DNA from: an uncultured Bacteroidota bacterium | Lineage (GTDB): Bacteria > Bacteroidota > Bacteroidia > Bacteroidales > UBA12077 | Assembly: GCA_913055635.1 (NCBI GenBank) | Contig: CAJXLK010000021.1 | Coordinates: 6,686-70,685, forward strand | Direction of reading: 5' to 3' | DNA length: 64,000 nucleotides | Shown: piece by piece, positions 1-64,000 of the stretch | Layout: each line of letters starts with the position of its first letter | How positions within the stretch are numbered: position 1 is the stretch's first letter | Notes under the pieces: generated by a model | Told to the model about the DNA's origin: nothing | What the model saw: only the letters and a program-made list of their open reading frames with translations | The model's database searches: none | Made by a program: the position numbers and the translations under genes

Positions 1-348
1 TATCTGGCGATGCTTTACATTGGGGCCATACTTGCCGACGTGAACTTCAAGGCCATCGTTAAAAATAAAAGCACCTTCATCCTGAGCCTTAACAAGCTGA
101 TCATCGGCCCGGTCATCCTTATGGTGCTGTTAAACCTGGTTTTGACCCATACCCCGCTGGGACTTAACATGACAGCACAAACGGTGATTATCCTTGAATC
201 GGCCATGCCCTGCATGACCCTGTTGGTGATCCTGGCCCGCAAATATGGGAAGGACGATTTCTACGCCACCCAAAACCTCTCCATATCCACCCTCTTAAGC
301 ATCATCACCCTGCCGTTGATTTTCTATCTCAGCCAGATCATTCTTTGA
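1..348 (+). CDS. AEC (auxin efflux carrier) family permease, C-terminal part; 5' end outside window
   Basis: The frame is open from nt 1 to the stop at 346-348. The translation is strongly hydrophobic and multi-TM (LIIGPVILMVLLNLVL, ILESAMPCMTLLVILARKYG, STLLSIITLPLIFYL), like the C-terminal half of AEC permeases. Confidence 0.7.
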   Translation, partial: YLAMLYIGAILADVNFKAIVKNKSTFILSLNKLIIGPVILMVLLNLVLTHTPLGLNMTAQTVIILESAMPCMTLLVILARKYGKDDFYATQNLSISTLLSIITLPLIFYLSQIIL

Positions 349-350
349 GG

Positions 351-420
351 CAAATGAAACTCCCCCCCATGCAAGGAATTAACAACAAGGCAATGCACGA
401 AGCATGTGGGTTCCATAGAG
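351..420 (-). repeat. Dispersed hairpin element, copy A (partly degenerate)
   Basis: In element sense it reads ctctatggaacccacatgc..ccttgttgt..gcatgggggg..tttcatttg. It starts 3 nt after the permease stop and shares the core of copies B-H. Confidence 0.55.
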
Positions 421-874
421 AGCGTTCCGATAAGAACCAATGGGGATTGATAGGGATGTAATGCTATACTTTAATGATTTTTAATAAGTCTTTATACCAA
501 TGGTGCATAAAGCATTGACTTGAACAATAGGTGCATCAACAAAGGATTCATTATCCATGTGGAGAATAATAACAATCCATAAAGGCCGAACCCTATGTCT
601 GCAACTGGAGAACCGCAGCTTTATTTATATAAGACCTTAATGGTCAGATAATCTCAGCTAAACTGACATGCAGGTATTTTGGCAACAAAAATGTTTTTGA
701 GCAGATCATTCAACAGAAGGCCATCAAATATATCAAACTGATATTCAATGCTATAATTACAATAAGGATTTAAACTCAATCGCTATGCCAATCCGTCCAT
801 ATTTAAAACATTTCTATATAACATCATCCCGTATTATTACGTAAGGATTACCATGTTTCAAAACAAAAAGCTCT

Positions 875-2074
875 ATGTCAGATTATAATAATTATACGCG
901 GGAACAATTGATTGAAGAAATTCAAAAACTTGAGGATCTCAATCAGGCAATTGTTGAGGAAAAAGAAAAGGAGGAGCTGCTCGACTTCTCCTGGACAGGC
1001 AATCTGGGCCACTGGTACTGGCATTTTCCAACCAATACAGTCACCCATAATCCCTTAAAGGTGAAGACCCTGGGCTATTCTACTGAAGAATTGCCCGATA
1101 AGCTTACTTACCAGTTCTTCACCGATAAATTGCATCCCGACGACTATGAGGGGGTGATGCAGGTAATGAGGGAGCACCTGAAAGGCCAGCGGGAGGTCTA
1201 TGAAGTGGAATACCGGATCCAGACGAAAGAGGGAAACTGGAAATATTTCTATGACCGGGGGAAGGTCACCAAACGTGATGAGCAGGGCAATCCCGTTTTG
1301 GTAGCCGGCATTGTTTTTGATGTCACCGAAAAGAAAGAAGCCGAAAAAGCACTGGCAGATACCAACCGCCAGTTGCAGGAAGCCATTCAGACCCGCGACA
1401 AGTTCTTCTCGATCATTTCCCATGATTTGAAAAAGGGTTTTCAGCACCTGTTGGGGATCCCTGATCTGATCCTGAGAAATTTCGGGCATTATTCGGATGA
1501 AAAGATTCGCCACATGGTTGGGATTGTTAAAAAAGAAGCCGAAACCACCCATGCCCTGCTGGAGAATCTCTTTGAATGGTCCAAAGCACAAAGGGGAGCC
1601 ATTGAATTCAGGCCCGAAAAAATCAACATCGCGAACCTTGGAGAGGAATGCATCCGCTACATCAAACCCAAGGCCGATTCCAAAGACTTTATCCTGGTTA
1701 ATCAACTGGAAGATAAAGAAATAACGGCCGACCGGAACATGTTGCAGGCCATACTCCGCAACCTTTTGGATAATGGCGTCAAATTCTCCCCATCCGGCGG
1801 CCGGATTCAATTGAAGGGCCGGGTTGAAGGGCATTCCTACCACTTTGAAATTTCCGATGAAGGCCAGGGCATGCCCAGAAGCATCCGCGATAACCTGTTC
1901 AAAATCGACCAGGATGTATCCAGACCCGGAACACAAAAAGAAAAAGGATCCGGCCTGGGGTTGATCCTGTGCAAAGAATTCGTCGAAAATCACGGTGGAA
2001 GCATTTGGGCCGACTCCTATGAAAACCAGGGATCTGTCTTCCATTTTACCCTGCCCCTGGATCAAGCCCATTAA
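875..2074 (+). CDS. Soluble PAS-domain sensor histidine kinase (orphan)
   Basis: 399-aa ORF with an N-terminal coiled coil and a PAS-like segment (YRIQTKEGNWKYFYDRGKV, VAGIVFDVTEKK). It has an H-box (FFSIISHDLKKGF) and ATPase boxes (LRNLLDNGVKFS, DEGQGM, GSGLGL). No TM helix and no adjacent response regulator. Confidence 0.85.
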   Translation: MSDYNNYTREQLIEEIQKLEDLNQAIVEEKEKEELLDFSWTGNLGHWYWHFPTNTVTHNPLKVKTLGYSTEELPDKLTYQFFTDKLHPDDYEGVMQVMREHLKGQREVYEVEYRIQTKEGNWKYFYDRGKVTKRDEQGNPVLVAGIVFDVTEKKEAEKALADTNRQLQEAIQTRDKFFSIISHDLKKGFQHLLGIPDLILRNFGHYSDEKIRHMVGIVKKEAETTHALLENLFEWSKAQRGAIEFRPEKINIANLGEECIRYIKPKADSKDFILVNQLEDKEITADRNMLQAILRNLLDNGVKFSPSGGRIQLKGRVEGHSYHFEISDEGQGMPRSIRDNLFKIDQDVSRPGTQKEKGSGLGLILCKEFVENHGGSIWADSYENQGSVFHFTLPLDQAH

Positions 2075-2140
2075 GTCCATCATCACTATAAAGGTGGCCT
2101 GGGTAATCATAAAGTCTGTAAAGTATAACGGAGTCTCATA

Positions 2141-2230
2141 AGGTTATTTTTATTTAATTTTTGGGCCTAATGGAACCTGCATGGAATAATCATGTCCTTG
2201 TTGTGAAGGTTACTGGATGCAGGTTTCATT
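2141..2230 (+). repeat. Dispersed hairpin element, copy B
   Basis: aaggttatttttatttaatttttgggcctaatggaacctgcatgg-N-catgtccttgttgtgaaggttactggatgcaggtttcatt. The arms aacctgcat/atgcaggtt are perfectly complementary. Located about 70 nt after the kinase stop. Confidence 0.7.
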
Positions 2231-2429
2231 GGGTAGTCGTTTTAGACCCCATTTTACGAATTGAAAATCAAGGGCATTGGACTGGTTCACTATCTTTAAA
2301 TTCCACTCCCCATGCCACCTCTATCCTGCCCCAGTTTTACCCCTTCCATGTGATACCTTTAAAGATTTTGCTGATTGGAAGTGCATACTTCAAGATGTTC
2401 ACCGGCATCATATCTTAAAACAAATCAGG

Positions 2430-2800
2430 ATATGGGTGACCATAAATATATGGAGAATCCCTTATATATGGGTGTCTTTGATTAAGTGGATGTCCCCGAT
2501 TATATAAATGTTCACGATTATATAGGTGCCTCCTTTCTATATAGTTACCCCCTTATATGGGTGTCTCTTATGAGATGGGTGTTCCCGATTATATTGAAAT
2601 TATCCATTCATTATCCCCCATCTCTATTTCCATTCCAGCGGGCCTAATAAAAAACTGAAGAAATGGCCAATCCGATAAATGGTCCAGTCAGAGGAAAAGG
2701 CCCAATCAATCCAATTAAAAATGGACCAATCCGATAAAAAATCCATTCCAGTATATAAATAATGGTCTAAATAGAAAAAAATGGCCCAAACAGATAGGGT
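2430..2800. repeat. Non-coding region packed with short repeated words
   Basis: ATGGGTGT-type words occur near 2431, 2466, 2556 and 2572. CGATTATAT occurs near 2497, 2515 and 2587. A 50-nt imperfect direct repeat pairs 2459-2510 with 2552-2600. AATGGNCCAA(TCCGATAAA) words occur near 2661, 2678, 2719, 2760 and 2779. Confidence 0.6.
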
Positions 2801-2898
2801 CAACCGGAAGAAAAGGGTCATAGGAGTGAAGATCATTCAAAAGATTCCAAGGCCTTGAGAGGAATCAACCAATTATTAAATGGACAAAAACAACAGCC

Positions 2899-3936
2899 AT
2901 GAAAAATTCAGCCAACAACAACCGGCCCCGCAGGAACTTCAAACATTGGTTCCTGGCGTTTCCAATTTTCTTTTTGACCCTGCTCTCCCTGAACAGCTAT
3001 GGTCAGGATATAACGCAGAAAATATCCAACACCAAATCCCTTTTCGAACAGATGAATGTCGATGAGGTCGACACCAGCTATACCCACCAATGGCTTGAAG
3101 ATTCAAGCCGCTGGGAGCTCTACAACCGGGAGATCAGCCTTTATAAAGCCAAGAACAAACTGATCGGAACCCTCAACGAGCGTTGGAACGATCAAGAAAG
3201 GAACTGGGAAAATTATGACCGTTCGGTCCGCAGCTATGACGACAAGGGTAAGATGATAGAGACCCTGCATCAGCAGTGGGACCCGAAACAAAACGAATGG
3301 CGAAACCTGCAATTGAAAACCTACACCTATGACGGGATGGGCAATAAGAGTGAGGTTCTCTACCATGAATGGCGTCAGGCCGTAGGTCAATGGTTCAGCA
3401 CCATCCGCTACCTGATTGACTACAACATCAACGGGGAAGAAAGCGAGGTGCTGATCAAGGTTTATTCGCCCTCGACCGACACCTGGACCAATGACACACG
3501 TTACTCTTTCGAGTATGATGATGGATTTGGCCCTCCGGACAAAGCCATCGTAGAATCGTGGAATGATTTTGACGAAAGCTGGGAAAATCGGGGTATCTAC
3601 TCCATGCAGTATAACTTCCGGGGCAACAAAGTCAAAGAGAGCCGTTCAACCTGGAATGAGAGCATGAAAAAGTGGATCAACGGCATCCGTTACCTGATGG
3701 ACTACAATAAAGACCTGCTGGTCAACGAGATTGAACAAAGGTGGGACTTCCGCACCAATGAATGGAACAATGCCATCCGCAATCAGTTCACCTACGACGA
3801 CAAAGGTGATGTTAAGGAGATGGTCGAAGAAAGATGGAGTCAGGACAGTTCCAAGTGGATCACCAAGAACATCTTTCTCTATTCCAACATCAAAGAGCTG
3901 GAGGATCAGTACAAAAAACCCGAAAAAAAACAGTAA
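2899..3936 (+). CDS. Secreted repeat protein (about seven ~46-aa Trp/Tyr-Asp-Gly repeats), function unknown
   Basis: Signal-peptide-like N-terminus (FLAFPIFFLTLLSLNSYGQ). Recurring pattern W-x3-5-W...Y-x-YD-x-x-G (WNDQERNWENYDRSVRSYDDKGK, WDPKQNEWRNLQLKTYTYDGMGN, WDFRTNEWNNAIRNQFTYDDKGD). Confidence 0.7.
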   Translation: MKNSANNNRPRRNFKHWFLAFPIFFLTLLSLNSYGQDITQKISNTKSLFEQMNVDEVDTSYTHQWLEDSSRWELYNREISLYKAKNKLIGTLNERWNDQERNWENYDRSVRSYDDKGKMIETLHQQWDPKQNEWRNLQLKTYTYDGMGNKSEVLYHEWRQAVGQWFSTIRYLIDYNINGEESEVLIKVYSPSTDTWTNDTRYSFEYDDGFGPPDKAIVESWNDFDESWENRGIYSMQYNFRGNKVKESRSTWNESMKKWINGIRYLMDYNKDLLVNEIEQRWDFRTNEWNNAIRNQFTYDDKGDVKEMVEERWSQDSSKWITKNIFLYSNIKELEDQYKKPEKKQ

Positions 3937-3946
3937 TTTTGTAATA

Positions 3947-3977
3947 GGGAACCCCCGGTTTCCGCCGGGGTTTTCCC
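3947..3977 (+). terminator. GC-rich hairpin between the repeat-protein gene and the ECF sigma gene
   Basis: gggaacccccgg-tttccg-ccggggttttccc. The inner stem is ccccgg/ccgggg and the outer stem gggaa/ttccc, followed by a T-rich stretch. Confidence 0.5.
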
Positions 3978-4006
3978 TGTTTGGATCCGACAAGCTTGAG
4001 AGGACA

Positions 4007-4558
4007 ATGAAATCAGACGAGAAAAAAATCATCCGGGAAATCAAAAAAGGCGACATTCAGAGCTTTGAGCGGCTTTTTAAGGGGCATTATGAAGCCCTCA
4101 CCTTCTATGCCAACCGCTATTTGAAAGATCTGGACCTTTCCGAGGAAGCTGTCCAGGATGTTTTTTACTCGATCTGGGTCAAACGGGGCGAACTCAACAT
4201 CAGGGAATCCATCAAATCATACCTTTATACCGCCACGCGCAACAAATGCCTTAAGATGCTCAGAGCCGACCAAACGGCCGACAAGTATTCACAATACATT
4301 CAAAAGAGTGACCCTCAAAAGGTTTTTACACCGGTCGATGAACTCAATGCCAAAGAACTCAACAGCCTGATTGAGCGCACCCTTATACAATTGCCCCGGC
4401 GAACCCGGGAGATATTCAGGCTGAACCGGTACCAGGGGATGAAATACACTGAAATAGCTGAAAAAATGTCCATTTCGGTGAAAACCGTTGAAGCCAATAT
4501 GGGCAAAGCTTTGAAAATATTCCGCAAGAATCTGGAGGAATACCTTAAAGTGATTTAA
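4007..4558 (+). CDS. ECF-type RNA polymerase sigma-70 family factor
   Basis: Start chosen at the ATG at 4007 (MKSDEKKIIREIKKGD) because the longer ORF from 3731 overlaps the upstream gene. Region 2-like FERLFKGHYEALTFYANRYL..VQDVFYSIW; region 4-like LPRRTREIFRLNRYQGMKYTEIAEKMSISVKTVEANMGKALK. Confidence 0.85.
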   Translation: MKSDEKKIIREIKKGDIQSFERLFKGHYEALTFYANRYLKDLDLSEEAVQDVFYSIWVKRGELNIRESIKSYLYTATRNKCLKMLRADQTADKYSQYIQKSDPQKVFTPVDELNAKELNSLIERTLIQLPRRTREIFRLNRYQGMKYTEIAEKMSISVKTVEANMGKALKIFRKNLEEYLKVI

Positions 4559-4569
4559 AAAACAACACC

Positions 4570-5577
4570 ATGACAAGCTGGAGCAAACTGGCAAAATATC
4601 TCTCAGGGGAAGCTTCCCCACGGGAAAAGAAGGAGGTGGAGCAGTGGATCAGCCAAAACCCGAACCATCGCAAATCATATGAGGAAACCAAGATGTACTG
4701 GAAAAAAATTGAAAACAGCCATGACCAGCCTACCGTTGATGTCGATCAGGCATGGGATAACCTAAAAAGCCGGATCATGGCCGAACAGCAGGAAGAAGAA
4801 AGGGATCAAAGCACAACTTTCCGGCTGATGTCGCGGAAAGTGCTCAGGTATGCCGCAATGGCCCTGCTGCTGATCGGGCTGGGAGCCGGTGGTTTTTATA
4901 CCTACCGGCATATCCAGACGGCCATGCATACGGTAACGGTCAAATCCCCTGATCATAAAAGCCCGAAACAGATCACCCTCCCCGATGGTTCTCTGGCCAT
5001 GCTGAACCAGGACTCAAAAATCAACTATCCCAAGGCTTTCCGCGAAACCACCCGAAGCATCAACATCAAGGGAGAGGTTTACTTTGAAGTCGAGAGAAAT
5101 ACCGAAAAGCCTTTTGTCATTTCCGCCCGGGATGCCCGCATTGAAGTGCTTGGAACATCATTCAACGTCAACACCCATTTTCCGGAAAGCAAAGTGGAAG
5201 TTTATGTGGCGTCTGGCAAAGTAAGGATGTCCAGAAAAAATCATCCCCAACAATACCTGGTCATTCAACCCGGTTACAAGGGCATTCTAACGCCGAAGGC
5301 CCTTAAAAAGGTAAAAAACACCGACAACAACTATATATCCTGGGCTACAGGTCGTTTAAGGTTCAAGGGACAACAACTATCGGCGGTCACCCAAACCCTG
5401 ATGCGCACTTATAACGTGAACATCGAAATAGCCGATGAATCGGTTAAACAAAACCGGATCACCACCAGTTTCACCAATGAACCCATTGATACGGTTTTGA
5501 CGGTTATTGCTACGACCTTCAACCTGGAAGTGGAAAAAAGCGGCAAAAACGATTATGTGCTTAAATCGGGGAATTAA
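4570..5577 (+). CDS. FecR-family transmembrane anti-sigma factor
   Basis: N-terminus YLSGEASPREKKEVEQWI, a single TM (AAMALLLIGLGAGGFYTY), a FecR-like core (ITLPDGSLAMLNQDSKINYP, VLGTSFNV) and a DUF4974-like C-terminus (LRFKGQQLSAVTQTLMRTYNVNIEI). It starts 11 nt after the sigma gene. Confidence 0.85.
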   Translation: MTSWSKLAKYLSGEASPREKKEVEQWISQNPNHRKSYEETKMYWKKIENSHDQPTVDVDQAWDNLKSRIMAEQQEEERDQSTTFRLMSRKVLRYAAMALLLIGLGAGGFYTYRHIQTAMHTVTVKSPDHKSPKQITLPDGSLAMLNQDSKINYPKAFRETTRSINIKGEVYFEVERNTEKPFVISARDARIEVLGTSFNVNTHFPESKVEVYVASGKVRMSRKNHPQQYLVIQPGYKGILTPKALKKVKNTDNNYISWATGRLRFKGQQLSAVTQTLMRTYNVNIEIADESVKQNRITTSFTNEPIDTVLTVIATTFNLEVEKSGKNDYVLKSGN

Positions 5578-5616
5578 TCGGAGGCCATCCGGCCTGCTTC
5601 CGCAGAAAACAGTTGT

Positions 5617-7155
5617 ATGAAATTTTTCCGGACCATAAAGTGGCTATGCTTTGTTCTGCTCCTCGTTCTCCTGTTCCGGCCTGATTCGATGAGGGCGCAG
5701 GAGAAGGTGCTTGAACAGCCTTTGGACCTTACCATTGAGCGCCTTCCCCTTTACAAAGCTCTGATAAAGATCAACAACGCCACGGGCTACCAGTTTTCCT
5801 ACGACTCCGATATTCTGAACGAGGAGGAGCCCGTATCACTCACTGCGGATAGGCTCTCCCTGAGATCCTGCCTGGATTCGCTGCTGCGCGACACCACCCT
5901 GGCCTATCAGGTGATAGATCAGCATATTGTCATCCACAAGAGAGATCAAAGCCCTTCGCGCAAGGATCGAGGTGGAGAATCGCCCCGCCACATCACCCTG
6001 AAGGGCAGGATCACGGACCGAGAGACTGGCGAAGTCCTTCCCTACGCCAATATTGGCCTTTACAACAAGAGCATGGGTACAATCAGCAATGTGGACGGGG
6101 AGTTCATCCTCAAACTGAACCGGACCCACCTTCAGGATACCCTGGTCGTCTCCTACATGGGGTATGAGAACAAAATGCTGCCCATCAAGAAATTTCACGG
6201 CAGTTCGGTCATAAAACTGGATAAAAAACTATACAGCATTCAGGAAGTGATCGTGCGCACCTCGGATGCCAGCATGATCATGAACCAGGCGATGCAGCGC
6301 ATCCGCGAAAATTACTTTTACAGCCCCATCATCGCCACAGGTTTTTACCGGGAAACCGTTCAGCGAAAAGATCAATATACTTCGGTTTCAGAGGCAGTGG
6401 TGAATATGTACAAACCCTACGACAAGCTGTTTCAGGCTCCGCGGATCAAAATTCTCAAAAGCCGTAAAAGTTGGGATGTCAACCAAAAAGACAGCATCAC
6501 CCTCAAACTGAAGGCCGGCCTGGAAGCGGTGCTCCTGCTCGATATTGCCCACGAACGCCTCTCCTTTTTTAATCCCCACACCATCCAGAATTATCAGTAT
6601 GAAGTGGCCAACATCAGCCATTTTGACAACCACAACACGTATGTGGTCGAATTTTCCCCGGCCCGCGAAACCGATATGCCGCTGTACACCGGTAAACTAT
6701 ACATTGACGTGAAAACCCTGGCCCTGGTGAGTGCCGAATTTCACCTGAACCGCGAAAACCTCAATAAGATTGCCAGCTCACTGATCATCAAGAAAAAATG
6801 GGACATCAATGTGAACCCGCAGAGCGTAAACTATCATGTCAGCTACCGGCGCATCCAGGGGAAATATTTCCTGAACCAGATCCGCGGGGATCTGCATTTC
6901 AAGGTCAGGAAAAAGAACCAACTCTTTGCCGAGGATTTTCAGGTCACCTTCGACATGTTTGTCAGCCATGTGGACACCTCGGATGTCTCGAAATTTGAGC
7001 GGGGGGATATCTTCAAGCCGCACCAGGTATTCATTGAACAGATCCGGGATTATGATCCCTCCTTTTGGGGCGAATACAACTACATCAAACCCAACGAGCC
7101 CATCCGTGAGACGGTCAGCAAACTGGGCTCCAAAATCGAAATGCTGAAGGAATGA
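5617..7155 (+). CDS. STN-like plus carboxypeptidase-regulatory-like domain protein (512 aa) without a TonB-dependent barrel
   Basis: Signal peptide (WLCFVLLLVLLFRPDSMRAQE). STN-like segment (LDLTIERLPLYKALIKINNATGYQFSYDSD...LAYQVIDQHIVI). CarboxypepD_reg-like segment (LKGRITDRETGEVLPYANIGLYNKSMGTISNVDGEFIL). Too short for a SusC/TBDT barrel, and no plug motif was seen. Confidence 0.7.
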   Translation: MKFFRTIKWLCFVLLLVLLFRPDSMRAQEKVLEQPLDLTIERLPLYKALIKINNATGYQFSYDSDILNEEEPVSLTADRLSLRSCLDSLLRDTTLAYQVIDQHIVIHKRDQSPSRKDRGGESPRHITLKGRITDRETGEVLPYANIGLYNKSMGTISNVDGEFILKLNRTHLQDTLVVSYMGYENKMLPIKKFHGSSVIKLDKKLYSIQEVIVRTSDASMIMNQAMQRIRENYFYSPIIATGFYRETVQRKDQYTSVSEAVVNMYKPYDKLFQAPRIKILKSRKSWDVNQKDSITLKLKAGLEAVLLLDIAHERLSFFNPHTIQNYQYEVANISHFDNHNTYVVEFSPARETDMPLYTGKLYIDVKTLALVSAEFHLNRENLNKIASSLIIKKKWDINVNPQSVNYHVSYRRIQGKYFLNQIRGDLHFKVRKKNQLFAEDFQVTFDMFVSHVDTSDVSKFERGDIFKPHQVFIEQIRDYDPSFWGEYNYIKPNEPIRETVSKLGSKIEMLKE

Positions 7156-7167
7156 CCCCGTTTGGAA

Positions 7168-7247
7168 TGACCCCGCTTAGCGGGGTCATTTTTGGTGGTA
7201 CCCCGCTAAGCGGGGTCTATTTTTGTGGTACCCCGCTAAGCGGGGTA
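7168..7247. repeat. Three tandem REP-like 17-nt palindromes (ACCCCGCTWAGCGGGGT) between convergent genes; probable bidirectional terminators
   Basis: tgaccccgcttagcggggtca at 7168-7188, accccgctaagcggggt at 7200-7216 and taccccgctaagcggggta at 7229-7247. Each is followed by a T-run. The loop is flipped (cttag versus ctaag) between copies. Confidence 0.8.
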
Positions 7248-9101
7248 TTATTTTTCCCGGTAGGCTTCCACCCAGTCCAGGTGCATCTGGCTGGGCAGGG
7301 CTTCCTCATTGATATCGCCATCAACCCCGGAATTCAGGATCATGTACATGGGCTCTTGGGGAACCCCTTTCGTTTGCCTGCGAACGGTGACCCCGTTGAT
7401 CTTCCAGACAATCGCTTTCGGCTGCCAGTGAACCTCGTAGATCATATAACGCCGCGAAAAATTCAACCCACCAATGCGCGATCTTTTGATCTTCACACTT
7501 CCGCGATCCTTATAATTGCCGGAATAAGAGGCCACGTCCATTTTCCGCGCACTTTTGCGGTGATAATGGAACACATCAATCTCGGGCAGGATCTTTTCCG
7601 GAACCAGCCAGAAACTATGGCGCAAATGCTTCACATGGCTCAACCGGGCCTTGGCCCTGAAAATCCCGTATTTCTGCCTGAAGCTTTGTCCGGTATTGAT
7701 CAGCCCTGAGGTATAGGCAAATTTGGAGGGATAAAAACCAAGCCCAGGATGCCATACTTTGCCCTCGACTTCCTCCTTGCGGGTTACAATCCGGCATTCG
7801 CCGTTTTCAAGCTCCACATTCGTGCCGTCGGTAAAAAAATGTTTGTCGGTGGCCTGCACGTAGCTGTCGTTCAACAACGCCTTCCCCCAGTAATAGGAAG
7901 TGAGCCATTTGTCGTGGTCCAGCTCCCCCTGGTCAAAATGATCCGCAAAACTGCGCTCCCAACCCCGAAGAAAATCAAATCGAGGGTCGTTCACATTTTT
8001 AAAGTACCACCGAATGGCGTCCGATTTGTCGAGGCGCTCAAACTCTTCCACCGGCGCGTATTCATCGCTGTATTTAAACTTATTGCGGCGTTTGAGGAAC
8101 TTTTGGGTCTCCCTGAACGCCTCACTCTCCAGGTAATTCTTCAATTCCTGGTATTCCTCGGGTAAACCCGAATCAAGGGCCCGCTGGTACAAGCCGTACT
8201 TTTTGCTGTCTTTAAACCGCAGGGCTTTTTTGACGTCCCGGTTTTTCTCCAGCTTCTTGTATTCCTGATATCGCTGGTATTCTTCGGTGTTTTTAAACTT
8301 GAGTTGCTCGATGTCTTCGGGCAGGCGTTGAAAATCTTCCGACTGAACCTCCCCGGCCAACGCTTCCAGATCCTTTATCGCCTGCGAATCCTGAAGCTCC
8401 CTGAACTTCTTAAGCTTACCCGAACGACTGAATTTCTGATAAAACCTAATGTCAGGATCTTTCTTCAGTTGTTTGTATTCAGGGTTCTTCTTCGCCCCGC
8501 TTTCCCGGGCTAACTCATTGAAGCGGCGCAACTTATCGCTGTCATGAACCTCAAGAAAACGGGCATACTGGCTCGAATCCCGGAACCGATAATACCAGCC
8601 GTACTTTTTTTGAAGCTTCTTATACCGCGCGAGGTACTCCTTAAAATATTGATGTTTGGATTGCTGTTTCTCCTTCAGCGATTTCTTGAACTCTTCAAAC
8701 TCCTGCGACCCAAAAAACTCCTTGAGCTCATAATACTTGGCCAGTTCACTCGAATTTTCCATTCGCTGAAAATGATCCAGCCCTTTCGAATCTTTGACCT
8801 TCAAATAGGTTTTGAGCGGTTCGCTTCCCTTTAATTGCTTGAAGCGCTTTTCTTTCTGGTGGGCTTCGCTTCCCTTGTATTTGCGGGCATTGATCTGCTT
8901 CTTCTTTTGCTTGAATTCATCCGTCTTCAGGTACTCCTTTAATTCCTGGTAACGGGCAAAATCGTCGGATTGATGGATCTGATTCAGCCGGTCGAAGTCC
9001 TCGCGGAGTTGTTGTTCTTTTTGTTCGATCTTTTCGGCACGGGGAATCATGCCAAAGGCCGCAAAAAAATGAAATCGTATCTTGAGAAATGTGTTCCTCA
9101 T
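7248..9101 (-). CDS. GH16-fold (laminarinase-like) domain protein with a long charged helical-repeat N-terminal region
   Basis: The C-terminal ~230 aa look like GH16 (SFWLVPEKILPEIDVFHYH, YEVHWQPKAIVWKINGV, MHLDWVEAY). The N-terminal ~380 aa are Lys/Glu-rich with a recurring F/Y-x-x-Y-x-E-L-K...S-x-E-F motif (ARYQELKEYLKTDEF, AKYYELKEFFGSQEF, EEYQELKNYLESEAF). Confidence 0.7.
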   Translation of the reverse strand: MRNTFLKIRFHFFAAFGMIPRAEKIEQKEQQLREDFDRLNQIHQSDDFARYQELKEYLKTDEFKQKKKQINARKYKGSEAHQKEKRFKQLKGSEPLKTYLKVKDSKGLDHFQRMENSSELAKYYELKEFFGSQEFEEFKKSLKEKQQSKHQYFKEYLARYKKLQKKYGWYYRFRDSSQYARFLEVHDSDKLRRFNELARESGAKKNPEYKQLKKDPDIRFYQKFSRSGKLKKFRELQDSQAIKDLEALAGEVQSEDFQRLPEDIEQLKFKNTEEYQRYQEYKKLEKNRDVKKALRFKDSKKYGLYQRALDSGLPEEYQELKNYLESEAFRETQKFLKRRNKFKYSDEYAPVEEFERLDKSDAIRWYFKNVNDPRFDFLRGWERSFADHFDQGELDHDKWLTSYYWGKALLNDSYVQATDKHFFTDGTNVELENGECRIVTRKEEVEGKVWHPGLGFYPSKFAYTSGLINTGQSFRQKYGIFRAKARLSHVKHLRHSFWLVPEKILPEIDVFHYHRKSARKMDVASYSGNYKDRGSVKIKRSRIGGLNFSRRYMIYEVHWQPKAIVWKINGVTVRRQTKGVPQEPMYMILNSGVDGDINEEALPSQMHLDWVEAYREK

Positions 9102-9577
9102 GCTGGTTGAATTGTTCTATACAAAACTATAAAAATCTGTGAAAATCCCTTAATACAGGAATCGATTTGGTTGAACATGCCAATACGACCTTTTACTCTC
9201 AAAAGGCCCGATAAGTTACATTTTCCTGCCAATGGTACAGCCCGTTTAAGCGCCGGCAGTTCTTTTTCCGGTGAAGCCGGGCCAGGGCACGTTGGCGGCG
9301 TCTTTTGTACTGCCACCGGCAAAAGCCTGATTGAGAAACTTCTTTAAGACGAATGCCAGAGAATCGCCAGGAAAATTAAACCATATGGAGTTTTTTTTGT
9401 AATTTGGAGGGGCCGGGCTTTTTTCTAGCAGTCTATAAATGTTACCCCTTTGGCATATCATTTGACCAGGCCCGATATGAATCCCGATAAGCTGGTCAAT
9501 CGCTATGCAAAGGTATAAAACAGGTTCATAGAGCGATCAGCTTAGGGATGGCTATGGATTATTGTTGATCAGCGCCA

Positions 9578-9823
9578 CACAACCCGCATATCTTATGATC
9601 CTTTGTTTAAAGGTTTCTCTATGCACGCAGGTAATTTGAGTTTAAAACAGAGGTCAGAAACAGAGCCCGCATAACTTACGGTCCGTTTTTTTAAGGTTGC
9701 CTTAAACGCAGGTTTGTGTGAATCAAAACATATTGAACAGAATCGGACCCCGCATAAATTACGATCTTTTTGCTAAAGGTTGATATGCGGAAATTTATAG
9801 GAATTAAAAAGATCAAAATCATG
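9578..9823 (+). repeat. Three imperfect direct repeats with an 82-bp period, each with an internal inverted repeat; the last reaches the egtD-like start
   Basis: cccgcataNNttaYgRtc..taaaggtt recurs at about 9582, 9665 and 9748. Copy 3 contains a perfect ccgcata-N27-tatgcgg inverted repeat. Confidence 0.65.
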
Positions 9824-10768
9824 AGCGACGAGTTTGCGCGGGATGTCAAAAAAGGATTATCCTCGGAGCCCAAATACCTTGAATCCAAGTATTTTTATGA
9901 TACCGAGGGAGATAAACTATTCCAGGAAATCATGGGCCTGAGTGAATACTACCTGACCGACTGTGAATTTGAGATATTGCATCAAAACCGGGACAAGCTG
10001 TTAAAAGCTTTCAGCGATGCGGGAAATCCCTTTTCCCTGGTAGAATTGGGCGCGGGTGACGGGTTGAAAACCAAATTATTGCTGCGTCATTTTCATGGCC
10101 ACTCAGCAGATTTCACCTATTTGCCCATTGATATATCGCCCAATGTATTGAATGTCTTAAGTTATGAACTCTCCCGGGATCTGCCCGGTGTTCAGGTGCA
10201 GCCCTATCCGGGCGACTATTTTGATGGCCTCGATGAGCTGAACCGAAAGGATGGCGGGCGTAAGGTGATATTGTTTCTGGGCTCCAGCATCGGCAATTTT
10301 CAACCTGACGACAGCCTGAACTTCCTCAAAGGCCTTTATCAGCGGATGAACCGGGGCGACCAGCTGATGATCGGCTTCGATTTGAAGAAAGACCCCCACA
10401 TCATCCTCAGGGCTTACAATGATGATTCGGGCATCACGGCCCGCTTCAACCTGAATCTTTTAAACCGGATCAACAAAGAACTCGATGCAGACTTTAACCT
10501 GGATAACTTTTACCACTATCCCATTTACAATCCCCTGAATGGAGAAACCCGAAGTTTTCTGATCAGCAAGCTGGCCCAAACCGTGCGGATTGGTTATCTT
10601 GATCAAACCTTCCACTTCCACATGGGCGAACCCGTCTCGATGGAAATATCCCAGAAATTCGACCTGACAATGGTTGATGAGCTGGCCGGCCGCTCAGGCT
10701 TTGCCGTGGAGGCCAATTTCTTCGACAGCCGCCGTTTTTTCCTCGATTCCTTGTGGAAGAAACCCTAA
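9821..10768 (+). CDS. egtD: L-histidine N-alpha-methyltransferase family protein (EgtD-like, Methyltransf_33)
   Basis: Start placed at the ATG at 9821 (MSDEFARDVKKGL). Collinear with my recollection of EgtD: PKYLESKYFYDTEGDKLFQEI..EYY, LVELGAGDGLKT, ILFLGSSIGNF, RAYNDDSGITARFNLNLLNRINKEL. No egtB-like gene is adjacent. Confidence 0.75.
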   Translation: MSDEFARDVKKGLSSEPKYLESKYFYDTEGDKLFQEIMGLSEYYLTDCEFEILHQNRDKLLKAFSDAGNPFSLVELGAGDGLKTKLLLRHFHGHSADFTYLPIDISPNVLNVLSYELSRDLPGVQVQPYPGDYFDGLDELNRKDGGRKVILFLGSSIGNFQPDDSLNFLKGLYQRMNRGDQLMIGFDLKKDPHIILRAYNDDSGITARFNLNLLNRINKELDADFNLDNFYHYPIYNPLNGETRSFLISKLAQTVRIGYLDQTFHFHMGEPVSMEISQKFDLTMVDELAGRSGFAVEANFFDSRRFFLDSLWKKP

Positions 10769-10770
10769 GG

Positions 10771-10956
10771 CTACTTCCGCGAACGGATGATCAGATATAC
10801 CACCCGGATCAGACCTGCCCCAAAGATGGCCATGGCCAGGTAATAAAAATAACGCGCAGCTCCAGGATCTATTTGTAATGCATCATGCGCAATATAAGCA
10901 ATTAGCGACAAGAGCGCCAGAATATAAAGGCCGCTGAAGATTCTTTTGGTTTTCAT
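10771..10956 (-). CDS. Small two-TM membrane protein, unknown function
   Basis: MKTKRIFSGLYILALLSLIAYIAHD...YYLAMAIFGAGLIRVVYLIIRSRK. Only the ORF and hydrophobicity support it. Confidence 0.4.
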   Translation of the reverse strand: MKTKRIFSGLYILALLSLIAYIAHDALQIDPGAARYFYYLAMAIFGAGLIRVVYLIIRSRK

Positions 10957-11091
10957 GGGGTGATGTTTTATACCGCAAAAGTGCAAAAAATCCGGTCAAT
11001 AACACCAACCGTCAAAAAACATTGTGTTGGGCTGAACCATTAAGCCATTATGTCGTTCATCCTAAATGATATATCACGGGCTGTTGTAAAC

Positions 11092-11168
11092 AGCAAATAT
11101 CCGGTTTGCTGTCAAAGGTTAAAACGTGAATAGGCCAGGCGTATTTTGGGGGAATTGTATGCCAGGTC
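11092..11168. repeat. Left copy of a ~77-bp direct repeat
   Basis: agcaaatatccggtttgctgtcaaaggttaaaacg matches 12302-12336 with 1 mismatch in 35. The remaining ~40 nt are roughly 70 percent similar and both copies end in ccaggtc. Confidence 0.8.
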
Positions 11169-11319
11169 TTAATGATAAAAACAAATACTCATATTGCGGA
11201 ATTGCATCATAAAGTCTGTTTCCATGGAATTTCATTCTCTTGCAGTAGGGACATCCGGCCCGTTCGACCTAAAAAAGCAATTGATGTTGCATGTATCAAA
11301 CACCCTTTACCAGAAAACG

Positions 11320-11454
11320 TTAAGTCGAAGCCAAAGGGGTGTAGCAAAAATGACTAGCTTTTCCCGTTCTTCGGGCACCAATCAATACTCCAACTTTGCT
11401 CGGTTTAAGTTTTTTTATGACATTCGTTTGAACCGCTCTTTCAATAAATTTCAT
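11320..11454 (-). pseudogene. Possible N-terminal remnant of an AAA ATPase (AAA_14/DUF4143-type)
   Basis: 44-codon ORF, below the track cutoff: MKFIERAVQTNVIKKLKPSKVGVLIGARRTGKAS, then a stop. The P-loop-like GARRTGKAS resembles the start of that ATPase family. No continuation was found in any frame. Confidence 0.3.
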
Positions 11455-11653
11455 GCAAAATTTTATTTTTCATTGACAAATTCAATATAAATTTTGTCAA
11501 TAACCTGAAAAATTTACATATCATCCACAGAAACGAGGTTTATCATTTCTCTCAGCAAAAAAATGTTACTGGCCATTGGTTCTGATATAGCACCTATATC
11601 AGGAATTAAAAAAATTACCGGCTCAATATAAAACGTTAAGGAAAGATTACCCG

Positions 11654-12277
11654 TTAAAATTCCTTCAACTTGAATCCTTCCGGGTTCATCACGGCAATGT
11701 TTTCCCCGGACTGGGTGAGCACCAGCAGTCCGTGTTTAGTAGCAAGTTCGTAGCTGTCGGTAGGTACGCTCATGCCTGCAACGGCGCCAATGACTTGTTT
11801 ATTTTCATATTCAGGAAATAAAGGCTTAAAATTAGGGAGTTTGCGGTTTGCAAAATCTGTAACATCATCCGGGTGGAGTTTGTATTTCACTTCAACAATG
11901 ATCATCGTATCTCCATTGTAAAGAACAATATCATATTCGCCCTGAAGGTTTTTATATCTTTTTTCAAATTTACCAACCTGGTCGTAAGGAATACCAAAAA
12001 GTGATGTTTTCGTCTCCAATCCCCTTCGAAAAAATTCTTCGGCCACATCTCCGTTGTTGTCTGAGATACCGCCATAAAGTTTAGCCAGCCTATCAATCTT
12101 GCGGTCTGTGGCCTTCATTTGTTTATCGGTTTCCCGGAATTTCTCGGTTAACAGCTTATCCGTTTCCTTGAATTTTTTGTCGGTCTCCTGGAACATCTTC
12201 CAGACCTGTTGAAAGGAAACCGGCTCTCCATAGTCAGAAAGGGGCTCATTGGCATTATTTTCATCCTTTTTGCTCAT
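11654..12277 (-). CDS. PD-(D/E)XK nuclease-fold protein with an N-terminal coiled coil (DUF3782-like)
   Basis: Start placed at MSKKDENN (12277). Repeated KFKETDK/KFRETDK/MKATDRK coiled-coil segment, then YDIVLYNGDTMIIVEVKYKL, which fits a D...E-x-K nuclease core. Confidence 0.55.
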   Translation of the reverse strand: MSKKDENNANEPLSDYGEPVSFQQVWKMFQETDKKFKETDKLLTEKFRETDKQMKATDRKIDRLAKLYGGISDNNGDVAEEFFRRGLETKTSLFGIPYDQVGKFEKRYKNLQGEYDIVLYNGDTMIIVEVKYKLHPDDVTDFANRKLPNFKPLFPEYENKQVIGAVAGMSVPTDSYELATKHGLLVLTQSGENIAVMNPEGFKLKEF

Positions 12278-12301
12278 ATCTTTTGGTATTTTTATAAAGA
12301 T

Positions 12302-12376
12302 AGCAAATATTCGGTTTGCTGTCAAAGGTTAAAACGCAAAGGGGCTGGGAGATATTTTGGAGGAATTTACCAGGTC
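12302..12376. repeat. Right copy of the ~77-bp direct repeat, abutting the truncated RT
   Basis: See 11092-11168. This copy lies immediately upstream of the nuclease-like gene start, and the last sense codon of the RT-stub ORF lies just beyond its outer edge. Confidence 0.8.
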
Positions 12377-12551
12377 AATTTTTCAAAGGGCTGATTGAAT
12401 CTTGTTTGCTATTTACAGCCTCATAATCTATCTCAAATTTTAGCGCGTTTGTAGTATTTCGTTTATTTGATCTGCATTCCATATACGCTTCAAATAAATC
12501 AGTAAAAGATATGCCTGATATTTTTGCGTCTTCCCATAATTTTCGTTGCAT
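12375..12551 (-). pseudogene. DGR reverse transcriptase, N-terminal stub only (58 codons)
   Basis: My own minus-strand translation from the ATG at 12551: MQRKLWEDAKISGISFTDLFEAYMECRSNKRNTTNALKFEIDYEAVNSKQDSISPLKN, then a stop. The segment LFEAYMECRSNKRNTTNALKFEIDYEA parallels the Bordetella Brt N-terminus as I recall it (LLDAYRKTSHGKRRTWGYLEFKEYDLAN). Similarity is lost after about codon 45, and no finger/palm motifs occur anywhere downstream. Confidence 0.55.
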
Positions 12552-12566
12552 ACATTACTTTGTTTT

Positions 12567-12597
12567 AAAAAGGCAGAGAGAAATTCCCTCTGCCTTT
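12567..12597 (-). other. Hairpin between the TR 3' end and the RT start codon
   Basis: aaaaggcagagag-aaattc-cctctgcctttt: a stem of about 11 bp with one mismatch. Confidence 0.6.
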
Positions 12598-12609
12598 TGC
12601 TGATTTGGC

Positions 12610-12746
12610 AATCTCTGCGGACGCACCTGACCCGTTTGTTGTTGTTCTTATTGTAGTTGTTCTGGTTACCATTGTTGAAGTTCTGGTTCCACGCGTTGTT
12701 AGCGTCGTTCTCAGTACTACTCCAATAGTTGTTTGAACTAAAACCG
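12610..12746 (-). repeat. DGR template repeat (TR), 137 bp
   Basis: Read in the VR frame, TR translates as GFSSNNYWSSTENDANNAWNQNFNNGNQNNYNKNNNKRVRCVRRD, with 14 AAC and 2 AAT codons. The shared 3' end ggtcaggtgcgtccgcagagatt is identical to VR. Confidence 0.85.
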
Positions 12747-12906
12747 GGTCAAAACAGTAACTTTTTTGTGATTTACAGGCATCTGTAAACCATCTTTGAT
12801 AACAACCACACAAAAAATGGAGGCTGTGTACTGTTGAGATTAACAAATCAGACGCTCGCTCCGGTATGTCGTAACACACCGGATTCTGGCTTTATTTATA
12901 TCATTA

Positions 12907-13254
12907 TTACGTTTTATTAAATTTATTCTCCCATCCTTTCAATTGCTTCCCTATGTTTTCATTCAATGCAATTAATTCTGATTGTTGTTTCCTGCTAAAC
13001 AGTTTTAAATCTCCACAAAGGCGAATTTGAAACTTTATTAATTCAAAATCGTCTAAAACCTGGTTAAAATACTGGTTTTTATCAACCGCTTTGTTTATCC
13101 GGTAAATACCACGCACCAATACTAATGAATCCCTTTTTAAATCCTGCCCGATTGTATATTTATACTCACGCGGAAATTCCTTTGTGTAGCGATACAACAA
13201 TAATATTAATTGGTACACATCTTTATATACTGGTAAATTATAGTATAACGCCAT
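12907..13254 (-). CDS. avd: Four-helix-bundle protein (23S rRNA IVS protein family), Avd-like DGR accessory protein
   Basis: 115 aa: MALYYNLPVYKDVYQLILLLYRYTKEFPREYKYTIGQDLKRDSL...IRLCGDLKLFSRKQQSELIALNENIGKQLKGW. This is typical of that family, and the gene sits between VR and TR. Confidence 0.8.
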   Translation of the reverse strand: MALYYNLPVYKDVYQLILLLYRYTKEFPREYKYTIGQDLKRDSLVLVRGIYRINKAVDKNQYFNQVLDDFELIKFQIRLCGDLKLFSRKQQSELIALNENIGKQLKGWENKFNKT

Positions 13255-13273
13255 AAAGTATAAAATTTTTTAG

Positions 13274-13310
13274 AAAAAAAGAACAGCACTATCGTGCCTG
13301 TTCTTTTTTT
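13274..13310 (-). terminator. Strong hairpin with flanking A/T runs, 17 nt downstream of the target-gene stop
   Basis: aaaaaaagaacagcac-tatc-gtgcctgttcttttttt. It could act as a bidirectional intrinsic terminator, or as the VR-proximal hairpin reported for some DGRs. Confidence 0.6.
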
Positions 13311-13326
13311 CTAAATTGTTAAATTG

Positions 13327-13968
13327 TTAATCTCTGCGGACGCACCTGACCCGCCCGTTGTAGCTCTTACTGGTGCCGTCCTGGTAACCATCGAGGAAGT
13401 ACTGGTCCCACGCGAGGTCAGCGCCGCCCTCAGTACTACTCCAATAGTAGTCCGAACTAAAACCGCCAATTGCATCTTTGTTTTGATACAGCGCATCTAA
13501 CTCATCTTTCGCTGGTAAATACCAATCACTGTATCCATAAGCTGTAAGGGTATCACACACATACGCAGCATGACCATCAGAACCCAATTGGGACACAATA
13601 GCAGATGTATTGGCTTCTCCATCAGTGTCACTATCTGCTCCATTTCCATCGGTTATCTCTGTTCCGTATCCTCCCCATTCAATATCAGTAGCATTATCTT
13701 CAGGATAAACGTATAAAGTGTCGTTGAGATCTATTGTTGAAAGATCTGTAGCAAGCAAACTTCTCTCTTCCCCATAAGCCGTCCCCTCTCTATTGGTTGC
13801 ATAGGCCCGCACATAATAGGTCGTTCCTTCACTTAAGCCGGTCTGTTCGCTGGTAAAACTGCCTGTTCCACTGCCATCGTTCGTGGTATTATCGCTTGTG
13901 GTGGGATTGGAAGAAGTGCTCCAGCATACATCGCGGGCTGTTATTTCAACACCTCCGTTCTCAGTCAC
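13327..13968 (-). CDS. DGR target protein: Ig-like module plus a DUF1566 / Fib_succ_major-type C-type-lectin-fold domain carrying the VR
   Basis: Contains VCWSTSSNPT...TTYYVRAYATNREGTAYGE, then SDWYLPAKDELDALY and a C-terminal YYWSSTEGGADLAWDQYFLDGYQDGTSKSYNGRVRCVRRD. The only start is a GTG at 13968. The frame stays open upstream to 14058 with no ATG and no signal peptide, so the gene is probably 5'-truncated or fused. Confidence 0.7.
   Translation of the reverse strand: MTENGGVEITARDVCWSTSSNPTTSDNTTNDGSGTGSFTSEQTGLSEGTTYYVRAYATNREGTAYGEERSLLATDLSTIDLNDTLYVYPEDNATDIEWGGYGTEITDGNGADSDTDGEANTSAIVSQLGSDGHAAYVCDTLTAYGYSDWYLPAKDELDALYQNKDAIGGFSSDYYWSSTEGGADLAWDQYFLDGYQDGTSKSYNGRVRCVRRD
13329..13465 (-). 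repeat. DGR variable repeat (VR), 137 bp, ending at the target stop codon
   Basis: Ungapped alignment to TR gives 26 mismatches, 25 at positions where the TR coding strand has A. The one exception is T to A within TAC versus ACC. Confidence 0.85.
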
Positions 13969-13997
13969 ATCACCTCCACATACAACGGAAGTAGCCG

Positions 13998-15143
13998 TTA
14001 TATCATATATTTCACCTGTCGCAACAACAGGAGTTCCCGGAGGATTTCCTTCATCACTTCAGCGTCATTGTCTGCATATGGAGCCGATGGCTGGGATTCA
14101 TACTCTTCTATGCCAATAACAACGCCTACCGATTTATTCCGCTTTATATCAGCAGGCGGCACAGTTCGGATGTCCATCACATTGTCCACATTGGCCTTGA
14201 ATTTATATGATTCATACTCAAAACGGGCCACCTCCTTTTGGAGCTTTTTGACATCAGCCTGAACCTGTTTGATATTGGTCTCAGGAGGCTGCGCATCCAG
14301 TGCAAGAGGAAGTTGTTTGTTGTCGAGCGTGCCTATATCTTGTGTTGTATTTAGCGTCAAATAAACAGGTAGTTCACCACGGGTTTCTACCCTTTTATTT
14401 GGACTAATTGTAATCCAAAATTTTTTTACCTCACCAATGCCAATATCGCCATGCTTTCATGATCCTTGTTCCACATAGATGTTTTCAATCTGGGAGTTGA
14501 CCCAATATCTTGTGTTTTTGGCTACATTTTGCCCCACATTTTGTACGACCTGCTTTGCCTTGACCATTTCACCTGCCTGCAACTGTCCATCCCTCTTAAT
14601 GGCTGCCGTTCCTTCCCCCCTGATCGAACAATTTCCATGCCCGATAAAACCAGTTTGGGCCGCTGGTATTCAAGTGAATTCAAGATGAGGTAAGCCGGAT
14701 CCATATCATGGCCATAATGCTCAGTAACACTGATTTTGAGCTTATGCCTTGCCGTAGAAACATCAAAACCCGCCTCTATAGGAATGGTAATATGTTTAGA
14801 TTGGCCCGCCCGGATCATGGCAATCTCTTTTTTATCCTTAATCCGGAATTCAGGATCATTAACAGAATCTTTTACATAAACAGTCAACCCCTGGGCTGGT
14901 CCTTTTCCCTTATTTTTTATGGTTACATGCAATTTGACTGATTCCTCAGCCTCCACTATGCCATTGTTGTTGACATCTTCAAATTTTAAGTCTGCAAATA
15001 GATTTGGCGGCAAACCCCGTTCAAAATCAGGTTGCATGTCAAAATGTTTGGCTTCGCTTTTTCCGTGAATCTTCATGGGCATGAAGGGAATTCACTAATA
15101 AAATGAAACAAAATACCCAACAAACAGTATATATTCGTATCAT
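13998..15143 (-). pseudogene. Disrupted caspase-like (peptidase C14) lipoprotein/secreted protein gene
   Basis: A signal peptide ORF (MIRIYTVCWVFCFILLVNSLHA, 15143 down to 15039) is out of frame with the body that starts at 15082. A second frameshift lies at the C6 run at 14615-14620. An in-frame TGA is at 14457-14459. A caspase-like start (KSVGVVIGIEEYESQPSAPYADNDAEVMKE) breaks off near 14045-14060 and runs into the DGR target frame. Confidence 0.55.
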
Positions 15144-24682: not shown

Positions 24683-24886
24683 CATGAAACCCCCATACAG
24701 TAATCTATACAACAAGGACATGAATAAAGCATGGGGGTTCCATGGCAGAGGTTACCGAGACCATCGAATTATACACTATTATTATTCTGAAATACAGAGT
24801 GTTAATTGAATCTCATTTGTAGGAAACCTGCATCCAGTAACCTTCACAATAAGGACATGATTATTCCATGCAGGTTCCATAAGGCC
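24683..24886 (-). repeat. Dispersed hairpin element, copies E and F (tandem, minus orientation), between the two CpxP-like genes
   Basis: Copy E arms aacccccat/atgggggtt and copy F arms aacctgcat/atgcaggtt are both perfect. The aattaacactctgtatttca module lies between them. The block starts 2 nt after the stop at 24681. Confidence 0.8.
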
Positions 24887-24967
24887 AAAAAATTAAATAA
24901 AAAATAACCAATAACACAACAATAATTAATAAAACAAAAATCAGTTAAACCTTTAAAATCCAAAGCC

Positions 24968-25477
24968 ATGAAAAAGATAACCAAACTTACAGCCATGCTT
25001 ATCCTTGCCATATTGACGGTAAGCGCATCGACTGCTCTGGCACAACGCGGCCAGGGTAAGATGGACAGGGGAATGAGAAACCCGAGAATGCCCGTGCATG
25101 AGCGCATGTACGAGATGATCCCTGATTTGACCGAGGAACAGGAAAATCAGCTCCAGGATCTGCGGGTTGAGCATATGAAAGAGATGACCGATTTTCGCAA
25201 CCAGCTGGATGAAAAACAAGCCCGGTTGCGGACCCTGGAAACAAAAGATGACCCCGAGATGAAGGCCATCAACGGAATGATTGAAGAGATGGGGCAAATC
25301 CGCATCGAAATGCATAAGGCCCGGGCTGAACACCGCCAGGAAGTTCGGCAGATCCTCAACGAAGAACAAAGGGCCTTCTATGATGCCCGGATGTACCGCC
25401 ACCACAACCGTCGGCCCGGAATGCACGGACCACGCCGGGGTGGCCGGGGTTTGAACCGCAGCATGGATCCCAGATAA
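24968..25477 (+). CDS. Spy/CpxP-like (LTxxQ) periplasmic protein
   Basis: Signal peptide (AMLILAILTVSASTALAQ), IPDLTEEQENQLQDLRVEHMKEM and ILNEEQRAFYDARM. Confidence 0.7.
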   Translation: MKKITKLTAMLILAILTVSASTALAQRGQGKMDRGMRNPRMPVHERMYEMIPDLTEEQENQLQDLRVEHMKEMTDFRNQLDEKQARLRTLETKDDPEMKAINGMIEEMGQIRIEMHKARAEHRQEVRQILNEEQRAFYDARMYRHHNRRPGMHGPRRGGRGLNRSMDPR

Positions 25478-25562
25478 AGCATGGATCCCGGATAAAGTAG
25501 CGTTTTTTATCCGATCAAAACATCCATCCCCGGTAGTGCTTTATCCCAAAAAACTGAATGGA

Positions 25563-25619
25563 AACCAGGGCTGAATGAGCTGAAGCAATAACGCCCAGAC
25601 AGGTCATTCAGCCCTGGTT
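25563..25619. terminator. 16-bp perfect inverted repeat between convergent genes
   Basis: aaccagggctgaatga-N25-tcattcagccctggtt, followed by ttatttgg. Confidence 0.6.
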
Positions 25620-25668
25620 TTATTTGGATGGGCCGTACCCATACCCTTCCAATAAAGGGGTTCGGGTT

Positions 25669-26052
25669 TTATTCAAACAGGCCCTCATCGCGAATCAATA
25701 GCAGGATGGAATTGTGCGAGACAACGACATAACGCTCGTTATTGAAAATGATCTCATGGCCTCCCGATTGAAGGTATACGGCCAGATCCCCCTCCTGAGG
25801 CTGAAGGGGCACATATTTGACTTCATTGCGCTGCTCCTTCCACGGTTCATCCTCTTCAGATACAGCCGGTATGGGATAACCCGGCCCCACCTTTAAAACA
25901 TACCCACTGTGGGTCTTCTCCTTTTCCTGAACACTGGGGGGCAAATATAAACCCGACTTGGTCTTGCTCTGGGGATCTTTGGGCTTGATCAAAACCCGGT
26001 CCCCGATCAGTATAAAACGGCTCAGATCCTGGTCACCTATTTCCAATGCCAT
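25669..26052 (-). CDS. GroES/Cpn10-like protein with an insertion (128 aa)
   Basis: Start placed at MALEIG (26052). ILIGDRVLIKPKDPQSKTKSGLYLP...GYVLKVGPG...EGDLAVYL fits the Cpn10 beta-barrel pattern. No groEL is adjacent. Confidence 0.6.
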   Translation of the reverse strand: MALEIGDQDLSRFILIGDRVLIKPKDPQSKTKSGLYLPPSVQEKEKTHSGYVLKVGPGYPIPAVSEEDEPWKEQRNEVKYVPLQPQEGDLAVYLQSGGHEIIFNNERYVVVSHNSILLLIRDEGLFE

Positions 26053-26196
26053 AATTTTTGGTATCAAATATAGGAATTGTATTGCGCCAAAGTGAAATGC
26101 TTTGCAACAATCCCATCTATAGATGAAACCTTTTGCCCGATAATTTATTGTCCCATAGACCCGTAGAATTGAACAGGTGATCGCTCCAGCCATTTC

Positions 26197-26582
26197 TCCA
26201 AATGCGCCTTCCCATTGCCCGGGTTGAAAGCTGCAGCCGCCATAACTCGCCCGGCCAACGATAGAAAATTAAAGCCCTATCAAATGCCCTAAAAGCTTTA
26301 GACTGCATCTGCCAGGATTTGCCCGGCCAGGTATTGAAAAAACAAAACCTTATCAAATGTCCTGAAGCCTTTAGGTTGCATCTACCAGGATTTGCCGGGT
26401 CAGGTATTGAAAAAACAAAACCTTATCAAATGTCCTGAAGCCTTTAGGTTGCATCTGCCAGGATTTGCCCGGCCAGGTATTGAAAAAACAAAACCTTATC
26501 AAATGTCCTGAAGCTTTTAGGTTGCATCTACCAGGATTTGCCCGGCCAGGTATTGAAAAAACAAAACCTTATCAAATGCCAC
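26197..26582. repeat. Tandem array with an exact 73-bp period: four full copies, a degenerate 5' copy and a truncated 3' copy
   Basis: The tatcaaatg anchors fall at 26278, 26351, 26424, 26497 and 26570. The unit is tatcaaatgtcctgaagcctttaggttgcatctRccaggatttgccSggYcaggtattgaaaaaacaaaacct. Copies are contiguous with no spacers. Confidence 0.9.
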
Positions 26583-26613
26583 CAGTGGTTTAATTCTCAG
26601 GTACTGCAACCAT

Positions 26614-27981
26614 TCAGGCAGGCTGAAAAATCAAGTCAATGCTGGTTCCTTTCCCCGGGGATGAGTGAACCCGTATTTCCCCCTGGTGTTTTTTCATGAT
26701 CTGGCGGGCCAGGCTCAGGCCGATGCCGGAGCCGTTTTCCCTGGTGGTATAAAAAGGAACGAAGATTTTCTGTTGGGTCTCGGCATCCATGCCGGGGCCG
26801 TTATCGGTCACCCGCAGGCAGGGGCGCTTTTGCTGGTTGAGATCCAGGTGAAGCGATAAGCTGGGATGCTGGCAGTTGGATACGGCATCGATGGCATTGA
26901 GCAGGATGTTGATGACCACTTGCTGGATCTGGTCGAAATCGGCATATACTGTTGGGGTTTGCGGGGACATTTTGCGTTGCAGGTGAATCTTTTGCTGGCG
27001 GATTTGGTGGCTCAACAGGTGAAGCACGTGGTTAGCCAGTTCACGCAGGTCAACGGCTTCAAATTGGGGTTCGGGTAAAGAAGTGATTTTACGGTAATGG
27101 TGAACAAAACGCAACAGCCCCTGGGTTCGGGTATGGATGGTTTGCAGGCTCAGGTGCAGATCGTCCATCTCCTGATCCCACCTGGAGGGAAGCTGGTCAC
27201 GATGGCGAAGCATCTCTTCCAGTGAATCCCTGGCTGCCTGGGTAAGGGAAGAGATGGGGGTAGCGGAATTCATAATTTCGTGGCGAAGCGTACGGATCAG
27301 CATCTGCCACGATTCCACTTCACGGGCTTCCAGCTCGGAGCGGATATCCTGCAGGGAAACCAAATGAAAATGGTGGTTTTGAAGTTTAAAGGAGCTGCTT
27401 CGAAGGGCCAGGTTCAGCGTCTGATCGGCCAGGGAAAGATGAACGGCCTTTCGCTCGCCGGATTTCAGGCCTGTTAAATGCCTGTATAAATGGGGATGAT
27501 AATTCTCCAGCTCATCAAAACGGGCCAATTGGGGAATGTTAAGCATCCGGCAAACCGACTGATTGATCAGGTGGATGCTGCCGTCGGCTTTATAGGAGAT
27601 GATGCCGGTTTCAAGGTGCTCTACCACCCCGCGAAGGTGGTGGTAATGGGCTTCCTTGTCAATGCGCACATTTTGCAGTTCCCGAACGATAAGGTGAAAG
27701 GCATCATCCAGGTCGGACCGGCCGGTGGGCTCGCCGGATTGCGCTTTATAATAAGCCTGGTAATCCTGCTGCTGGATGGAAAGCAGAAAATCGCGCAATT
27801 CCCGTCGATGCCGATTCACGGCATATACCAGTCCAATGCTCAGCAAAGGAATGAGCAGGCCACTTACTGCGGTCGAAACATACCACTGATGTTGATGGAG
27901 GGCATAGGCAAAAAATAGCATATCGGCCAAAAGCAGGGCAATGCGCCAAATGATGTTCCAGGGATGGGCTTTAGAGTTCAT
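26614..27981 (-). CDS. Sensor histidine kinase (2 TM with a minimal loop, then PAS, HisKA and HATPase)
   Basis: TM1 (IIWRIALLLADMLFFAYAL), loop HQHQW, TM2 (YVSTAVSGLLIPLLSIGLVYAV). PAS-like GIISYKADGSIHLINQS, H-box LRHEIMNSATPISSL, and NILLNAIDA, DNGPGM, GSGIGLSL. It overlaps the regulator gene by 11 nt. Confidence 0.85.
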   Translation of the reverse strand: MNSKAHPWNIIWRIALLLADMLFFAYALHQHQWYVSTAVSGLLIPLLSIGLVYAVNRHRRELRDFLLSIQQQDYQAYYKAQSGEPTGRSDLDDAFHLIVRELQNVRIDKEAHYHHLRGVVEHLETGIISYKADGSIHLINQSVCRMLNIPQLARFDELENYHPHLYRHLTGLKSGERKAVHLSLADQTLNLALRSSSFKLQNHHFHLVSLQDIRSELEAREVESWQMLIRTLRHEIMNSATPISSLTQAARDSLEEMLRHRDQLPSRWDQEMDDLHLSLQTIHTRTQGLLRFVHHYRKITSLPEPQFEAVDLRELANHVLHLLSHQIRQQKIHLQRKMSPQTPTVYADFDQIQQVVINILLNAIDAVSNCQHPSLSLHLDLNQQKRPCLRVTDNGPGMDAETQQKIFVPFYTTRENGSGIGLSLARQIMKKHQGEIRVHSSPGKGTSIDLIFQPA

Positions 27982-29341
27982 GCTTGTTCATTTTGCGGTA
28001 GAGGGTGGTCCGGCCCAGGCCCAGTTCCCTGGCCGCTGCTGAAAGGTTATAATGGTGTTTTCGAAGGGCCTTGATGATGGTATTTTTTTCGATCTCCTCC
28101 AAATTGAGGCTGGAAGCACTCACCGGTTCGCCACCAGGGGCTTCCAGCTTGATATCTTTGGGCCGAATCTCTTTATTTTCACCCATGATCACCGTTCTTT
28201 CAAGGATGTGCTGCAATTCACGAATATTTCCCGGCCACTGGTACCGCTCAAGCTTTTGCAAAGCCGCAGGAGAAAGCTTGAGGTTGGGTTTGCGATACTT
28301 GCGGCGAAACGGTTCCAAAAAATGTTCGCTCAGCCGGGCAATGTCCTCAGTGCGCTCTCTTAATGGCGGAAGGGATAGTTCAACGGTGTTGATGCGGTAA
28401 AGCAAGTCTTCCCGAAAACGCCCTTCGCCAACCATCTGTTTCAGCGGCCGGTTGGTGGCACAAATCAGGCGCACATCCACCCGCACCGACTCGCCGGCAC
28501 CCACCCGTCGGATCTCGCGGCTTTGAATGGCCGTGAGCAACTTGCTCTGCAATGGCAGAGAAAGATTGCCGATCTCATCCAAAAAAAGGGTGCCCTGGTG
28601 GGCCATCTCAAAACGTCCCTTTCGGTCTTCTCGGGCATCGGTGAAGGCCCCTTTGACATGACCAAATAGTTCCGACTCGAAAAGGGTTTGCGGAACAGAC
28701 CCCAAATCCACATGCATAAATACCTGCTGCGCGCGTTGGGAACGCCGGTGAAGCGCCCGGGCCACCACTTCCTTGCCCGTGCCATTCTCCCCGAGAAGCA
28801 AGACATTGACATCCGTGCCGGCTACCTTGTTCAGGGTTTGCATCACTTCCTCCATCGCCGGCGAGGTTCCGATCACCAGCCCATGAGCCTGATCCATATC
28901 CTGTTGAAGGGTTTGCCGGGTAGAACGCAAATCACTGATCTCCTGCCTGGACTGGCCCAACCGATAGGCCGACTGGAGGGTGGCCAAAAAACGCTCATTC
29001 TCCCAGGGTTTGACCACAAAATCAATAGCTCCCAGTTTCATCGCCTCTACCGCCAAATTAACATCCCCATAAGCGGTGATCACCACAACCGGCAAATCCG
29101 GATAATGATGCTGAATGTGACCCATCCAAAGCAATCCCTCTTCCCCACTGGTGGCGCCCGGGGTGAAATTCATATCCAGCAACACCACATCAAAATCTCC
29201 AATGCTTTCCCCCTGCTCAGGTTTTCCAGGTCTCTCCCAGACTTCAACTTCCCCAAAATGTTTCTTCAATAACATTTGGGCCGTAATACGAATATCTCGG
29301 TCGTCATCAATGACAAGTATTTTTCCCTGATTCTCTCCCAT
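27971..29341 (-). CDS. Sigma-54-dependent response regulator (REC, AAA+, Fis-type HTH; NtrC family)
   Basis: ILVIDDDRDI...DVVLLDMNF (REC), LLLGENGTGKEVVARALH (Walker A), ELFGHVKGAFTDA (GAFTGA variant), TLFLDEIG (Walker B) and a C-terminal AARELGLGRTTLYRKM HTH. Confidence 0.9.
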   Translation of the reverse strand: MGENQGKILVIDDDRDIRITAQMLLKKHFGEVEVWERPGKPEQGESIGDFDVVLLDMNFTPGATSGEEGLLWMGHIQHHYPDLPVVVITAYGDVNLAVEAMKLGAIDFVVKPWENERFLATLQSAYRLGQSRQEISDLRSTRQTLQQDMDQAHGLVIGTSPAMEEVMQTLNKVAGTDVNVLLLGENGTGKEVVARALHRRSQRAQQVFMHVDLGSVPQTLFESELFGHVKGAFTDAREDRKGRFEMAHQGTLFLDEIGNLSLPLQSKLLTAIQSREIRRVGAGESVRVDVRLICATNRPLKQMVGEGRFREDLLYRINTVELSLPPLRERTEDIARLSEHFLEPFRRKYRKPNLKLSPAALQKLERYQWPGNIRELQHILERTVIMGENKEIRPKDIKLEAPGGEPVSASSLNLEEIEKNTIIKALRKHHYNLSAAARELGLGRTTLYRKMNKHEL

Positions 29342-29394
29342 GTATATAAAAAATGATTAATTTTAGGCTAAATATACAAAATGTTTCGAAATGA

Positions 29395-29408
29395 AACACC
29401 CGGGTGTT
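29395..29408. promoter_or_regulatory. Perfect 14-bp palindrome, candidate enhancer-binding-protein site
   Basis: aacacccgggtgtt, located 54 nt upstream of the regulator start and about 95 nt upstream of the sigma-54-like element. Confidence 0.3.
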
Positions 29409-29488
29409 CACCTTTGAAACAAAAAAGCCGCCAAAGGAGGGTACGGACACAATACATTATTAGTTGATTAACAATATATTATAAAGAA

Positions 29489-29504
29489 TGGCATTGAAAT
29501 TGAT
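29489..29504 (+). promoter_or_regulatory. Sigma-54-like -24/-12 element upstream of the first FtsX paralog
   Basis: TGGCATtgaaaTTGAT versus the consensus TGGCAC-N5-TTGCW. The spacing is correct, but the -12 GC reads GA. It lies about 200 nt upstream of the ATG at 29706. Confidence 0.3.
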
Positions 29505-29705
29505 TCAAGGTAAAGCAACCCTGCTTAAAGAGGTCCCTGTCAGAGCTGCTTCACCCTTATTCGATAAAAAAAGAGTGCCTTTGGGATGAAGCCCTGCAAT
29601 GAATGAGTGCCAAAATAGGGGTTGGCATGATTTTAAGGAACCGGCCAATGGTTCAAATCGCTGAGGTCGTGATACCTAAAACAAGAAACTTTTAAGATCC
29701 CCATC

Positions 29706-32081
29706 ATGATTAAGAATTACCTGAAAACCGCCATTCGAAACTTAAGAAGGAACAAGCTTCATGCTGCCATCAACATTACAGGTTTTGCCATTGGCCTTGC
29801 CGTAAGCATTTTGATCATTTTCTATGTCAGGCATGAAATGACTTACGACCAGTTCCATCCCAAAAAGGACCGGGTTTATCGCCTGGCTTTCAAAAAGATT
29901 CGGGGAGAACAAGCCAGCATCGATGCCAATTCTCTTTCCATTGCCGGTCCGGAATTCACTAAGCAATTTCCTAATATCGAGAGATTTACCCGATTAAGCA
30001 TTTATCATGGCGGCACCCTGAGCCATGAGCAAGATGCCATAAGAGAGCGGAAGATCCGCTATGCCGACTCGTCGCTTTTTAATGTGCTGGGTTTTAAGCT
30101 ATCCCGGGGCAATCCACAAACGGCCCTGGCAGGGCCTGATAAAATCGTGCTTACCCCCGGTGTTGCACGCAAGATTTTCGGTGAACAAGATCCGATGGGC
30201 AGAACCCTGACCTACAAAAACCAAAATGTACTAACGGTATCAGGCATCATGGAAGAGCCACCGGCCCGGACCCACATCAAATTTTCGGCCCTCATATCCT
30301 TTGAAACCATCCATCAAAACATGCCTGCCGGGCATTTTGGATGGAAAGGCGGATGGGCTTATTATACCTTTCTGCTGCTCCATGAAGCACGGGTTTCAGA
30401 CCAACTCATTGATAAGATGAATCAGGTGGTTTATGAAAACCTGGGAAAAGAGCTGGAAACCATAGGTTGGAAGGTCAATCCGGTTCTCCAGCCCATTGAG
30501 GAAATTTACCTCCGGCACGAGCCCATGAATGATCCCCGGTCAGCGGGAAGCCTCAGCAACATCTATGTCTTCTCGGCCATTGCAGCCTTTCTGTTGCTGA
30601 TTGCAGGCATCAACTTCATGAACCTCTCGACGGCCCAGGCCATCAAAAGAATCAAGGAAGTGGGGATCCGCAAGGTAACCGGGGCTTCCCGCAACAACCT
30701 GATCGGCCAGTTTCTGGGAGAATCCCTGATGATCACTTTCATCTCCTTCATCCTGGCCCTGATCCTGATTGAAATCACCCTGCCCGGGTTCAACAACCTG
30801 CTGGGCACAAAGCTTTCCCTCTATTCCACACATAATCGGGCCATTTTAATTGGCCTGCCCCTTTTGGTATTCCTGGTGGGGATCGCCTCAGGAAGTTATC
30901 CGGCTTTCTTCCTCTCCTCGCATCAGCCCGAGACAGTAATGAAAGGATCTGTCAACAACAGGAAACAAAAACTTTCCCTTAGCAATTTTCTCATTATCAC
31001 CCAGTTCGTAATTTCCATTGCACTGATCATCGGATCATTGGTGATTTACCATCAATTGCATTACATGGATCATAAAAAGCTGGGGTATCAAAAGGAAAAC
31101 CTGATGGCCATTCATCTCTCCAGCAAGAAAACTGCAGAGAAGGATGAGCTGGTCAAGAAAGAATTGCTCCGCGTCAACGGGATAAAAAACGTGAGCCTGG
31201 CATCCCATTACCCGGGAATGGGAGCAGGCCGTACCGGGCACATCCCTGAGGGACATGAAGCACCTCAGATGTTCCATGTGTTGTCTGTGGATTCAGACTA
31301 CATTCAAACCGCCGGCCTGGAGGTGATCAGGGGAAGAAATTTTGAGGCCTCGCGCAAGGCCGATCAAAATGCCTGTCTGATCAATGAAACGCTGGCCCGT
31401 CAAATGAAATGGGAAAATCCCATTGGAAAGACCCTTCACCGAAACACCGACTACACCGTGATTGGAGTGGTAAAGGACCATCATTTTGCCTGCCTCCACG
31501 AGAAGATCCAACCCCTGATCTACAAACGCCAGCGTCCATGGTGGGGGGAAATGGCACTGGTTAAAATGGACGGTGCCCATCCGCGCCAAACCCTTTCTTC
31601 TGTTCAGCAGACCTGGAGCAACCTGTTCGGCAGTGAACCCCTCCAATATGAATTTGTCGATCAGGCCTTTCGGCAAATCTACCGGATGGACATTCGCTTC
31701 GGGGAAATCATCCTGGCCTTCACCGTCCTGGCCATCTTTATTGCCTGCCTGGGCTTGTTCGGTCTGACCCACTTCTTCACCGTTCAAAGAACCAAGGAGA
31801 TTGGTATTCGGAAAGCGATGGGGGCTTCAGCCTTCAGCATCAACCGCTACATCATCGCCAAATTTACCCGTTGGGTGTTGATCGCCAACTTCATCGCCTG
31901 GCCCCTGGCCTTTTACGCCATGAATCAGTGGCTCCAGGAGTTCGCCTACCGGATCAACCTCCACCCCGTCTACTTTATTCTCGGGGCTGCCCTTTCAATG
32001 GCCATTGCCATCTCCACGGTAAGCTACCAGGCCATCAAATCGGCCAACATCAACCCGGCGGAAAGCCTTAGGTATGAGTGA
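29706..32081 (+). CDS. FtsX/MacB-type ABC transporter permease (duplicated FtsX domains, no ATPase domain), paralog 1
   Basis: 791 aa. N-terminus MIKNYLKTAIRNLRRNKLHAAINITGFAIGLA, a large extracytoplasmic segment, FtsX-like blocks (EVGIRKVTGASRNNLIGQFLGES, EIGIRKAMGAS) and the C-terminal tail INPAESLRYE. Confidence 0.9.
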   Translation: MIKNYLKTAIRNLRRNKLHAAINITGFAIGLAVSILIIFYVRHEMTYDQFHPKKDRVYRLAFKKIRGEQASIDANSLSIAGPEFTKQFPNIERFTRLSIYHGGTLSHEQDAIRERKIRYADSSLFNVLGFKLSRGNPQTALAGPDKIVLTPGVARKIFGEQDPMGRTLTYKNQNVLTVSGIMEEPPARTHIKFSALISFETIHQNMPAGHFGWKGGWAYYTFLLLHEARVSDQLIDKMNQVVYENLGKELETIGWKVNPVLQPIEEIYLRHEPMNDPRSAGSLSNIYVFSAIAAFLLLIAGINFMNLSTAQAIKRIKEVGIRKVTGASRNNLIGQFLGESLMITFISFILALILIEITLPGFNNLLGTKLSLYSTHNRAILIGLPLLVFLVGIASGSYPAFFLSSHQPETVMKGSVNNRKQKLSLSNFLIITQFVISIALIIGSLVIYHQLHYMDHKKLGYQKENLMAIHLSSKKTAEKDELVKKELLRVNGIKNVSLASHYPGMGAGRTGHIPEGHEAPQMFHVLSVDSDYIQTAGLEVIRGRNFEASRKADQNACLINETLARQMKWENPIGKTLHRNTDYTVIGVVKDHHFACLHEKIQPLIYKRQRPWWGEMALVKMDGAHPRQTLSSVQQTWSNLFGSEPLQYEFVDQAFRQIYRMDIRFGEIILAFTVLAIFIACLGLFGLTHFFTVQRTKEIGIRKAMGASAFSINRYIIAKFTRWVLIANFIAWPLAFYAMNQWLQEFAYRINLHPVYFILGAALSMAIAISTVSYQAIKSANINPAESLRYE

Positions 32082-32140
32082 GTGAAGAAGTGATTGCCTG
32101 CCCCGACCTAGTAAAACGAAGACGGGGGGTGAAGAAGTGA
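32082..32140 (+). repeat. Conserved 3' module following paralog 1
   Basis: gtgaagaagtgattgcctgccccgacctagtaaaacgaagacggggggtgaagaagtga, with core tgcctgccccgac-N-aaacgaag-cgggg. Confidence 0.7.
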
Positions 32141-32168
32141 TACCCAAAAAAATATAACTGAATCTGCT

Positions 32169-34529
32169 ATGTTTCGCAATTACCTTAAAACAGGGCTCAG
32201 ACATCTTAAAAGAAACCGGGTATATTCCCTGCTGAACCTGATGGGCCTTGCCATAGGACTCACCATCAGCATCATCATTATGCTGTTTGTATTGAATGAA
32301 ATGAGCTATGATCGCTTTCATACCCATTCTGACAACATCTACCGGCTGGGCATCAGGCAGGAACGATCCCATTCCCTCAATCGCAGTGCCATCACATCCC
32401 CGGCCATGGGAAAGGACCTGGTCTCGAATATTCCTGAAATCACAGACCAGGTGCTGTTGAAACCCTACCGGCAGGCAACCCTTCTGAAAGATGAAAAGAA
32501 ATATTCCACCGATGAAGTGCTCTTTGCCGGGGACTCGTTCTTTCAAATCTTCTCGTTTAAATTGCTGGTGGGCAACAAAAAGCAGGTATTAAAAAACCCC
32601 AATTCTATTGTAATAACCCGTCAACTGGCCCGAAAGATATTTGGTGACCGGGATCCCCTGGGAAAAAGCCTGCTGGTGCATAATAAATTTGAGGTAACCG
32701 TAACGGGCATAGCCGAAGCACCCCCCTCCCATTCCCACATTGATTTTGATGCCGTGGTTTCTTTCTCAACATTGAATCAAATCATAGATTTTTACCGAGG
32801 ATGGGACGGCAACTTTAGCTACTATACCTATTTGCTGTTTGAAGACGGAAAGGCTCCCGGGGATACAGAGGGAGCCATTTTGGACCTTTTCAACCGGAAG
32901 GTCAATGAAAAAATGGAAAATTGGCGATATGAACCCCTTTTCGAGCCCCTGGAAGAGATATATCTGCACTCAGACCTGCTCTATGATTTCAGCCGGACCG
33001 GAAGCATGAGAACCATATATGTATTCTCAGGTATTGCTTTTCTGATCCTTCTGATAGCCACCATCAATTTTGTCAATCTGTCCACGGCCCTTTCCCTGAA
33101 TCGTGTCAGGGAGGTGGGACTGAGAAAAGTGAATGGGGCATCCAAAAAAAGGATTGTCCAGCAGTTTCTGGGCGAATCGATGCTGATGAGCATACTGGCA
33201 TTAATCCTGGCCATGATACTGATCGAAATAACCCTGCCCTGGTTCAACCTGTTTTTCCAAAAACAGCTAAGCGTGTATCAATCTTCCAACTGGCCCTTGC
33301 TTGTAGGCATTCCCTTTTTGGTTGTTTTCATTGGAATCATAGCCGGTAGTTATCCATCCTTCTATGTGGCCCGGATACGGCCGGCAGTCAGCATCAAAGA
33401 CCAAATATCTTCCAAAATGCCGAATCTGAGCATGCAGAATGCCCTGGTGCTGGTTCAGTTCATCATTTCCGCCGGACTGATCATCAGCAGCCTGGTCATT
33501 TATGCTCAACTCTCTTACATGGGAGATAAAGATTTGGGTTTTGATAAAAACAACCTGGTCGCTCTACGGCTCGACAATAAAAACTGCGTTAGGAAAAGTC
33601 ATTTGCTCAGGGAGCAGTTCAACCGGCACCCCCATATTCAGTATACATCAGTTGCTTCGGATTACCCGGTAAACGGCATGACTCAAAATGGCTATGCCCC
33701 GGAAGGCCTGGATAAGCTCATCTCCATCCATGCCCTCTATGTGGATCCCCATTACCTGGAAACCCTGGGTATGAAACTTGCACAAGGCAAAAACTTTGAC
33801 CAACGCACCCCGGATACCAGCCACATTCTGATCAATCAAGCACTTGCCAGCAACATGAATTGGAAAAATCCCCTGGATAAGACCATCTCGCGGAATGGTG
33901 TTGATTATCAGGTGATCGGGGTGGTTGAGGATTTTCATTATGAAAGCCTCCATAAACCAATAGGTCCGGTTCTTTTTACTTTAAAACCCAGGAAACAAGT
34001 AATTCTGACCAGAATTTCCAAAAACCATTTCAAGGAAGCCACGAGTTACATAAAAAAAACATGGGAAGATATTACTGGGGATTATTTTCTGGGATATACC
34101 CGGATCAGCAAAGCATACAAGCGAATGCACCAAAGCGAAAGCCGTTTTGCAGAGAAAGTTCTGTTTTTCACCATCCTGGCCATATTCCTTGCTTGTCTTG
34201 GTCTGTTCGGACTTACCGCCATCTACACCACACGGCGAACAAAGGAAATGGGCATCAGAAAGGCATTGGGAGCAAACGCCTTATCTGTGAACTGGTTGAT
34301 GTTGAGACAATACACCCGATGGGTGGTATTAGCGAATATTGTGGCCTGGCCGCTTGCTTTCTATCTGATGCGGCAATGGCTGGAGAATTTTGCCTACCGG
34401 ATTGACCTGAATTTTTGGTTCTTCCTGGCGGGTGGCATGGTTACCCTGGTGATATCAATGCTTACCCTTACATGGTTTGCCGCCAGATTATCAAGAATCA
34501 ACCCGGCATGGTGCCTGAGGAATGAGTGA
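32169..34529 (+). CDS. FtsX/MacB-type ABC transporter permease, paralog 2
   Basis: 786 aa. MFRNYLKTGLRHLKRNRVYSLLNLMGLAIGL, EVGLRKVNGASKKRIVQQFLGES, EMGIRKALGAN. Confidence 0.9.
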   Translation: MFRNYLKTGLRHLKRNRVYSLLNLMGLAIGLTISIIIMLFVLNEMSYDRFHTHSDNIYRLGIRQERSHSLNRSAITSPAMGKDLVSNIPEITDQVLLKPYRQATLLKDEKKYSTDEVLFAGDSFFQIFSFKLLVGNKKQVLKNPNSIVITRQLARKIFGDRDPLGKSLLVHNKFEVTVTGIAEAPPSHSHIDFDAVVSFSTLNQIIDFYRGWDGNFSYYTYLLFEDGKAPGDTEGAILDLFNRKVNEKMENWRYEPLFEPLEEIYLHSDLLYDFSRTGSMRTIYVFSGIAFLILLIATINFVNLSTALSLNRVREVGLRKVNGASKKRIVQQFLGESMLMSILALILAMILIEITLPWFNLFFQKQLSVYQSSNWPLLVGIPFLVVFIGIIAGSYPSFYVARIRPAVSIKDQISSKMPNLSMQNALVLVQFIISAGLIISSLVIYAQLSYMGDKDLGFDKNNLVALRLDNKNCVRKSHLLREQFNRHPHIQYTSVASDYPVNGMTQNGYAPEGLDKLISIHALYVDPHYLETLGMKLAQGKNFDQRTPDTSHILINQALASNMNWKNPLDKTISRNGVDYQVIGVVEDFHYESLHKPIGPVLFTLKPRKQVILTRISKNHFKEATSYIKKTWEDITGDYFLGYTRISKAYKRMHQSESRFAEKVLFFTILAIFLACLGLFGLTAIYTTRRTKEMGIRKALGANALSVNWLMLRQYTRWVVLANIVAWPLAFYLMRQWLENFAYRIDLNFWFFLAGGMVTLVISMLTLTWFAARLSRINPAWCLRNE

Positions 34530-34626
34530 ATGCCTGTGCCGCTGAAACGAAGACGGGGAGTGAAGAAGTGATTGCCTGCCCCGACGTAGTAAAACGAAGA
34601 CGGGGGGTGAAGAAGTGAATGCCTGA
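34527..34626 (+). repeat. Conserved 3' module following paralog 2 (two core copies)
   Basis: tgcctgtgccgctgaaacgaagacggggagtgaagaagtgattgcctgccccgacgtagtaaaacgaagacggggggtgaagaagtgaatgcctg. Confidence 0.7.
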
Positions 34627-34693
34627 CAAATGGAAGCAACCAATAGAAACCGGACTGTGAATCACTTTGATATAACCATAAAACTGAAGCTCA

Positions 34694-37078
34694 ATGTTAA
34701 AGAACTATCTGAAAACCGGAATTCGAAACCTCAAGCGATATAAATTCTTTACCGCCATTAATATCGTGGGTTTCTCGGTTGGCCTGGCTACCTGTTTCAT
34801 CATCTTCCTGTTTATTGATCATGAAACAAGCTTTGACCACCACCTATCAAAAGCAGACAATCTCTACCGGATTGTAGTCAAGGAGACTCATCCCCACGGC
34901 ACCCGCTACCATGAAAGTGTTCCCTATCCCCTGGCGGAAGCAATCAGCGGGGAATTGCTCAATCCCGGCCAGGTTGTTACCACCTATTATGATGCCAAAC
35001 AAATAAAGGTCAACGATCAGTTGTTTTTGGAAGAGGGGCTGGTTTATACCGATTCGGTCTTTTGCCAGCTGTTCGATGTGAAATTTGTCCAGGGCCAGGC
35101 TGCGGCACTGGAAGAACCAGGCAATGTAGTGTTGACCCGGCAACTGGCCGGAAAATATTTTGGCATGACCGATCCGATGGGTAAAGAACTCATCATCAGC
35201 CGTGAGTTAAACCTGACAGTTAAAGGCATAGTGGAAGATCCCCCGGAAAACACCCACCTTCCCTACCGGATGCTGATATCTGCCGGCTCGCTCGATGACG
35301 GCCACATCCAATTTGACTATGACAAGTGGGGTTCCAACATTTCCCGCATCGCTTCTTATGTGCATCTGAACAAGGGAGAGGAATTAAAAACCATTGAAGA
35401 AGAGATCAATAAAATATACCGCCGGCACAGGGAGGATAATCTCGCCCAACAAAATGATTTTTTTCTGCTGCCGGTCAAAGATATCCATACAGATGGGCGG
35501 TTCGACGATTATCCGGGCAGCTATGTGACCAGCAGCAAGCTGATCTGGGTTTTTATTTTTATAGGTGTGATCGTGTTGGCCGTGGCCCTGATCAATTTCA
35601 TCAATCTTTCCATTGTTCAGGGCATCCGCAGAAGCAAGGAAGTTGGCCTGCGCAAAGTGGCGGGGGCTACCAGAAGCAAGCTGGTGCTGCAGTTTCTGGG
35701 TGAAACCTTTGTCATTGTCAGCATATCGGTGATCCTGGCTTTTATACTTACTGAGATGCTTCTTCCCCTGATCAACACCTATACCGGCGAACGGATCCAT
35801 TTATCCCTCTATGGAAAGCCTGACATCTTCGTCTTCATAGTGATTTTAATGGCAGGGGTCAGCCTGCTGGGAGGTGCTTTCCCGGCCCTCTTTCTGTCGG
35901 CTTACCGCCCTATAGAGGCCATTCGCAAAAAGATGCTGAACCAGCGCAAAAAAACCCTCCCTGTTCAGCGGGTGTTGGTGGTGGTTCAATTCTTTATCGC
36001 TCAGGCCCTTGTCATCTTCGTCATTGCCATTGATCAGCAGGTGGATTATATGACAAACAAAGAGCTGGGCTTCAATCAGAACAACCTGATGGTGGCCCCC
36101 CTGCCCCACTCAACACCGCATAAACAAGCCACTTTCAGAAATCAGCTCAGGGAAATACCTGGTGTATCAAAGGTTTCTTTGGCCATGGGTGAACCTTTGA
36201 GCATCAGCAACAACGTATCCAACTATCAACTCCATGGAGAGCAGGAAGACCACTTTGCCAACATGAAAGCCGTCGATCCTTATTATTTGGACACCTATGG
36301 CATCCGGCTCAAATATGGAAGGGGGTTCCGCCCCTCCCCGAATGGTCAGACAATGAGCAGTGTGCTTGTCAACGAAAAGATGACCCGCGACATTGGTTGC
36401 CCGCACCCACGGGATGCCCTGGGCCAGTTCATCCGGCTTTTCGGCGAAAAACGCCAAATCATCGGGGTCATCGAAAATTTTCATGTCTATTCGTTGCATC
36501 GCGAGCTCTTTCCCCTGATCCTCCACCACAATCCCGACCTCTTTGCCCGGGCCGGCATCAGGCTGGAAGAAGGCGCCTACCGGGAAGCGGCCCCGAAGAT
36601 CCAAAAGGTATACAGAAAGACCTTCCCCAACAGCCTTTATCGCCAGTACCTCTATAAGGATTTGCTCAAAGACCAGTATAAGGGAGAAGAACTGTTTTTC
36701 GGACAGCTGCAAATCTTCACCATTATTGCCATCATCCTGGCATCCATGGGCCTGATCGGACTGGTTTCTTTCATGATGGTACAAAGGACCCAGGAAGTAG
36801 GCATACGAAAAAGCCTGGGGGCGCTTCCCGGGGGTATCGTTTACATGTACACCCGCCGCTTTGCCGGTTTGGTGCTTATCTCCAGTGTCCTCGCCTGGCC
36901 CCTGGCCTACCTGATACTGCAACAGTGGCTGCAAAATTATGCCTATCATATCCCTTTGAGCATCATATACTTCGCCATGGGCTTCTTGTTGATATTGACC
37001 GTCTCGCTGGCTTCAATCCTCTATAATACCCTGAAAGTAGCCCGCATCAATCCGGCCCGGTCGCTGAGGGATGAATGA
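34694..37078 (+). CDS. FtsX/MacB-type ABC transporter permease, paralog 3
   Basis: 794 aa. MLKNYLKTGIRNLKRYKFFTAINIVGFSVGLA, EVGLRKVAGATRSKLVLQFLGET, EVGIRKSLGAL, tail INPARSLRDE. Confidence 0.9.
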   Translation: MLKNYLKTGIRNLKRYKFFTAINIVGFSVGLATCFIIFLFIDHETSFDHHLSKADNLYRIVVKETHPHGTRYHESVPYPLAEAISGELLNPGQVVTTYYDAKQIKVNDQLFLEEGLVYTDSVFCQLFDVKFVQGQAAALEEPGNVVLTRQLAGKYFGMTDPMGKELIISRELNLTVKGIVEDPPENTHLPYRMLISAGSLDDGHIQFDYDKWGSNISRIASYVHLNKGEELKTIEEEINKIYRRHREDNLAQQNDFFLLPVKDIHTDGRFDDYPGSYVTSSKLIWVFIFIGVIVLAVALINFINLSIVQGIRRSKEVGLRKVAGATRSKLVLQFLGETFVIVSISVILAFILTEMLLPLINTYTGERIHLSLYGKPDIFVFIVILMAGVSLLGGAFPALFLSAYRPIEAIRKKMLNQRKKTLPVQRVLVVVQFFIAQALVIFVIAIDQQVDYMTNKELGFNQNNLMVAPLPHSTPHKQATFRNQLREIPGVSKVSLAMGEPLSISNNVSNYQLHGEQEDHFANMKAVDPYYLDTYGIRLKYGRGFRPSPNGQTMSSVLVNEKMTRDIGCPHPRDALGQFIRLFGEKRQIIGVIENFHVYSLHRELFPLILHHNPDLFARAGIRLEEGAYREAAPKIQKVYRKTFPNSLYRQYLYKDLLKDQYKGEELFFGQLQIFTIIAIILASMGLIGLVSFMMVQRTQEVGIRKSLGALPGGIVYMYTRRFAGLVLISSVLAWPLAYLILQQWLQNYAYHIPLSIIYFAMGFLLILTVSLASILYNTLKVARINPARSLRDE

Positions 37079-37215
37079 GGAAATGATTGAATGCCTGCCC
37101 CGACGCAGTGAAACCAAGGCGGGGAGTGAAGAAGTAATTAAGTGATTGAGTAACTAAGTCAAGAAGTGATTGCCGGCCCTGCTGAAATGAAGTGAAAGCG
37201 GGTGTTGAATGAAGA
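37079..37215 (+). repeat. Conserved 3' module following paralog 3 (one good core plus one degenerate core)
   Basis: aaatgattgaatgcctgccccgacgcagtgaaaccaaggcggggagtgaagaagt...gtgattgccggccctgctgaaatgaagtgaaagcggg. Confidence 0.65.
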
Positions 37216-37371
37216 AATGCGTGAAGAGACAACATGAATTAATAAATGAAGTATTGTTGGAGCCTTTAAATGGGCATCATGGAAAAGGAATACCGCGAGA
37301 ATGCAACAGCGCTCCAAAAACCACGATAAAAAAACCTGACATTTGACAAATTAACCTGTAACCCAACAGCC

Positions 37372-39762
37372 ATGTTACGCAACTATTTTTTTACCGCCCT
37401 GCGGGTCATCAAACGCAACAAAAGCTTCTCGCTGATCAATATCCTGGGTTTTTCAACGGGTTTGATCAGCTGCCTGGTGATATTCCTGTTCGTAAAGCAC
37501 GAATTGAGCTTTGAAAAACATATACCCGATTATCAGCGGATTTACCGCGTTGCCAACGTCAGCCACGAAAGTGAAGGCCCGGTCAAAGAAGCCTCCATTC
37601 CTTATCCCCTGGGACAAGTTATAGGGGAGGAGTTAACCGGCCATGCAACGGTTGCCCCGATATTTTACGCCCATGAGCCATCGCTGAAACACGAAAACAA
37701 GATGTTTAAGGAACATGGGGTGGTCTTCGCCAATGAAGCGTTCATGGATATATTCGGGGTGAGGGTCCAATCAGGCAACCCCCGTTCATTGAATGAACCC
37801 GGAAACACTTTCATCTCACGTAAACTTGCCCGCAAATTTTTTGGCAAGAAAGATCCCGTGGGTAAAACCATCACCATTGAGCAGAATCTGACGGTAAAAA
37901 TTGCCGGGGTGATGGAGGCTTCTACCCGGCGCACCCATCTGCCTTACAAAATGCTGGTTTCCATGGAATCATTGAACCGCCAGATTGTGGGCCTGGATTA
38001 TGAGACCTGGGGATCGAAAATATCGGGAATGAGTGCTTATATTAAGCTGAAACCTACCACCGACCAGGCAAACTATGAAAAACAACTGAAAGCGCTCGTT
38101 GCGGAAAATGCTACAGACCAGGACCTTCATAAAACCAGTTACTTTTTGCAGCCTCTTTCCCAGATTCATCTCGATCCATCCATTTCATCCTTTTTGGGAT
38201 CTTATACCACCAGCAAAAAGTTCATCTGGATCTTTATTTCCGTGGGCCTGTTCATCCTGATCATTGCCGGCATCAATTTCATCAACCTTTCTACGGTACA
38301 GGCGATCAAAAGGACCCGGGAGATTGGGGTTCGCAAGGTCCTGGGGGCCGACCGGCTCAAGATCATCCGGCAATTCTTCATGGAAACCCTGCTGTTGCTT
38401 CTGGCCGCCGAGGTCGTTGCCCTGATCCTGGCCGAGGTGATCCTGCCCCGGGTAAGTACCCTGTTGGGCAGCCACATCGATCTGAACTTATACAGTGATC
38501 TTTCGGTAGGGGTCTTCATGTTGTCGATTTTGATCGGATTTGGTCTGATTGCAGGGCTCTATCCGGCCCTTTTCCTGTCACGTTATAACCCCCTGCAGGC
38601 CATGCGATCCAAGACCGGCCGGAGCGAGAAAAAGCAACTGCCCGTCTTTGGCACCCTGGTGGTATTGCAGTTTTTTATTTCCCAGATCCTGATCATTTCT
38701 TCGCTCATCGTCGGTCAGCAAATCGATTTCTTCAAAAATAAAGATTTGGGATTTGACCAAGACAATGTCCTGTTGATCAATCTCTACGGACAGGATAAGA
38801 GCCACCAGGGAGCCTTTAAGCAAGAACTGCTCCAGATCCCGGAGGTGAAAAAAGTTGCCTTTGGTCTGGGCGCTCCCCTTTCCAACTCCAGAATCCGCTC
38901 CAATGCTTATGTTCCGGGTAAGAAAGAACAACAATACAGCATCAATGTAAAAACCACCGATGCCTCTTATCCGGAGTTCTATGACATCAATCTGTTGGCT
39001 GGCCAAATGTTCAATGAGCAGTCCGCCGGAGATACGATTCAAAGTATCGTAATCAATCAAAAGTTGATGGATGATTTGGGGTATGAAGCGCCCCACAATG
39101 CTTTGGGCAAACAGTTACGTTGCTTTGGCGGGACCAGCGAAATTGTCGGTGTCATGGAAAATTTTCATTCCGAGTCGCTTCACGGCACCATGTCGGCAAC
39201 TGTGCTGACATACATGCCGGAATGGTTCATCCAGGCCTCGGTCAAACTCACCCCGGGCCACAACCGGCAAAGCCTGAATAAAATAGAAGCCGTCTGGGAA
39301 AAAGTCTATCCGCAGCAAGTCTTCGATTACGCCTTTCTGGAAGATGAAATCCTGGAAGATTATCGGGATGAAGAACGTACCTCAAAGATCGTGCGGATCT
39401 TCACCCTGGTAGCGATCATCATCGCCATTCTGGGCCTCTATGGGATGGTATCGTTCATGTTGGTTCACCGCACCCAGGAGATCGGCATCCGCAAAACCCA
39501 GGGAGCCTCGACCAGCCGTATTATAAGACAATTATCAGGCAATTACCTGAAATACATTTTAATTGCAGGTCTTTTGGCCTGGCCGGTGGCCTGGTACCTG
39601 ATGGAACAGTGGTTGCAGGATTTTGCCTATCACATCAACCTGCATATCGGATATTTTGTAGCCTCCACCCTCTTGTTGCTTTTGATCAGTCTTGGGAGTA
39701 TCCTTCAGCAAACGATCAAAACAGCCCATATCAATCCGGCCCAATCCCTCAGGTCGGAGTAG
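37372..39762 (+). CDS. FtsX/MacB-type ABC transporter permease, paralog 4
   Basis: 796 aa. MLRNYFFTALRVIKRNKSFSLINILGFSTGL, EIGVRKVLGADRLKIIRQFFMET, EIGIRKTQGAS, tail INPAQSLRSE. Confidence 0.9.
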   Translation: MLRNYFFTALRVIKRNKSFSLINILGFSTGLISCLVIFLFVKHELSFEKHIPDYQRIYRVANVSHESEGPVKEASIPYPLGQVIGEELTGHATVAPIFYAHEPSLKHENKMFKEHGVVFANEAFMDIFGVRVQSGNPRSLNEPGNTFISRKLARKFFGKKDPVGKTITIEQNLTVKIAGVMEASTRRTHLPYKMLVSMESLNRQIVGLDYETWGSKISGMSAYIKLKPTTDQANYEKQLKALVAENATDQDLHKTSYFLQPLSQIHLDPSISSFLGSYTTSKKFIWIFISVGLFILIIAGINFINLSTVQAIKRTREIGVRKVLGADRLKIIRQFFMETLLLLLAAEVVALILAEVILPRVSTLLGSHIDLNLYSDLSVGVFMLSILIGFGLIAGLYPALFLSRYNPLQAMRSKTGRSEKKQLPVFGTLVVLQFFISQILIISSLIVGQQIDFFKNKDLGFDQDNVLLINLYGQDKSHQGAFKQELLQIPEVKKVAFGLGAPLSNSRIRSNAYVPGKKEQQYSINVKTTDASYPEFYDINLLAGQMFNEQSAGDTIQSIVINQKLMDDLGYEAPHNALGKQLRCFGGTSEIVGVMENFHSESLHGTMSATVLTYMPEWFIQASVKLTPGHNRQSLNKIEAVWEKVYPQQVFDYAFLEDEILEDYRDEERTSKIVRIFTLVAIIIAILGLYGMVSFMLVHRTQEIGIRKTQGASTSRIIRQLSGNYLKYILIAGLLAWPVAWYLMEQWLQDFAYHINLHIGYFVASTLLLLLISLGSILQQTIKTAHINPAQSLRSE

Positions 39763-39780
39763 AGAGGTGAAGAAATGATT

Positions 39781-39850
39781 AAATGATCAAATGATTGAAT
39801 GCCTGCCCCGACGAAGTGAAACGAAGGCGGGAAGAGAATGGATGAGGAAA
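39781..39850 (+). repeat. Conserved 3' module following paralog 4
   Basis: aaatgatcaaatgattgaatgcctgccccgacgaagtgaaacgaaggcgggaagagaatggatgaggaaa. It matches 42481-42550 with 2 mismatches in 70. Confidence 0.85.
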
Positions 39851-39932
39851 TGATTGAATGAGAGAATGATTAATGCGTGAATACGTAAATAAAAAAGAGG
39901 GGTCTGTGGGCTGAAGCATTGAATTAAATTTT

Positions 39933-39949
39933 TGGCATCCGGTTTTGAT
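39933..39949 (+). promoter_or_regulatory. Second sigma-54-like element, upstream of paralog 5
   Basis: TGGCATccggttTTGAT has the same half-sites as 29489-29504 but an N6 spacer instead of N5. It lies about 120 nt upstream of the ATG at 40066. Confidence 0.2.
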
Positions 39950-40065
39950 CAATTTTTCCATTTGGTTGTTAACTGTAATGATTCTTTTCAGGTGACGGTA
40001 CCTGTAAAAAGATGAAATTTTCAGGGTCTTTAGGAAGAAACCTCTAAAGAGTGGGGGATGTTGGG

Positions 40066-42477
40066 ATGCTGCGCAACTATCTGAGAGCGGGATGGCAAAT
40101 TTTTTCCAAAAACAAGGGTTTTACCATCATCAACACCCTTGGCTTTGCCCTGGCATTGGCAGTGGTCCTGTTGATCTTTCTCTACATCCGGTATGAAAAA
40201 AGTTTCGAGCAGCATTTGCCCCATCGGGATCAGATACACCGGATCATTGTCCAAGGCATGGATGTCCGTGGCATGAGCTACCACCCGGCTACGCCCAACT
40301 CCCTCGGCAAGGCCTTAAGCAAACAACTGCCCGGCAATTCACAAGTAGCCAGTGTACTGGTCAGCAAAAACAAGACCCTCCAGGCAAATGGCAGGTCTTT
40401 GATGGTGGAGCAGATGATGCTGTTCGTTGATTCAGGCTTCTGCGAACTTTTTAATGTGCGCATCCTGCGGGGGGATCCGGCCAGTTTAAACCAGGCTCAC
40501 ACAGCTTTTATCACCCCGAAACTGGCCCGTCAATTTTTCAAACATCAAGATCCGATGGGCCGGGAACTGGTTTTGGCCAACAACCTTCATCTCACGGTAA
40601 AAGGGCTCATCGAGGCGCCTCCCCCTGCCACCCATCTGCCCTACCAAATCCTGATCTCTGCCCATTCCCTTTCCAACGATTATAGTCGGGTGAAGTATAA
40701 CCCCTGGGCACTGGCCCGTGACTATACGGCAACCTATATCCGTTTGGATTCGCCTCAGCAAAAGGAAAGCACTGAGCAGACAATCAACCGCATCGGCCAA
40801 TCTTTCTTCCGTGAAAAGCAAATCAAGCTGCTACTTCAACCCATTGATGAAATTCACCTGGATGACCGGCTAAGCCGCCTCACCTGGCATTATACCAACA
40901 GCCAAGGAACCATCGGAATATTCACCACCATTTCCCTTATGATTCTGATCATTGCCGGCATCAATTTTGTCAATCTGTCGGTGGTCCAGGCCATAAGACG
41001 GACACGGGAGATTGGTATGCGCAAAATAGTTGGGGCCTCCAACGCAAGGCTTATCAGACAGCTTCTGACCGAAACCTTCTTTATTTTAGCCGCCGCTGTT
41101 GCCCTGGCCATGCTGTTTGTTGAACTCTCCCTTCCCCTGATCAATAAAAAAATGGAGCCGCTGATCCATCTGGATTTTCACATTGATCGGACCAATCTTC
41201 TTTACCTTGCTGCTGTTCTGGTCCTATTGGTCCTTTTGGCAGGCCTGTTTCATTTGTCGTATATTTCAAAATATAAGCCCCTGGAAGCCCTGCGGAAAAA
41301 TTTCTATGTACGAACTGCAAAAAAACGGCCTTCCCGCTTCAAAGTACTGGTTATTTTTCAATTTATGATCACCCAGGTTCTGCTGATTGGTTTTTTGGTG
41401 ATCAACAGTCAGTTGCAATACCTTCACAGTAAAGACCTGGGGTTTGAAACAGAAAATGTGATACTGGTCAGGTTACCTGGCCAGGATACCCTTCAGCGAA
41501 CAGCCTTCAAAAAGCGCCTCGAACAACATCAGGCCGTAGATCGGGTGTCCGTCTCTTCCGAGCTGCCAATGGATCCTTCTGGTGTAGCATTTTACTCCAT
41601 TCAATCTCCCATTAACGGCCAATTTTATGAGGTCTGCATCAAGGTGGTCGACCGCTATTTCACCGAATTATTTGACGTTCAAATGAAAAACGGCAGATGG
41701 TTCCCCCTTGAACAGAACAATTCCTTAGATCAGAGCATTGTTGTTAACGAAACCTTCATCGCAACTTTTGGTTTTTCTTCACCCGAATCCGCGATCCATC
41801 AAAGCATTGAAATAGAGGGCAACCAGTACAGGATTATTGGCGTTGCCAGGGATTTTCATGTTTTCTCCCTGCACCGGGAGTTGCAACCGACCATTCTCTT
41901 TCACCATCAACAGGCCAGGGTACAGGAGCAGTCCAAACCCATTGACCATATAAGCATCAAGCTGAATCAACCCGATCCCCGCAAATGGCTTCCCTTTATC
42001 CGGCAGAGTTATGGCTGTCATTTACCGGAGGAACCTTTTGTTTACCAGATCTACGAAGATGAAGTGTATCGTCAATACCAGCAGGAAGACCGGAGTTTTA
42101 TGATCCTGGGAACTTTTACGATTATAGCCATCATTCTGGCATCGATGGGTCTGTTTGGACTGGTCTCATTCGTTATGGCACAAAAAACAAGAGAAACAGG
42201 AATCAGAAAGGCCAATGGGGCCACCGGGCAAAGCATCATCGCCATGTATCTTTTCAGATATCTCAAAATCACGGTGATAGGAAGTTTATTGGCCTGGCCC
42301 TTCGCCTATTTTTTTATGCATCAGTGGCTGACCAATTATGCTTACCATGCAGATTTATCCCTCCGGCATTTTCTGATGGGCCTGCTGATCCTCCTGGGGG
42401 TGGCACTTTTTTCCATCCTCTTTCAGACCATTCGCACGGCCAATACCAACCCGGCCGCCTCGCTCAGGGAAGACTAA
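40066..42477 (+). CDS. FtsX/MacB-type ABC transporter permease, paralog 5
   Basis: Start placed at MLRNYLRAGWQIFSKNK (40066), by analogy with the MxxNY starts of the other four paralogs. EIGMRKIVGASNARLIRQLLTET, ETGIRKANGAT, tail TNPAASLRED. Confidence 0.88.
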   Translation: MLRNYLRAGWQIFSKNKGFTIINTLGFALALAVVLLIFLYIRYEKSFEQHLPHRDQIHRIIVQGMDVRGMSYHPATPNSLGKALSKQLPGNSQVASVLVSKNKTLQANGRSLMVEQMMLFVDSGFCELFNVRILRGDPASLNQAHTAFITPKLARQFFKHQDPMGRELVLANNLHLTVKGLIEAPPPATHLPYQILISAHSLSNDYSRVKYNPWALARDYTATYIRLDSPQQKESTEQTINRIGQSFFREKQIKLLLQPIDEIHLDDRLSRLTWHYTNSQGTIGIFTTISLMILIIAGINFVNLSVVQAIRRTREIGMRKIVGASNARLIRQLLTETFFILAAAVALAMLFVELSLPLINKKMEPLIHLDFHIDRTNLLYLAAVLVLLVLLAGLFHLSYISKYKPLEALRKNFYVRTAKKRPSRFKVLVIFQFMITQVLLIGFLVINSQLQYLHSKDLGFETENVILVRLPGQDTLQRTAFKKRLEQHQAVDRVSVSSELPMDPSGVAFYSIQSPINGQFYEVCIKVVDRYFTELFDVQMKNGRWFPLEQNNSLDQSIVVNETFIATFGFSSPESAIHQSIEIEGNQYRIIGVARDFHVFSLHRELQPTILFHHQQARVQEQSKPIDHISIKLNQPDPRKWLPFIRQSYGCHLPEEPFVYQIYEDEVYRQYQQEDRSFMILGTFTIIAIILASMGLFGLVSFVMAQKTRETGIRKANGATGQSIIAMYLFRYLKITVIGSLLAWPFAYFFMHQWLTNYAYHADLSLRHFLMGLLILLGVALFSILFQTIRTANTNPAASLRED

Positions 42478-42480
42478 AGA

Positions 42481-42550
42481 AAATGATTAAATGATTGAAT
42501 GCCTGCCCCGACGAAGTGAAACGAAGGCGGGAAGAGAATGGATGAGAAAA
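42481..42550 (+). repeat. Conserved 3' module following paralog 5
   Basis: Near-identical to 39781-39850, exactly 2700 bp away. Confidence 0.85.
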
Positions 42551-42580
42551 TGATTAAATGAGGAAATGATGGAATAAGTC

Positions 42581-42655
42581 AAGTAAAGCTTCCATGGTAG
42601 CTTAACACAAAAAGATATGTTTATCATGGAAGTTCCATATGGCCCATTAAAATAA
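42581..42655 (-). repeat. Dispersed hairpin element, copy G
   Basis: In element sense it reads gggccatatggaacttccatg..tctttttgtg..ccatggaagctttactt. The arms cttccatg/catggaag are perfect, and the central triplet differs from all other copies while still pairing. Confidence 0.6.
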
Positions 42656-43117
42656 CCATAAAAAATTTTAAAAATAACAAAGGTTTTAAAATGTGCCATT
42701 GCTGATCAAGCATCACCAACCGCAATCGTTTTAGGCCGGGGAGGCTGGCATACCAATACAATCATTTTCAGTTCAATAAAGCATCACCAGAGGGCTGCTC
42801 GAGGGGGGGCGGGTTGACCCATTCCCCATTTTTCTTTACATTTGGGATGGGAAATTGAAATTGGGGATGAGATGTTGAAAGTTAATATGGGATATTGTAT
42901 GGCCCCATGTATGAAAGCCGCATGCACCGACTTTCCAATTAAAAAGATGGATGAGCCATGCAGGCTGGGGGCAATGAACAATTGAATGATGAACAATTGA
43001 ATGAATGACCTCCTCCAGCATTGGCTGAAGGGAGGGTAAGCTTCATCAAAATCAACCAACATGTAGATATTCACCACATTATATTACTGATCTTAAAATA
43101 AACAAGCCTTTAGACCC

Positions 43118-45193
43118 ATGAAATTCACACCAGGCAAAAGACTTTTATCATCCGGCAGGCCAATGCGCCTTTTTACAATAGCTGTAGTTATCCTAACCAC
43201 TTTTACCATGTGTGCAAGACAAACCAACCATTACAAAATAACGGCTCCTGAGGCCCAACTTCGGGTTGATTTCTTCCTCCAGGAGGGCAAACCCTATTAT
43301 ACCGTTGTCAAGGACCAGCAAATGGTCATTGACACTTCTTCCCTGGGATACCGGTTCAATGATCTACCGGCCATGGACAAAAATTTTGAAGTGCTGGAGG
43401 CCAACACAAGCTCACATGAAGAAAACTGGACCCAGCCGTGGGGGGAAGAAAAGCACATCACCAACCATTACAATGAACTTAAAGTACAACTCAAGAATCC
43501 GGCTGAAGACCTGCGACTGAACCTTTACTTCAGGGTATTCAATGACGGGGTGGGATTCCGCTATGAAATTCCCCGCCACGAAGCCTTTCAAAAGGCGGAA
43601 ATTATCGAGGAAAAGACCGCTTTCAATTTCACCGGCGATCATCCATCGTGGTGGATACCGGGGGATCCTGATTCCTATGAATACCTCTACAACGAAACTC
43701 CGCTGAGTAAGATTGATTCGGCCAACACTCCGGTAACCTTTAAGAGGGGCCAGGAGCTTTACGTCAGCATCCATGAGGCGGCCCTGACCGATTATGCCGG
43801 CATGCGGTTAAGAAAAAGTAGAGCCCCCCGGTATGGTTTTACCAGTGACCTGGTGCCCTGGCCCGATGGGATCAAGGTAAAGGCCGAGTTGCCTATGCGC
43901 TCGCCATGGCGAACCATCCAGATCGCTGAAACGCCAGGCGGGCTGATTGAATCCAATATGATCCTGAACCTGAACGAACCCAACAAGTTGGATGATATCT
44001 CGTATGTGAAGCCCATGAAATATGTGGGCATCTGGTGGGGTATGCACATTGGCCTGAACACCTGGAAAGCGGGACCCCGGCACGGGGCCACCACCGAAAA
44101 CACCAAAAAGTACATCGATTTTGCTTCCACCCATAATATCCAGGGGCTGCTGGTAGAGGGCTGGAATAAAGGCTGGGAGTCCTGGCTCTCGGGCAACAAT
44201 GAACAAAACTATACCGAGCCCTACAACGATTATGACCTGGAAGAAATAATGCGGTATGCCGAAGAAAAAGGGGTTAAAATGATCGGCCACCATGAGACCG
44301 GCGGCAACATACCCATGTACGAAGAACAGATGGAAGCAGCATTTCAGTACCTCGAGGATCACAACATCCATGCCGTTAAAACAGGTTATGCCGGGGAAAT
44401 GAAGCCCGAAGGAATGCACCATCACGGCCAGTTCATGGTCAACCACTACCGCCAAGTGGTGGAACTGGCCCACCGGCACCAGGTGATGATTGATGCCCAT
44501 GAGCCCATCAAGCCCACAGGTATACGCCGGACCTATCCCAATATGATGACCCGCGAAGGCATCCGGGGAATGGAATACAATGCCTGGAGCAAAGGGAATC
44601 CTCCAAGCCATCACACCATTTTACCCTTCACCCGCCTGCTGGCAGGTCCGGCCGATTATACCCCGGGCATCTTTGACGTGCTGCTTGAACAACAACACAA
44701 CAAACGCAAAAAACTGGTTTCCAAAAAAGAATTAAAAAACCGCGTCCATACCACCGTGGCCAAACAACTGGCCCTTTTCGTGGTGTTTTACAGCCCGCTG
44801 CAAATGGCCTCCGACCTGGTAGAAAATTATGAAGACCACCCGGCTTTTCGTTTCATCGAACAAGTGCCGGTTGATTGGGAAACAACCCGCGTGCTTAACG
44901 GAGAAATCGGAAAGTATGTGACCATTGCCAGGAAAGACCGCCACAGCGAAGAATGGTACGTCGGCAGTGTCACCAATAAGAAAGAAAGGTCATTGACCCT
45001 TCCCTGCAACTTTCTGGAAGCTGGTGAGCATTATAAGGCTGAAATATACCGCGATGGAAAAAACGCCCACTGGAAATCCAAACCCACCAGTTATGCCATT
45101 GACACGGTAGACGACCTGCGTAAAGGCAGCGAGATAGAGGTTCAACTCGCGCCAGGGGGCGGGACAGCCATCCGGATATACCCGAGTGACTAA
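43118..45193 (+). CDS. Glycoside hydrolase family 97 (SusB-like alpha-glucosidase family)
   Basis: 691 aa. An alternative start at 43163 (MRLFTIAVVILTTFTMCARQ) gives a lipoprotein-like signal. GH97-like blocks FRVFNDGVGFRYEIP, GLLVEGWNKGWE, IGHHETGG, VKTGYAG, MTREGIRGMEYNAW. Confidence 0.88.
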   Translation: MKFTPGKRLLSSGRPMRLFTIAVVILTTFTMCARQTNHYKITAPEAQLRVDFFLQEGKPYYTVVKDQQMVIDTSSLGYRFNDLPAMDKNFEVLEANTSSHEENWTQPWGEEKHITNHYNELKVQLKNPAEDLRLNLYFRVFNDGVGFRYEIPRHEAFQKAEIIEEKTAFNFTGDHPSWWIPGDPDSYEYLYNETPLSKIDSANTPVTFKRGQELYVSIHEAALTDYAGMRLRKSRAPRYGFTSDLVPWPDGIKVKAELPMRSPWRTIQIAETPGGLIESNMILNLNEPNKLDDISYVKPMKYVGIWWGMHIGLNTWKAGPRHGATTENTKKYIDFASTHNIQGLLVEGWNKGWESWLSGNNEQNYTEPYNDYDLEEIMRYAEEKGVKMIGHHETGGNIPMYEEQMEAAFQYLEDHNIHAVKTGYAGEMKPEGMHHHGQFMVNHYRQVVELAHRHQVMIDAHEPIKPTGIRRTYPNMMTREGIRGMEYNAWSKGNPPSHHTILPFTRLLAGPADYTPGIFDVLLEQQHNKRKKLVSKKELKNRVHTTVAKQLALFVVFYSPLQMASDLVENYEDHPAFRFIEQVPVDWETTRVLNGEIGKYVTIARKDRHSEEWYVGSVTNKKERSLTLPCNFLEAGEHYKAEIYRDGKNAHWKSKPTSYAIDTVDDLRKGSEIEVQLAPGGGTAIRIYPSD

Positions 45194-45268
45194 CCCGGCA
45201 ATCCATCATTGACCAAAGATTGGCCTGTGGTCTGAATGAGCCTAGGTGTTAGAGAATTGATACCAGGC

Positions 45269-45571
45269 TTAATACATCTGATTGATCGCCTTGCCCCAGG
45301 CATTGCGCTTTTTTATCTTGAATTTCAGTTGCGAACCCGCTTTGGTAACAATGCTTAGCCCATTGGAAGCAAACATGCCGGTATTGAAATAAATCACCTC
45401 TTCAATATCACCGGGCATGATCTCCATGTTATAATCGCTGTCCCGAGGACTCTTAAAATAAACGCGCTGGTTGGTCAGTATCAGTTTGCCGTTTATATTG
45501 CCTTTTCCGTTAATATGCTGAGAATCGCCAGCTTTAACAACAACTTCATTGGGTTTCAAATCAACTTTCAT
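45269..45571 (-). CDS. Small GRAM/bacterial PH-like domain protein
   Basis: Start placed at MKVDLKPNEVVV (45571). GKLILTNQRVYFKS fits the GRAM/PH pattern. Confidence 0.5.
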   Translation of the reverse strand: MKVDLKPNEVVVKAGDSQHINGKGNINGKLILTNQRVYFKSPRDSDYNMEIMPGDIEEVIYFNTGMFASNGLSIVTKAGSQLKFKIKKRNAWGKAINQMY

Positions 45572-46071
45572 GACGTTTATTTTTTTGTGGTTTATGCTTA
45601 CTATATCATATTTCATGCCAGAAAATATCAGGTTGTTCACTATCAATATTTTAATTGAAAAAAACCAACCGGTTTCAATCCATGGAATGAACGCAATTGA
45701 AACAACCGATGTTCGCTTATGAACACATCGCAACTATTGAAAAGACGATTCCGGTAAAAAAGTGATGCACATCGGCATCAAAATCTTAGTTGAAGCCGGT
45801 TTGAGCAAACTTTTTCGGGGAAGGGCTTCCCCTAAGAACGGTTCCACCGGGAAAATTCCCCCAAAAATTCTGAGAGAAAATTTTCCATAAAAAAAGTTTT
45901 CCTGGAAGATTTATCGGTAAAGGCTTACGAAAAATTTCACTGGGAGTATTCTTTGCAAATATTCGCAGAGGAAATTCTATATGGAAGTTCTCCTGGAAGA
46001 TTCATCGGGAAGGGATAACCGTAAGTAAGCGGTGAAAGGCGGTGCCTCATAATCAAGCTGGGGCACTCACC

Positions 46072-46350
46072 GTGCAGACCCAAAGGGTGAGTAAATTCGG
46101 CAAACCTCGGAGGAACAGGATTATCTTTAGATCATCACTACCCCATACACGGGTAACCCATGAGATACTCCGGCAAACATGGACGAGCAGGTAATCTCTT
46201 TAAATAATTACTGCCCAATATAGGGGCGACACATGAGGAACTCCAGCAAGAATCGATGAACGTATGCCAGCTGAAATGAATTGTTGTTCAATACACGGGT
46301 AACACGCGAGATACTCCGGCAAACATGGACAGGGCTGGTATTATCGGTCA
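46072..46350. repeat. Four degenerate tandem units with a ~73-bp period, immediately downstream of proS
   Basis: cggcaaac anchors fall at about 46098, 46171 and 46317. atacacgggtaac occurs at 46145 and 46290, with the variant atataggggcgac at 46218. Confidence 0.6.
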
Positions 46351-46354
46351 AATA

Positions 46355-47830
46355 CTAGTAGGCCCGTGCAAAGACCACCCTTTGGCTGGAGGGTTGGCCT
46401 GAATAGATGCATTTACCCGGCTGCTGGTCGCCGTCGACGGGTATACAGCGGATGGTGGCCTTGGTATCTTCCTTGATCTTTTGCTCGGTTTCGGCCGTGC
46501 CATCCCAGTGGGCATAAACAAAACCGCCCCGGTTGTTGAGGATATCCTTGAACTCCTCGTAGTCATCGGTGGTATAGGTGTTATCTTCCCTGTACTTCAG
46601 GGCTTTCTCATAAATATTGGACTGAATGTTCTCGAGCAGCTGACTCACATGTTCAACGGCCTGATCCTGGGATATGAACTCTTTTTCCAGGGTATCGCGC
46701 CGGGCTACTTCCAGGGTGCCATTCTCCATATCGCGGGGGCCGATGGCCAGGCGAACAGGCACGCCTTTCATTTCATATTCGCTGAATTTCCAACCGGGGG
46801 TTTGAGTATCGCGGTCGTCGTACTTCACGCTGATGCCCTTTTCCTGCAATTGTTGCTTAAGCTCGTTGGCCTTGGCCGAGATTTGCTCCAGCTGCCCTTC
46901 TTTCTTATAAATGGGTACGATCACCACCTGGGTGGGGGCCAGTTTGGGTGGCAATACCAGGCCATTGTCGTCGGAGTGGGCCATGATCAGGGCCCCCATC
47001 AACCGGGTGGAAACCCCCCAGGATGTGGACCAGACATATTCCAGGTTCCCCGATTGATCGGTGAAGGTCACATCAAAAGCCTTGGCAAAATTTTGTCCCA
47101 AAAAGTGGGAGGTGCCCGACTGAAGGGCCTTGCCATCCTGCATCAGGGCTTCAATGGTATAGGTCTCAATGGCCCCGGCAAAACGTTCGGAATCGGTTTT
47201 GGTGCCTTTCAGAACCGGCATGGCCATCCAGTTTTCGGCAAAATCGGCGTATACATCGATCATGCGGCGGGTCTCTTCCAGGGCTTCCTCTTTGGTGGCA
47301 TGGGCCGTATGGCCTTCCTGCCAGAGGAACTCAGAGGTGCGCAGAAACAGGCGGGTGCGCATCTCCCAGCGTACGATGTTGGCCCATTGGTTCACCAAAA
47401 TGGGCAGATCGCGGTAACTCTGAATCCAACCTTTATAGGTATGCCATATGATCGTCTCAGAAGTGGGCCGGATGATCAATTCTTCATCCAATTTGGCGTT
47501 CTCATCCACCACAATCTCCTTGCCCTCTTCATCATTCTTTAACCGGTAATGCGTGACAACGGCACATTCTTTGGCAAAACCTTCCACATGGGATGCTTCC
47601 CTGGAAAAAAATGACTTGGGGATGAACAACGGAAAGTAAGCATTGGTATGACCGGTGTCTTTAAACATCTTGTCGAGCACCCCCTGCATCTTCTCCCAGA
47701 TTGAATATCCGTGGGGTTTGATGACCATGCATCCGCGAACAGGACTGTTTTCTGCCAAATCGGCTTTGTTGACGATATCGTTATACCATTGAGAATAATT
47801 ATCTTTGCGGTTGGTGATTTCTTTTGACAT
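46355..47830 (-). CDS. proS: Proline--tRNA ligase (archaeal/eukaryote-like type)
   Basis: 491 aa. YSQWYNDIV...[46 protein letters not shown], and a C-terminal Zn-binding-type tail ending in FARAY. Confidence 0.95.
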
Positions 47831-48006
47831 TTTGGAATAATATTTGTATTATTATTTTTACTTATAACCGATGAACAAATGGATCGTAAAACAGGTTACA
47901 AATTAAACAAATTAAATCCTATTTATAAAATAAGCATCCGCACGAATTTGCTAATAATATCCATCATTTGATATGCGTTATTTAACTAGAAAAGGAGGTT
48001 GTTGAT

Positions 48007-49209
48007 ATGAAACTTAAAGTTATATTACCGGTATTTGTAGCTGCGTTTCTGGCTGCCTCGTGCTCTACCACGTTGCAGCAGAGAAGAGTAGCTGATGAAT
48101 TGTACCAAAATCCGGAGCAGGAGGTACAGCAGGAAAATTATATGAGCTATTACGAGGAAGCTGAAGAAGCAGTGGGCAACTCCCAACAACCCAGTGTCGA
48201 TTCGGTGATCGTTCAGGAAAAAACCGGCTCATATCAGAATCCTTACACCAACATTTTGGTAGACGATTACAACACGGCCTATGACCGGCGGATCACCGCA
48301 AGCCAAAGTGCATCTTATGGGATGTCTGACTGGTATGACATGTATTTCTCCGATGCCTACCATTATGCCTCAGCCTATGACCCCTCTTTCTACAATGTTA
48401 TCGTCATGGGCGATCAGGTATGGGTTGAGCCCCGGTGGCTGACCAGCCAGTTCGGGATGGGATGGCAGTACGGACGCTTTTACAACTATCCCTACAGCCC
48501 GTTTAGCTCATTCAGTCCCTATAGCAGCTCGCTGTCGATGACCGCCATCTATGGTTTCAATACTTTAGGCTATAACGGTTTAAACTCTTATCGATACGGC
48601 TATGGCTCATTCGGATACAATCCTTACGGTTACATGCCGTATGGCTATAGTTCCTTCGCCTATAGCAGTTATTACGGAATGAACTCCCTGTGGGGCAATT
48701 ACTATAATTCGAATGATTATCAGGAATATCTTGATCGCGAATACAGCCTGACCGAAGAGGGTCGCCTGGCCAAATACGCCAACCGGCCGGGGCGGGTGCG
48801 CAGAGAAGAAGTTGGGGGTAGCTCCAACAAGGCGGCTGCCTTCATCCGCACCCACAACAACCGCAAAACAGGTGAAGCCTTTAGCCGGGGCGACCGTTCC
48901 CGGGATGTGGATACCTACACCGAAGGTACTTCCCGTTATGTTCGGGAAAGAAGAAGCAGCACCCTGAGTAAGCCACGTTACAACCGGCCCAACCGCGAAG
49001 CCAACTATGAGCGGGTGCGCGATCAGCGCTCCGATAATTTCTCGACCAACAGCTCCGGCCGAAAAAACAGCTCGGTTTACCGCAGAAGCGGGAGAAATAA
49101 CAACAACTCATCGGTTGGCTCCAGCGGCCGCTCGGTTAGAAGCAGCGGCTCATCCAACTCGTCCGGCTCATCAAGATCCGGCAGCTCATCAGGACGCTCG
49201 CGCAAATAA
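48007..49209 (+). CDS. Lipoprotein with a Tyr/Ser/Gly/Asn-rich low-complexity core and an Arg/Ser-rich tail
   Basis: Lipobox (FLAASCSTT), the RRVADELYQNP motif, the core YGFNTLGYNGLNSYRYGYGSFGYNPYGYMPYGYSSFAYSSYYGMNSLWGNYYNSNDY and the tail SSGRSVRSSGSSNSSGSSRSGSSSGRSRK. Confidence 0.6.
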   Translation: MKLKVILPVFVAAFLAASCSTTLQQRRVADELYQNPEQEVQQENYMSYYEEAEEAVGNSQQPSVDSVIVQEKTGSYQNPYTNILVDDYNTAYDRRITASQSASYGMSDWYDMYFSDAYHYASAYDPSFYNVIVMGDQVWVEPRWLTSQFGMGWQYGRFYNYPYSPFSSFSPYSSSLSMTAIYGFNTLGYNGLNSYRYGYGSFGYNPYGYMPYGYSSFAYSSYYGMNSLWGNYYNSNDYQEYLDREYSLTEEGRLAKYANRPGRVRREEVGGSSNKAAAFIRTHNNRKTGEAFSRGDRSRDVDTYTEGTSRYVRERRSSTLSKPRYNRPNREANYERVRDQRSDNFSTNSSGRKNSSVYRRSGRNNNNSSVGSSGRSVRSSGSSNSSGSSRSGSSSGRSRK

Positions 49210-49292
49210 ACCGTAAAAACCATTGACATTATGCCCCATAGGAGTTATGGGGCATTTTTTAATACCTGATTGTTCATTCCTTAAACTTGTAG

Positions 49293-50798
49293 ATGATGAA
49301 AAAACGACTCATAACCGCCCTATTATTGATCATTCCATTTGGATATGCCCTGCCTCAAAATGTGGAAATTGAATCGGCCATCCGCAATTCCCAGAACATC
49401 TATCAAGGGTCGGCCCGTTTTATGGGCATGGGAGGTGCCTTTACCGCCCTTGGCGGGGATATATCCTCCATTAGCCTTAATCCGGCCGGAGTAGGCGTTT
49501 ACACAGGCATGCAGTTCGTCTTTACCCCTTCCTTCCACCAGCAAACCATGGAAAGCACCACCTCTCTGCCTTATAACACCTTCACCGAAGATGCCCTGAA
49601 TTACAAGATCAACATCAACAACGCCGGCCTGATTGGTTCCTACAACCTGAAAGGCAGTGCAAAATGGAAAAACCTCAATGTCGGGTTGGGTTACAATACC
49701 CTGCACCATTTTAACCGGGAAGTTCAGGGAAGAAATTTTAACCGGAACCGATCCAAACTCAATGAATTTGTCGATAATGCCAACAATGACCGATGGCGTA
49801 ATGCCTTCGAAGAACTGGCCTGGCAAACCTACCTGATGCGTTATGACAGCACCTTTGCTGAATACTGGAGTTTTGTCAGCGATGAATTCAATTACAAGGA
49901 TACCACCAGCAACACCGATGTCATCGATGGGGTCAATCAACACCAGAGCGTGGTGAACAGCGGCAACCTCGGGGAATACTTCATTGCAGCCGGTGCCAAT
50001 TACAACAATAAATTGTATGTGGGCCTGAGCATTGGGATTCAGCGGGTCAAATTTTCCTACAAAAGCACCTATACAGAAAGCGAACAAGGTAACCAGGTGC
50101 CGGATTTTCAGTCCATGAATTTTCAGCAGTATGAAGACCATTCCGGTACGGGCTACAATTTTAAGATCGGTGCCATTTACAAGCCCCTTGATTTCCTGCG
50201 CATTGGGGCAGCCTTTCATTCGCCCACTTTCTTTAACAACCTGGAATACGGGTGGTACAATCAAATGACCGCGTCTTTTGATAACGGCGACAACCCAAGC
50301 CTCCAGAGCAATGATCGGAATTTTGCCTTTCAGCTCACCACCCCTTCCAAACTCATCGGCGGAGTGGCAGCTAAAATTGGGGATATCGGCATGATCAGCG
50401 CCGATTATGAGCGACTCGACTATAGCAATGCCCGGCTGGATGAAAAAGAGGGCAATGCCTATCCCGAACATGTTCAGGACAACGACAGCATTCAAAACAT
50501 TCTGGGAGTGGCCCATAACCTGCGACTTGGCGGTGAATTAAAATTCAACACCTTTTATCTCCGCGGCGGCTACGCCTTCTATGGCTCGCCTTTCAGCGAT
50601 GCCTACGAAGATTATCAGTCGGCCCGCGTGATGTACTCCGGCGGCATAGGATACCGGGAAAAAGGATTCTTCGTGGATCTGACCTATGTCACCAGCAGCT
50701 ATACCGCAGAAGAAAACCTCTTTACCACCGTACCCGGTTTCTCGGAAATCGACCTGAAAAACAACCGCATCATCCTCACCGCCGGGTTCAGGTTTTAA
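49293..50798 (+). CDS. Outer-membrane beta-barrel protein, FadL/TodX-like
   Basis: Signal peptide (LITALLLIIPFGYALPQ), GSARFMGMGGAFTALGGDISSISLNPAGVG (FadL-type N-terminal motif), alternating aromatic beta-strand pattern and a C-terminal LTAGFRF. Confidence 0.65.
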   Translation: MMKKRLITALLLIIPFGYALPQNVEIESAIRNSQNIYQGSARFMGMGGAFTALGGDISSISLNPAGVGVYTGMQFVFTPSFHQQTMESTTSLPYNTFTEDALNYKININNAGLIGSYNLKGSAKWKNLNVGLGYNTLHHFNREVQGRNFNRNRSKLNEFVDNANNDRWRNAFEELAWQTYLMRYDSTFAEYWSFVSDEFNYKDTTSNTDVIDGVNQHQSVVNSGNLGEYFIAAGANYNNKLYVGLSIGIQRVKFSYKSTYTESEQGNQVPDFQSMNFQQYEDHSGTGYNFKIGAIYKPLDFLRIGAAFHSPTFFNNLEYGWYNQMTASFDNGDNPSLQSNDRNFAFQLTTPSKLIGGVAAKIGDIGMISADYERLDYSNARLDEKEGNAYPEHVQDNDSIQNILGVAHNLRLGGELKFNTFYLRGGYAFYGSPFSDAYEDYQSARVMYSGGIGYREKGFFVDLTYVTSSYTAEENLFTTVPGFSEIDLKNNRIILTAGFRF

Positions 50799-51026
50799 TA
50801 CCCCCGGCACACATATTATATATAGAGGGCTTTTTCCAGGACTCCTAAAAGCTCAACCCTTTCCTGTAGAGCCCTCTGTTTTTTCTGTTCAATAGCCCTC
50901 TTTATTTTATGGTCATAGAAAAATCCACCCCCTACTGAGCTACCCTTTTATTTAGATAAAGAGTTATTTAACGTTTTGAAGATTAAATTTTACATCGAGC
51001 ATCAATTGAATTCTGCCAGATCGCTC

Positions 51027-51090
51027 CACCAAAACCCACATGTTTTAACCACTCATCCCTTATTATGTAGGCTCCTGCATGTGGATTACC
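51027..51090 (+). repeat. Dispersed hairpin element, copy H
   Basis: ccaccaaaacccacatgttttaaccactcatcccttattatgtaggctcctgcatgtggattacc, with arms ccacatg/catgtgg. Confidence 0.55.
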
Positions 51091-51256
51091 TGATAGGATG
51101 AGGCTTTATCAATGCAATAAGAAAATTCTGGGTGCCAACACAAAAAAACGCCCCGTTGAATCATTTTTTTTGTAAATTTGGAATGAAATTTGATCTTATT
51201 TCGTTGTATATAGTGGTCAGGTTCCTTCAATTATTAACAGAAAGGATGGTGTTCCA

Positions 51257-52126
51257 ATGAAACGGCAATATTTTTTCCTTTGGGCCATGGGTGCCCTATT
51301 GGTAAGCTCCTGCACCGTACAGCACCGAACGGTGAACGATGAACTTTATCAGACCCCGCCAGATTTGACTGGTCAGGAAATTACCGTTCACAGACAAAGT
51401 GATACGGCCGACCAGCCGCGTTCATCAGACACCGACAACCCCCGCATCCAAAGTGCCCCCTACTGGATGTACGAACATTATCCCTACCATCCATATTATT
51501 ATGGAGACTGGCCTTTTGATACTTATTTTCAATTTCACTTTTATGCACCCTTTTACGCCCATTATCCGTTTAACCCTTATTATTCTTTTTATCCTTATTC
51601 CCCCTATTTTTACGGGAGTTGGTATGGCTATTACGGATATTATGCCCATTACCCCTTTCACAGATACTGGTGGTACGACCACTACAACCCTTATTATCCA
51701 TACTACCACCACCGAACCGTTCAGAGAAAAGCAGCCCTGAACCCAGCACCTGCAGGTAAACCTCCCATAGCAACCGGGCGTCAATATGAGCGGGTGCGCA
51801 AAACAGCTCCTGGCGAAAAACGCAAAGATGTATTCATCGATGGCCGCAAAACCCGGCCCAATCTTCCCGCCAGAAACATCCGTCCGGAACGTTACCGCCG
51901 GGCCATCAAGCCCCTGCAATCTCAACCCGGCCGCATTGAACCCTTTACCCGGAAATTTATCCCTCAAAACACACCCGACAAAAGAAGCTATACGGTTCCT
52001 TTTCATCCCAATAACCGAAAATTCACACCAACCCGGCGCCCCGTACGGATCAGAAAATCAACGCCTCCCATCCGCCGGTCCGCTCCCGTGCGGTCCAACT
52101 CTTCAGGAGGAAGGAAAAGAAAATAG
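51257..52126 (+). CDS. Lipoprotein with an extreme Tyr/Pro/His/Phe-rich core and a basic tail; architectural paralog of 48007-49209
   Basis: Lipobox (LLVSSCTVQ), the RTVNDELYQTP motif, the core YYYGDWPFDTYFQFHFYAPFYAHYPFNPYYSFYPYSPYFYGSWYGYYGYYAHYPFHRYWWYDHYNPYYPYYHH and a Lys/Arg/Pro-rich tail ending in SSGGRKRK. Confidence 0.6.
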   Translation: MKRQYFFLWAMGALLVSSCTVQHRTVNDELYQTPPDLTGQEITVHRQSDTADQPRSSDTDNPRIQSAPYWMYEHYPYHPYYYGDWPFDTYFQFHFYAPFYAHYPFNPYYSFYPYSPYFYGSWYGYYGYYAHYPFHRYWWYDHYNPYYPYYHHRTVQRKAALNPAPAGKPPIATGRQYERVRKTAPGEKRKDVFIDGRKTRPNLPARNIRPERYRRAIKPLQSQPGRIEPFTRKFIPQNTPDKRSYTVPFHPNNRKFTPTRRPVRIRKSTPPIRRSAPVRSNSSGGRKRK

Positions 52127-52149
52127 CGACAATAAGCTGGTCCTATACA

Positions 52150-52183
52150 TACCCCGCTTAGCTCACACCGCTTAGCGGGTGGT
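52150..52183. repeat. Degenerate REP-like palindrome copies after the 51257-52126 gene
   Basis: accccgcttagctcacaccgcttagcgggtggt, followed by a C-run and a T-run. Confidence 0.5.
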
Positions 52184-52394
52184 ACCCCCCCCCTTTTTTC
52201 AATTTGATGTAGTTTTTATATTTGTTCGGACTATTCTTGGTCCAGTTATTTTTATTATTGAGAATTTTGTAATAATTTAGTTGATCAATCGGCTTTCATT
52301 TATTGAATCACAAATATTTTCAATATTTTCGCAACCACATTCACACCGTTAAATCAAGGCTTATCCGCGATTCGGGAAGTAAACAGGGATTTAT

Positions 52395-54434
52395 ATGGAC
52401 ATTAAGGACAATCAGCAATTCAACTCAGAGCAGGAGCAACCTCAACGGGAGCAGGTTGATTCTGTAACCCAACATGAGCAGGAAGCTTCACCCTATTCAG
52501 GCAACGGGGAAACCCCAGAAAATGAGGATTATTCGGGAGAAACCGGAGAGGATCAGCAGGTTCAGACCGAACAGGCTGAGGAAGGTCAATCAGCCGGCGA
52601 ATCAAAAGAATCCACCTTCCAGGAAGAATCCACCACCGGCGAAGAATCTGGCTCCGAACCGCAGGCTGCGGCCGACAGGGAAGAAGAGGAAGCGCCTGCA
52701 TCCAACATTGACTATACCACCTATACCCGTGAGGAGCTGATTGAACGCCTGAAAAACCTGATTCATTCCCAACAAGTGAACGACATCAAAAAAGAAGTCG
52801 ATATCATCAAGGCTACTTTTTATAAGAAACAACGGGCCCTGAATGAGGACAAGAAAAAGGAGTTCATCAACCAGGGTGGCCAGCCTGAGGATTTTGTCCC
52901 GGATAAAGATCCCCTGGAACAGGAACTGAAAGACCTTTTAAAAACCTTCAAAGAAAAGAAGGCCCAGGTCAACAGTAACATTGAAGAGGAAAAGAAGAAG
53001 AACCTGCGCAAGAAGTATGAGGTGATCGAGGAGCTGAAGAACCTGATCAACAAGAAAGAGTCGCTTGGACAAACTTTTCGTGAGTTCAGGGAACTGCAGC
53101 GGCGCTGGAAAGAGATCGGGCCGGTACCCCAGAACCGCCTGAAGGACCTTTGGGGCACCTACCACCACCATGTGGAGCGGTTTTACGATTACGTGAAGAT
53201 CAACAAGGAGTTGCGCGACCTCGATCTGAAAAAGAACCTCGAGGCCAAGGAGGAACTTTGCCGCAAGGCTGAACAGCTCGATGAAATGGACGACATTGTA
53301 GCGGCCTTCAATACCCTCCAGGAATACCATGATCAGTGGCGGGAAATCGGGCCGGTACCCAATGAAAAAAAAGAAGAACTGTGGCAGCGCTTTAAGGAGG
53401 CCACCCGGGTGATCAACAAAAAGCACCAGGAATACTTCAAAGAGCTGCGCAAGAAGCAGAATGAAAACCTCGAGGCCAAGCAAAAGCTCTGCGAGCAGGC
53501 CGAAGAGATCGCCGATATGGAGATCGACACCCACAAAGACTGGAACACATACACCCGCCAGATTCTTGATCTTCAGAAACAATGGCGGCAAATCGGGTTC
53601 GCCCCCAAAAAACACAACAACAAGATTTACCGGCGCTTCCGCAAAGCCTGCGACCGGTTCTTCGCCAAAAAACGGGTCTTCTATACCCAACATAAAGAAT
53701 GGCAGGAAAATAACCTGAAGAAAAAACAGCAATTTGCCGAACGGGCCGAAGAGCTTAAAGACAGCGAAGATTGGGACAAAGCCGCCAAAGAGCTGATCGA
53801 GCTGCAGAAACAATGGAAAGAAATCGGCCCCGTACCCAAAAAATACTCCGAACAGGTCTGGAACCGCTTCCGCTCGGCCTGCGATGAGTTCTTCCAGAAA
53901 AAGAAAAGCCGCGATTCAGGACAAAATAAGGATTACAGCGACAACCTGAGGAAGAAAAAGGAGCTGATCGAACAAATCCGCAACTTCCAACCGGGTGACG
54001 ATCCCCAGGAAAACCTCAAAAAACTCACCGAATTCGAAGAAACCTGGACCCACATCGGTTTTGTGCCCTATAAATACAAGGACAAAATCCAGCAGGAATA
54101 CCGCGAAGCCATGTATGAGCAATACGACCGGCTCAATATCGACGACAACCAGCGTGAGCTCCATAAATACCGGAGCAAGATCAAAAATATCCAGCAAAAA
54201 CCCAAAGCCGAGAACCGGTTGCGCCAGGAACGGGATAAGTTCATGAACAAAATCAAAAAGCTGGAGACCAACATCATCACCTGGGAAAACAACCTGGGAT
54301 TCATCTCGGGCGAATCCAGTGAGGCCAGCTCTATGATCGATGATTTTCAAAACAAGATCGATCAGGCGCGCAAAGAGATTGCCCTGCTGGAAGAAAAGAT
54401 CAAGCTGATCGATCAAATGGATACCGAAGAATAG
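52395..54434 (+). CDS. DUF349 repeat protein with an acidic N-terminal region
   Basis: Recurring W+EIGPVP repeats (RWKEIGPVPQ, QWREIGPVPN, QWRQIGFAPK, QWKEIGPVPK, TWTHIGFVPY). Confidence 0.8.
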   Translation: MDIKDNQQFNSEQEQPQREQVDSVTQHEQEASPYSGNGETPENEDYSGETGEDQQVQTEQAEEGQSAGESKESTFQEESTTGEESGSEPQAAADREEEEAPASNIDYTTYTREELIERLKNLIHSQQVNDIKKEVDIIKATFYKKQRALNEDKKKEFINQGGQPEDFVPDKDPLEQELKDLLKTFKEKKAQVNSNIEEEKKKNLRKKYEVIEELKNLINKKESLGQTFREFRELQRRWKEIGPVPQNRLKDLWGTYHHHVERFYDYVKINKELRDLDLKKNLEAKEELCRKAEQLDEMDDIVAAFNTLQEYHDQWREIGPVPNEKKEELWQRFKEATRVINKKHQEYFKELRKKQNENLEAKQKLCEQAEEIADMEIDTHKDWNTYTRQILDLQKQWRQIGFAPKKHNNKIYRRFRKACDRFFAKKRVFYTQHKEWQENNLKKKQQFAERAEELKDSEDWDKAAKELIELQKQWKEIGPVPKKYSEQVWNRFRSACDEFFQKKKSRDSGQNKDYSDNLRKKKELIEQIRNFQPGDDPQENLKKLTEFEETWTHIGFVPYKYKDKIQQEYREAMYEQYDRLNIDDNQRELHKYRSKIKNIQQKPKAENRLRQERDKFMNKIKKLETNIITWENNLGFISGESSEASSMIDDFQNKIDQARKEIALLEEKIKLIDQMDTEE

Positions 54435-54445
54435 CAAAGCAATAG

Positions 54446-56056
<1,611 letters not shown>

Positions 56057-56149
56057 GGGAACACATTCCCGGAAATAGATTTTGAAAATCTTATGATTTA
56101 AGTTTATCTTTGAGCCCCTATTTGAAAAAGGTGTTTAAATCATAACAAG

Positions 56150-58054
56150 ATGGATAAAAATTCAGTTATAGGCCTGTTGATCATTGCCTTGATACTGGTG
56201 GTTTTTGGACTGCTTAACAAACCATCGCAGGAAGAGATTGAAAGGGCCCAAAGAAGAAGAGACTCCCTACAGAAGATAGAACAGCAGAGACAGGATACCA
56301 CCCCGCAGCAGGAGACCCGGCAAAAAAAGGCAGCCGGAGGCCAACAGCAGGCCACCACACAGGATCAGGCACCTGCCCCAACCGACACCAGCGCCTCGAC
56401 CAAAGCTTTGCGCGAAGAATACGGACCTTTTGCCCGCAGTGCCAGGGGCGAACAAAAAGCGGTGGTGCTCGAAAACAACCGCATCAAAGCCCGGATATCG
56501 ACCATGGGGGGTAAGCTCAATATGGTGGAACTTAAAAAATATGAAACCTACGAGGGCGGACCGCTGGTACTGTTTGACAGCACCCGCAATACCTTCGGTT
56601 TCAATTTCTTTGCCAACAACCGCCGGATTGCCACCAACGACCTTTACTTCAGGATTGAAAACAACCGCGATTCCATCTTCGTCAAAGACCGGGCCCAAAC
56701 GGTCAACATGAGGTTATATGCTGGCGATCAGAACTACATCGAATACAGCTATACCCTGAAGCCCAACAGCAACATCCTCGATTTCAACGTGCGTTTCGTC
56801 CGCATGAATACCATCATCCCAAGGAACCTGAGCACGATGAACCTGCAGTGGAACATCAATTCGCCGCAGCAGGAGAAAGGCGCCGATAACGAAAACAATT
56901 TTACCACCATCGGTTACAAATACTACCAGGATGATGTGGACGACATCCGGGCCCGGGCCAACGATGAGGACAGCGAAGAGATCAATACCCGGCTGAAATG
57001 GGTCGCCTTCAAACAACAATTTTTCTCATCCATTTTAGTTTCCGACCAGTACTTTTCCAACGCCGAGGTTTCATTCAAAACCCTGGGTGATAGCAAGGAA
57101 TACCTCAAGCACATGACCGCCCAGATTGGCGTGCCCTATAAAACCCGTGGGCAGTACGAGATGCCCATGCATTTTTACTTCGGCCCCAATCACTACAACA
57201 CCCTGAAGGATTACGACCAGGGGTTTGAAGATCTGGTTAACCTGGGGCCTGCCATTTTCAGCTGGGTGAGTAAATACATCATCATTCCCATTTTCAACTG
57301 GCTGGACAATTCCATCGCCAATTACGGGATCATCATCCTGTTGCTGACCCTGATCATCAAGGCGGTGCTGTTCCCGCTGACTTACCGTTCCTACCTTTCA
57401 CAGGCCAAGATGCGGGTATTGAAGCCGGAGATAGATGAGATCAACAAGAAATATCCCAAGAAAGAGGACAACATGAAAAAGCAGCGGGCCACCATGGACC
57501 TCTACAAGAAGGCCGGGGTGAACCCCCTGGGCGGGTGCCTGCCCATGCTCTTGCAGTTGCCGATTTTGATCGCCATGGTGCGGTTCTTCCCCTCATCCTT
57601 TGAGCTGCGACAGGAAAGCTTCCTGTGGGCCGATGATTTGTCCTCTTATGATTCCATTTTACAGCTGCCGTTTGAGATCCCCTTCTATGGCGATCACGTC
57701 AGCTTGTTCACCCTTTTGATGGCCGTGACGCTGATCTTCACCACCCGTATCAACAGCGCCCAGATGGGCAGTACGGGTCAACAGATGCCCGGGATGAAAT
57801 TCTTCACCACTTACTTCATGCCGGTGATGCTGCTGTTCATCTTTAATGGGTTCTCATCCGCCCTGAGTTACTATTTCCTTCTGTCCAACGCCATTACGCT
57901 GGGTCAAACCCTGTTGATTCGTAATTTTGTTGACGACGAGGCCATCCACAAGAAAATCAGGGAAAACAAGAAAAAGCCGGCCAAAAAATCCAAGTGGCAG
58001 CAGAAGCTGGAGGAGGCCCAGAAAAAACGGGGCTACCAACCCAAAAAGCGATAA
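56150..58054 (+). CDS. yidC: Membrane protein insertase YidC (long Bacteroidota form)
   Basis: 634 aa. N-terminal TM, large periplasmic domain, then NYGIIILLLTLIIKAVLFPLT, GVNPLGGCLPMLLQLPILIAM and a basic C-terminal tail. Confidence 0.92.
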   Translation: MDKNSVIGLLIIALILVVFGLLNKPSQEEIERAQRRRDSLQKIEQQRQDTTPQQETRQKKAAGGQQQATTQDQAPAPTDTSASTKALREEYGPFARSARGEQKAVVLENNRIKARISTMGGKLNMVELKKYETYEGGPLVLFDSTRNTFGFNFFANNRRIATNDLYFRIENNRDSIFVKDRAQTVNMRLYAGDQNYIEYSYTLKPNSNILDFNVRFVRMNTIIPRNLSTMNLQWNINSPQQEKGADNENNFTTIGYKYYQDDVDDIRARANDEDSEEINTRLKWVAFKQQFFSSILVSDQYFSNAEVSFKTLGDSKEYLKHMTAQIGVPYKTRGQYEMPMHFYFGPNHYNTLKDYDQGFEDLVNLGPAIFSWVSKYIIIPIFNWLDNSIANYGIIILLLTLIIKAVLFPLTYRSYLSQAKMRVLKPEIDEINKKYPKKEDNMKKQRATMDLYKKAGVNPLGGCLPMLLQLPILIAMVRFFPSSFELRQESFLWADDLSSYDSILQLPFEIPFYGDHVSLFTLLMAVTLIFTTRINSAQMGSTGQQMPGMKFFTTYFMPVMLLFIFNGFSSALSYYFLLSNAITLGQTLLIRNFVDDEAIHKKIRENKKKPAKKSKWQQKLEEAQKKRGYQPKKR

Positions 58055-58064
58055 AAAAACACCC

Positions 58065-58201
58065 CGCAAAACCACCCCGCTTAGCGGGGGTAAAGATAAA
58101 AGAGACCCCGCTTAGCGGGGTCTGAATAAAAAAAACTTAAGCCATTTCAACTTAACCCGCTTAGCGGAGTGATACCGCTTGGCGGGTTTTTTTGACCCCG
58201 C
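58065..58201. repeat. Cluster of five REP-like palindromes (three good, two degenerate) between convergent yidC and the receiver gene
   Basis: ccccgcttagcgggg at 58065-58079, agaccccgcttagcggggtct at 58093-58113 and accccgctaagcggggt at 58185-58201. Degenerate copies are aacccgcttagcggagt and ataccgcttggcgggtttttttt. Confidence 0.8.
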
Positions 58202-58210
58202 TAAGCGGGG

Positions 58211-58588
58211 TTAAATGAATCGCTCCATGGCGGCCAGGAAATTGGCTGGTTTGAAGGGTTTGGTTAAAAAGGAGGTACAACCGGCCTGGTAGGCCTCTTC
58301 CCGGTCATTGGACATGGGGGTTGAAGTGTGGCCGATCACGGCTACGTCAGGATCCACGACCTTGATCTGGCGGGTGGCCTCTTTACCATCCATCTGGTTG
58401 ATTCTGAGATTCATAAGTACCATATCCACACGGCCGGGTCGGCGGCAAAAATCAACCGCCTCTTCCCCACTCTGAGCCCAGAGTACTTTTGCACCGGTTC
58501 CATCCAAGATGGTCTTCAGGAACAGATAATTGATCTTCTCTTCCTCAGCAATTAATATGGTCTTATTGGGCCACAAAGCCTTATTCAT
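58211..58588 (-). CDS. Single-domain receiver (CheY-like) protein lacking the canonical phospho-acceptor Asp
   Basis: 125 aa. ILIAEEEKINY, DMVLMNLRINQMDG (Asn where CheY has D57 in SDWNMPNMDG), and the conserved Thr/Lys positions retained (GHTS, LTKPF). Confidence 0.75.
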   Translation of the reverse strand: MNKALWPNKTILIAEEEKINYLFLKTILDGTGAKVLWAQSGEEAVDFCRRPGRVDMVLMNLRINQMDGKEATRQIKVVDPDVAVIGHTSTPMSNDREEAYQAGCTSFLTKPFKPANFLAAMERFI

Positions 58589-58665
58589 TGGTATAAGGAT
58601 TTACACCATAGAACCCGTGATTTATACATCGCCCTGTTGTGTAGTCCGTAGATGTGGTTTGATGT

Positions 58666-59538
58666 CTATTGATGGAGGGCTTGATACATCTTCTCTCCAA
58701 TCTCTGCGGGTGATTCGGCGATGATGATGCCCTTCTCCCGCATGGCATCCATCTTGGCAGATGCAGTATCGGCTTTGCCACCAATAATAGCCCCAGCGTG
58801 TCCCATCCTGCGGCCCTTGGGAGCTGTTTTCCCAGCAATGAAAGCTACCACAGGCTTGGTACCGTTTTGGTGAATCCATTCGGCGGCATCGGTCTCCATA
58901 TTTCCGCCAATTTCACCAATGATGATGATGCCTTCGGTCTGGTCATCCGCCATCAACATCTTAACGGCCTCCAGGGTGGAGGTGCCGATGATGGGATCAC
59001 CGCCAATCCCGATGCAGGTCGACTGGCCCAGCCCCTTTTTGGTTACCTGGTCAACCGCCTCATAAGTAAGGGTGCCCGAGCGCGAAACGATGCCTACCCC
59101 ACCCTTCTGGTGAATGAATCCAGGCATAATGCCCACTTTAGCTTCACCCGGGGTGATGATTCCAGGGCAATTGGGTCCGATCAGGGTGGTGTTTCTATCT
59201 TTTAAAAATTCCTGTACTTTAACCATATCCTGGGTGGGAATGCCTTCAGTAATGGCAACGACCACCTCAATGCCCGCATCGGCCGCTTCCATAATGGCAT
59301 CTGCCGCAAACGGCGGAGGAACAAAAATGACCGATGTGTTGGCTCCCGTTTCCTTCCGGGCATTTTCAACGGTATTAAAAACCGGCCGCTCCAGATGTTT
59401 CATCCCTTCTTTGCCCGGGGTAACCCCGCCTACAACATTGGTGCCGTAATCCATCATTTGGCGGGCATGAAAAGTGCCTTCACTTCCGGTGAAGCCCTGT
59501 ACAATAACCTTGGATGCTTCGTTGACCAGTACGCTCAT
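58666..59538 (-). CDS. sucD: Succinate--CoA ligase subunit alpha
   Basis: [48 protein letters not shown]. Confidence 0.95.
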
Positions 59539-59879
59539 AGTCTATAAAATATGGTTTCGTTCTTTCAAAATTAAATTTTTTATCCATGAAAGCAAAGCAT
59601 CGGCTGAAAGATGTTGCATTTCTTTGGCGCATCGAAACATTTTATTAAATTTAGATGAAATTATGGGCCTTGGCTCTGCCGGGCAATGAAGGAGACCTGC
59701 AATATAAGTGCATCCGGTTTTACTGGAATGGTATGATCCAAAAGATTCCCCAATAAAAGCAAACCAGAACTTACACGACAAGAAAAGGAATCAGCATGCA
59801 GGTGTCATGGGCATCAACGCAAACCAGGGGTAAAAAAACGGCTCTTACAATACTTAATGTTCATAAAATCCCTATCGCA

Positions 59880-60581
59880 ATGAAAAAGCAAAACCTAACC
59901 CTAAGCATTAGCCTGACCTTTGTAATGGTCGTTGGTTTATTTGTTGCATCCACCTATGGACAGTCGAACTGCGAGGTTCGTATGCCATCGCTCAAAGGCC
60001 AGTATCACGGCAACTGCAAAGATGGAGTGGCCCATGGTTACGGAGTAGCCATCGGCGAGGACACCTACAAGGGAAACTTTAAAAACGGGCTGCCGCATGG
60101 CCAGGGGACATACATCTGGGCCAACGGCAACAAATATGAAGGCAAATGGAAAGAAGGCAAGCGCCATGGCAAAGGCAAGATGATCTATAAGAAGTCAGGC
60201 CAGGACAGCACCGTTACCGGCATGTGGAAAAACGGGCAATTTGCCCGGGCGGAAAAAGAGGAAGAGGAGAAAGATCATGAGGTGAACACCAAAGACGGGG
60301 TTGACCGGGTGAAAATATACCGCAACGGAGATCGCAATATGGTTGAAATCGTTCTGCAAAGGCATGGCAGTTCAAAAGACATCAGGAACCTTCGGCTGAA
60401 TGCAAGCAGCGGGACCAAAAACACCCGGAGCCAGCCCTTTAAGGTGGAATTTCCCAAATTTCCCTTTCAGGCCACCATCCTGTTCGAAGCCCCCAGCAAG
60501 CTTCAAACCTATTACAAAAAGTGTGAGGTGGGTTTTGAAATCAACAAACCAGGCCGCTGGGTAGTAGAGATCACTTATTGA
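59880..60581 (+). CDS. MORN-repeat protein with a signal peptide
   Basis: Start placed at MKKQNLTLSISLTFVMVVGLFVASTYGQ. MORN units YHGNCKDGVAHGYG, YKGNFKNGLPHGQGTY, YEGKWKEGKRHGKGKM. Confidence 0.75.
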   Translation: MKKQNLTLSISLTFVMVVGLFVASTYGQSNCEVRMPSLKGQYHGNCKDGVAHGYGVAIGEDTYKGNFKNGLPHGQGTYIWANGNKYEGKWKEGKRHGKGKMIYKKSGQDSTVTGMWKNGQFARAEKEEEEKDHEVNTKDGVDRVKIYRNGDRNMVEIVLQRHGSSKDIRNLRLNASSGTKNTRSQPFKVEFPKFPFQATILFEAPSKLQTYYKKCEVGFEINKPGRWVVEITY

Positions 60582-60720
60582 GCGGGGCAAGAGCTAAAAC
60601 CATTGGCCCTGAAGGTTGCTAGAACCTGTTGGCTGCTCACAGCAAGCTTTCAAAGACCAGTTCTTTGGAAGCTTTGCTTTTTTTTAACTTTGTGCTGATC
60701 TAATCAAGTTTGAATAGAAG

Positions 60721-62130
60721 ATGACCAATGAAACCATAGTTGCCATATCGAGTCCGCAGGGTTCGGGGGCCATAGCAGTGATCCGGGCCGACGGGGATGA
60801 TGTTTTCACGGTGGTAAACAGACTTTTCCTGCCTGCCGGGCAAAAGGGTGATGTTGCCAACCTCACCCCACGGAAAGTTCATTTTGGGCAAATTGTTGAT
60901 GGTGAACAGACTGTTGATGAAGTTTTGGTGGTGGCTTTTCATGCACCTCACTCTTACACCGGCAATCATATGGTGGAGATTTCCTGCCACGGGTCGCGTT
61001 ATATTCAGCAAAAGATCCTGCAGCTGTTGATTGATCGTGGTGGGCAGGCGGCTCAGGCCGGTGAGTTCACCATGCGGGCCTTTCAAAACGGCAAAATGGA
61101 CCTGGCCCAGGCCGAAGGGGTAGCCGATTTGATCGCCTCCACCTCGAGGGCCTCTCATAAGCTCGCCATGCAGCAGATGCGCGGGGGATTTTCGGCGCAG
61201 ATCAGCACCCTCAGGGAAAAGCTGTTGCACTTCATTTCCCTGATCGAGCTGGAACTTGATTTCAGCGAGGAAGATGTGGAGTTTGCCGATCGCACCCAAT
61301 TAAAGCAGTTGCTGGAAGAGGTTGATGGGTTGATTCACAAGCTGCTGAATTCCTTCACCCTGGGCAATGCCATGAAAAACGGTTTTCCGGTGGCCATAGC
61401 CGGCAACACCAATGTAGGCAAATCCACTTTGCTCAACCGGCTTTTAAACGAAGAAAAAGCCATTGTCACCGATATTGCCGGCACCACGCGCGATGTCATT
61501 GAGGATGTGATCAACATAGAGGGGGTGGAATTCCGCTTCATCGACACGGCCGGTATACGGGATACAAGGGAAAAGATTGAGGCCATGGGCATTGAACGCA
61601 CGTTTAATCAGATCGACAAGGCCCATATCATCCTGTTGCTGGTTGATGCCACCCAGCCACACGAGGCGGTAAGGGAAACCATTCAAAAGGTAGAGAAACG
61701 AATCCGGGATACGGGGAAAAAATTGCTGGTCCTGCTCAACAAGGTCGACCAGGTAAAGGATGAACAAGCCCTGGAGGAGACCGAGCAGGCCATTGGCCAG
61801 GAGCTTGCCTGCGATGATCAGTGGTTGCGCATTTCGGCCAAAACTGGCGAAAACATCGAGGGGTTGATATCTTATTTACTGGATGCCGTTAACTATTCAG
61901 CCCTTGAGCAGAACGAGATCATGGTCACCAACGTGCGCCATTATGAAGCACTCAAGCGTGCCTCCGAGGCCATGGATCGGGCGCGGCAGGGGCTGGATTC
62001 CGGACTCAGCTCCGACCTCTTCGCCATGGACGTACGCCAGGTACTGCATTACCTGGGCGAGATCACCGGCGAGATCACCACCGACGAGATCCTGGGCAAC
62101 ATCTTCGCCAATTTCTGTATCGGTAAGTGA
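60721..62130 (+). CDS. mnmE: tRNA modification GTPase MnmE
   Basis: TIVAISSPQGSGAIAVIR, G-domain (IAGNTNVGKSTLLN, DTAGIR, NKVD) and the C-terminal FCIGK. Confidence 0.95.
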   Translation: MTNETIVAISSPQGSGAIAVIRADGDDVFTVVNRLFLPAGQKGDVANLTPRKVHFGQIVDGEQTVDEVLVVAFHAPHSYTGNHMVEISCHGSRYIQQKILQLLIDRGGQAAQAGEFTMRAFQNGKMDLAQAEGVADLIASTSRASHKLAMQQMRGGFSAQISTLREKLLHFISLIELELDFSEEDVEFADRTQLKQLLEEVDGLIHKLLNSFTLGNAMKNGFPVAIAGNTNVGKSTLLNRLLNEEKAIVTDIAGTTRDVIEDVINIEGVEFRFIDTAGIRDTREKIEAMGIERTFNQIDKAHIILLLVDATQPHEAVRETIQKVEKRIRDTGKKLLVLLNKVDQVKDEQALEETEQAIGQELACDDQWLRISAKTGENIEGLISYLLDAVNYSALEQNEIMVTNVRHYEALKRASEAMDRARQGLDSGLSSDLFAMDVRQVLHYLGEITGEITTDEILGNIFANFCIGK

Positions 62131-62138
62131 GTGAGACC

Positions 62139-62172
62139 CGGATTTCATAAGCCACAGGCGCAATGAAATCCG
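62139..62172 (+). terminator. 10-bp perfect hairpin after mnmE
   Basis: ccggatttcat-N13-atgaaatccg, located 9 nt after the stop. No strong T-run follows. Confidence 0.45.
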
Positions 62173-62341
62173 CTGGTCGAACTCATCCCACCATCAACTA
62201 TTATAATACCAACCAAAATATCTTTTATTTAAAATCTCTTAAATCCATCTATATAGCAATCATAAGCTATTAAAACTTAAATAAGGCCAACTAAATGCCG
62301 GCCTTAATTGTAGACTGGATACTACAGCAAGCTGCAAAAAC

Positions 62342-64000
62342 TTAATGCCGCACCTCTATCTTAGCCCTATATACCTTCTCCCCCTGAACCACGTGCAGGA
62401 TATAGAATCCCTCCTCCAGGTCATTGGTTGAGATCTGGACGGTTTGCATGTTGGTATTAAATTGTCTTAGAAGATGATAATTCAAATCGTAGAGATAATA
62501 TTCATAGGTTTGTTTTTGAGTGCTTCGAATTTGAACATCCGATGAATCGGCCTCCCCTGGCTGCTCCTCAACCGTAACAGTTACCATATCATCAGAAGGA
62601 TTCGGCATTAGGGTAAGGGTACCTTCCGGATGCATACAAATCACATCTGCTCTTTGAAAAATCGTGGGACCATCCCCGCATGCGTTCACTCCTTCCACAT
62701 TCAGTCCGAGTGACCAGGTACAATAGGGAACAAACGTAAGGCATTCGGTTCCCTGTCCTTCATCAATATATCCACCATCTATACCCCAGTTATAGGACGA
62801 AGCCCCATCGCTTTCACCACTGACGCATGCCACATTGGGCACATTGGCCTGAACCTCACCGAGTTCCCCTGGATCCCATTCGGGTTGATCCGGCAAGCCA
62901 ACCCATACATTTTTTCGAGGAACCGAACCACAACCACCGGAAGTTGTAGCCTCTATCCACCCTGCACCACTGGTGGAGCTGCTGGTTGCCTCCACCGAGT
63001 AAGTGTCGGTTCCCTGGCCAGATATATAACTCAGATTACCACTATTCGACCAGGTAACCGATCCATCGGGCATATCCAAATCCAATGAAAATGTTTTCCC
63101 TGAGGTACAAACAGGTCCTGATCCCGTTATGGCATTTGGACAGGTAACTTCTTCCATATAAGGCAAATAATTGTGTTTGGTTACAGTGACATAGTATGGC
63201 TTGGGCACATTTGAAAAGGTATGGCTGGAAACATTGGATACCGTGTCCCAATAAGCAGAGCCCCCATCATCCGAAGTCATTACACAAATATTGCAATCGC
63301 TTATGCCGCCGGTTTTAACTGTTACATCACCACTGCTTTCTGTAATGGTTACACCGGTAAATTCAGAAGGCACATCAGTCCAAAGCTCCGTTTCAGGGCA
63401 ACCGATTAGATTATGGGATAATCTTAAATAATGGCTGTTATCATTATGCTTGGAAATTGCTTCCGCTTGACCAAAATGATATATATTGGCGTTTATTACT
63501 GCTTCAATGAATTTACTGAACAGGTCTTTCGAACTCCCTACCCAACCATATCTTGTATTTCCCAGGTAAATCGGTCCACCTGCCTGGGTCATCACAGTAA
63601 AGGCTTCTCCCATGTTTTTAAGATCGCTGCTGTGGCGAAAATCATCAAACGGGTTAGTTTCACAGGAAATGGTATAAACAACGGATGGATGATTGGTATT
63701 TGTCAGATCATCAAACCCGTTACCATCGTTGTCGGGAACCTCACAACCACCATCGTGGCTGTCTTTAAAAACGATTTTATGCTTGCCCTGGTCAAAACAT
63801 TCATTGGCACCTGGTGTAGCCATAGCAATTGCTTGGGGTTTTCCGTGATTAAACCAACCAACCATTCCCCAATGTTCATTCAATTTACCAATCACATCAT
63901 TTCCCGAAGGAAATTGAGGGGTGCCGGGGCTATCCCAATCATTTGAACCGTTATATTTTTCTGAGTAAACGGTCCATTGGGGAAATACCGACATAAATTC
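62342..64000 (-). CDS. T9SS C-terminal-sorting-domain protein with a gingipain (C25)-like region; 5' end outside window
   Basis: The frame is open to the window edge. The C-terminus (LMPNPSDDMVTVTV..YYLYDLNYHLLRQF..LEEGFYILHVVQGEKVYRAKIEV) matches the T9SS type A sorting-domain pattern. The N-terminal part (WFNHGKPQAIAM, YTISCETNPFDD, IYLGNTRYGW) resembles C25-type peptidases. Confidence 0.65.
   Translation of the reverse strand, partial: EFMSVFPQWTVYSEKYNGSNDWDSPGTPQFPSGNDVIGKLNEHWGMVGWFNHGKPQAIAMATPGANECFDQGKHKIVFKDSHDGGCEVPDNDGNGFDDLTNTNHPSVVYTISCETNPFDDFRHSSDLKNMGEAFTVMTQAGGPIYLGNTRYGWVGSSKDLFSKFIEAVINANIYHFGQAEAISKHNDNSHYLRLSHNLIGCPETELWTDVPSEFTGVTITESSGDVTVKTGGISDCNICVMTSDDGGSAYWDTVSNVSSHTFSNVPKPYYVTVTKHNYLPYMEEVTCPNAITGSGPVCTSGKTFSLDLDMPDGSVTWSNSGNLSYISGQGTDTYSVEATSSSTSGAGWIEATTSGGCGSVPRKNVWVGLPDQPEWDPGELGEVQANVPNVACVSGESDGASSYNWGIDGGYIDEGQGTECLTFVPYCTWSLGLNVEGVNACGDGPTIFQRADVICMHPEGTLTLMPNPSDDMVTVTVEEQPGEADSSDVQIRSTQKQTYEYYLYDLNYHLLRQFNTNMQTVQISTNDLEEGFYILHVVQGEKVYRAKIEVRH

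Follow-up and report, generated by a model that had tools for sequence, protein, structure and literature searches.

The stretch analysed here, a 64-kb segment of a Bacteroidota contig that we call the window, carries on its minus strand a genuine diversity-generating retroelement (DGR). Read along that strand, the cassette runs from a target gene bearing the variable repeat (VR) through a bAvd accessory gene, the template repeat (TR) and a spacer hairpin to the start of a reverse transcriptase (RT) gene at 12551. A first-pass annotation of this DNA had called a DGR, and on recheck its coordinates and gene order were all correct; the layout, the adenine bias and the parts of the cassette uphold the call.

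The VR (13329..13465, minus strand) is a 137-nt repeat of the TR (12610..12746, minus strand) and forms the final 45 codons of the target. We aligned the TR (12746->12610) with the VR (13465->13329) without gaps and observed mismatches at 26 of 137 positions, 25 of them at TR adenines, a computed result that reproduces the count given earlier. Adenine accounts for 52 of the 137 TR bases, and the enrichment of mismatches at this base has P = 5.8e-12 (hypergeometric/Fisher). In a DGR the TR/VR differences lie almost all at TR adenines, as they do here, where the replaced adenines appear in the VR as G (16 times), T (6 times) or C (3 times). Read in the VR frame, the TR contains 14 AAC and 2 AAT codons; recomputation matched these codons and the TR and VR translations given previously. 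At their 3' ends the two repeats share an identical run (CGGGTCAGGTGCGTCCGCAGAGATT) that resembles an initiation-of-mutagenic-homing (IMH) site. The identity and the IMH likeness stand as first described, and the length of the run is 25 nt, not 23 nt. The 23-mer GGTCAGGTGCGTCCGCAGAGATT gave no exact match in metagenome_contigs or viral_contigs.

The Avd accessory gene (12907..13254, minus strand) is intact and full-length, encoding 115 aa. It matches PF22296 bAvd with E = 1.1e-17 over profile positions 7-106 of 107, confirming its provisional assignment as Avd-like, and its best NCBIfam match is NF033474 DivGenRetAVD (E = 2.2e-15; 56.9 bits, below the 80-bit cutoff). A scan of genome contigs placed its nearest relatives in a Lewinellaceae MAG (79% identity, also decayed) and then a Saprospiraceae MAG (60%). 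As an approximate placement, the host probably belongs to Saprospirales. Starting 13 nt past the VR, a repeat search found a near-perfect hairpin of 47 nt with 18-bp arms (13269..13315, minus strand; DNA fold -20 kcal/mol, z = -9). This hairpin resembles a terminator and a DGR target-recognition hairpin alike, and with the IMH-like repeat end it gives the VR the 3' context expected of a DGR. PMC3240598 describes the role of a hairpin downstream of the VR in DGR target recognition. The hairpin in the spacer between TR and RT (12568..12598, minus strand) is also intact, with a 14-bp stem (-12.1 kcal/mol, z = -3.7), and the spacer is conserved in the related contigs L002 and L099. An Rfam scan of 10500-15500 returned sub-threshold hairpin matches only.

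The target remnant (13327..14055, minus strand) consists of one Fn3-like module and an Lcl_C/DUF1566 domain with the VR at its end. The match to PF07603 (Lcl_C, E = 1.1e-12) bears out the DUF1566-type variable region proposed at first pass and places the VR at the 3' end of a C-type-lectin-like ORF, the fold being assigned from Lcl_C family membership only. We also observed that the 5' end of the target is missing, a point overlooked in the first-pass annotation. The reading frame is closed upstream by a TGA at ~14058, its earliest start is a GTG at 13968 within the Fn3-like module, and the remnant has neither a signal peptide nor a lipoprotein signal. A full-length orthologue (P0167; 291 aa, 58% identity) begins with the lipoprotein signal MKKTNFTIYGFIILGMMIAFSIGC, and other relatives of the target have signal peptides at their starts too. 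Upstream, three-frame translation of 14030..15143 (minus strand) recovers a pseudogene in which a signal peptide, CARDB/Ig-like domains and the beginning of a caspase domain can be recognised, with weak Pfam matches to CARDB, HYDIN_VesB and Peptidase_C14. This caspase-like pseudogene is disrupted by two frameshifts and one in-frame TGA, and it breaks off where the target remnant starts; the independent contig L098 carries the same gene call.

In place of the adjacent, intact DGR-clade RT that a complete cassette would have, we found codons 1-45 only (12417..12551, minus strand). The ORF that begins at the RT start (12375-12551, minus strand) has 58 codons, and its remainder (12375..12416, minus strand) is a read-through tail unrelated to RT (VNSKQDSISPLKN and a stop). 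Residues 1-45 are 98% identical to the reconstructed RT of a relative (tblastn, E = 1e-23) and collinear with the N-termini of intact DGR-type RTs, in an alignment where 15 columns are invariant. The earlier description of an RT stub running into unrelated sequence is therefore accurate, as is the statement that RT palm motifs are missing: tblastn with E up to 100 found no RT sequence beyond the stub, palm motifs included, in the 64-kb window. A Pfam search with the stub alone gave no match, as expected for a region N-terminal to RVT_1, and exact look-ups of the stub (P0001), of P0005 and of the 207-aa protein described below returned no contig.

Comparison with related loci, as the first-pass annotation had advised, located the breakpoint. 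Over 12746-12418, which covers the TR, the spacer and the RT start, contig L099 (ERZ511486) matches the window at all 329 nt. The DNA identity to L099 and L002 stops at 12418, beyond which L099 reads ANLMRLLNEINTGQYYPGRSIAFVIDKPVKREIFAADFRDRVVH, like intact RTs, and continues for at least 42 codons to the RDRVVH motif, where the contig stops. Because identity to L099 ends there while its RT continues, we set the breakpoint at 12418|12417; in the RT-retaining allele the sequence proceeds from this point into GAACCTCATGCG. An allele identical up to the breakpoint and still RT-coding past it indicates that the full-length RT is ancestral and that its loss is recent. The 54.7-kb contig L098 (ERZ27241914) crosses the junction with 100% identity to the window (12746-12153, 594 nt), so the truncation is not a one-off misassembly. 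We considered whether the RT had been split by an insertion, with its remainder lying further along, and rejected this since the window holds no such remainder and the fragment of a syntenic AAA ATPase gene is reached within 1 kb.

The place of the RT body is occupied by an intact gene of 207 aa (11654..12277, minus strand), whose product has an N-terminal coiled coil and a predicted PD-(D/E)XK nuclease fold with conserved D116, E129 and K131. Its family comprises 2,845 representative clusters, members of which show weak matches to Card1_endonuc, DUF3782, Hjc, PDDEXK_1 and UPF0102. The leader/promoter region of this gene (12302..12376, minus strand) is one copy of a direct repeat of ~68-78 nt; the second copy (11092..11168, minus strand; 76-82% identity) has no gene after it. 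Contig L100 carries the 12302..12376 repeat region at both ends, and there the 207-aa gene makes up a tandem or circular unit of 962 bp. GC is low in the region of this gene. Between the two repeat copies lies a truncated AAA_14/DUF4143 ATPase gene reduced to its promoter and initial 33 codons (11356..11515, minus strand), 88% identical over 160 nt to positions 5110-5269 of L111. In L111 an intact RT (84% identical) is followed, 3.4 kb downstream, by an intact 383-aa ATPase gene, and the fragment in the window is, judging from this alignment, the remnant of a gene syntenic with it.

Damage to the RT recurs among related loci. The RT of L002 has an insertion and a frameshift, that of L016 an internal deletion, those of L080-L082 a MITE-like insert and those of L101-L110 an insertion and truncation. 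These copies were inactivated independently, and RT decay is therefore common in related loci. In a separate observation, relatives of this locus carry a GIY-YIG element of ~290 bp within their DGR RT genes, at a single conserved codon junction. This suggests that the GIY-YIG element is a selfish element targeting DGR RTs. The FAADFRDRVVHH-coding sequence of an uninterrupted RT gene is a candidate cleavage target of the GIY-YIG protein. In a literature search, GIY-YIG elements were nowhere linked to DGRs, and searches of PHROGs, PADLOC and PDB sequences with the GIY-YIG and 207-aa proteins gave nothing usable. The association, which lies outside the window, is a more interesting lead than the window's own locus.

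The only mismatch away from a TR adenine pairs T at 12655 in the TR with A at 13374 in the VR. The base matching 12655 is A in the TR of L002, a 96%-identical relative, T in the TR of L099, and G in the VR of L001. Because the L002 TR has A, we read the T as derived, a later A-to-T substitution in the TR. The site had been reported as a single T-to-A exception: it is indeed the sole non-adenine mismatch, but L002 indicates that the change arose in the TR, from A to T. An RT error at a non-adenine was rejected as its source, given the A in the L002 TR. DGR copying is faithful at non-adenines. The present TR was the template of neither the window VR nor the L001 VR, since both lack T at this site, and no homing would have been fixed since the substitution, an argument drawn from a single position. 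L099 has both the T and an RT that extends past the breakpoint, so the substitution predates RT loss.

We put at about 0.85 the probability that the locus is the relic of an ordinary chromosomal Bacteroidota-type DGR, disabled by truncation of its RT and its target and left with a frozen VR. When intact, it would have comprised a lipoprotein target with an Lcl_C/DUF1566, C-type-lectin-like VR, followed by bAvd, the TR and the RT. RT and Avd would have copied TR RNA into cDNA, misreading adenines, and this cDNA would have replaced the VR; the 25 adenine-site differences would be the leftover of such past mutagenic homing. Illegitimate recombination, by deletion or replacement, would have taken out the RT from codon 46 to about codon 410 and in the same step joined codon 45 to the leader of the predicted PD-(D/E)XK nuclease gene. 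In a separate event the target probably lost its 5' end and lipoprotein signal, the rest becoming fused to the decayed caspase-like gene. The VR would now be a snapshot frozen at the last homing event. We infer the past mechanism from general knowledge of DGRs, and the order of events and the present inactivity are likewise our reconstruction.

The first-pass annotation had left two readings side by side, a frozen, decayed DGR and a TR/VR/Avd set serviced in trans. The former is favoured because the RT breakpoint is defined against L099, the truncated target has lost its signal peptide, the flanking genes survive as pseudogenes or fragments and site 12655 is mismatched. That the set still functions, using a DGR RT supplied from another part of the genome, seems quite improbable to us. 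Servicing in trans has precedents in multi-target DGRs and in plasmid-supplied RT in the Bordetella phage system. The Avd gene, the TR with all 14 AAC codons and both hairpins, in the spacer and after the VR, are undamaged, as in a cassette still in use, a counterpoint to decay; a recent loss would, however, also account for their being intact. L001, from the same sample as L098, is identical to the window at all aligned bases from ~13279 to 12688 and carries a different VR on this background. If L001 is linked to the truncated RT, its VR changed after truncation. The ERZ511486 haplotype (L099) nevertheless keeps the RT past the breakpoint, and a mixed population would explain the L001 VR. Against servicing in trans, a target with no start region or signal peptide leaves little to select for, and the 64-kb window holds no RT; in the collections searched, the RTs closer than 84% are the disrupted L002 copy and the partial L099 copy only. 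A serviced VR would also match the current TR at all non-adenines, whereas 13374 has A against T at 12655, so this VR was not rewritten by the present TR. We consider it highly improbable that VR rewriting continued after RT truncation via the RT of a second DGR or a co-infecting element; were this true, it would explain the L001 VR and make the locus a natural RT-less TR/Avd/VR module kept for use in trans.

A chimeric join in the metagenome contig, with an intact and ordinary DGR behind it, is extremely improbable. The TR/VR repeat does trouble public assemblies, as the L098, L099 and P0005 contigs jump from target directly to TR and the 5' end of L099 is foreign, 65%-GC sequence. The junction in L098 is, however, identical to that of the window over all 594 nt, the neighbouring truncations and frameshifts recur in that contig, and the window holds no RT remainder. 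Nor did blastn with the 140 nt past the junction turn up, anywhere else in the window, a long repeat able to confuse an assembler. A further account, which would refine the decayed-DGR explanation without replacing it, is that a cassette with the 207-aa gene, mobile or duplicative, inserted and displaced the RT, or that the RT was lost by faulty repair after a cut by a nuclease targeting DGR RT genes, the GIY-YIG element of relatives being a candidate. We regard this as unlikely. Displacement is consistent with the direct repeats of 68-78 nt flanking the 207-aa gene, its 962-bp tandem or circular unit in L100 and the low GC of the region, but the cassette has no transposase or integrase, and the family of the 207-aa protein is not known to be mobile, searches of phrogs, padloc and PDB being empty. 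Faulty repair finds a parallel in the RTs of L002 and L101-L110, which are further damaged and in which GIY-YIG elements lie 37 codons downstream of the breakpoint; this insertion site nevertheless differs from the breakpoint, and the window has no GIY-YIG gene.

As a decayed DGR, the locus reveals no new mechanism and is useful as a worked example of early RT loss, for estimating the death rate of DGRs and for annotating frozen VRs. Because DGR finders anchor on the RT, remnants without one are systematically missed. In our literature search we came upon remnant DGRs in Treponema and no truncated-RT cassette like that of the window. Nimkulrat et al. 2016 (PMC4891356) report that among Treponema denticola isolates the DGR core is present or absent by strain, that target genes or VRs persist in some isolates lacking an RT, and that truncated targets occur. 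Those remnants have lost both TR and RT, whereas the window keeps the TR, Avd, the RT start and an exact breakpoint.

The BPP-1 DGR of Bordetella phage (mtd-avd-TR-brt) shares with the window the order target-Avd-TR-RT, the VR at the target 3' end, adenine-confined TR/VR differences, identical repeat 3' ends, a hairpin just past the VR and an AAC-rich TR. In contrast to BPP-1, the window has an RT cut to 45 codons and a 5'-truncated target, this target is an Lcl_C/DUF1566 protein rather than a phage tail fibre, and the setting is chromosomal, with phage genes absent nearby. Likenesses in family and domain are found in chromosomal Bacteroidota-type DGRs, for example those of L004, L020, L024, L046, L070 and L111, which have lipoprotein Lcl_C/DUF1566 or Fib_succ_major targets. 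The window is alike in layout and shares with them the RT clade (their RTs are 53-84% identical to the reconstructed one), the Avd family and the target domain family with Fn3-like modules. These loci keep a 400-410-aa RT and a target signal peptide, both of which the window has lost. In conclusion, the locus is most likely a recently dead relic of such a DGR, as opposed to a new kind of system.

The minus strand of the window carries a diversity-generating retroelement (DGR) whose reverse transcriptase (RT) gene is reduced to a stub. A target ORF ends at 13327; one repeat, the variable repeat (VR), occupies its final 137 nt (13465-13329). This is followed on the same strand by a 47-nt hairpin (13315-13269), a 115-codon ORF (13254-12907) that matches bAvd (PF22296, E = 1.1e-17), the second, template repeat (TR; 12746-12610), a hairpin with a 14-bp stem (12598-12568) and a 58-codon ORF with its ATG at 12551, the RT stub. 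The best NCBIfam match of the Avd ORF, NF033474, fell under its cutoff; the target contains an Lcl_C domain (formerly DUF1566; E = 1.1e-12). An ungapped alignment of TR and VR gave 26 mismatches in 137 nt. All but one of these (25/26) fall at TR adenines, which make up 52 of the 137 TR bases (hypergeometric P = 5.8e-12), and the substitutes in VR are G (16 times), T (6) and C (3). Read in the target frame, TR has 14 AAC and 2 AAT codons, and the final 25 nt of the two repeats are identical. The first-pass annotation had described this gene order, the adenine-biased mismatches and the Avd and target domains, and we recovered them all. On all sequence criteria except the RT, which is lost, the locus qualifies as a true DGR.

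The target gene is also incomplete. Its reading frame is open only past a TGA near 14058, and the earliest codon that could serve as a start, a GTG at 13968, lies within an Fn3-like module. Relatives of the same architecture begin with lipoprotein or signal peptides; the N-terminus of P0167 (a 291-aa protein, 58% identical to the target) is MKKTNFTIYGFIILGMMIAFSIGC. Since the window target has no such signal, its 5' end has been lost. The gene directly upstream codes for CARDB-like domains and the start of a caspase domain, along with a signal peptide. Its reading frame is broken twice by frameshifts and once by an in-frame TGA, and the gene is cut off where the target remnant begins. L098, a second assembly of the locus, shows the same gene calls for it.

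The stub alone had no Pfam match. A word-indexed search returned an 88-aa protein that is 98% identical across the stub's first 45 residues. This protein lies on contig L002 (JGI sample 3300038621), which aligns to window 12891-12418 at 96% identity and, past the aligned stretch, encodes an RVT_1 RT. In tblastn, the 410-aa RT reconstructed from L002 matched the window at residues 1-45 only (12551-12417, E = 1e-23), with no further RT match in the window up to E = 100. Residues 1-45 are collinear with the N-termini of intact same-clade RTs, sharing 15 invariant columns that include the NKRNT motif; RT homologues number >7,000 at E <= 1e-60. Another contig, L099 (ENA ERZ511486), equals the window at 329/329 nt from 12746 to 12418. 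Past 12418, L099 reads GAACCTCATGCG..., encoding ANLMRLLNEINTGQYYPGRSIAFVIDKPVKREIFAADFRDRVVH as in intact RTs, and the window instead reads TGTAAATAGC..., which places the breakpoint at 12418|12417. A haplotype retaining RT sequence beyond the breakpoint, L099, thus exists in nature. That the truncation is an assembly artefact is very improbable: L098 (ENA ERZ27241914, 54.7 kb), assembled independently, is 100% identical across 12746-12153 and therefore has the same truncated junction, which is thus reproducible. L098 also matches 10,335 nt of upstream flank identically.

We consider the cassette a recently decayed DGR relic with a frozen VR, at a probability of about 85%. The sole non-adenine mismatch is a T at 12655 in TR against an A at 13374 in VR. 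The L002 TR has A at the matching site, inside its AAC-codon run, so the T is derived. DGR copying is faithful at non-adenines, and VR still has A; VR was therefore last written before the 12655 substitution. L099 combines T at the equivalent site with RT sequence running past the breakpoint. The likely order of events would be a last homing, the TR substitution and then RT loss. Servicing of the TR, Avd and VR in trans, by a DGR RT encoded elsewhere in the genome, is unlikely, given both the retained A in VR and a target gene that has ceased to encode a secreted lipoprotein, so that little function is left to diversify. It would gain weight if a different VR, found on contig L001 from the same sample as L098, proved to be linked to a truncated RT. 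Between about 13279 and 12688 (Avd and TR 5' end), all aligned bases of L001 agree with the window; its VR, 15 nt longer, differs from that of the window at adenine-templated positions. A different VR on an identical flank points to recent activity of the element. L001 and the window further differ by an 8-nt indel past the stop codon and a flipped hairpin. This hairpin, downstream of VR (13262-13330; L001 about 95-150), is reverse-complemented between otherwise identical haplotypes, with a GATA loop becoming TATC and the bulged G switching arms; in the window, a tandem duplication of 8 nt (TTAACAAT) immediately follows the target stop codon.

As a refinement of the decayed-relic reading, it is possible that the RT was displaced by a nuclease-gene cassette. 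The gene 3' of the breakpoint is intact and encodes a 207-aa coiled-coil and PD-(D/E)XK-like protein. D116, E129 and K131 are conserved in its family (2,845 representative clusters) and would fit a PD-(D/E)XK fold. The gene's leader (12302-12376) recurs 1.2 kb on (11092-11168) in direct orientation at 76-82% identity. The two ends of a 992-bp Logan contig of this gene (L100, positions 1-992) are the same over 30 nt, implying that the unit is 962 bp long and either tandem or circular. Beyond the 207-aa gene, an AAA_14/DUF4143 ATPase gene is present as a fragment consisting of its promoter and first 33 codons. This fragment is 88% identical to a gene of contig L111 that has an intact RT (84% identity) 3.4 kb upstream of it, and ancestral synteny has therefore been kept in the window. 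The RT and ATPase bodies are both gone from this syntenic locus. GC is 0.37-0.39 over 11000-13500, against a window mean of 0.47, and 0.35-0.39 when 15000-16500 is included. The low-GC stretch holds several gene fragments, namely the upstream caspase-like pseudogene, the target remnant and the RT and AAA ATPase stubs, and may be a decaying acquired island.

Three public assemblies (L098 10336-10640; L099 about 750-1054; P0005/P0006) join the target straight to TR, spacer and RT start, skipping VR and Avd. They have 12 substitutions in common in the 163 nt before the repeat (window 13471-13633), three of them non-synonymous, one of which affects the conserved W of SDWYLP; upstream of that stretch, 10.3 kb are identical to the window. 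The join could come from an assembly shortcut where VR is heterogeneous, or from true recombination between VR and TR.

Disrupted RTs were frequent among the related loci fetched for comparison. The L002 RT is broken by a roughly 290-bp GIY-YIG element and a frameshift, and contigs L101-L110 have the same insertion together with RT truncation after residue ~131. In L016 (10001-10945; Lewinellaceae MAG), whose Avd is the nearest relative of the window Avd (79%), Avd is fused directly to RT residues 218-410, and TR and the N-terminal half of RT are deleted; this is another independently decayed DGR. In L080, a MITE-like insert of ~400 nt (about 3861-4264) interrupts the RT after LVLYLIEKTIF; it is bounded by terminal inverted repeats and contains a perfect, GC-rich hairpin. 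L081 and L082 were assigned the same insert by similarity (matching RT 1-188 hits).

The ~290-bp GIY-YIG element (L002 708-997; L102 about 2706-3011, also L101 and L103-L110) encodes an 89-aa protein between terminal inverted repeats of 14-16 bp (CACCCCGTtGGATTA). It occupies one codon junction, FAAD(F/L)|RDRVVH, in two DGR RT genes. The two RTs share just 47% identity at their N-termini, yet their GIY-YIG proteins cluster together at 90% identity; both interrupted RTs show further decay. In L024, a copy with 64% identity is located between Avd and TR (5478-5760). The pattern resembles site-specific homing, with the most conserved RT motif as its target. A literature search returned nothing linking GIY-YIG elements to DGRs, and the 64-kb window has no copy of the element.

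In conclusion, the window locus adds a degenerate example to a well-known kind of element and is of modest interest. It may serve as an annotation example and, with its RT-retaining and truncated haplotypes, as a natural pair. Published DGR surveys are anchored on the RT and hold little on RT-less remnants; the nearest description that we found is of T. denticola isolates without RT and TR that have kept their targets (PMC4891356).

Follow-up and report, generated by a model that had tools for sequence, protein, structure and literature searches.

Organisation of the locus

The window (the whole stretch of DNA analysed, 64,000 nucleotides) carries five tandem permease genes on one strand and, divergent from them, genes for a sensor histidine kinase and a sigma-54 activator (Table 1). 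All seven open reading frames lay where the first-pass annotation had placed them. The kinase and activator genes overlap by 11 nt, and thus probably form a single operon. The annotation had also noted that the window lacks an ABC ATPase; indeed, there were zero matches to PF00005 on the whole of contig C21 (74 kb), which includes the window.

Table 1. Genes and predicted regulatory elements of the locus, with positions in the window.
Feature	Position	Strand	Description
Sensor histidine kinase	26614..27981	-	455 aa; domains assigned by profile search, hydropathy and AF2 model
NtrC-family sigma-54 enhancer-binding response regulator	27971..29341	-	456 aa
Candidate enhancer	29382..29421	.	40-bp inverted repeat; function predicted from sequence
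Putative sigma-54-type -24/-12 promoter	29489..29504	+	TGGCATTGAAATTGAT (GG-N10-GA); function predicted from sequence
Permease paralog 1	29706..32081	+	791 aa; 8-TM double MacB-type; MacB_PCD and FtsX twice
Permease paralog 2	32169..34529	+	786 aa; sister to paralog 1 (41% identity)
Permease paralog 3	34694..37078	+	794 aa; in one clade with paralogs 4 and 5
Permease paralog 4	37372..39762	+	796 aa
Permease paralog 5	40066..42477	+	~803 aa from ATG 40066; 808 aa from GTG 40051

The permease array

Each of the five permeases contained two copies of PF12704 (MacB_PCD) and two of PF02687 (FtsX), all above cut-off. Hydropathy resolved seven TM segments, to which an eighth was added by inference, and two periplasmic domains. 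The FtsX 4-TM bundle and the MacB periplasmic core domain were both present, and the best solved matches were the MacB structures 5LIL and 5GKO; among solved structures, solely MacB-type chains were matched. The shared N-terminus M-x-(K/R)-N-Y described earlier was seen in the sequences. The shared C-terminus, NPAxSLRxE, was found in four of the five; paralog 2 ends in INPAWCLRNE. Pairwise identities of 30-41% and a tree with two well-supported clades, (P1,P2) and (P3,P4,P5), indicate that the duplications were local and old, as had been supposed from their moderate similarity. A weak REP-like hairpin follows each permease gene at its 3′ side. It was rejected as a family-specific element, being a dispersed repeat with 57 copies in the genome, weak folding and no T tract.

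The genome encodes 27 double-FtsX permeases, 25 of which have no ATPase gene nearby. Conservation across the 27 paralogs was 0.56-0.63 in the cytoplasmic segments versus 0.40-0.41 in the periplasmic domains, and was greatest in the cytoplasmic N-terminus, the coupling loops and the C-terminus. In the tree, both permease clades of the window have permeases of complete operons as their sister groups. First and second permeases of such operons did not separate but were interleaved, and the idea that they represent two ancient obligatory subunit types was therefore rejected.

The sensor kinase and its activator

The kinase is ordered as a TM hairpin, a HAMP-like segment (residues ~57-122), a PAS-like fold (126-212), a DHp domain (H234) and a CA domain. 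Hydropathy and the AF2 model (pLDDT 86) placed its helices at residues 7-29 and 34-70, joined by a four-residue turn at 30-33 (QHQW), and TM2 runs straight into the HAMP-like segment. The near-loopless geometry proposed earlier, which leaves no space for a periplasmic domain, was thus borne out; a periplasmic sensor domain, the finding that would have overturned the proposal, was absent, as was any extracytoplasmic N-terminal insertion in the ~110 homologues compared. With no domain facing outward, the signal must come from the membrane (through the TM hairpin to HAMP) or from the cytoplasm (through PAS). The kinase is not sensor-less, since the HAMP-like segment and PAS-like fold precede DHp/CA. 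Its closest solved relatives were ZraS and NtrB by sequence and WalK, YF1 and VicK by fold; BceS ranked 50th by fold, over an aligned length corresponding to the DHp/CA part. Another loop-less kinase/activator pair, more distantly related, lies inside an FtsX pump operon at C18:48302-55643.

Profile searches of the activator identified REC (D55), Sigma54_activat, AAA_lid and HTH_8 domains. The combination of REC, an AAA+ sigma-54 interaction domain and an HTH with an rpoN gene in the genome identifies the pair as an NtrC-family sigma-54 two-component system. The sigma-54 contact loop of the activator reads GAFTDA, not GAFTGA, as it does in 84 of 105 family members.

Predicted promoter and palindrome

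A -24/-12-type motif (TGGCAT-N5-TTGA) of correct spacing lies 202 nt 5′ of the paralog 1 ATG and is oriented to the array. Its -12 element is GA, whereas the canonical element is GC (GG-N10-GC); the GA variant became apparent only in the regions 5′ of the 27 paralogs taken together. A scan of the window for the canonical TGGCAC-N5-TTGC returned hits at no more than chance frequency. The inverted repeat, which sits ~70-105 nt 5′ of the -24 element, contains TGTTTC-N5-GAAACA twice, once perfect and once imperfect. Among 56 related loci, the motif with at most one mismatch faced the transporter in 17 and was found in reverse orientation in 2. Across the bacterium's own genome, 12 intergenic TGGCAY-N5-TTGA hits had a downstream gene, which in 6 cases was a double-FtsX gene (binomial p ~2e-10). 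Every sister locus had a promoter-like site, the exact pattern in C21, C3 and C15b and a match by eye in C18b and C1. Upstream palindromes were clear in C21, C15b and C18b, each locus having a distinct one. No recognisable sigma-54 site of the array type preceded paralogs 2-5, and a sigma-70 and intrinsic-terminator scan, which is ill-suited to Bacteroidota promoters, gave no hits above shuffled sequence.

Linkage of the switch to transporter genes

The first-pass annotation made its proposal depend on linkage of the two-component system to FtsX arrays across genomes. Such linkage was observed: in 63 of 89 evaluable related loci, the same kinase/activator pair was oriented divergently to genes for an adaptor, an ATPase or a double permease, against a roughly estimated background of 5% or less. 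The pairing is not universal, since the remaining 26 switches (29%) are flanked by different genes. The divergent layout of a switch and an operon of HlyD adaptor, ATPase and double permease spans Bacteroidota and neighbouring phyla; in most relatives the adaptor gene is adjacent, and the operon's adaptor is of HlyD/MacA type and its small ATPase of MacB/LolD type. Eight of the nine permease-only modules belong to the clade in which the window kinase falls (hypergeometric p ~7e-8, uncorrected for kinship).

Kinase distances were correlated with those of the activator (Mantel rho 0.88), the ATPase (0.54) and the adaptor (0.44), and not with those of the permeases (rho -0.02 and 0.01; p 0.56 and 0.42), for which distances near saturation limit the depth of the test. 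Likewise, the nearest neighbour of a kinase was also the nearest for activator, ATPase and adaptor in 22-28 of 33 modules (activator, 28/33) and for the permease in 7-9 of 33. This absence of kinase-permease co-diversification counts against a co-evolving pair of the Bce type.

ATPases and adaptor encoded elsewhere in the genome

An ATPase encoded elsewhere in the genome had been anticipated, and orthologues of the operon ATPases were indeed found on three other contigs (C1:16795, C10:35572 and C65:11401). The genome has six sister switches but just one orthologous adaptor (C1:15341) and two or three matching ATPases: two of type A, with 81% identity between them, and one of type B. Adaptor and ATPases all lie outside the contig of the window. 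The ATPases at C1:16795 and C10:35572 share 81-87% identity with those of complete operons in other genomes. An adaptor-ATPase set under one of the sister switches makes up a "motor-only" module, and the C1 kinase belongs to the "motor-only" clade. This layout offers an explanation for the missing ATPase: in relatives the switch adjoins an operon of adaptor, ATPase and permease, and here the adaptor and ATPase orthologues are found away from the contig of the array. Two further genomes with permease-only modules each have the adaptor at one distant locus. Thirteen OEP-family (TolC-like) proteins are encoded in the genome, none adjoining the array. From gene counts and orthology, we infer that the trans-encoded ATPase and adaptor serve the window permeases.

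Proposed mechanism and alternative explanations

The locus is probably a "permease-only" module of a modular, sigma-54-controlled MacB-type (type VII ABC) envelope pump system. The phosphorylated activator would bind the palindrome and open the sigma-54 promoter, and transcription would continue through paralog 1 at the minimum, probably reaching later genes of the array. Each 8-TM permease would act as a built-in pseudo-dimer: its conserved cytoplasmic parts (N-terminus, coupling loops and C-terminus) would dock a pair of ATPase subunits encoded in trans. Permease, single adaptor and TolC-like duct would together expel substrates chosen by the variable periplasmic domains. A more speculative extension, possible but held with little confidence, is a combinatorial envelope pump, in which motor modules (adaptor and ATPase) and permease modules (arrays of interchangeable double-MacB permeases) would each stand under their own loop-less sigma-54 switch, different pumps would be assembled on one motor on demand, and what the switches sense would be the state of pump or membrane in place of a periplasmic ligand.

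The kinase may quite possibly sense membrane or cytoplasmic cues autonomously. A tentative alternative is that it monitors the pump at work by way of conserved parts, and the modest weight of this proposition already takes in the lesser chance of a paralog-specific contact of the Bce type. Under that Bce-like scheme, the kinase would be complexed in the membrane with an adjacent permease and triggered by its transport cycle, the variable periplasmic domains serving as sensors. The lack of an outside domain in ~110 homologues, with HAMP directly after TM2, implies a membrane-helix signal, and the switch is tightly linked to FtsX-type pumps, another loop-less pair lying within such a pump operon (C18:48302-55643). 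Six sister kinases would also each require an input of their own, and nearby genes encode no hypervariable outward-facing parts other than the permease domains. However, the Mantel correlations near zero and the nearest-neighbour agreement in 7-9 of 33 modules would not be expected of such partners, motor-only modules retain the same kinase type with no adjoining permease, the PAS domain offers an alternative input, and the homology found with BceS and BceB was limited to generic DHp/CA and FtsX. Flux sensing of this kind is accordingly rather unlikely. The permease-coupled Bce analogue put forward in the first-pass annotation is therefore partly supported, by the loop-less kinase, the genomic linkage and the putative sigma-54-type promoter and palindrome, and fails as to kinase type, regulator type, permease type and co-diversification.

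Two further alternatives concern the motor and the switch. The five permeases would be true orphans if they worked independently of an ATPase, for example as scaffolds or receptors through their periplasmic domains. The contig without an ATPase and the 25 of 27 paralogs with none nearby fit such a role, and the ADOP family shows the same pattern, with 10-33 copies described in Bacteroidota. It is nonetheless improbable, as orthologous permeases in other genomes lie within adaptor-ATPase-permease operons, conservation among the 27 paralogs peaks in cytoplasmic parts (N-terminus, coupling loops and C-terminus), and highly conserved orthologous ATPases are present in the genome. Still less credence is given to adjacency without control, whereby the two-component system would act on other genes and the array would have an unrelated promoter or promoters. 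The divergent layout is kept across several phyla, the motifs are enriched in the transporter direction and genome-wide ahead of double-FtsX genes, and the upstream palindromes differ between paralogous loci, at least three of them; these outweigh the non-canonical GA of the -12 element, the lack of a recognisable sigma-54 site at paralogs 2-5 and the other neighbours of 29% of related switches.

Significance

Among soil and marine Bacteroidota, Acidobacteriota and neighbouring groups, the double MacB/ADOP-type permeases rank with the largest paralogous families of membrane proteins. The literature on FtsX, MacB, sigma-54, Bacteroidetes and intramembrane-sensing kinases yielded no account of the module, and a Flavobacterium psychrophilum transcriptome paper held nothing bearing on it. 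The locus and its relatives offer testable handles on these permeases, namely a conserved sigma-54 switch whose kinase lacks an outward-facing domain, a predicted promoter and enhancer, and candidate trans-encoded motors and adaptor. Through the motor and adaptor orthologues under a sister switch, a large family of orphan permeases gains a testable mechanism. If true, separately switched motor and permease modules would be a new organisation for an efflux system, and the modular split would show substrate range being widened without duplication of the whole pump. A combinatorial pump, if real, would also account for the "orphan permease" puzzle of ADOP, and would mean that Bce-like logic had an independent origin in the FCB group and in Acidobacteriota.

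Comparison with known systems

The BceRS-BceAB systems of Firmicutes (BceAB-S, 8G3A) likewise link a two-TM, minimal-loop kinase, with HAMP after TM2, to an FtsX-type ABC transporter. The kinase here is ZraS/NtrB/WalK-like with a PAS domain, the regulator is of NtrC type whereas that of Bce is of OmpR type, and the permease has 8 TM segments and two MacB domains in contrast to the 10 TM segments and one large extracellular domain of BceB. Membership of the Bce family was rejected on the PAS-like input domain, kinase subfamily, regulator type, permease type and absent co-diversification. In Stenotrophomonas maltophilia, the two-component system MacRS is divergent from the MacAB-type tripartite pump operon MacABCsm (PMC10295115); the likeness in switch/pump arrangement is drawn from the description in that review.

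MacAB-TolC (5LIL, 5GKO; Spr0694-0695, 5XU1) shares with the window permeases the FtsX 4-TM unit and the MacB periplasmic core domain, and both an adaptor of HlyD/MacA type and a small ATPase of MacB/LolD type are encoded in the operons of relatives. In contrast to MacAB-TolC, two MacB units are here fused in a single chain of 8 TM segments, the ATPase is not part of that chain and is encoded on another contig, one adaptor is matched by as many as 27 permease paralogs in a genome, and the system is probably under sigma-54 control.

The acidobacterial duplicated orphan permease family (ADOP, TIGR03434) takes its name from the orphan pattern of permeases without a nearby ATPase. It has the same duplicated architecture, the alignment covering positions 5-803 of the 803 in the model, and both groups form large paralogous families without adjacent ATPase genes. 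Multi-copy ADOP-like genes of no assigned function have been described in Psychroflexus torquis and Dyadobacter, with 10-33 copies of such permeases in Bacteroidota genomes (PMC3914696, PMC11573002). The window permeases scored 266-311 bits against a curated cut-off of 622.3, and are thus related to ADOP but outside the curated family. They differ from it further in being paired with a sigma-54 two-component switch and in being relatable to orthologous motors.

Organization of the window locus

The open reading frames of the first-pass annotation were all recovered at their positions. The kinase and activator genes (the switch) overlap by 11 nt, and a 364-nt gap separates the activator gene from five permease genes (P1-P5, 5' to 3'), all on one strand, with products of 786 to about 803 aa. 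Each permease contained two MacB_PCD and two FtsX matches, and each aligned over its full length with the ADOP model TIGR03434, at scores (266-311 bits) below the curated cut-off (622). The plan predicted from hydropathy was TM1, a periplasmic domain of ~245 aa, TM2-4, TM5, a second periplasmic domain of ~220 aa and TM6-8. Because the permeases formed two supported clades, (P1,P2) and (P3,P4,P5), with ~40% identity within and ~30% between them, they are local duplications and, as had been proposed, old ones.

Features of the kinase, activator and permease region
Feature	Position	Strand	Details
Kinase gene	26614-27981	-	455 aa
NtrC-type activator gene	27971-29341	-	456 aa; REC, Sigma54_activat, AAA_lid_14, HTH_8
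40-bp inverted repeat	29382-29421		contains TGTTTC-N5-GAAACA; 70-105 nt upstream of promoter-like site
Candidate sigma-54 promoter	29489-29504		202 nt 5' of first permease ATG
REP-like hairpin repeats	32082-32141, 34530-34626, 37085-37140, 39795-39850, 42492-42550		one behind each permease gene

The REP-like hairpins have the sequence TGCCTGCCCCG ... CGGGG with flanking GTGAAGAAGTGA words; the core occurs 57 times in the source genome (G000), and the five window copies alone adjoin double-FtsX genes. They are not obvious terminators, since they fold weakly (z-scores -0.1 to -1.6) and lack a T tract. A 73-bp tandem array (26271-26578; 4.2 copies, 93% matches) separates the kinase 3' end from a 174-aa Cpn10/GroES-like gene (25669-26193). 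Further ORFs on the other side of the switch (22820-25477) include a Metal_resist/LTXXQ (CpxP/Spy-like) protein (24968-25477).

Motor genes and module types

Absence of an ABC ATPase from the window was borne out, PF00005 giving no match on the whole of its contig, C21, of which the window spans 6686-70685. The source genome (4.08 Mb, 99% complete) encodes 27 double permeases and six closely related switches, with activators ~50% identical. Four switches (the window's and those at C3, C15b and C18b) are divergent from permeases only. Divergent from the C1 switch are genes for a 418-aa adaptor (HlyD_3/HlyD_D23), a 227-aa ATPase and a DUF2807 protein, and none for a permease; on C10 a permease gene precedes those of a second ATPase and another DUF2807 protein. 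The cognate ATPase sought elsewhere in the genome has candidates in these two, which are 81% identical to each other and orthologous (81-87% identity) to ATPases that other genomes encode in complete operons, and a third ATPase (C65:11401) grouped with the "second ATPase" of some operons. The DUF2807 (GIN-domain) genes (C1:17547-18269, C10:36289-36990), secreted or lipoprotein-like, lie behind the two type-A ATPase genes, and their products may be accessory parts of the motor module. Only one orthologous adaptor was present, and none of 13 OEP-family proteins adjoined a switch or permease locus.

The two window permease clades are sisters of permeases from complete operons elsewhere. Among the 27 paralogs, conservation was higher in the cytoplasmic N-terminus, TM2-TM3 coupling loop and C-terminus (0.56-0.63) than in the periplasmic domains (0.40-0.41), a pattern that would fit shared docking on a common ATPase and is also usual for transporters.

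In a tree of 108 kinases, the window kinase fell in a clade (support 0.84-0.88) holding eight of the nine permease-only modules (four from G000, two from a second genome, G135, and one each from MAGs of Roseivirga and Cyclobacteriaceae; hypergeometric p ~7e-8, uncorrected for kinship). The C1 kinase belonged to a separate motor-only clade, chiefly of Bacteroidales MAGs. G135 carries one motor-only module, two that are permease-only and just one orthologous adaptor, and the Roseivirga adaptors lie ~5 Mb from its permease-only module. Because kinase clades match module types and these genomes are also split, the division into motor and permease modules is conserved and no local accident. The window locus is best interpreted as a permease-only module under a sigma-54 switch, part of a modular MacB-type pump that would borrow its ATPase and adaptor from elsewhere.

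Candidate sigma-54 promoters

The canonical sigma-54 pattern was by itself uninformative within the window. Comparison of all 27 upstream regions of double-FtsX genes in G000 revealed a recurrent TGGCAY-N5-TTGA(T). Without the final T it had 14 intergenic matches, 12 with a downstream gene, which in 6 of the 12 was a double-FtsX gene (binomial p ~2e-10); a slightly relaxed pattern gave 8 of 26 (p ~2e-11; expectation in both, 27 of ~3500 genes). Promoter-like sites were present at the sister loci C3 and C15b, by pattern match, and C18b and C1, by eye (GG-N10-GA in the last), and a clear upstream palindrome, differing from the window's, in C15b and C18b. Among 56 related loci the motif (at most one mismatch) faced the transporter in 17 and the opposite direction in 2. 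At -12, GA or GT replaces GC in many candidate promoters. Two further sigma-54-like sites in the window are TGGCATATCATTTGAC (9451-9466; C21:16136), 304 nt upstream of ORF 9770-10768, and TGGCATCCGGTTTTGA (39933-39948), ~118 nt before P5 with a spacer 1 nt overlong.

The genome contains rpoN. The sigma-54 contact loop of the window activator (residues 231-236) reads GAFTDA rather than the canonical GAFTGA, a variant shared by 84 of 105 members of its family and 8 of 11 G000 activators, which may be connected with the GA or GT at -12.

Kinase architecture and input

Hydropathy placed two hydrophobic helices at the kinase N-terminus with QHQW between them. The AF2 model (55 homologues, mean pLDDT 86) comprised helix 7-29, turn 30-33, helix 34-70, a loop and helix 87-122, then a PAS-like sheet domain (126-212), DHp (214-300) and CA (308-451); behind TM2 we read a HAMP-like sequence pattern in our alignment (A1). 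The N-terminus FRxxxxxR, TM1, 3-7-residue turn, TM2, RYVExTNR recurred in ~110 homologues, whose alignments contained no insertion there. The kinase thus leaves no room for a periplasmic domain, as first described, and because the N-terminus recurs uninterrupted, lack of a periplasmic sensor is, judged from these alignments, a trait of the whole family. The kinase is nevertheless not sensor-less. Its input is in the membrane or the cytoplasm. Its catalytic boxes were intact and invariant across the family (H234, N358, N362, D393/G395/G397, G417/G419/G421).

The first-pass annotation had tentatively suggested a loop-less kinase reading transport by a partner FtsX permease, as BceS does with BceB in Firmicutes. 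Fold matches included the WalK model 9A5D, YF1 (4GCZ) and VicK (4I5S); BceS (8G3A_D) ranked no better than 50, over 248 aligned columns, a length that fits the DHp/CA part. ZraS and NtrB were the nearest solved chains by sequence.

In Bce modules the kinase-permease pair is reported to co-evolve. Pairwise distance matrices from 33 complete modules were compared by Spearman rho and nearest-neighbour agreement. Kinase distances tracked those of the activator (rho 0.88, common nearest neighbour 28/33), ATPase (0.54, 22/33) and adaptor (0.44, 23/33), and not those of the permeases (-0.02 and 0.01; Mantel p 0.56 and 0.42; 7-9/33), a test with power only in the shallow part because the distances among permeases approach saturation. 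What is conserved, therefore, is a core of switch, adaptor and ATPase, around which the permeases turn over. This result argues against a Bce-style co-evolving pair of kinase and permease, and is compatible with a kinase that reads the pump via the pump's conserved parts. The original interpretation found support in part, in the linkage to FtsX-type pumps. At G000:C18:48302-55643 a second loop-less kinase (434 aa), more distantly related, and a sigma-54 activator belong to one operon that also encodes an adaptor, an ATPase and two single-FtsX permeases, the same logic on another pump type.

Linkage across genomes

The kinase family occurred in 88 of the 301 Bacteroidota genomes sampled (E<=1e-30), and a pattern scan yielded 593 relatives, some of them from MAGs labelled Ignavibacteria, Latescibacterota, Zixibacteria, Kryptoniota and Acidobacteriota. 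From 120 loci picked by kinase similarity alone, with neighbours labelled by BLAST against G000 proteins, 89 kinase/activator pairs had 3 kb or more of upstream sequence. In 63 of these (71%) the three nearest divergent genes included one for an adaptor, an ATPase or an FtsX protein, against a background that we estimate from G000 gene counts at ~5% or less; the proportion is given without a p-value because related genomes are not independent. The expected co-occurrence of the pair with FtsX-type pump genes was thus observed. The commonest order was kinase and activator divergent from HlyD adaptor, ATPase and one or two double permeases. At eight loci (L005, L008, L087, L088, L102, L107, L116 and L120; ~3000-9900), mostly labelled Cyclobacteriaceae (Lunatimonas, Mongoliibacter, Algoriphagus, Belliella), the switch has no pump genes nearby and adjoins a different conserved gene set, a putative alternative target, with products of ~115, 690, 255 and 270 aa.

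Comparison with known systems

Our literature search turned up no publication that deals with the sigma-54 switch, the loop-less kinase or the modules' split. Multi-copy ADOP-like genes of unknown function have been described in Psychroflexus and Dyadobacter (PMC3914696, PMC11573002). The window permeases are MacB-type in fold and sequence, and ADOP-like; the switch is an NtrC/ZraS-type system, and the closest described arrangement is MacRS-MacABCsm.
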